DNA from: an uncultured archaeon
Lineage (GTDB): Archaea; Asgardarchaeota; Thorarchaeia; Thorarchaeales; Thorarchaeaceae
NCBI GenBank assembly: GCA_964590575.1
Contig: CAZPWM010000079.1
Coordinates: 1 to 14,526 of the forward strand
Direction of reading: 5' to 3'
DNA length: 14,526 nt
Part shown: piece after piece, positions 1 to 14,526 of the stretch
Layout of the letters: each line of letters opens with the position of its first letter
Numbering within the stretch: position 1 is the stretch's first letter
Translations under genes and position numbers: made by a program
The notes under the pieces: generated by a model
Seen by the model: only the letters and a program-made list of their open reading frames with translations
The model's database searches: none
Told to the model about the DNA's origin: nothing

Positions 1-1
1 T

Positions 2-151
2 CACAATGGTAAGGACTTCACCCGCATCAAAATCATCCCGCAGATGATTGGACACCTAACCGGGGAGTTCAGTAATACGGGAAAACCTGTGAAGCATGGA
101 AATCCAGGAATCGGTGCTACAAAGTCTTCTGCGTACGTACCGCTGAAGTAG
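2..151 (+). CDS. rps19p: 30S ribosomal protein uS19 (S19P/S15e family), 3' part; 5' end lies outside the window
   Basis: Frame 2 reads [49 protein letters not shown], containing the uS19 signature HNGK...MIGHxxGEF and the archaeal/eukaryotic tail HGxPGIGATxSSxxVPLK. Not in the ORF track. Confidence 0.97.
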
Positions 152-175
152 AGAGATTCTATTGAAGAAAGTAGA

Positions 176-200
176 GATACTGAGATAGAGTTTCAGTATC
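176..200. terminator. Hairpin between convergent rps19 and protease genes, possible terminator
   Basis: GATACTGAGA (176-185) pairs with TTTCAGTATC (191-200): 10 bp with one G-U, 5-nt loop. Confidence 0.5.
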
Positions 201-205
201 ATTAT

Positions 206-3200
206 TCAACTTGATGTCTTGCGTTTTATTAGAACAAGCACTACGACGATGACAACAGCTGACCCAGCTGCAATAACTATGATTATGACAGAAGTCATTG
301 GAGTTTCTGGTGTGTCAATCGGTGGATTAGTGTCTGTACCAGTGCCTGTTGAAGTGTCCGTTGATGTAGTTGATGTCGTTTCAGTTGTACTACTGGATTC
401 TGCATTCACTGTGATAAAAACAGTATCAGTGGCTGAGTTTCCAGCAAGATCCCAGAAGATTACTGTGAAGGTGTATGTACCTTCTGAAAGCCCATCTACT
501 ACATATTCTAATCCATCACTCCAAGAGTCAGTTGATATCAATATTCCATCTCTATACAGCTCATAGTAATTCGGGTTCAAATCAGTGCAATCCCAAACAA
601 TCGAGTGTCCTGTAGTTTCCTGTTCGTATTCAATATCTAGCGGTGCTGAAAGATATGGACCTGTGTTATCAACTGTCAAGGCCATAGTAATTGTATGATT
701 ATTCCCAGCAGAATCTGTAGTTGTCATTTCAAACTCATAATATCCATCGGGAATGGAAGTTGAGTTAGAAAACATCCACTGTACAGTTGTAGAATTAATC
801 ATTGTGCCTGTAATTGGATTTTGGAAATATGAGGATATTGTACCAGACGTAAATGTAAGAGCAATGATATATGAACCACCCAAACTGTTAACATAACCGG
901 TGATTGTGATATTGTTTCCACTCTGATACAAATCTGTTGTTGAAGTTAGAAGTGGTGCAGTATTATCAACAAACGTAGTGTCTGAATCCATCACTAGAAT
1001 CGAGTTGAAAACAGCTCTTGCTGAAACATTGTGGACACCATCTGAGAACTGTGTCGTATCCCAATAGTAACTCCAGGAATCAATTCCAGATGCATATCCT
1101 TGGGATACTTCATCAATGAAAAGCTCAACCTGTGATACAGAATCTATAGTGCCAACCAGCTTTACATTGTCAACATATACCCCCTGATAGGTAACAGACA
1201 TGTCGCAGTGGAAATAGAACCCAATTCGAGTCGCTTCTGATGGAATTAACAGGGAGAGATGCTCCCAGCCAGTAGTGCTATCTAGAGAGTAAGGAGTGAT
1301 CCACGTGGAACCGCTATAATATCCCGGACTGAACCAATCGAATCCAGCCTCAACATCGACCCAATAATCAAAAGACATGGTGGCAGAATCAAAGTCACTC
1401 ACATCAATGTAGCAATATGCATAGGAGTCTGCATCATTCTCATATTCGGAGCCTATGTCCCAGATATCGATATCATCTACTGTCATACTGCCAGTATAAT
1501 CACCTTGGAATATGAAGGCAAAGTAGAGTGTTGAACTTATAGCATCCTCAGGCAACATGACTTCCTGTTCACCGATAAACGAGCATGTTTCACCTACTGG
1601 AGCCCACCATCTCTTAAGGTAAGTAAATGAGCTTCCATCAGTGGAATACAGAACACTGGCAAAGTTACTAGCTTGCGCGTTTTGAACTTCATAATCCATC
1701 CAGAATGTAAGGTAGAGTTCGGTCGCTGATGACGTGTCGATTGGACCCTTATACGCCCACTCTTTCACATCATATAATCCGCCTGTAGAACATGTAATTT
1801 CATATTCTAATGGAACACCAGCGTTTGTCCAAGGATGGCTATTTGTGCCTGCACTGTATAGACTCCATCCTGCAGGCCAGCCCAACCACAGTAACGGATT
1901 GAAGTGTTCAGTGTAGATGGCGGTTGAAGATGGAACTCCTCCGCACCAGAGTGATCTTCCTCCTGAGTAACTGTGATATGAATCTATACCCCATAGCTGA
2001 TCACCATTATCAGGATTGTCATCATATGTGAACCATGAACCTTCAAACGAACCCGGTTCGAATCCTACATCAAGAACAGTGACATCGGATTCACCCTGAG
2101 CTGACCCAGTAATCTCCACAGTCCCACCAACATACGTAGCTAATGAATCAATCTCGATAGATGGGATACTTAGAAATACGCTAATTTCACCCCTAGGTTG
2201 ATTGTCCCATATTGTATGAGGTGTTTGCAATGACGTTGCTTCGACGTCCCATTCAGTGGAGCGAACGCTAAAGCTCTCAAGTACACCTGAGTCTGGCCAT
2301 ACTGAGTCTCCAATCTCGATAATGAACTCGTTCTCTGTGTAGGTACTTAGATAGGGTGAAAAATCACTCAGATCAATCAAGATATGACTGCCTGGAAAAG
2401 GATAATTCTGGTATAATCCAGAGTCATCAGACATGATGAACGAATAGAATGTTTCTGACCATTCAGTCCATCCATTTTGATCGAGGCGAATATTGAATCC
2501 TGAGTTTAGAACATCTCCACGCTTATCATGAGAAATCCTGAAAGAAGCTATAAGATTCGGAGTGTATGGTTGACCAATAACATCGCAATAATAGAAACAG
2601 CGTTGAGATAAAGCAGAATCCTTGATAGCTTCATATGACATCCACCAAAAACCATTATCGCCCCAGCCTGAACCCCAAGAATTGACAAGCAAGAAGGCCC
2701 CCGGTCCATCTGCTGTTGTCTTTTGATCATCATAGCCTACAATACAGACTGCATGACCGCCACCTAATTCACCACTTGCATGGTCCGTAACGTAGATGTT
2801 ATTTACAGTATCAAAACTGTAGAAAGCAGTTCTTGTGAAAATGCCTGTGGTTGCAGTATTTCCAGCAGCAAGATATGATTTCAATACCTCTAAATCATCA
2901 TCATCATATAGATAATCCCAATCCGTGGTTGCGATTTTGTATCTCATTGCTTCATTGTATGCAGTTTCTGATGGCCATGTCGTATAGTCACTTGAGCTAT
3001 ATGGCATTATGGACATTGTAGCACAGCCAAAATCATTGATAAGAGAGGATGCATCCGAAAAATACGAGCCCGAATCATCACCGAAATTAATCTGATTGTA
3101 TACAAAAGCTGGACTAAATTGATGGCTTGGATTGGTTGTGTCCCAGAAGCCATTTGCAGCTGCTACTTGGTGTGTAAGAGAGTAATAAGCCCAAGCCCAT

Positions 3201-3619
3201 CCAACACATGACCCTTGAAACCCTTGGTTTCCTACGGGTGGAAGACCGACAAGGTTTGATGCACTTGGAGGATTTGCAGTGTCAGGAGAGCTGCCAGCTA
3301 CTAGGGAAACCGGACTCGTTTGAGCACCTCGTCTGGAATCTTCAAAATCAGTCATGTCCTCAAAGAGCAGTCCAGTTCTCCTATATTCTGAGGTGAACTC
3401 TGGCTCAGTGTAAGTATATGTTTCCTCAATATTTTCAGGGATAGTTAATGTTTCTTCAGTAACTACTTCTAAATTGGAAGACACTATATCCTCTCCGCTA
3501 CTAGACAGAGATGTTCCTTCCATCTTGAAAGGAGTCGATATTGTAGCACTAATTGAAATCATTGGAACCAACATCAAAAGCATAAATGAAACTACAATCA
3601 ATTTTTGTCTCAAGGTCAA
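206..3619 (-). CDS. Secreted, membrane-anchored papain-like (C1A) cysteine protease with jelly-roll (MAM/cleaved-adhesin-like) and Ig-like domains
   Basis: N-terminal signal peptide; catalytic motifs NQGFQGSCVGW (Gln, Cys), GGHAVCIVGYDD (His), NSWGSGWGDNG (Asn); Ig-like motifs WDTTQFSDGVH and DSAGN/DLAGN; Ser/Thr-rich stalk; C-terminal TM helix plus KRK. TTG start preceded by GGTGGGG. Confidence 0.93.
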   Translation of the reverse strand: MTLRQKLIVVSFMLLMLVPMISISATISTPFKMEGTSLSSSGEDIVSSNLEVVTEETLTIPENIEETYTYTEPEFTSEYRRTGLLFEDMTDFEDSRRGAQTSPVSLVAGSSPDTANPPSASNLVGLPPVGNQGFQGSCVGWAWAYYSLTHQVAAANGFWDTTNPSHQFSPAFVYNQINFGDDSGSYFSDASSLINDFGCATMSIMPYSSSDYTTWPSETAYNEAMRYKIATTDWDYLYDDDDLEVLKSYLAAGNTATTGIFTRTAFYSFDTVNNIYVTDHASGELGGGHAVCIVGYDDQKTTADGPGAFLLVNSWGSGWGDNGFWWMSYEAIKDSALSQRCFYYCDVIGQPYTPNLIASFRISHDKRGDVLNSGFNIRLDQNGWTEWSETFYSFIMSDDSGLYQNYPFPGSHILIDLSDFSPYLSTYTENEFIIEIGDSVWPDSGVLESFSVRSTEWDVEATSLQTPHTIWDNQPRGEISVFLSIPSIEIDSLATYVGGTVEITGSAQGESDVTVLDVGFEPGSFEGSWFTYDDNPDNGDQLWGIDSYHSYSGGRSLWCGGVPSSTAIYTEHFNPLLWLGWPAGWSLYSAGTNSHPWTNAGVPLEYEITCSTGGLYDVKEWAYKGPIDTSSATELYLTFWMDYEVQNAQASNFASVLYSTDGSSFTYLKRWWAPVGETCSFIGEQEVMLPEDAISSTLYFAFIFQGDYTGSMTVDDIDIWDIGSEYENDADSYAYCYIDVSDFDSATMSFDYWVDVEAGFDWFSPGYYSGSTWITPYSLDSTTGWEHLSLLIPSEATRIGFYFHCDMSVTYQGVYVDNVKLVGTIDSVSQVELFIDEVSQGYASGIDSWSYYWDTTQFSDGVHNVSARAVFNSILVMDSDTTFVDNTAPLLTSTTDLYQSGNNITITGYVNSLGGSYIIALTFTSGTISSYFQNPITGTMINSTTVQWMFSNSTSIPDGYYEFEMTTTDSAGNNHTITMALTVDNTGPYLSAPLDIEYEQETTGHSIVWDCTDLNPNYYELYRDGILISTDSWSDGLEYVVDGLSEGTYTFTVIFWDLAGNSATDTVFITVNAESSSTTETTSTTSTDTSTGTGTDTNPPIDTPETPMTSVIIIVIAAGSAVVIVVVLVLIKRKTSS

Positions 3620-3654
3620 ATCAGGTACCCCACCACGATTATGAATCTTAATTC

Positions 3655-3675
3655 ATCATAATATTATATATTCCT
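3655..3675 (-). promoter_or_regulatory. Candidate TATA-box promoter for the protease gene
   Basis: Minus strand GGAATATATAATATTATG about 40-50 nt upstream of the TTG start. Confidence 0.35.
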
Positions 3676-3717
3676 AACTAGTCTATAATCTCCGGTGTTA
3701 TCAAATGAAGTACGATA

Positions 3718-3804
3718 CAATTTTCGACAACCAACAAGCCCGTTAAGCATGGAAACCCTGGAATCGGAGCCACCAAGTCCTTAGCATATGTACCATTGAA
3801 GTAG
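3718..3804 (+). repeat. Second copy of the rps19 3' end (orphan gene fragment)
   Basis: Reads [28 protein letters not shown]. Last 60 nt match 92-151 at 48/60, with only one amino-acid change (S>L). Confidence 0.95.
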
Positions 3805-3848
3805 CAGGGAGAAAGATTACACAATTCCACAATGGTTGACCCATTTTG

Positions 3849-4916
3849 CTAGTTTCGTCTATAGCGTTTCCAAACAAGTACTGTGATCAGAGATGTTATG
3901 ATTAGTGGTATTGCCACGATACTGACAATAACAGCTATATTCGGAGGTTGAGGTTTCTGAGGTTGCGGTGACAGGTCAATGCTTCGTGCGTCACCTGGAA
4001 TCGTATAGGGACCAATTCCTGAATAATCATCGTACCAGTTAGAAATCCAAACGTTATCTACACCATTATCTCGTGCATTACCCCAGCTATTTTTTGAAAG
4101 CATATTGAGTGTTATCGTGTTGTTCCTGGATAGATCTAGAACATCTATTCCAAAGCCATTATTTGTGATTGTATTGTTTTTCACCAAGCAACCAATGCCT
4201 TCAAGGTATATTGCGTCTTCACGGTGTTCGGTAATTGTATTGTTGGCAATGACGCAAAACCATGCAGGACCAGACCCACCCCACGCACCAATCCCAACTC
4301 GACCAGTACATTGACCCTCTACGGAATTATGATTTGCTATCGAGTAGTTACTGTCTTGAAAATATAATCCAGCTCCGCTGTACTCGTGCAATATATTGAA
4401 TGAAACATTACAATGAATTGATTCTACAATAATGATACAGGCATCGTTTCCCTTGATGTCAGACTCATAGACTCCGCACTTTTCACAGTCATACATCCAC
4501 ACACTCCAATATCCTCCATTAATTTCACAATCAATCACATTGCAGTTCGACACATTCAACAAGAAGACTCCAAACGTGCCATGTAAAGAAGTATTATCAG
4601 GAAATGGAGTTAGAACGCACCCTTGAATGTTGACAAATGCAGATGTCCCGGTTATATTGATACATGTACGTGTGTCACTGATAGAGTATGCATCTATGAG
4701 AAAGGGATTATTTTGTGTGCCATTCCCAGGCAGTCCCAACTGTGTGAAATTGTCGATATGATTGATTACGATAGGTGAGTGAGGAGTGATTGCGCTTGTA
4801 ACAATGCCTTGATAGTTCAGAGGATTAGAATATGCAGTTTCTGTTATGATATTTGAAACCATCAAAGAATAACATACAGCAATCACTAATGAGTATAGAA
4901 ACACCCGCCCCTTCAT
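3849..4916 (-). CDS. Membrane-anchored right-handed parallel beta-helix (NosD/CASH-like) surface protein
   Basis: Signal peptide; GNGTQNNPFLI cap motif; repeated xxNNTIxxN/GIxL turns; NxWxxNWYDDY...YxIPG...D end motif; Pro/Gln linker; C-terminal TM plus KRYRR. Confidence 0.88.
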   Translation of the reverse strand: MKGRVFLYSLVIAVCYSLMVSNIITETAYSNPLNYQGIVTSAITPHSPIVINHIDNFTQLGLPGNGTQNNPFLIDAYSISDTRTCINITGTSAFVNIQGCVLTPFPDNTSLHGTFGVFLLNVSNCNVIDCEINGGYWSVWMYDCEKCGVYESDIKGNDACIIIVESIHCNVSFNILHEYSGAGLYFQDSNYSIANHNSVEGQCTGRVGIGAWGGSGPAWFCVIANNTITEHREDAIYLEGIGCLVKNNTITNNGFGIDVLDLSRNNTITLNMLSKNSWGNARDNGVDNVWISNWYDDYSGIGPYTIPGDARSIDLSPQPQKPQPPNIAVIVSIVAIPLIITSLITVLVWKRYRRN

Positions 4917-4944
4917 ATTTCATCAGCTCTACTATACACTCCTG

Positions 4945-4962
4945 TATCTAAATGTTTTCAAT
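4945..4962 (-). promoter_or_regulatory. Candidate BRE/TATA promoter for the beta-helix gene
   Basis: Minus strand GAAAACATTTAGATA (purine-rich stretch followed by TTTAGATA) about 30-45 nt upstream of the ATG. Confidence 0.35.
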
Positions 4963-5001
4963 CTTAGAAGGTCAATATACTCAAACCTAGTAATGGTATG
5001 T

Positions 5002-5088
5002 GAATTCAGCTCACCCATGGGTAAGATTAAACATGGAAACCCCGGAATCGGTGCTACAAAGTCCTCTGCGTATGTACCACTGAAATAG
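5002..5088 (+). repeat. Third copy of the rps19 3' end (orphan gene fragment)
   Basis: Reads [28 protein letters not shown]. Last 60 nt match 92-151 at 53/60, and all 7 differences are synonymous. Confidence 0.96.
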
Positions 5089-5093
5089 TTGGT

Positions 5094-5120
5094 GAAGGGG
5101 TCAAGAGACCTCTTCGTTTT
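5094..5120 (+). terminator. Hairpin plus T-tract directly after the third rps19 3' copy
   Basis: GAAGGGGTC-AAGA-GACCTCTTC (9 bp, one G-U) followed by GTTTT. Confidence 0.65.
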
Positions 5121-5201
5121 CATCCTGGTTCTGGATTAGATTTATCTCCCGTCAAGACATAGTAAGAATTGAGAGTGTGAATGAAAAGGGGTCTAATTTC
5201 C

Positions 5202-5837
5202 ATGGATAAATCTACGAGAAAAAGTGTATTCATACTCTATATCATTCTCTTTCTCATATCCACCACCACCGTATCGATGATTCAAATCGGCATGAATGTG
5301 TCTACTGAATACAATCTCAAAATTGATTATGAGAAACACAGGTGCACAATGAATAGCTTTCCTTGGGATCATAGCTATACCAGAGTTGTTGTCGATATGC
5401 CTGTCATGGTTAGCAACCGGGAAACAGTGTGCGATTTCCGCATTGGTAACTTTCCTTTTTGGGTTGACACATCTGGCTGGAGCAATGGTGCTCTTGTTAC
5501 TATTTCTGGATCTACTTATACCATCTCTTCAGAAGGTGTTTGTTGGAAAGCATATCGAGAAATTGATGATTCATTTTATGATACTGTTTACTACCATAAA
5601 GACACAGGGATATTCTACGAGAGTTATACTAATCGAGCTTACATGGATACTTTTAGTTTTAAAGGTTACACTGAAGATACAAAGATACTGAGTAGTAACA
5701 TCGACGGATTTGCGGCAAGAGTGACAGGAAGTAATGTAGTAGCGAACATTGTCCTGCTTAGTGCAATATTCACTGAGGTTTTGATAGTTCAAAGGCTATA
5801 CTCACGAAAAAAGAAGGCGAAGACTTCAATGTCATAA
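5202..5837 (+). CDS. Hypothetical membrane-anchored protein with N- and C-terminal hydrophobic helices
   Basis: Long ORF (track start 5181). ATG at 5202 follows an AGGGGT RBS-like motif. N-terminal TM/signal; C-terminal TM plus RKKK. Confidence 0.8.
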   Translation: MDKSTRKSVFILYIILFLISTTTVSMIQIGMNVSTEYNLKIDYEKHRCTMNSFPWDHSYTRVVVDMPVMVSNRETVCDFRIGNFPFWVDTSGWSNGALVTISGSTYTISSEGVCWKAYREIDDSFYDTVYYHKDTGIFYESYTNRAYMDTFSFKGYTEDTKILSSNIDGFAARVTGSNVVANIVLLSAIFTEVLIVQRLYSRKKKAKTSMS

Positions 5838-5859
5838 AAAACCCTTGAAATGAAAAGGT

Positions 5860-5941
5860 GGCAAACACACGGGAAATCGTGGTAGGAGGGGGAGTTTTCG
5901 TATGAGGGCATTGCTACGAAAAACAAGCCCGTGTGTTCGCC
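5860..5941 (-). other. Nested stem-loop in the convergent intergenic region (3' UTR structure, terminator or small RNA)
   Basis: 14-bp outer stem 5860-5873/5928-5941 (one G-U on the minus strand); perfect 8-bp inner stem 5895-5902/5915-5922. Confidence 0.6.
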
Positions 5942-5946
5942 TTTGC

Positions 5947-6336
5947 TTATTGCCAGTCTTCAAGGACAACATATCCATGAACATAATTCATCTCATTGAA
6001 CCGGTCATATACTTCTGCTGATGCCTTCTCAAGATCGTTTATCCTGAGGGAGTCACCAACTCCGTCTAGCAGCATTCTCCTGAATCTTGAATTCAGGTAT
6101 TCATCCAGCTCTCGAACTGCTCTGAATGTTACTTTCAGACTTACTTTATCCTCACTGTGTTGGTACACCTCTACTCTTGCGTTACTGTGTGATGGTCCTT
6201 TGCGTAGCTCTTCCACGATTGCTAGAGCATTCCTGATGTCCTCCCAGACTGTCAGGGTCTTGCTAAGAAAATTCAGGCCCTCAGTGTCGGGTGGTGTTGG
6301 CGTGGCGATATCCCTACACATTTTCCTATAATACAA
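5947..6336 (-). CDS. Hypothetical protein; start uncertain (TTG 6336 or ATG 6321)
   Basis: 129-aa ORF with globular-protein composition, co-oriented downstream of the LRR gene. No family recognised. Confidence 0.75.
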   Translation of the reverse strand: MYYRKMCRDIATPTPPDTEGLNFLSKTLTVWEDIRNALAIVEELRKGPSHSNARVEVYQHSEDKVSLKVTFRAVRELDEYLNSRFRRMLLDGVGDSLRINDLEKASAEVYDRFNEMNYVHGYVVLEDWQ

Positions 6337-6346
6337 TACGTGTGGA

Positions 6347-6368
6347 ACGAGATAACGATGTATCTCGT
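6347..6368. promoter_or_regulatory. Inverted repeat between the LRR gene and the downstream hypothetical
   Basis: ACGAGATA-N6-TATCTCGT, perfect 8-bp arms. Confidence 0.35.
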
Positions 6369-6396
6369 AATCTCCGAGCTAAGCCGGACAGAGACC

Positions 6397-7044
6397 TCAG
6401 TGCCATTTGATTGCATCGAGAAGGGGCTTTAGACCAATTGGCACCTTGGTTTGCGTCTTCAATTTTGAAGAAGCTGTGAGTGTCACATCCGAATCGATAC
6501 CAAACTTGACGAGATTTGGATTTAGAAAGAGTGGCGAAATATCTATAGTTTCCAGTTGATTCTTCTCTAGTGTCAGATTTCTAAGCTTCTTACACTTGCT
6601 CATGACAGAGAGATCTATACTCTTGAGTTTGTTTTCGTAGAGATGGAGCGTCTTTAGATCTTTGCAATGTACTAGTGGTGTGAGATTAATCGTCTTAATC
6701 CTATTGAATGACAAGCCCAGATGCATCAGACTTGTACACCCCTCTAAGGGTGTGAGGTCAATCTGTTCAATCTCATTACTACCTAGTGAGAGCTCTAGAA
6801 GCGAACCGCACTCTCGAAGTGGAGCGAGGTCAATACTCTGAATCTCGTTCCCGGATAGAGTCAGCGCTTCAATATTGGAGAATTGTCTGAGAATTGATAG
6901 ATCGGTGGTACCAATTCGTCTGTCACTGAGATCAATGCTTGTCGCATTAGGAGGGAATCGCTCAACCACTTTGCCACCTTTCTTAGTCTCGCTCCAGATG
7001 GTAATATCTTCCATTTCTGATTCATCCAAGGTCTTCACATACAT
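6397..7044 (-). CDS. Leucine-rich repeat protein, about six 24-aa repeats
   Basis: Repeating LxPLxxCxxLxxLxLxxNxIxxID unit with a 24-residue period; no signal peptide. Confidence 0.92.
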   Translation of the reverse strand: MYVKTLDESEMEDITIWSETKKGGKVVERFPPNATSIDLSDRRIGTTDLSILRQFSNIEALTLSGNEIQSIDLAPLRECGSLLELSLGSNEIEQIDLTPLEGCTSLMHLGLSFNRIKTINLTPLVHCKDLKTLHLYENKLKSIDLSVMSKCKKLRNLTLEKNQLETIDISPLFLNPNLVKFGIDSDVTLTASSKLKTQTKVPIGLKPLLDAIKWH

Positions 7045-7180
7045 TCCTCACTTATAATCTGGTACGGGTAGTAATTCCGACTTCTGGTTAATGATGTAAG
7101 TTCTAAAGCACCTATCTTTTTTAGATGGAGTTATTTACTCGGACTTGTTTTGTAAAGATACGACTTCTGGAGTTGATCTA

Positions 7181-7510
7181 GTGAGTCTAAAGGGTCCATT
7201 ACGTGACAAGAAGGCCTACATCAAGACAGTCTTAGAGCCTCTAGATGTCCGAATCCAGAGTATGAGGAACCGGACTGTTGGTGATGCAATTTCATACTAT
7301 GAGATCATTTGGGACACTCCATCCGTTGAACCTCGGACAGGTGAGATCGAGGTCACACTAATGTCACGGTTTGATGAGTTATTGTTCAGGGTAGTACCAG
7401 AAAGTCTGACGAGTCAACGGGTCGTACGCAGAGTAACGAGTAGAAGCACCAGAGTCCTATTCAGACACACTGCGAATTTAGAGGTCTCTATTGATACATC
7501 AGCAGTCTGA
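7181..7510 (+). CDS. Hypothetical protein
   Basis: Track ORF starts at 7145; in-frame GTG at 7181 follows a GGAGTTGA RBS-like motif. No family recognised. Confidence 0.7.
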   Translation: MSLKGPLRDKKAYIKTVLEPLDVRIQSMRNRTVGDAISYYEIIWDTPSVEPRTGEIEVTLMSRFDELLFRVVPESLTSQRVVRRVTSRSTRVLFRHTANLEVSIDTSAV

Positions 7511-7578
7511 CTTGGAAATCATCAATCTTTATCTTCATTCGTGCTCAGTTCGACACAGGATAAGTTTCGTGGTGGTTA

Positions 7579-7818
7579 TTGTATAGAATGAATCAGAAGA
7601 AAGGTCTTGGATTAAGAGGACCAGTGGCATTAGCACTGGGAGGAGCAATCACTGTATTCCCATTCTTAGGATTTGCCCAGCTATTATATGAAGGAAGACT
7701 CTCTTTCCCATATGAAGGCGCAGCAATGGGAATGATGCTCTATGTCACCGTCCTCACGTTCTTTGGTTTGTTAATAGCAGGAATGGGGCTCCAGATGATT
7801 TTAGAGGATAGCAAGTAA
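7579..7818 (+). CDS. Small two-TM membrane protein
   Basis: 79 aa with two hydrophobic helices; GGTGG upstream of the TTG start. Confidence 0.75.
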   Translation: MYRMNQKKGLGLRGPVALALGGAITVFPFLGFAQLLYEGRLSFPYEGAAMGMMLYVTVLTFFGLLIAGMGLQMILEDSK

Positions 7819-7828
7819 GGCTTATTGC

Positions 7829-8221
7829 TCAAGTTAGTTTACGGATAGCTCGCATATCCTCAATGAAGAGAAATCCAAATATCAAATCGACAGTAACGAA
7901 CAGAACAACCCATATTGATGCTTGTCCAAGGAAGAACCATATCGTAGGTATTGCGAAGACCATGAATTTCTCAAAACATGCCATCAAGATAAGACCGTGA
8001 TTTTCCTTCATACTTTTACTAACAAGGTAGAAGCCTATTCCAAATACAAAGACCATACCCATGAAAGAATCGAACCAGAGCATTGTGTTTGGTATATCAA
8101 GATCAAATGTCAGAAAATAGTTAATGTCAATCCTCGAGAGCGCAAAAAATGAGGTCGCGAGGAGCCAGTTCCAAATCGCAGCTGCAAGAAACATGAGTCG
8201 ATGATATTGTTCTCTATCCAA
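7829..8221 (-). CDS. Four-TM hypothetical membrane protein
   Basis: 130 aa with four hydrophobic segments; GGTGA RBS 7 nt upstream of the TTG start. Confidence 0.82.
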   Translation of the reverse strand: MDREQYHRLMFLAAAIWNWLLATSFFALSRIDINYFLTFDLDIPNTMLWFDSFMGMVFVFGIGFYLVSKSMKENHGLILMACFEKFMVFAIPTIWFFLGQASIWVVLFVTVDLIFGFLFIEDMRAIRKLT

Positions 8222-8307
8222 TAGGGTTTCACCAATCGGTACTTGATAATCTAAGATATAACTCCAGCGTCTATCTTTCCTATGTATAATCTGCGGGATT
8301 GAAACTG

Positions 8308-8346
8308 AAAAAAGTGGTCACAGGAGAGGTCAGCAGACCCCTCCTG
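8308..8346 (-). terminator. Terminator-like hairpin downstream of the M14 peptidase gene
   Basis: Minus strand CAGGAGGGGTC-TGCT-GACCTCTCCTG (11 bp, one G-U) followed by TGACCACTTTTTT. Confidence 0.7.
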
Positions 8347-8380
8347 AATGCATGTTTCCTACTAGTTGTGGATTTTTGAT

Positions 8381-10084
8381 TCAACGGATTTTCGTAAAAT
8401 AGACCACGAGAACGAGGGCTACAATTGCAACTCCCACAACAACACCAATGAGAAGCGGATCAAGTCCCGCCTCAGGGGTTCCAAGGGATACAACAAACTC
8501 AGTGAATCCAGTGTAGTTGTTACCGATGAACAAGCTGAAACCAGTGGCGGTCAGGTCCTCCGAGAGTTGAACAGTCGCCTGATCTGTAAGGGTTTGACCC
8601 CCGTTCACTGCAATTGTGGAGTCCAGAACATTTCTGGCGCTATCAAGAATCAATACTCCTCCTTTGCTACCAAGACGAGGACTCAGACATTCAGTCCGAG
8701 TAGACAATGTAAGATTATCACCTGTAGTCATTCCACCAGTTATACCAGTCACCATCACATCGAGTCTGGGAGTCATTTCAAGCAGATATTCAAATGCAGC
8801 AAGAAGGTCTTCCCAAAGCGGATTGATACCTGCCTCGACTGGATTGAAATAGCCATAGATCTCTTTCCACTCACGGATGATGTGTGTGTTATTATTCACA
8901 ATGATCGTATAAGCTTCGGCCAAGTCTGCAGAGGCATTGTGATATATCTCGAATGTAATCGGCACCGTGGTGCCTCGTTCATAGTACATCCACCCCTCCC
9001 ATCCGCCGCTTGTACCAGCTTCCTCTGACATTTGTGAGGGAATGTAACCAAGATACTCATTGAAGCCATCTGGCAAAATATCCGCGTAATCGGAAGCTAT
9101 TTGATAATAGAGGACGGGTTCGGTCCAGTCTTCATACTCATCAGTAGGGAAGTATGTTGTGTTGATTCCGGAATGGAGCGAATATGCCATAGCAAATCGG
9201 TGATTCAATGCGAAATCGCGAAATGCCTGAGTTTCATTTTCTGAGAATGGTTCGGTTCCACAATAGACCTGTGTGATTGGATTTTGTAGGTCCGGGTTGT
9301 TGAGACCCCAGAAGACGGGATAGTTTCGATTGAGGTCGACAAGGCCTACTTCATCCTCATTGAATAATGTATCATTATCATTGTCAATTCCTTCCCAATA
9401 CTCCCAATCGTAGTCAAAAATACCGGGAGTTTCTGTGGGATAGTCTTTCTCATAAACTAGGAAATTAGAGATCCATCCATCACCGTTGGTATCCTCAACG
9501 TCATCCTCAGAGGAGTAACCATCGTCATCATTATCGAATGGTTTAAGGTTCTTACGTAACCAGTGATTTCCTTGGTTGACAACCATTTCCAGAGCGTCGG
9601 GATTGAGGGTTGGGATAATGAAAATCTCCTGAGTGTCAACATACTCGGTAATGATATCATCGACACCGTAGTTGTTGAGCAGATGGAGAATGAATCTCAA
9701 AGCCATCTCTACAGTGATCTGCTCTCGTCCATGATGATGTGCAACAACCAATGTCTTTGCCTTCTGGACGGTGTTCATCTCGTTTGTTATACGGAGACAT
9801 GTCAGATTGCGTCCTTGATAACTCTGACCAATTATCTCCAGGTCTACGAGTTCTGGTACAAGACTATGAATATTCTCAATCTCCTCATCCACCTCAATAG
9901 GGTCATGGAACTGCTCATCATAAAGTAGCGAGATATTATCCCACGTTCGGGTCACGGAAGGTGTGACTACCTTCTCTATAATAGGTACAGTTCCTGTTTG
10001 CTGAGAAGCCATCACCTGAACAGGTGCGATGGTCAATGCCAGAATCAGAGTGAGTAGTAAAATCCTTGATCTGGTTTGTGTGAT
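8381..10084 (-). CDS. Membrane-anchored M14 family zinc carboxypeptidase; probable start is ATC at 10084 rather than TTG at 10036
   Basis: M14 motifs HHGRE (HxxE), NPD, LRKN, VDLNRNY, PFSENETQA, YSLHS, TFEI; C-terminal TM. A 16-codon upstream extension completes a signal peptide and follows GAGGTGA. Confidence 0.92.
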   Translation of the reverse strand: MTQTRSRILLLTLILALTIAPVQVMASQQTGTVPIIEKVVTPSVTRTWDNISLLYDEQFHDPIEVDEEIENIHSLVPELVDLEIIGQSYQGRNLTCLRITNEMNTVQKAKTLVVAHHHGREQITVEMALRFILHLLNNYGVDDIITEYVDTQEIFIIPTLNPDALEMVVNQGNHWLRKNLKPFDNDDDGYSSEDDVEDTNGDGWISNFLVYEKDYPTETPGIFDYDWEYWEGIDNDNDTLFNEDEVGLVDLNRNYPVFWGLNNPDLQNPITQVYCGTEPFSENETQAFRDFALNHRFAMAYSLHSGINTTYFPTDEYEDWTEPVLYYQIASDYADILPDGFNEYLGYIPSQMSEEAGTSGGWEGWMYYERGTTVPITFEIYHNASADLAEAYTIIVNNNTHIIREWKEIYGYFNPVEAGINPLWEDLLAAFEYLLEMTPRLDVMVTGITGGMTTGDNLTLSTRTECLSPRLGSKGGVLILDSARNVLDSTIAVNGGQTLTDQATVQLSEDLTATGFSLFIGNNYTGFTEFVVSLGTPEAGLDPLLIGVVVGVAIVALVLVVYFTKIR

Positions 10085-10264
10085 CTTGGTTCACCTCGTA
10101 TTTTGCGCTAGCTCGAAGGTTCCCAGTCAAACCTCCTGACAATCTCATGTTCTGGGACCTAATAGCAGACTCTCAGAATACTAGCATAGATGTAATATGT
10201 TTGAGGTTCAAAGTAATCCTTGTCCCTTTGGTTCTAGCTATATCCTATAATAGCCGTTTCTAAC

Positions 10265-10655
10265 CTGTTTCTTTAGAGTGAGTGAATCTCAACTGAAAGA
10301 AACCTCTGTGTTCCGCCCCTCTCTTGCCAGTGTCACCACCTCTCAAAGTCCATAGGACTTCAAGATTGGCAAGAGCATTGTCAACGTTCATCGGGATGAG
10401 ATCCCTCCTGAAGACCTGGCCTCTTTCTCCTGTCCTGAAGCTAGAACATCACTTCCAGCGACAGAGAGAGTTTCCACAGTTCTTACCACGGCGGGGTCAT
10501 CATCACCCTTCCCAGCATCATCACTGAAACTGAGAAGACTCGTCTGAGCACGGTGAATAACCGCGGACTCTCCGAAACCTGATGTAAGTTTCCTCATGGA
10601 GAGTAAGAACTTCCCTCTGGAAGACTTCCTTCAGGCTTTCAGTCGCGCACGTCGA
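10265..10655 (-). ncRNA. Putative large structured non-coding RNA of unrecognised family
   Basis: Many nested helices whose A-C mismatches on + become G-U pairs on the minus strand; GNRA-capped stems; no convincing ORF. Confidence 0.5.
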
Positions 10656-10975
10656 GCTTTGTCTAAAACCCTAGTCCACAAACCTAGTCCTATCATAATT
10701 TTCTGTATTGATACAAGCATATGAACTCATACAATTAGTATTGTACGAGCTGTGAAGGAGTGAGTTGGATTGATGAGAGAAGAGAGTTTTATCAAGAGAT
10801 AAAGTCACTTTCCACAAACCATCTCTATTGTTTGGTGAGTTCAAAATTGCCGTATGTCCCTGAATGAGTGAATGATACTCATAGCCGTTTAGTTTCACGT
10901 AACCTCTTGCGGTTTTTTTGGTTTGAAACAATGTACATAAGAGGGAACGGACAAAGACTCTAGCGGCGACAGTCC

Positions 10976-11434
10976 ATGAAGAAAGCAATCATCGTCTATG
11001 AAAGTCTCTATGGAAATACGAAGAAGATTGCAGAGGCAATTAGCGAGGGTATAAGCAAAGTGGAAGGTGTTGAATGTCTGATCAGAAAGACCGGAGAGAT
11101 TCACACTGATGACCTCTGTGATTATGACGCAATTCTGTTTGGGTGTCCAAACCATAATCAAGCGCCAGCGTTGAATCTAGTACGTTTTATTGATAGAGCT
11201 GCGATAGTTCATCTCAACGCGAAGATTGGCGCAGTATTTGACACATACACTGGTGGAAACAAGGATGTTGCTGTTGCTAAGCTAGAAGCGATCATACTGA
11301 AGAAACTTCCAGGTATTTCCCTTGAAGGAAGATTATCAGCTAAGGTCACTGGTCGAAAAGGACCACTGGCCGATGATGAAATGTCAAAAGCGAAAGAGTT
11401 TGGGAATAAGTTTGGAAAGAGGATTTTGGAGTAG
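10976..11434 (+). CDS. Flavodoxin family protein
   Basis: FMN phosphate-binding loop IVYESLYGNTKKIAEAI, YDAILFGCP, and KIGAVFDTY; C-terminal AKEFG helix. Confidence 0.93.
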   Translation: MKKAIIVYESLYGNTKKIAEAISEGISKVEGVECLIRKTGEIHTDDLCDYDAILFGCPNHNQAPALNLVRFIDRAAIVHLNAKIGAVFDTYTGGNKDVAVAKLEAIILKKLPGISLEGRLSAKVTGRKGPLADDEMSKAKEFGNKFGKRILE

Positions 11435-11513
11435 CTTCCTCATAATGCTAACAATTCATAAGCATTGGTGCATAGATAGATTCTGGATTTGCGCAGGTTA
11501 GGAGGTAAACCTT

Positions 11514-12119
11514 ATGCAAAGGAAAAAGATGCTATTTGCGATGATTATTGGTATTACCTTGTTCATCACTGACATGATGGTTGGATGGATGTCATTCTCT
11601 CTTGGTGGGATTTGGACTCTCTTTCTCATTGTCTTCATTGTCGGAATCCTTGCGGGTGACATGTCTGGAGGATTCGTTGCAGGGATATTAACTGAGCTAT
11701 TGGGTGTCGGACTATTAGCGATATTTCCAGAAATCTTCTTCCCTGAAATCACTATCTCAGCAACAGACATTCTCTCTCGGATGTGGCTTGTCATGGCATT
11801 ATCACTCTCGTACAGAATGAGATTTCCCGATGCACCAGTTCCATGGATTGAAACTTTAGTGATCATCATATTGCTAATCGCACTTGCCCCTATTGTTTAT
11901 GCGATGGCCCTTCTATTCGGTCCTTTGGGTGGGCTCATTGGCGGTTTCATCTATCGGAGAATCTTCAGACCAGAGGGAACTCCAGTAAGAGCTTCCACTC
12001 AGGCACCTCAAACGTCAGCACCACAACCGCCTCAAGATGAACCGGTGGATGATGCATCACTCCCAGAAACAGACTCTGACGACGAACCATCTGCTCCAGA
12101 TCTTGAACCATCCGAGTGA
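11514..12119 (+). CDS. Hypothetical multi-pass membrane protein with Pro/acidic disordered tail
   Basis: GGAGGT RBS; several Gly-rich hydrophobic helices; low-complexity P/D/E tail. Confidence 0.85.
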   Translation: MQRKKMLFAMIIGITLFITDMMVGWMSFSLGGIWTLFLIVFIVGILAGDMSGGFVAGILTELLGVGLLAIFPEIFFPEITISATDILSRMWLVMALSLSYRMRFPDAPVPWIETLVIIILLIALAPIVYAMALLFGPLGGLIGGFIYRRIFRPEGTPVRASTQAPQTSAPQPPQDEPVDDASLPETDSDDEPSAPDLEPSE

Positions 12120-12283
12120 AGAAGAGATAGAAATACAACAACCCAAATATGCACTAGTTACAGTTATAACATATTATATGCTATTAGTATGATAAGAACT
12201 TACACCAGTTCTAATAATCCCAGATTTCAGTGCATGAGCAGATGTCAACTGAACGACCTGGAGAAAAACCCTGAGATAAAATA

Positions 12284-12616
12284 ATGAAGACTGAGGCGGC
12301 AACCGTGTCTGATACAGAAGTAAAAACTGCATGTGGGCAGTGTTCCTGCATAATAATGTACACTTCCGAGTTCTGTGTTTTTTGTGATGCCGCAGAAGAG
12401 ATTCTGATTGAAGCTCTGACAAACTTCGGGGTCTCTAGAGCTGTCATCCGTCAAGTCGATGTTGAAACAGAGGATGCGTGTGGGTGCAGAACTGATGACG
12501 TCACAATGTTGCCAACTATCAAAGTCTGTGACAAACATCTTACTGGACTGCCAGAAGAACAATCCATGAAGGATGCAGTCATGCAGGCGATCATGAAGGA
12601 TTGTTTCTGCGAGTAG
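12284..12616 (+). CDS. Cysteine-rich thioredoxin/glutaredoxin-like protein
   Basis: YTSEFCVFC (CxxC after strand 1), VDV, and the cis-Pro motif VTMLPTI followed by LTGLP. Confidence 0.82.
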   Translation: MKTEAATVSDTEVKTACGQCSCIIMYTSEFCVFCDAAEEILIEALTNFGVSRAVIRQVDVETEDACGCRTDDVTMLPTIKVCDKHLTGLPEEQSMKDAVMQAIMKDCFCE

Positions 12617-12618
12617 TG

Positions 12619-13098
12619 CTAGAAATCTAGTTGAATTGTCTCCCAACGTACTTTTCCCTGCTCCACTGCTTCTTTGATTTTCCGTTCAGTACGATTCAAT
12701 GTCGCGTTACCAGTCTTGATGTCCGCCAGAACCACTGTAATGGGTTTATCGGAGTTACTGTCCTTGACTGCTGTATATCCATCGAAAATAATGTAATCGA
12801 TGGGGGCTCCAAGGAACCGGGCATCTGAGGGGTCATATTTGAAGACATCTTTGTACATTGGAACCATGTGCTCGGCAATCTTTCCCTTCAAGACATACCG
12901 ACTTCTATCCGCAGCATCTTTTCTGATTGAAGACTCCTGTTCAGCCCAGGTCAGGCGAAACTCCTTCTCTACCATTGCAATCCTATGACGAAGTTGCATT
13001 TTCATTATCAAATAGACAGAGGCAGCTAGAACCAGTCCAATCGATAAGCCAATGAGAATATCTGTGAATGCCATACAATGATTTGTAATTGACTCCAT
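12619..13098 (-). CDS. Holliday-junction-resolvase-like PD-(D/E)xK endonuclease with N-terminal TM anchor (Endonuc_Holl-type)
   Basis: N-terminal TM, coiled segment, and family motifs SRYVLKGKIAEH, DARFLGAPIDYIIFDG, DIKTG, VRWE. Confidence 0.87.
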   Translation of the reverse strand: MESITNHCMAFTDILIGLSIGLVLAASVYLIMKMQLRHRIAMVEKEFRLTWAEQESSIRKDAADRSRYVLKGKIAEHMVPMYKDVFKYDPSDARFLGAPIDYIIFDGYTAVKDSNSDKPITVVLADIKTGNATLNRTERKIKEAVEQGKVRWETIQLDF

Positions 13099-13283
13099 AT
13101 ATTCTCAGGTAATCAGGGGGTATTCGCCAGAGATTACATTTCTCATAGGAAAAAAGTGGAAGGAGAGCAAAAAGCATTCACATTAGATAGAGATTCTCGC
13201 TAAATAATACTACATAATGACTGAGTTTCATCAAACCCGACCCTTAAGTGTGAGTTTCGTAAGAAGATAGGTGGTGAGTCAGT

Positions 13284-14333
13284 GTGTCCGAAGAAACCTT
13301 GGAACTCCTGAAGGTGTTGTCAGCAACCCCAGGTCCAGTTGGAAGAGAAGCATTGGTCCAAGATATTGTCAAAGAGCGCTTCAAGGATCATTGTGGGGGT
13401 TTCACTCAGGATCGTATTGGCAATGTTGTGGGAACCTTAGAAGGAGATATCGACAAACACTACGCAATAGTAGCTCATGCTGATGAAGTGGGTTTCCTCG
13501 TGAGTAGCATAGATGAGAAAGGTTTCTTACGCGTCAAATGGAATACGCAGGGACACTTGCCAGACCTTAGACTCCTCCCAGGACAATGGGTCTTGATTTT
13601 GACTGAGAAAGGTTTGATACCCGGGGTATTTTGCGTAAAGACTGCACATTTAGCAGGACCTGAGGGAAAAAACAGAATCCCAACTTATGAAGAGGTCTTC
13701 TTGGATATTGGAGCTAAAAATGCAGAGGATATTCAGGAATTGGGTATTAACATAGGAGACCCAGTAATCTATGCAGCACCTGTTGAGAGGTTGTTGAATC
13801 ATCACGTATCAGGAAAATCAATGGATGACAGAGTTGGACTCGTAGTGTTATTGAGGGCCTTGGAGCAATTTGCCAAAATGCCAAAAGCCAAACGACCCAC
13901 TATCACCTTTGTATCCACAGTGATGGAGGAATTAGGAGCAAAAGGAGCAGCTGTAGTAGCAAAAGACCTTGATGTGGATGCAATCATTATTCTGGACATT
14001 GGTCTCGCAGACGATCATCCAGGGACAAATGGAGAGTTTGGTATCTCTCTTGGAAAAGGACCGATCATTGTTATCAAGGACAGCGCGATGCATTACTCAC
14101 ATGAATTTGTTCTGAGGATAATCAAAACAGCTGAGAAAGAGAAAATTCCAATACAACGGGCTGTTTTCCACTCGTACATGACGGATGGCGTCCAGTTTGC
14201 TTCTCAAGGTCAGGTTGTATCTGTCTTGGCAATACCTTGTAGATATTCACATTCAAGCTTTGAAACTGTAAACCTCTTGGATGTCGACATGACTATTCAT
14301 CTACTGATGAAACTACTCACATCTAATTCCTAG
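13284..14333 (+). CDS. M42 family metallo-aminopeptidase (TET/FrvX-like)
   Basis: GPVGRE, DRIGN, AHADEVG, GKSMDDRVG, MEELGAKGA, LDIG, TDG, IPCRYSHS. GTG start after GGTGGTGA. Confidence 0.95.
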   Translation: MSEETLELLKVLSATPGPVGREALVQDIVKERFKDHCGGFTQDRIGNVVGTLEGDIDKHYAIVAHADEVGFLVSSIDEKGFLRVKWNTQGHLPDLRLLPGQWVLILTEKGLIPGVFCVKTAHLAGPEGKNRIPTYEEVFLDIGAKNAEDIQELGINIGDPVIYAAPVERLLNHHVSGKSMDDRVGLVVLLRALEQFAKMPKAKRPTITFVSTVMEELGAKGAAVVAKDLDVDAIIILDIGLADDHPGTNGEFGISLGKGPIIVIKDSAMHYSHEFVLRIIKTAEKEKIPIQRAVFHSYMTDGVQFASQGQVVSVLAIPCRYSHSSFETVNLLDVDMTIHLLMKLLTSNS

Positions 14334-14526
14334 CAGTTTTGTCAGCGTATGGTTCCACTAATACTTTCAGGCTCTCGCGGGAAACAATAACGACCTCTGT
14401 ACCTGATTTTATATCTCCAACATCACATCGAGCATCCCAGATTTCAGCACCGACCCGTATCTTACCTGCAACTTGTGATACGTCTTTGATTACAGTGCCT
14501 CTCATTCCTTGGAGCTCATAGAAGGG
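14323..14526 (-). CDS. NfeD-family C-terminal OB-fold domain, 3' part; gene begins outside the window
   Basis: GMRGTVI...GKIRVGAEIWDAR...IKSGTEVVIVSRESLKVLVEP matches the NfeD-C pattern. Stop overlaps the M42 gene end by 11 nt. Confidence 0.85.
   Translation of the reverse strand, partial: PFYELQGMRGTVIKDVSQVAGKIRVGAEIWDARCDVGDIKSGTEVVIVSRESLKVLVEPYADKTARN

Follow-up and report, generated by a model that had tools for sequence, protein, structure and literature searches.

The rps19 locus and its repeated tails

The window analysed here is the entire contig C79 (14,526 nt) of a Thorarchaeota MAG, labelled G000 below. The contig starts within rps19, and therefore the 5' part of this gene is unassembled (Table 1). 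The remaining part matches PF00203 at positions 2-97 with 39.1 bits (curated cut-off 27). A profile search with this family identified rps19 as a stand-alone, single-copy gene, so that the first repeat copy belongs to the sole rps19 of the assembly; a sub-threshold PF00203 match on contig C38 is not rps19.

The repeat search found a direct-repeat family with three copies of 69 nt and 78% identity (83-151, 3736-3804 and 5020-5088), spaced by 3653 and 1284 nt. At the protein level, the homology of the three tails extends to a Phe codon (68-70, 3721-3723 and 5005-5007), so the repeats measure 84-87 nt including the stop codon. A preliminary description had placed copies of the last 87 nt of rps19 (65-151) at 3718-3804 and 5002-5088; this recurrence is real, and its coordinates are accurate to within 3 nt. 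A tblastn search of the complete 3.4-Mb genome with the last 49 aa of rps19 hit only these three sites (E-values 5e-30, 4e-12 and 1e-9); the next-best match had an E-value of 0.98. Judged by these matches, the three tails are not due to chance. Fragment 1 is preceded by an in-frame TGA (3706-3708) and differs from the live tail by 11 synonymous and 1 non-synonymous codon differences.

Both intervals have the layout that had been read from the sequence, namely an rps19 stop codon, a spacer of 44-54 nt, one convergent gene, about 85-100 nt and the next rps19 fragment. In the first interval, the rps19 stop is followed by a 54-nt spacer, the convergent ORF and about 100 nt before fragment 1; in the second, the spacer is 44 nt long and 85 nt separate the ORF from fragment 2. 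AT-rich, TATA-like stretches before the fragments were judged by eye to be candidate promoters. Most tails in relatives are followed by hairpins similar to the one after the live stop codon, and the hairpin and backbone downstream of fragment 2 are conserved across species.

Table 1. Features of the rps19 locus in the 14,526-nt window
Feature	Position	Strand	Basis
rps19 (uS19), 3' part, 49 codons and stop	2-151	+	Translation; PF00203 over cut-off; full 136-aa gene in relatives
Live tail (repeat copy 1), last 28 codons and stop; part duplicated downstream	66-151	+	Repeat and tblastn; left limit -86 as in about half of the relatives' fragments
Terminator-like hairpin after live stop codon; belongs to incoming unit	176-200		DNA fold, z -2.76 for 62-205
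Cassette 1, newest, gene-proximal; missing in a near-identical strain	152-3720		X13 contig joins rps19 position 55 to 3724
Cargo 1, 1137-aa surface protein: papain-family peptidase domain, Ig-like domains, C-terminal membrane anchor	206-3619	-	Pfam PF00112 (Peptidase_C1), PF19077, PF22352
Fragment 1, displaced rps19 tail, 27 codons and stop	3721-3804	+	Repeats, tblastn; live tail in X13 strain
Cassette 2, older	3805-5001		Also in G018 (86.9% identity) and G022 (68%)
Cargo 2, 355-aa NosD-type beta-helix surface protein, C-terminal membrane anchor	3849-4916	-	Pfam PF05048, E 1e-18
Fragment 2, oldest displaced tail, 28 codons and stop, joined to conserved backbone	5002-5088	+	Repeats, tblastn
Hairpin after fragment 2, start of backbone	5094-5115		Fold; kept in seven related arrays
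Conserved backbone: 218-aa membrane protein, LRR protein, M14 carboxypeptidase, flavodoxin-like ORF, Endonuc_Holl protein, M42 peptidase	5181-14526		Collinear in relatives with and without arrays

The N-terminus is hydrophobic in both cargo proteins, and at the C-terminal end a hydrophobic stretch precedes basic residues, so that the N-terminal signal and C-terminal transmembrane segment suggested before are predicted here as well, by sequence reading and a crude TM rule. The two units contain no recombinase, as had been expected from their size. The TM-anchored Endonuc_Holl protein of the backbone (12619-13098) is unsupported as an engine, because it also occurs in genomes without arrays.

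No tRNA gene was found in the whole window by ARAGORN, and Rfam gave no match at the gathering score in the whole window and none at E<=1 in positions 1-5400. An alternative genetic code or a hidden RNA gene was rejected as an explanation, given that there is neither an Rfam match nor a tRNA. Besides, the proximal border has no tRNA or tmRNA gene of the kind that marks a tRNA-targeted island.

Independent assemblies and strain variation

Logan contigs from independent studies span every junction of the window. For instance, records 17 and 18 of run X2 cover positions 1-2318 and 2300-5089, and record 5 of run X1 covers 3556-5596. The repeats and the layout at rps19 are not an assembly artefact, and the suspicion that the contig is a chimera of the rps19 loci of different strains is countered by these bridging contigs. 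Runs X8 and X13 leave parts of the window without contig cover.

The strain comparison is based on assembled contigs. A contig of X13, another metagenome, shares 98.7% identity with the window over 3724-4792, and there rps19 leads directly into fragment 1, which serves as the live rps19 end; the NosD cassette is kept and the 3.7-kb peptidase cassette is missing. The joint from rps19 position 55 to 3724 omits 3668 nt exactly at the tail, which is the cassette-skipping junction that had been predicted. A joint from 55 to 5002 in X13 has low depth and appears in one table only. Since rps19 positions 56-66 of the window also differ from the X13 strain, the event need not have been a single crossover. 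Among the contigs, which do not reveal rare forms, no joint running back upstream, as a circular intermediate would give, was reported.

Arrays in Thorarchaeia and their cargo

Truncated rps19 tails are present in 30 of 87 Thorarchaeia genomes (1-8 per genome), and many other genomes of the class have no tail within 10 kb of rps19. Occupied and empty sites with the boundary at the repeat therefore both exist, the latter in the X13 contig and in the fragment-free loci, and the variable arrays and empty sites anticipated downstream of rps19 were indeed found. More than 25 species have the same architecture within long contigs. Arrays differ in cargo and order, such as m600 then MFS in G012 and MFS then m600 in G024. 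Many units are only 0.6-1.3 kb long with one cellular-type gene, and some cassettes in relatives carry 2-4 genes; they occur in either orientation and with their own upstream regions. The expectation that the cargo would consist of surface proteins was too narrow, for the cassettes of relatives also encode MFS and ABC transporters, Mrr and PLD defence nucleases, a radical-SAM cluster and TPR proteins. In G089, an island of 16 kb separates rps19 from a fragment and was considered as a possible intact element; it encodes HerA-like and HTH proteins and no integrase. One OrfB_IS605/TnpB gene occurs in the backbone of G024 only.

Cassettes of different species can be very similar (93.3% identity for G009/G002 and 91.9% for G014/G004), whereas the nrdD body of the same pairs shares only 79.2% and 79.4% identity. 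By this comparison, the cassettes were recently transferred between species.

The same pattern of 3'-fragments downstream of a gene is found in G000 at nrdD and at least six more genes, with variable fragment lengths. Thus the scan of other housekeeping genes that had been suggested was positive, and of the idea that rps19 is the landing pad, the arrays at its 3' end stand, although rps19 is not the sole pad. Arrays at nrdD exist in 16 of 28 genomes of the genus, with fragment boundaries from -75 to -40, and the repeat size is alike at several genes (66-100 nt). Genome-wide, G000 contains 9 C-terminal fragments downstream of genes versus 1 N-terminal fragment upstream. No cassette was found to be common to the rps19 and nrdD arrays, apart from one weak repeat-protein match.

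Evolution and boundaries of the tails

Among codon differences between fragments and full genes, 81% are synonymous, compared with a neutral expectation of 26% and with 84% between full genes. Therefore the fragments are displaced working ends from diverged lineages rather than decayed local copies. Most fragments (31 of 45) show at most one amino-acid change over 19 residues, and some distal ones hold stops or several amino-acid changes. The identity between live tail and fragments is 65-90%.

The left limit at -86 is common to about half of the 45 fragments in relatives, next to about 18 unrelated cassette ends. G at -87 is retained in only 3 of 45 fragments, and TTY at -84/-83 in 23 of 45. 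An AATT boundary motif resembling a restriction site, present in about half of the long fragments, is uninformative, because Glu-Phe codons yield the same letters. At the cargo-side junctions of the G000 loci, no conserved motif was seen by eye.

The segment from -86 to -61 follows the left-hand cassette (0.73-0.96 versus a baseline of 0.45), and the last 30 nt with the downstream sequence follow the right-hand cassette, which locates the linkage break in the conserved core of the tail. In G018, G071, G015 and G024, the variable part of the tail is alike within the genome, and this sameness fits gene conversion.

Recombinases and known mobile systems

PF00589 has no match in G000 or in 20 of the 28 genomes of the genus, array carriers among them, and none lies on an array contig. 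We ran tblastn with the ORFs of the genus's recombinase loci against 75 rps19 loci (894 kb), and no recombinase homologue was found; the co-occurring recombinase for which a search had been proposed is thus missing from these loci. Pfam scans of 38 cargo proteins gave no site-specific recombinase (tyrosine or serine integrase, casposase), and more than 60 cassettes in more than 25 genomes contain no integrase, integrase fragment, or viral or plasmid hallmark gene. A search for a mobiliser with this tail among IMG/VR viral contigs gave 18 pattern matches, none of them confirmed.

Integrons and rps19 arrays share ordered, mostly single-gene, promoter-poor or self-promoted cassettes, each with a repeat, as well as the entry of new cassettes at one end and diverse cargo. 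In contrast to integrons, the rps19 arrays have no IntI, attI or attC, their direct repeats are derived from coding sequence, and their cassettes lie in either orientation. When the DNA of the three tails was folded, on both strands, the z-scores were -2.8, +0.95, -0.8, -2.2, +1.3 and -0.6, and the only hairpins were short, terminator-like ones that follow copies 1 and 3. The tails also have no inverted repeat of at least 20 nt, and an attC-like single-strand hairpin was rejected. The locus is not a classical integron, and the label "integron-like" used before fails in the strict sense, with neither IntI nor another tyrosine recombinase beside the array or elsewhere in the genome, and no attC-like fold. 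Archaeal integrons were reportedly described by Ghaly et al. in 2022.

Casposons and transposons are marked by a short, identical target-site duplication (about 14-15 bp), terminal inverted repeats and, for the former, a Cas1-type casposase. The rps19 repeats measure 57-90 nt and share 65-90% identity, differing by synonymous changes; the window showed no terminal inverted repeats, and the Pfam scans of cargo no Cas1.

The E. coli icd gene is the 3'-end target of phage 21 and e14. In Islander-type islands at gene 3' ends, incoming DNA restores the target and the displaced old end becomes the far border (PMC4383910), and 14 of 68 thaumarchaeal iMGEs lie in 3'-distal parts of protein genes, with tandem reuse of sites (PMC6563490). 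The rps19 arrays are alike in the intact target, restored by the incoming sequence, the displaced end at the distal border and the site reuse that yields tandem arrays. Such islands and iMGEs encode or adjoin a tyrosine integrase or casposase, whereas the rps19 arrays have none in their cassettes, contigs and most genomes; the arrays also differ in often consisting of single cellular-type genes of about 1 kb and in their long repeat (about 86 nt plus terminator). Tycheposon islands of Prochlorococcus likewise grow at the gene-proximal end (bioRxiv 10.1101/2020.12.28.424599); unlike the rps19 arrays, they target tRNA genes, their active members encode tyrosine recombinases as well as replication modules, and lone partial tRNAs are interpreted as remnants.

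Hotspots flanked by core genes and additive flexible genomic islands are said to have been described by Oliveira, Touchon and Rocha in 2017 and by Rodriguez-Valera and co-workers. These hotspots and the rps19 arrays both turn over accessory genes, often for surface or defence functions, beside a conserved gene with no resident mobile element, and homologous recombination in the conserved flank is the engine proposed for the hotspots. Unlike those models, the rps19 arrays show a ladder of truncated flanking-gene ends between the inserted genes.

Possible mechanism and alternatives

The earlier proposal of an additive gene-capture locus, with displaced ends between cassettes, gains support from the variable arrays and empty sites. 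We hold with middling confidence that it is an additive flexible island at the last ~86 nt of rps19, whose cassettes are moved by host homologous recombination with no cassette-encoded integrase. Incoming DNA would bring a replacement rps19 end (about 28 codons, stop and terminator hairpin) and then the cargo; recombination within the end of the gene would leave rps19 intact and shift the old end downstream as a 5'-truncated, silent fragment. Repeated events would stack cassettes with the newest adjoining rps19, in the window from the ancestral end through the NosD cassette to the peptidase cassette. The tails would serve as portable homology, with exchange inside the conserved core coding for [11 protein letters not shown], and recombination could therefore pass a cassette flanked by two tail segments from one strain or species to another, reshuffle it or delete it. 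A rarer event favouring position -86 would have made the first junction of each cassette; the acting enzyme would presumably be a host one, and circles may be the intermediates. Against homologous recombination, the sharp left limit looks site-specific rather than like random exchange, 65-90% identity makes the tails a poor substrate between species, and plain single-crossover integration predicts both N- and C-terminal fragments, which is at odds with the 9 versus 1 observed.

The sharp limit at -86 beside unrelated cassette ends also speaks for site-specific integration in trans, by an unrecognised or unbinned recombinase (a tyrosine recombinase of a plasmid or virus, or a new family) acting on an att site that spans the rps19 tail. 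The cassettes would then be integrase-less satellites or integron-like units, and the other pads would have their own enzymes or share one of loose specificity. This is possible, though we find it rather doubtful. The exclusive use of 3' ends, the similar repeat size at several genes and a partner divergence typical of att sites that restore gene ends agree with it, as do the restored target and displaced fragment of the classical islands (PMC4383910) and the thaumarchaeal elements with their reused sites (PMC6563490). An enzyme acting in trans could have escaped the searches, because the MAGs compared are 71-99% complete and extrachromosomal elements are often unbinned. It is opposed by the missing PF00589 and recombinase homologues, the want of a confirmed IMG/VR contig, the many specificities that at least 8 target genes in one genome would demand, the scattered nrdD boundaries and a linkage break in the conserved core rather than at -86. 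Moreover, co-directional cargo ORFs (MFS, m600) extend across the junction into the fragment, so that the cargo-side breakpoint looks arbitrary.

The arrays could instead be graveyards of ordinary integrative elements (proviruses or plasmids) that lost their own integrases. Tandem arrays with partial target copies and degenerated elements are seen for tRNA-targeting elements (bioRxiv 10.1101/2020.12.28.424599), and the decayed distal fragments would fit; we think this unlikely, with so many cassettes free of integrase remnants and hallmark genes, many units of a single small cellular-type gene, and nearly intact fragments and 92-93% identical cassettes across species that argue for fast, ongoing turnover. 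An origin of the fragments by local copying of the resident tail, or by a MAG contig that joins different strains, is brought to mind by the contig start inside rps19 and by contigs of many relatives that end at this gene. It is highly improbable, given the synonymous differences from the resident tail, the assemblies of other studies that bridge all junctions, the same architecture within long contigs of other species, and 5'-truncated fragments flanked by non-rps19 sequence, which a mis-join cannot yield.

Implications

No mention of rps19 as an integration site, or of such arrays in Thorarchaeota, was found in the main texts of the open-access PMC and bioRxiv literature. Mobile elements described so far in Asgard archaea are mainly viruses, tRNA-targeting elements and transposons, and to our knowledge little has been learned about gene acquisition in this group, which comprises the closest known relatives of eukaryotes. 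We tentatively suggest that Thorarchaeia, and perhaps other Asgard archaea, may own an undescribed gene-capture system, in which cassettes whose borders are the final ~60-90 nt of conserved genes (rps19, nrdD, a carboxyltransferase gene and others) would be gained, reshuffled and exchanged between species, either without a dedicated integrase, by host enzymes on portable tails, or via a recombinase of a new family. It would be a functional counterpart of integrons that diversifies surface, transport and defence functions.

In conclusion, accessory genes are added beside essential genes in a recurrent, precise and apparently integrase-free manner that leaves the latter unbroken. The activity is recent, as near-identical strains differ and 92-93% identical cassettes have moved between species with about 79% identity in a core gene. 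If host recombination on portable homologies of about 60 nt, or a new recombinase, proves to be the engine, its mechanism would be of interest, and perhaps its technical use too. With the truncated tails as a simple signature, flexible islands can be mapped in uncultured archaea, the ladder of tails is a record of the order of acquisition, and the cargo of surface proteins, transporters and defence nucleases hints at the selective pressures on the hosts.

Anatomy and genomic setting of the rps19 array

The window belongs to a 3.4 Mb MAG (G000; 194 contigs, 91% complete) and forms the full contig C79, whose start lies inside the archaeal-type rps19 (uS19). The 3' end of this gene carries an additive island, in which incoming DNA supplies a replacement end and the old end is displaced. 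A repeat search of the window returned a single direct repeat family with three copies (69 nt, 78% identity, spacings of 3653 and 1284), and similarity at the protein level extends to a Phe codon, so that each repeat measures 84-87 nt. For the 49-aa rps19 end, it turned out that only three sites matched in the whole genome (E 5e-30, 4e-12 and 1e-9; next best 0.98). Each of the two proteins encoded between the copies is hydrophobic at the N-terminus and has, towards the C-terminus, a further hydrophobic stretch with basic residues after it. The layout given in the preliminary description, three repeat copies with single convergent anchored-protein genes between them, is thus borne out. No tRNA genes or Rfam families were found in the window.

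Coordinates of the array, of other window features and of further fragments and junctions (window positions refer to C79)
Feature	Position	Strand	Observation
rps19 end	window 2-151		final 49 residues + stop (translation); PF00203 above its cut-off
Repeat, live end	window 83-151; extended 66-151
Repeat, fragment 1	window 3736-3804; extended 3721-3804
Repeat, fragment 2	window 5020-5088; extended 5002-5088
Cargo 1	window 206-3619	-	1137-aa protein, papain-family peptidase + Ig-like domains; convergent, sole gene between copies
Cargo 2	window 3849-4916	-	355-aa NosD-type beta-helix protein; convergent, sole gene between copies
Short ORF	window 7145-7510	+	end motif conserved across relatives; between LRR gene and 121-aa membrane protein gene
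ORF-poor stretch	window 10040-10970		~900 nt upstream of flavodoxin-like gene, no long ORF or Rfam match
Endonuc_Holl protein	window 12619-13098	-	159 aa; hydrophobic N-terminal segment + Endonuc_Holl domain, E 8e-32
nrdD-like parent	G000 C44		two fragments at +4690 and +6869
Carboxyltransferase parent	G000 C67		two fragments at +688 and +1847
N-terminal fragment	G000 C47:319-582		88 aa, 72% identical; parent gene 4244-5464
Junction crossed by cargo ORF	L037 6752-6838
Junction-crossing ORF	L051 (G013) 9050-10936		end in frame with last four rps19 residues

In G000, rpl3-rpl4-rpl23-rpl2 lie on C11, rpl22-rps3 and onward lie on C17, and rps19 is on neither contig. None of 47 Thorarchaeota loci (L055-L098, L103, L121, L123) has rpl2 or rpl22 within 10 kb of rps19, whereas one or both are kept nearby in 30 non-Thor loci, indicating that the Thorarchaeota rps19 is solitary. 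Here a non-ribosomal ORF follows rpl2 and the rpl22-rps3 operon begins without rps19; rps19-rpl22 is kept in other Asgard loci and rpl2-rps19 in Bathyarchaeia loci. A small TPR protein gene precedes rps19, and beyond the variable stretch lies a conserved backbone (218-aa membrane protein, LRR protein, M14 carboxypeptidase and more). The Endonuc_Holl domain encoded in this backbone is related to archaeal Holliday-junction resolvase, and its gene is conserved in relatives with arrays and without arrays alike. Besides, the single-contig Thorarchaeota chromosome G073 contains two TPR-rps19 copies (L160, G073:C1:1260000-1268000; L072, CP070658.1), which are 82% identical over 1.3 kb, inverted and about 55 kb apart; true paralogy, capture of a foreign copy or a chimeric assembly could each account for this.

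Arrays and cargo vary among relatives

The rps19 end was matched in 74 of 87 genomes of the class, with at least two matches in 31, and at least one truncated tail was found in 30 (G073, with two full-length copies, left out). The window's genus contributes 18 of its 28 genomes to these tail carriers and g25 contributes 7 of 17; g16, g17, g22, g26 and g27 add a single genome each. No truncated tails were found in ten other Thorarchaeia genera, and 15 genomes from other classes of the phylum gave rps19 itself only, with second matches at chance level. Fragments number from 1 up to 7-9 per genome (7 on contig C188 of G015; 9 on contig C84 of G071), and every interval closes with a 5'-truncated tail that retains the stop codon and is usually followed by a hairpin. 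Many Thorarchaeota loci are fragment-free for 10 kb downstream of rps19, and in G006, among others, the backbone follows rps19 directly. Variable arrays and empty sites, proposed beforehand as the sign of a gene-capture locus, are therefore clearly present. At another locus (L161, G049:C6), a tail fragment follows electron-transfer-flavoprotein genes and the gene of a 630-aa surface protein, on a different contig from the rps19 of that genome; it may be a piece of an array relocated by rearrangement.

The cargo set varies between genomes. In relatives it includes a ~600-aa membrane protein of no Pfam family (7 genomes), an MFS transporter, a TPR-carbon-nitrogen hydrolase protein, a 246-aa membrane protein, NosD-type proteins, a four-gene Bmp/ABC transporter and a radical-SAM/DUF2064/glycosyltransferase cluster. 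G015 carries an Mrr-type nuclease (PADLOC PDC-S02, E 3.5e-140), a DrmC-like PLD nuclease and an HD-CE/HATPase protein, while the cargo of G071 is for the most part small anchored surface proteins. Cargo order is also variable; for example, the 600-aa gene precedes the MFS gene in G012 and follows it in G024. Some co-directional ORFs (MFS transporter, ~600-aa membrane protein) cross the junction and stop within the rps19 fragment, as in L037, L051 and the MFS cassettes of L035 (G015) and L040 (G024), so their natural 3' ends seem to be cut off there.

Population evidence and recent transfer

The opening 6 kb of the window occurs, at least partly, in 20 public runs from 15 studies, covering salt marsh, aquatic and marine sediment habitats. 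Independent Logan contigs of two runs, X1 and X2, bridge all array junctions (records 5, 17 and 18), which excludes the chimeric MAG contig that the preliminary description had named among the findings that would refute its reading. In run X13, a contig of 1141 nt matches 3724-4792 (14 differences in 1069); on its other side come 15 nt that read Gly-Glu-Phe and then rps19 from position 55 back to position 1, so that 3668 nt are skipped. This joint reveals a near-identical strain in which rps19 is uninterrupted and has fragment 1 of the window as its live end; the NosD cassette follows, and the peptidase cassette is lacking. A second X13 contig of lower depth joins position 55 to 5002, that is, rps19 into fragment 2, and hints that the site is empty in some more distant relative. 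Both forms are compatible with stepwise accretion at the gene-proximal end.

Between species, the TPR-hydrolase cassette is 93.3% identical in G009 and G002 and the 246-aa cassette 91.9% identical in G014 and G004; for these two pairs of genomes the identity of the conserved nrdD body (900 nt) is 79.2% and 79.4%, respectively, and the window backbone is 71-82% identical to relatives. Cassettes have thus been transferred between species and gained or lost within species.

Origin of the fragments and the exchange point

We compared the last 20 codons of 45 fragments and 49 full genes. Fragments differ from full genes by 23,952 synonymous and 5,771 non-synonymous codon differences, i.e., 81% synonymous, against 84% between full genes and 26% for single random substitutions. 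No more than one amino-acid change is seen over the last 19 residues in 31 of the 45 fragments; 2 contain a stop. The identity between a fragment and the resident live tail is just 65-90% at the nucleotide level, and the variable linker upstream of Val-Lys-His-Gly shows allele types found live in other species. All these indicate that the fragments are not decayed local duplicates but former working ends that were displaced; they, or the tails replacing them, derive from diverged lineages.

When two genomes share the cassette left of a fragment and differ to its right, the part at -86 to -61 (counted back from the rps19 end) is 0.73-0.96 identical against a random-pair baseline of 0.45, and the remainder of the tail is at baseline (0.63-0.80 vs 0.70). 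When they share the cassette on the right, similarity is high in the post-stop sequence (0.87-0.93) and in the last 30 nt (0.83-0.90) and low in the -86 to -61 part (0.46-0.62). The transferable unit therefore spans from the inside of one tail to the inside of the next, and the break falls within the conserved core coding for Lys-His-Gly-Asn-Pro-Gly-Ile-Gly. The fragments have a sharp outer limit: the gene's invariant G at -87 is retained in 3 of 45, while T at -83 and Y at -84 are retained in 23 of 45, which adjoin about 18 unrelated cassette ends. The linkage break and the sharp outer limit are two signals that point in different directions.

Other landing pads

Scanning G000 for short partial gene copies within 25 kb of the parent gene, we found 21 fragments, every one on the parent's strand. 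Nine are C-terminal pieces downstream and several more are near-C-terminal, with only one N-terminal piece upstream. Parents with downstream 3'-end copies lie on C44, C67, C7, C62, C84, C16, C45 and C108, and one is read as a putative methylmalonyl-CoA mutase gene. As at rps19, the intervening DNA often contains single convergent anchored surface-protein genes. Among the 28 genus genomes, 16 have repeats of the nrdD end, reaching 5 fragments at most, and the boundaries of 39 nrdD fragments across 17 loci fall at about -75 to -40. No cassette is common to the rps19 and nrdD arrays, so mobility depends on the tail, not the cargo. Between the upstream N-terminal fragment on C47 and its parent lies a gene for a 942-aa anchored beta-helix protein; this may be a mirror-image event at the 5' end.

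Search for a recombinase

PF00589 had no match in G000 and was absent from 20 of 28 genus genomes (71-97% complete), including the array carriers G014, G009, G007, G017, G022, G004 and G005, thus a XerA-type enzyme may be missing. PF00589 genes, where found, are on contigs other than array contigs; three lie in a row on contig C116 of G020. One resolvase-family gene was found on C123. The ORFs of all 13 recombinase loci, compared with 75 rps19 loci (894 kb), gave no recombinase-like match, Pfam scans of 38 cargo proteins detected no recombinase, and none of the IMG/VR contigs carries the rps19 tail. An attC-like fold of the rps19 tails was not found either. The preliminary term "integron-like" fails in the strict sense, since the array has neither IntI nor attC, both defining for integrons.

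Discussion

Islands that restore a split target and leave a displaced fragment are known (PMC4383910), and their anatomy is that of the rps19 array. Other sources document elements of archaea that sit 3'-distally in protein genes, and tandem site reuse (PMC6563490), tycheposons with gene-proximal growth and partial target copies between elements (bioRxiv 10.1101/2020.12.28.424599), and Heimdallarchaeum aloposons using tRNA sites (PMC8813620). Unlike known islands, the rps19 array is without a known integrase, its units are often single cellular-type genes, a ribosomal protein gene serves as pad alongside other core genes, and the spread is over seven genera. In the main texts of the open-access literature, we found no description of rps19 as an integration site or of such arrays in Thorarchaeota.

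The engine would be host homologous recombination with the tails as portable homology, a reading that we prefer and to which we give roughly even prospects. It is favoured by the many pads, the locus-specific cassette pools, the linkage break in the best-conserved tail part, the varying fragment lengths at other genes, the homogenisation of the variable tail part within genomes and the failure to find a recombinase. A site-specific enzyme acting in trans, which may be encoded on extrachromosomal DNA of the kind that MAGs miss, is a possible, less probable alternative, for which the sharp -86 limit, the use of 3' ends alone and the low identity of partners speak. Decayed classical elements fit poorly and are unlikely; artefact or local duplication, to which the bridged junctions and the diverged tails run counter, also fits poorly and is very improbable.

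In conclusion, no known integrase was found for the array, and the same architecture exists at other conserved genes. The cassette array is real, recurrent and recently active in these archaea, and its recombination engine is possibly novel.

Follow-up and report, generated by a model that had tools for sequence, protein, structure and literature searches.

Cassette arrays at the 3' end of rps19, a probable entry point for accessory genes in a Thorarchaeota family

Results

Organization of the rps19 locus

The window, a whole contig of 14,526 nucleotides, starts inside a working rps19 gene and carries two orphan copies of the end of that gene farther downstream, each preceded by a cassette (Table 1). 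The rps19 gene continues 5' of window base 1 in contigs from other runs; its absent 5' part was sought in the window's own genome and none was found. All three ends match the C-terminal part of the uS19 model TIGR01025 in frame, with the stop at the end (copy 2, 3709-3801 to positions 105-135, E 7e-7; copy 3, 4996-5085 to positions 106-135, E 3e-6), and only copy 1 continues upstream into the uS19 gene body. In-frame reading bears out the first-pass annotation, made from the sequence of the window, in that the frame and the TAG stop are kept in copies 1, 2 and 3 and in that the variable hexapeptides read NTGKPV, TTNKPV and SPMGKI. The ends form a family of direct repeats (D1; 83-151, 3736-3804 and 5020-5088) with 78% identity to the reference copy. 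Copy 2 has an in-frame TGA 12 codons ahead of the tail R and is without a start codon. Copy 3 is the final tail of the window array.

Table 1. Features of the window from the rps19 gene to the anchor gene.
Feature	Position	Strand	Remarks
rps19 (uS19) 3' part, working gene	2..151	+	TIGR01025 positions 87-135 plus TAG, E 3.5e-19
Copy 1, working rps19 end	62-151		outside the interval covered by the first-pass annotation
F codon, start of fragment homology in working rps19	68-70		
Hexapeptide SNTGKP of working rps19	71-88		
Replaceable tail R of working rps19	89-151		last 20 codons plus stop
Stable hairpin, terminator-like	176..200	+	directly past rps19 stop codon
Cassette 1, one gene, 1137-aa secreted protein	206..3619	-	ORF call
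Copy 2, orphan rps19 tail QFSTTNKP + 20 residues	3718..3804	+	nhmmer E 3.5e-18
Cassette 2 (family F), 355-aa parallel beta-helix (NosD-like repeat) protein	3849..4916	-	
Copy 3, orphan rps19 tail EFSSPMGK + 20 residues	5002..5088	+	nhmmer E 8.4e-20
Hairpin, 9-bp stem, GAAGGGGTC aaga GACCTCTTC	5094..5115	+	z -2.7
Anchor gene past the array, 218-aa protein, TM segments at both ends	5181..5837	+	

The cassette 1 protein has an N-terminal signal or TM segment and C-terminal TM segments, and appears to carry the motifs of a papain-like peptidase. It gave a weak PHROG peptidase match (7.9e-7) and no NCBIfam family above cut-off. No counterpart of this cassette was found among the other arrays retrieved, and a 99.9% identical copy is present in a contig of run X2. 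The cassette 2 protein carries a C-terminal TM segment, and its cassette is common to genomes G018 (87% nucleotide identity) and G022 (68%).

The 60 nt past the working rps19 stop fold at -16.9 kcal/mol (z -3.9). Across the arrays, the 60 nt that come after tails have a mean fold z of -1.75, with 29 of 64 below -2, compared to -0.21 for control stretches, with 3 of 38 below -2. The hairpin motif that follows copy 3 was also observed past the final array tail in G015, G020, G022, G009 and G018, and it thus marks a conserved distal edge. Homologues of the anchor protein, with 45-55% amino-acid identity, are encoded after the final tail in G018, G009 and G020.

Distribution and architecture of the arrays

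Orphan tails comprise the last 20-28 codons of rps19 and lie downstream of the gene, on the same strand, in 17 of the 28 genomes of the window's genus. At the order level (87 genomes, 17 genera), they were found in 12 more genomes from 6 more genera of the family, which leaves 10 genera without arrays. A search of 16 genomes outside the family gave none. Arrays reach 8-10 tail copies, with all tails on one strand: G076 carries the rps19 gene plus 8 tails on a single contig, and 15 of the 58 tail-bearing metagenome contigs contain 2-10 tails. The rps19 gene of array genomes is isolated, with a TPR protein gene upstream and rpl22-rps3 located elsewhere.

The segments between rps19 and the semi-conserved anchor measure 0.6-16 kb and contain 1-4 genes, sometimes more. 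Each is bounded on the left by an rps19 tail end plus a terminator-like hairpin and on the right by an F-hexapeptide remnant running into the following tail. Fragments beside at least 13 different cassette families show a sharp left edge of homology, placed at the TTY codon of GEF; a few fragments of genus g25 reach further left and include the E or G-E.

Across tail junctions, contigs from three other runs agree with the window to 99% identity or more, this population evidence consisting of metagenome contigs that may be chimeric at shared 31-mers. A contig from run X1 matches positions 3556-5596 with 0 differences. A contig from run X2 spans positions 1-2318 and departs from the window at 23 bases and by 4 indels; 20 of these base differences and every indel fall within 56-115. 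A second X2 contig spans 2300-5089 with 4 differences and diverges directly past the copy 3 stop. Runs X6 and X8 leave stretches of the window uncovered, and loose contig ends occur at 55, 92, 107, 150/152, 5014, 5029 and 5087; both may come from other species in the samples and are hints only.

Divergence of the tails and selection

Over the last 19 codons plus the stop, copies 1 and 3 differ at 7 positions, all 7 of them synonymous (P = 8e-5 under random substitution). Copies 1 and 2 show 12 differences, which correspond to 10 synonymous codon changes plus TCT>TTA (S>L), and copies 2 and 3 show 10. These recounts reproduce those of the first-pass annotation, and its central observation, that the orphan ends in the window differ almost solely at synonymous sites, is confirmed (pS 0.47-0.74, pN 0.03-0.06). 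Using the Nei-Gojobori method on the 20 codons before the stop, pS and pN are 0.74 and 0.034 for copies 1 and 2, 0.47 and 0.034 for copies 1 and 3, and 0.55 and 0.056 for copies 2 and 3; the synonymous excess has random-substitution P values of 1.6e-5, 1.9e-3 and 1.4e-3, respectively. When the 87 nt that include the hexapeptide are compared, pN among the three copies reaches 0.14-0.24. Thus, the constraint concerns the last 20 codons and excludes the hexapeptide.

The same pattern holds genus-wide, where the gene and fragments of the same genome differ with a pS of 0.68 and a pN of 0.038. Amino-acid changes in fragments exceed those in genes by only 0.72 per tail, or ~0.016 per site, so the phase spent as a neutral fragment represents a small share of the total divergence. 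Both results support the earlier proposal that the orphan ends diverged under protein-level selection.

Cassette cargo and transfer

The cargo found between tails (1-4 genes) encodes surface proteins, including beta-helix, LRR and peptidase proteins, transporters, and defence functions (Mrr-like PDC-S02, DrmC-like PLD, PtuA/PtuB and LmuA-like MBL). Cassette genes occur in both orientations, and many array ORFs are without any family. A given cassette can be found at differing array positions across species. Between the window's genome (G000) and G018, the pS of cassette F is 0.25 and that of uS3 is 0.65; between G004 and G014, the pS of cassette A is 0.16, compared to 0.73 for uS3 and 0.58 for rps19. 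Cassettes are thus closer between species (pS 0.16-0.25) than uS3 or rps19 (0.58-0.73, uS3 being the one gene used as species baseline), which supports the suggestion that they travelled horizontally.

Only parts of the tails move with the cassettes. Among 7 pairs with a common downstream cassette and different upstream ones, identity over the last 21 nt is 0.88 (background 0.78), and the tail middle (0.72) and the 5' third (0.78) are both at background. Among 7 pairs with a common upstream cassette and different downstream ones, the hexapeptide region reaches an identity of 0.73 (background 0.39), and their tails stay at background. The pairs of the two sets are not mutually independent. The last ~21 nt of the tail alone move with the downstream cassette, the hexapeptide stretch moves with the upstream cassette, and the middle ~42 nt show no linkage to either. 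Cassette A of G004 and G014 shows an identity of 0.91-1.00 from position +1 past the stop through the hexapeptide remnant, and both of its flanking tails are ~0.82 identical. All G018 fragments carry the hexapeptide of their own genome, AITTKQ, which this linkage rule does not predict.

Mosaic structure of intact rps19 genes

The intact rps19 genes are mosaic, as anticipated. In close species pairs, defined by a 5' pS below 0.30, the pS of the last 20 codons is 0.6-0.76 versus 0.2-0.3 upstream, and in 6 of the 7 close pairs of the genus the tail value is roughly double the 5' value or higher. The 5' and tail values are 0.21 versus 0.76 for G008-G015 (P 6e-6) and 0.29 versus 0.76 for G001-G013 (P 2e-4). 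Concordant controls are provided by G008-G024 (0.21/0.23) and by G097-G098 from an array-free genus (0.18/0.13). Mosaic tails are also present in genus g29 (P 6e-6), where orphans were not detected and the genes lie 440-800 nt from contig ends. The breakpoint had been expected near the GEF codons; close pairs instead break after the hexapeptide, at or inside the stretch that begins with VKHG.

The proposal that each tail acts as a barcode of origin did not hold. Of the 37 fragments, none comes as close as 3 nt to a gene tail of the 24 in the sample, and the gene tails are mutually different at 6-24 of 63 nt (mean 14.7), which indicates saturation. Placing the fragments on a tree, as had been advised, does not indicate a donor: in a maximum-likelihood tree of 61 tails, 38 of the 58 branches are unresolved, the three G000 copies do not form a clade, and only two pairings of a gene with a fragment are starred, one joining G012_4793 to the G020 gene and the other the G007 gene to its own fragment. 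The tails are reshuffled, their last ~21 nt following the downstream cassette and the hexapeptide following the upstream cassette, not the donor gene.

The related idea that insertions rewrite the uS19 hexapeptide receives some support from a single-gene tree and from possibly chimeric contigs: the TGKP-type and SPM-type hexapeptides each require at least 2 changes on the uS3 tree, and in a contig from another sample SATNRA replaces SNTGKP ahead of the same cassette.

Search for a recombinase or an attachment core

As expected of integrative elements, direct repeats of the rps19 3' end flank the inserts and the target gene is intact; no recombinase was found inside or beside the inserts among about 220 ORFs. 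Searches of 104, 48, 8 and 64 array ORFs with NCBIfam and of 53 array ORFs with PHROGs (family search thresholds of 1e-5, 1e-10 and 1e-12) revealed no integrase. Divergent archaeal integrases might evade both collections. No nucleotide core was detected in the 61 tails of the window's genus, where positions conserved at 95% or more form runs of at most 2 nt and the major allele is below 0.8 at 19 of 21 wobble positions. Genes and fragments of genus g25 hardly vary over their last ~20 nt (AGCAGCGCTTACGTGCCTCT), as would be seen with a classical att core. The degenerate tail pattern gave 0 matches in IMG/VR viral contigs.

Several candidates were rejected. A 306-314-aa acidic protein encoded beside rps19 in G001, G012, G015 and G024 belongs to no NCBIfam, PHROGs or PADLOC family and is devoid of recombinase motifs by eye, and a 375-aa protein adjoining the G094 fragment gave no NCBIfam family (E 0.01) and no PDB sequence match (E 0.1). 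An integron does not fit, as intI and attI are absent beside the array, which has rps19 and the TPR protein gene upstream, and as the six folds computed in an attC-like fold test (three copies, both strands) gave z values of -1.4 to +1.7. A diversity-generating retroelement was rejected, as no RT was found among the window ORFs and the changes involve all four bases at wobble positions and are not A-specific. A casposon or other target-site duplication would leave a short identical repeat instead of repeats of 63-87 nt that are only about 78% identical, and none of the inverted-repeat pairs identified brackets either window cassette. Two TnpB genes only were observed, both adjoining arrays and none within cassettes.

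Discussion

We propose that the 3' end of rps19 is, quite probably, the place where cassettes enter an accretion island found commonly within a single Thorarchaeota family. The data show the layout and spread of the arrays, the horizontal movement of cassettes, the mosaicism of intact genes and the pattern of linkage. We infer the direction of events, with new cassettes entering beside rps19, as well as the enzymology. The crossover would take place within the conserved last 20 codons. A tail-cassette-tail segment, circular or linear, may cross with a resident tail in a Campbell-type event that would add one tail copy, or a replacement may take place with one tail as each of its arms. Since coding sequence would hold the crossover, each event would re-complete rps19 with a chimeric yet synonymous tail, and the former tail would be left downstream as an orphan. 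Damaged tail copies could not pass to the gene-proximal position and array turnover would outpace neutral decay, so that orphans would differ almost solely at wobble positions. We favour general homologous recombination, with the tails as portable homology, over a dedicated trans-acting recombinase, which appears less likely. The sharp left edge resembles a defined site more than random homologous exchange, and 63 nt at about 77% identity should recombine inefficiently.

The tails could also be attL/attR-type sites of elements that target the rps19 3' end by classical site-specific integration and supply a replacement gene end. Arrays would then grow by tandem accretion, and most elements would be integrase-less remnants or cis-mobilisable cassettes using an integrase encoded elsewhere. 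The middle 42 nt are tied to neither flank, which would not be expected of a single fixed crossover point; this, together with the failure to find an integrase in about 220 ORFs of genomic and metagenomic arrays, a conserved nucleotide core in the window's genus or the tail pattern in IMG/VR viral contigs, renders the explanation less probable, despite the sharp F-codon boundary in at least 13 cassette families, the nearly invariant tail end of g25 and the 16.3-kb insert of G094 with its many family-less ORFs. Precedents exist: archaea are described as reusing sites in tandem and integrating in the 3'-distal parts of protein genes (available parts of PMC6563490 and PMC8371274), and e14 leaves the icdC C-terminal pseudogene (available part of PMC13626634).

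The other explanations carry far less weight. Local tandem duplication of the gene end with gene conversion from the working gene, and no horizontal transfer, would account for tails being slightly closer within a genome (12.7 differences of 63) than between genomes (15.0; permutation p 0.0005), for the own-genome hexapeptide in G018 fragments and for the exact 30-nt 3' run common to the G015 gene and one of its own fragments. It is nevertheless very improbable, since gene-fragment pS within genomes (0.68) nearly equals that between genomes (0.745), indicating no homogenisation, cassettes are far closer between species than uS3 or rps19, their array positions vary by species, and G012 fragments bear hexapeptide types of other clades. 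An in-frame ATG at 4993 gives copy 3 a 31-aa ORF, and stable hairpins come after tails, as might be seen if orphan tails were micro-peptides, RNA or terminator modules whose function was the source of purifying selection. We consider this scarcely credible: no ATG, GTG or TTG lies between the preceding in-frame stop and the tail in 16 of the 35 full-length fragments, an in-frame stop occurs at most 29 codons upstream in 32 of them, some fragments have stops or truncations within the tail, and the single-strand folds are not significant (z -1.4 to +1.7). What the tails conserve is their amino-acid sequence, wobble positions being free to vary; a signal acting as RNA or DNA would not produce this pattern. 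Finally, many contigs end at or near rps19 (the window, G004, G009, G018, G022 and G020), as would happen if assembly had collapsed strains or species, or joined them wrongly, at the conserved end of rps19 in metagenome bins. Such an artefact is the least probable explanation, given single-contig arrays in more than 25 independent assemblies, window matches of at least 99% over tail junctions in three other runs, and tails that are all on one strand within an array and mutually distinct.

Within the cassette-accretion reading, the island might, more tentatively, be an integron-like capture platform with an attachment site set at the protein-coding level: any DNA flanked by a degenerate-coded version of the last 20 uS19 residues could be swapped in or out beside rps19, integrase-free or by a recombinase of unknown family, and exchanges would sometimes replace the uS19 hexapeptide. 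If so, the island would also be a source of standing variation in a part of this ribosomal protein that lies close to the decoding centre. The arrays point to a main route of accessory gene gain and exchange in one family of Asgard archaea, with an essential ribosomal protein gene, not a tRNA gene, as docking site and repeats maintained through amino-acid coding, not nucleotide identity. They explain breaks at rps19 in metagenome assemblies of these organisms, and orphan uS19 tails offer a simple marker by which newly sequenced Thorarchaeota genomes can be scanned for the flexible island. Should the process work without a dedicated recombinase, a short conserved coding end would suffice as portable homology for exchanging cassettes between synonymous-saturated species.

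Comparison with known systems

The SCC and SCCmec cassettes at the 3' end of staphylococcal rlmH (orfX) resemble the rps19 arrays in standing in tandem and in being, in some cases, recombinase-less; the final bases of that conserved housekeeping gene are repeated at the boundary of each cassette. Unlike the rps19 tails, SCC repeats are about 15-20 identical bases that are read by Ccr serine recombinases in a bacterial host.

Among Thaumarchaeota, 14 of 68 integrated elements lie in the 3' ends of protein genes (available part of PMC6563490), and archaeal elements build arrays through site reuse (available parts of PMC6563490 and PMC8371274). As described there, these and other archaeal elements have integrases or casposases and short identical att or TSD repeats, unlike the rps19 arrays, and rps19 is absent among the targets named in those parts. 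In a limited literature set, we found no report of rps19 or ribosomal protein S19 as an integration site or of integrated elements in Thorarchaeota.

The e14 element and phage 21 at icd of Escherichia coli offer a close likeness, according to the available part of PMC13626634. There, a mobile segment in the 3' end of an essential-pathway gene supplies a substitute end, the displaced C-terminal fragment stays at the far side as a pseudogene (icdC), the two ends differ mainly synonymously or conservatively, and excision yields a chimeric working gene. In that account e14 is one prophage that encodes an integrase of its own and has a defined core, whereas the rps19 arrays hold up to 8-10 small cassettes and an integrase was not detected. 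The rps19 arrays also differ in their Asgard archaeon host, in their ribosomal protein gene target and in having no nucleotide core in the window's genus.

In the Tycheposon islands of Prochlorococcus, repeated integration at one conserved gene moves older elements deeper, partial copies of the target gene are found through the island, and the cargo is adaptive or defensive (available part of bioRxiv 10.1101/2020.12.28.424599). Tycheposons, as presented there, use tyrosine recombinases and tRNA targets, whereas the rps19 arrays have a coding repeat kept at the amino-acid level only and a recombinase was not found.

Integron arrays (IntI, attI, attC), which are reported in Archaea too (bioRxiv 10.1101/2022.02.06.479319), share with the rps19 arrays cassettes of one to few genes that are without their own recombinase and have a recombination site after each. 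In both, cassettes are common to several species and reordered. Unlike integrons, the rps19 arrays have no adjacent intI or attC-like hairpin and carry genes in both orientations. The integron site is structured and non-coding, whereas the repeat of the rps19 arrays is the end of an essential gene.

Results

The window locus

The window starts within rps19 and is one entire contig (C79) of an archaeal bin of 194 contigs (G000), in which a search with the uS19 model found no 5' part of the gene. In G000 the rpl22 and rps3 genes lie on a different contig, behind unrelated genes, and the gene upstream of rps19 in relatives encodes a TPR protein, which indicates that rps19 is a stand-alone gene in this lineage. 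Copy 1 is the genuine gene end; copies 2 and 3 are orphans, that is, in-frame copies of the tail (the last 20 codons plus stop, 63 nt). We call the gene with its same-strand orphans an array, and the DNA between tails a cassette.

Features of the window
Feature	Position	Strand	Remarks
rps19 3' part (copy 1)	2-151	+	archaeal uS19 model positions 87-135, ends TAG
Secreted 1137-aa protein gene	206-3619	-	C-terminal membrane anchor; sole gene between copies 1 and 2; no NCBIfam family above cut-off
Orphan rps19 tail (copy 2)	3718-3804	+ (strand of gene)	in frame
Parallel beta-helix protein gene, 355 aa	3849-4916	-	sole gene between copies 2 and 3
Antisense ORF, 63 aa	4932-5123	-	starts in hairpin after copy 3, runs back across the tail
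Orphan rps19 tail (copy 3)	5002-5088	+ (strand of gene)	in frame
Strong hairpin	5094-5115		3' of copy 3
Leucine-rich-repeat (LRR) protein gene	6397-7044	-	72-nt periodic DNA repeat (6672-6849) reflects LRR units
Large secreted protein gene	8381-10036	-	C-terminal membrane anchor; no NCBIfam family above cut-off

A gene for a 218-aa membrane protein follows copy 3 and its hairpin. On reading of the sequences, the 1137-aa product has what we take to be papain-like peptidase motifs, and the product of 8381-10036 presumably resembles a zinc carboxypeptidase. The antisense ORF is probably fortuitous. LRR genes also lie beside the arrays of genomes G012, G020, G022 and G085. No integrase family was matched among 14 window ORFs (NCBIfam) or 7 window ORFs (PHROGs).

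Tails diverge at synonymous sites

The near-synonymous divergence of the three window tails reported in the first-pass annotation was reproduced by a recount over the last 19 codons plus stop, which gave 7, 12 and 10 differences with TCT to TTA (S to L) as the sole non-synonymous change. Over 20 codons, pairwise divergence per site (Nei-Gojobori) is 0.47-0.74 at synonymous (pS) and 0.034-0.056 at non-synonymous sites (pN), a synonymous excess with P of 1.6e-5 to 1.9e-3 per pair under random substitution. When the hexapeptide between GEF and VKHG is included, pN increases to 0.14-0.24; the constraint spans the last 20 codons. The genus yielded 24 gene ends and 37 orphans, 61 full-length tails in all. 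In these, codon positions 1 and 2 are 96% conserved, 19 of the 21 wobble positions have a major allele below 0.8, TCN/AGY serine switches included, and no stretch with conservation of at least 95% is longer than 2 nt. Values of pS and pN are 0.78 and 0.048 for gene versus gene, 0.68 and 0.038 for gene versus orphan within one genome, and 0.70 and 0.080 for orphan versus orphan.

Amino-acid changes are somewhat more frequent in orphans (none in 14, one in 15, two to five in 8) than in gene ends (none in 18, one in 6), and a few orphans have internal stops or truncations. This excess, 0.72 per tail or ~0.016 per site, is tiny against a pS of 0.68, which argues that most of the divergence arose under coding constraint and that the orphans are young as orphans; together with the low pN, it supports the proposal that they were once working gene ends. 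Translation does not account for the orphans in general: of 35, 16 lack any codon that could serve as a start, and in 32 an in-frame stop lies at most 29 codons upstream. The 60 nt 3' of the tails fold with a mean z of -1.75 (29 of 64 below -2, mononucleotide shuffles) against -0.21 (3 of 38) for control stretches; each tail thus brings a terminator-like hairpin, like a complete gene end.

Distribution of the arrays

When the genus was scanned with the uS19 model, 17 of its 28 species genomes showed additional C-terminal matches, with up to seven on one contig in G015. None of the 16 genomes from other families that were scanned at the outset had orphans. An order-wide scan of 87 genomes in 17 genera found orphans outside the genus in 12 genomes from six genera (g16, g17, g22, g25, g26 and g27) and not in the remaining 10 genera, although the bins are incomplete, which makes absence weak evidence. 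A single 25-kb contig of G076 holds the gene and eight tails. A degenerate tail pattern retrieved 58 metagenome contigs with 95 tails, 15 of them with 2-10 tails, spaced by ~500 nt at the smallest and on the same strand within each contig, with the exception of a single contig that has two distant tails on opposite strands. Six arrays, including that of the window, have the same hairpin motif 3' of their last tail, which marks a conserved distal edge.

Contig breaks are frequent within rps19 or directly behind it (window base 1, G004:C241, G009:C123, G018:C266, G022:C42, G020:C11, G012:C99), so that arrays are under-counted in bins; the breaks are consistent with strain-level variation or repeats at the locus. 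Elsewhere in G000, contig C25 carries a 25-nt tail relic (5568-5592, ...SAYVPLK*, nhmmer E 0.0056 genome-wide) and, ~1.5 kb away (3898-4051), a relic of 120-150 nt that matches the beginning of cassette E (MFS) at 77-82% identity; this family is found in the arrays of G008, G012, G015 and G024. These may be a second, decayed or translocated array piece. The one-contig genome G078 (g25) has two full-length rps19 genes 55 kb apart on opposite strands (C1:1263512-1263898 and 1318605-1318991), which differ in their 5' part, one lying very close to G089 (pS 0.07) and the other to G088 (0.16).

Cassettes move between species

Species of the genus differ at uS3, our species baseline, by a mean pS of 0.73. 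Cassette F (beta-helix, between copies 2 and 3) differs between G000 and G018 by a pS of only 0.25 against 0.65 for uS3, and the anchor gene directly after the two arrays by 0.68. For cassette A in G004 and G014, pS is 0.16 against 0.73 for uS3 and 0.58 for rps19; cassette B is 93% identical in nucleotides between G002 and G009 (uS3 pS 0.71). The place of a family in the array varies with the species: families that adjoin the gene in some lie second or third in others. The divergences of F and A support the horizontal movement of cassettes that had been proposed.

Contigs of four public metagenome runs, built from 31-mers, were aligned to window bases 1-6000. A contig of run X2 covers 1-2318 with 20 of its 23 base differences and all four indels inside 56-115, where it reads HVLGEFSATNRAVKHG in place of 16 residues of the window; from about base 116 through the cassette it is identical save for two further differences. 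A second X2 contig (2300-5089) has four differences and diverges right after the stop of copy 3, and contigs of X1 and X6 are identical to the window where it crosses the junctions of copies 2 and 3. By these alignments, the two-cassette block seems to have another gene head ahead of it and another distal flank after it, the switches falling at the tails. Such contigs are possibly chimeric at shared words and are taken as support, not proof.

Mosaic genes and tails

Within rps19 of closely related species, divergence over the first 102-109 codons is like that of uS3, but the last 20 are near saturation. Genus-wide, uS3 pS correlates with that of the 5' part (r 0.68) but scarcely with that of the tail (r 0.23). 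Tails are also discordant in genus g29 (G100-G105, 0.17 vs 0.73), where orphans were not detected. With its rps19 genes 440-800 nt from the ends of contigs, this genus may have hidden arrays.

Synonymous divergence within rps19 of close species pairs
Pair	5' pS	Tail pS	P
G008-G015	0.21	0.76	6e-6
G015-G024	0.20	0.60	1.5e-3
G001-G013	0.29	0.76	2e-4
G007-G017	0.26	0.65	2.3e-3
G008-G024 (control)	0.21	0.23	0.44
G097-G098 (control, array-less genus)	0.18	0.13	0.81

The intact gene is therefore mosaic, as anticipated, but the breakpoint expected near GEF lies at or inside VKHG, as the hexapeptide is unchanged in close pairs. Where only the downstream cassette is shared (7 pairs), identity over the last 21 nt of the tail is 0.88, compared with 0.78 in the background, and the middle (0.72) and 5' (0.78) thirds are at background. 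Where only the upstream cassette is shared (7 pairs), the hexapeptide stretch is 0.73 identical against 0.39, with the tail at background. Cassette A of G004 and G014 is 0.91-1.00 identical from the first post-stop base through the hexapeptide remnant, falling to ~0.82 in the tails on both sides. This linkage suggests a moving unit made of the last ~21 nt of the tail, the hairpin, the cargo and an F-hexapeptide remnant, with the ~42 nt in the middle of the tail as the putative exchange zone. Tails differ slightly less within a genome (12.7 differences) than between genomes (15.0; permutation p 0.0005), and long exact runs common to otherwise different tails, within and between genomes, point to mosaic tails. 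The idea of the tail as a barcode of origin was not borne out: only its last ~21 nt are linked to the downstream cassette, and the hexapeptide to the upstream one.

The hexapeptide differs in almost every species of the genus. Broadly, it is of type xxT[NT][KR]x or of type S[SN]PMxx, and several genera have both. The SPM and TGKP types each require at least two changes on the uS3 tree; TGKP occurs in G000, G004 with G014, and G009, set apart by starred branches, and goes with cassette A in G004, G014 and G009. These changes and the X2 contig suggest that some events also rewrote the hexapeptide, and with it the protein, the alternatives being the use of a single-gene tree and convergence.

Cassette cargo

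The number of genes per cassette is one to four, with both orientations represented, and one insert in G094 reaches 16.3 kb. The cargo includes MFS and ABC transporters, an arsenosugar operon, surface or repeat proteins (beta-helix, LRR, TPR, ankyrin, beta-propeller) and defence-type genes: PDC-S02/Mrr-like (E 3.5e-140), DrmC-like PLD, LmuA-like MBL, a nitrilase-TPR protein, a mad8/HerA-like ATPase, PtuA/PtuB and a MAD6-like kinase. Many array ORFs match no family. No integrase or recombinase family was matched with NCBIfam in 104 ORFs (E 1e-5), 48 ORFs (1e-10), 8 ORFs (0.01) or 64 ORFs (1e-12), or with PHROGs in 53 proteins (1e-6).

IS200/IS605-type TnpB genes adjoin two arrays, at locus L041 (G024:C105, local 4803-6026) and metagenome locus L304:53-628. 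The commonest gene-proximal cassette is a three-gene module beside rps19 (L053/L051 in G001, L038 in G015, L054 in G012, L034 in G024, L178 in G094), encoding an acidic protein of ~217-314 aa, a protein of ~960-1240 aa and an ATPase of ~1020-1090 aa with weak mad8/HerA and TraD/CedD P-loop matches.

Discussion

These observations agree with recurrent recombination within the conserved tail. A tail-bounded segment would enter at the gene's tail, as a circle by one crossover or as a linear piece by two, and duplicate the tail; alternatively, it would replace the DNA between two tails. By either route the gene would be re-completed. New cassettes would usually enter beside the gene, judging by two trends: decay mostly affects distal tails (G009_10309, G020_3506), and distal cassettes are more widely shared (F in G000, G018 and G022). 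Tails may be kept readable by selection at the level of transfer, since a cassette with a damaged left tail could not become gene-proximal.

The exchange could proceed by general homologous recombination between tails, to which the lack of any integrase or nucleotide core in our searches, an exchange zone tied to neither flank and apparently scattered crossover positions all point. Recombination over 63 nt at ~77% identity is, however, expected to be inefficient, which counts for a dedicated recombinase, as do the nearly invariant 20-nt 3' stretch in g25 and the left edge of fragment homology, which is sharp and falls on the TTY codon of GEF in 13 or more cassette families.

A literature search of limited scope found no report of rps19 as an insertion site. 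Among known systems, the one closest in its logic is e14, which sits at icd and has an icdC fragment (PMC13626634), and the nearest in architecture are tycheposon islands with scattered partial tRNAs (bioRxiv 10.1101/2020.12.28.424599), tandem archaeal integrations at protein-gene 3' ends (PMC8371274, PMC6563490) and integron arrays (bioRxiv 10.1101/2022.02.06.479319). The rps19 arrays differ from these systems in target gene, in having no detectable recombinase, in the small size and the number of their cassettes, and in repeats that are conserved only as codons. They are a form of targeted accretion island, in Asgard archaea.
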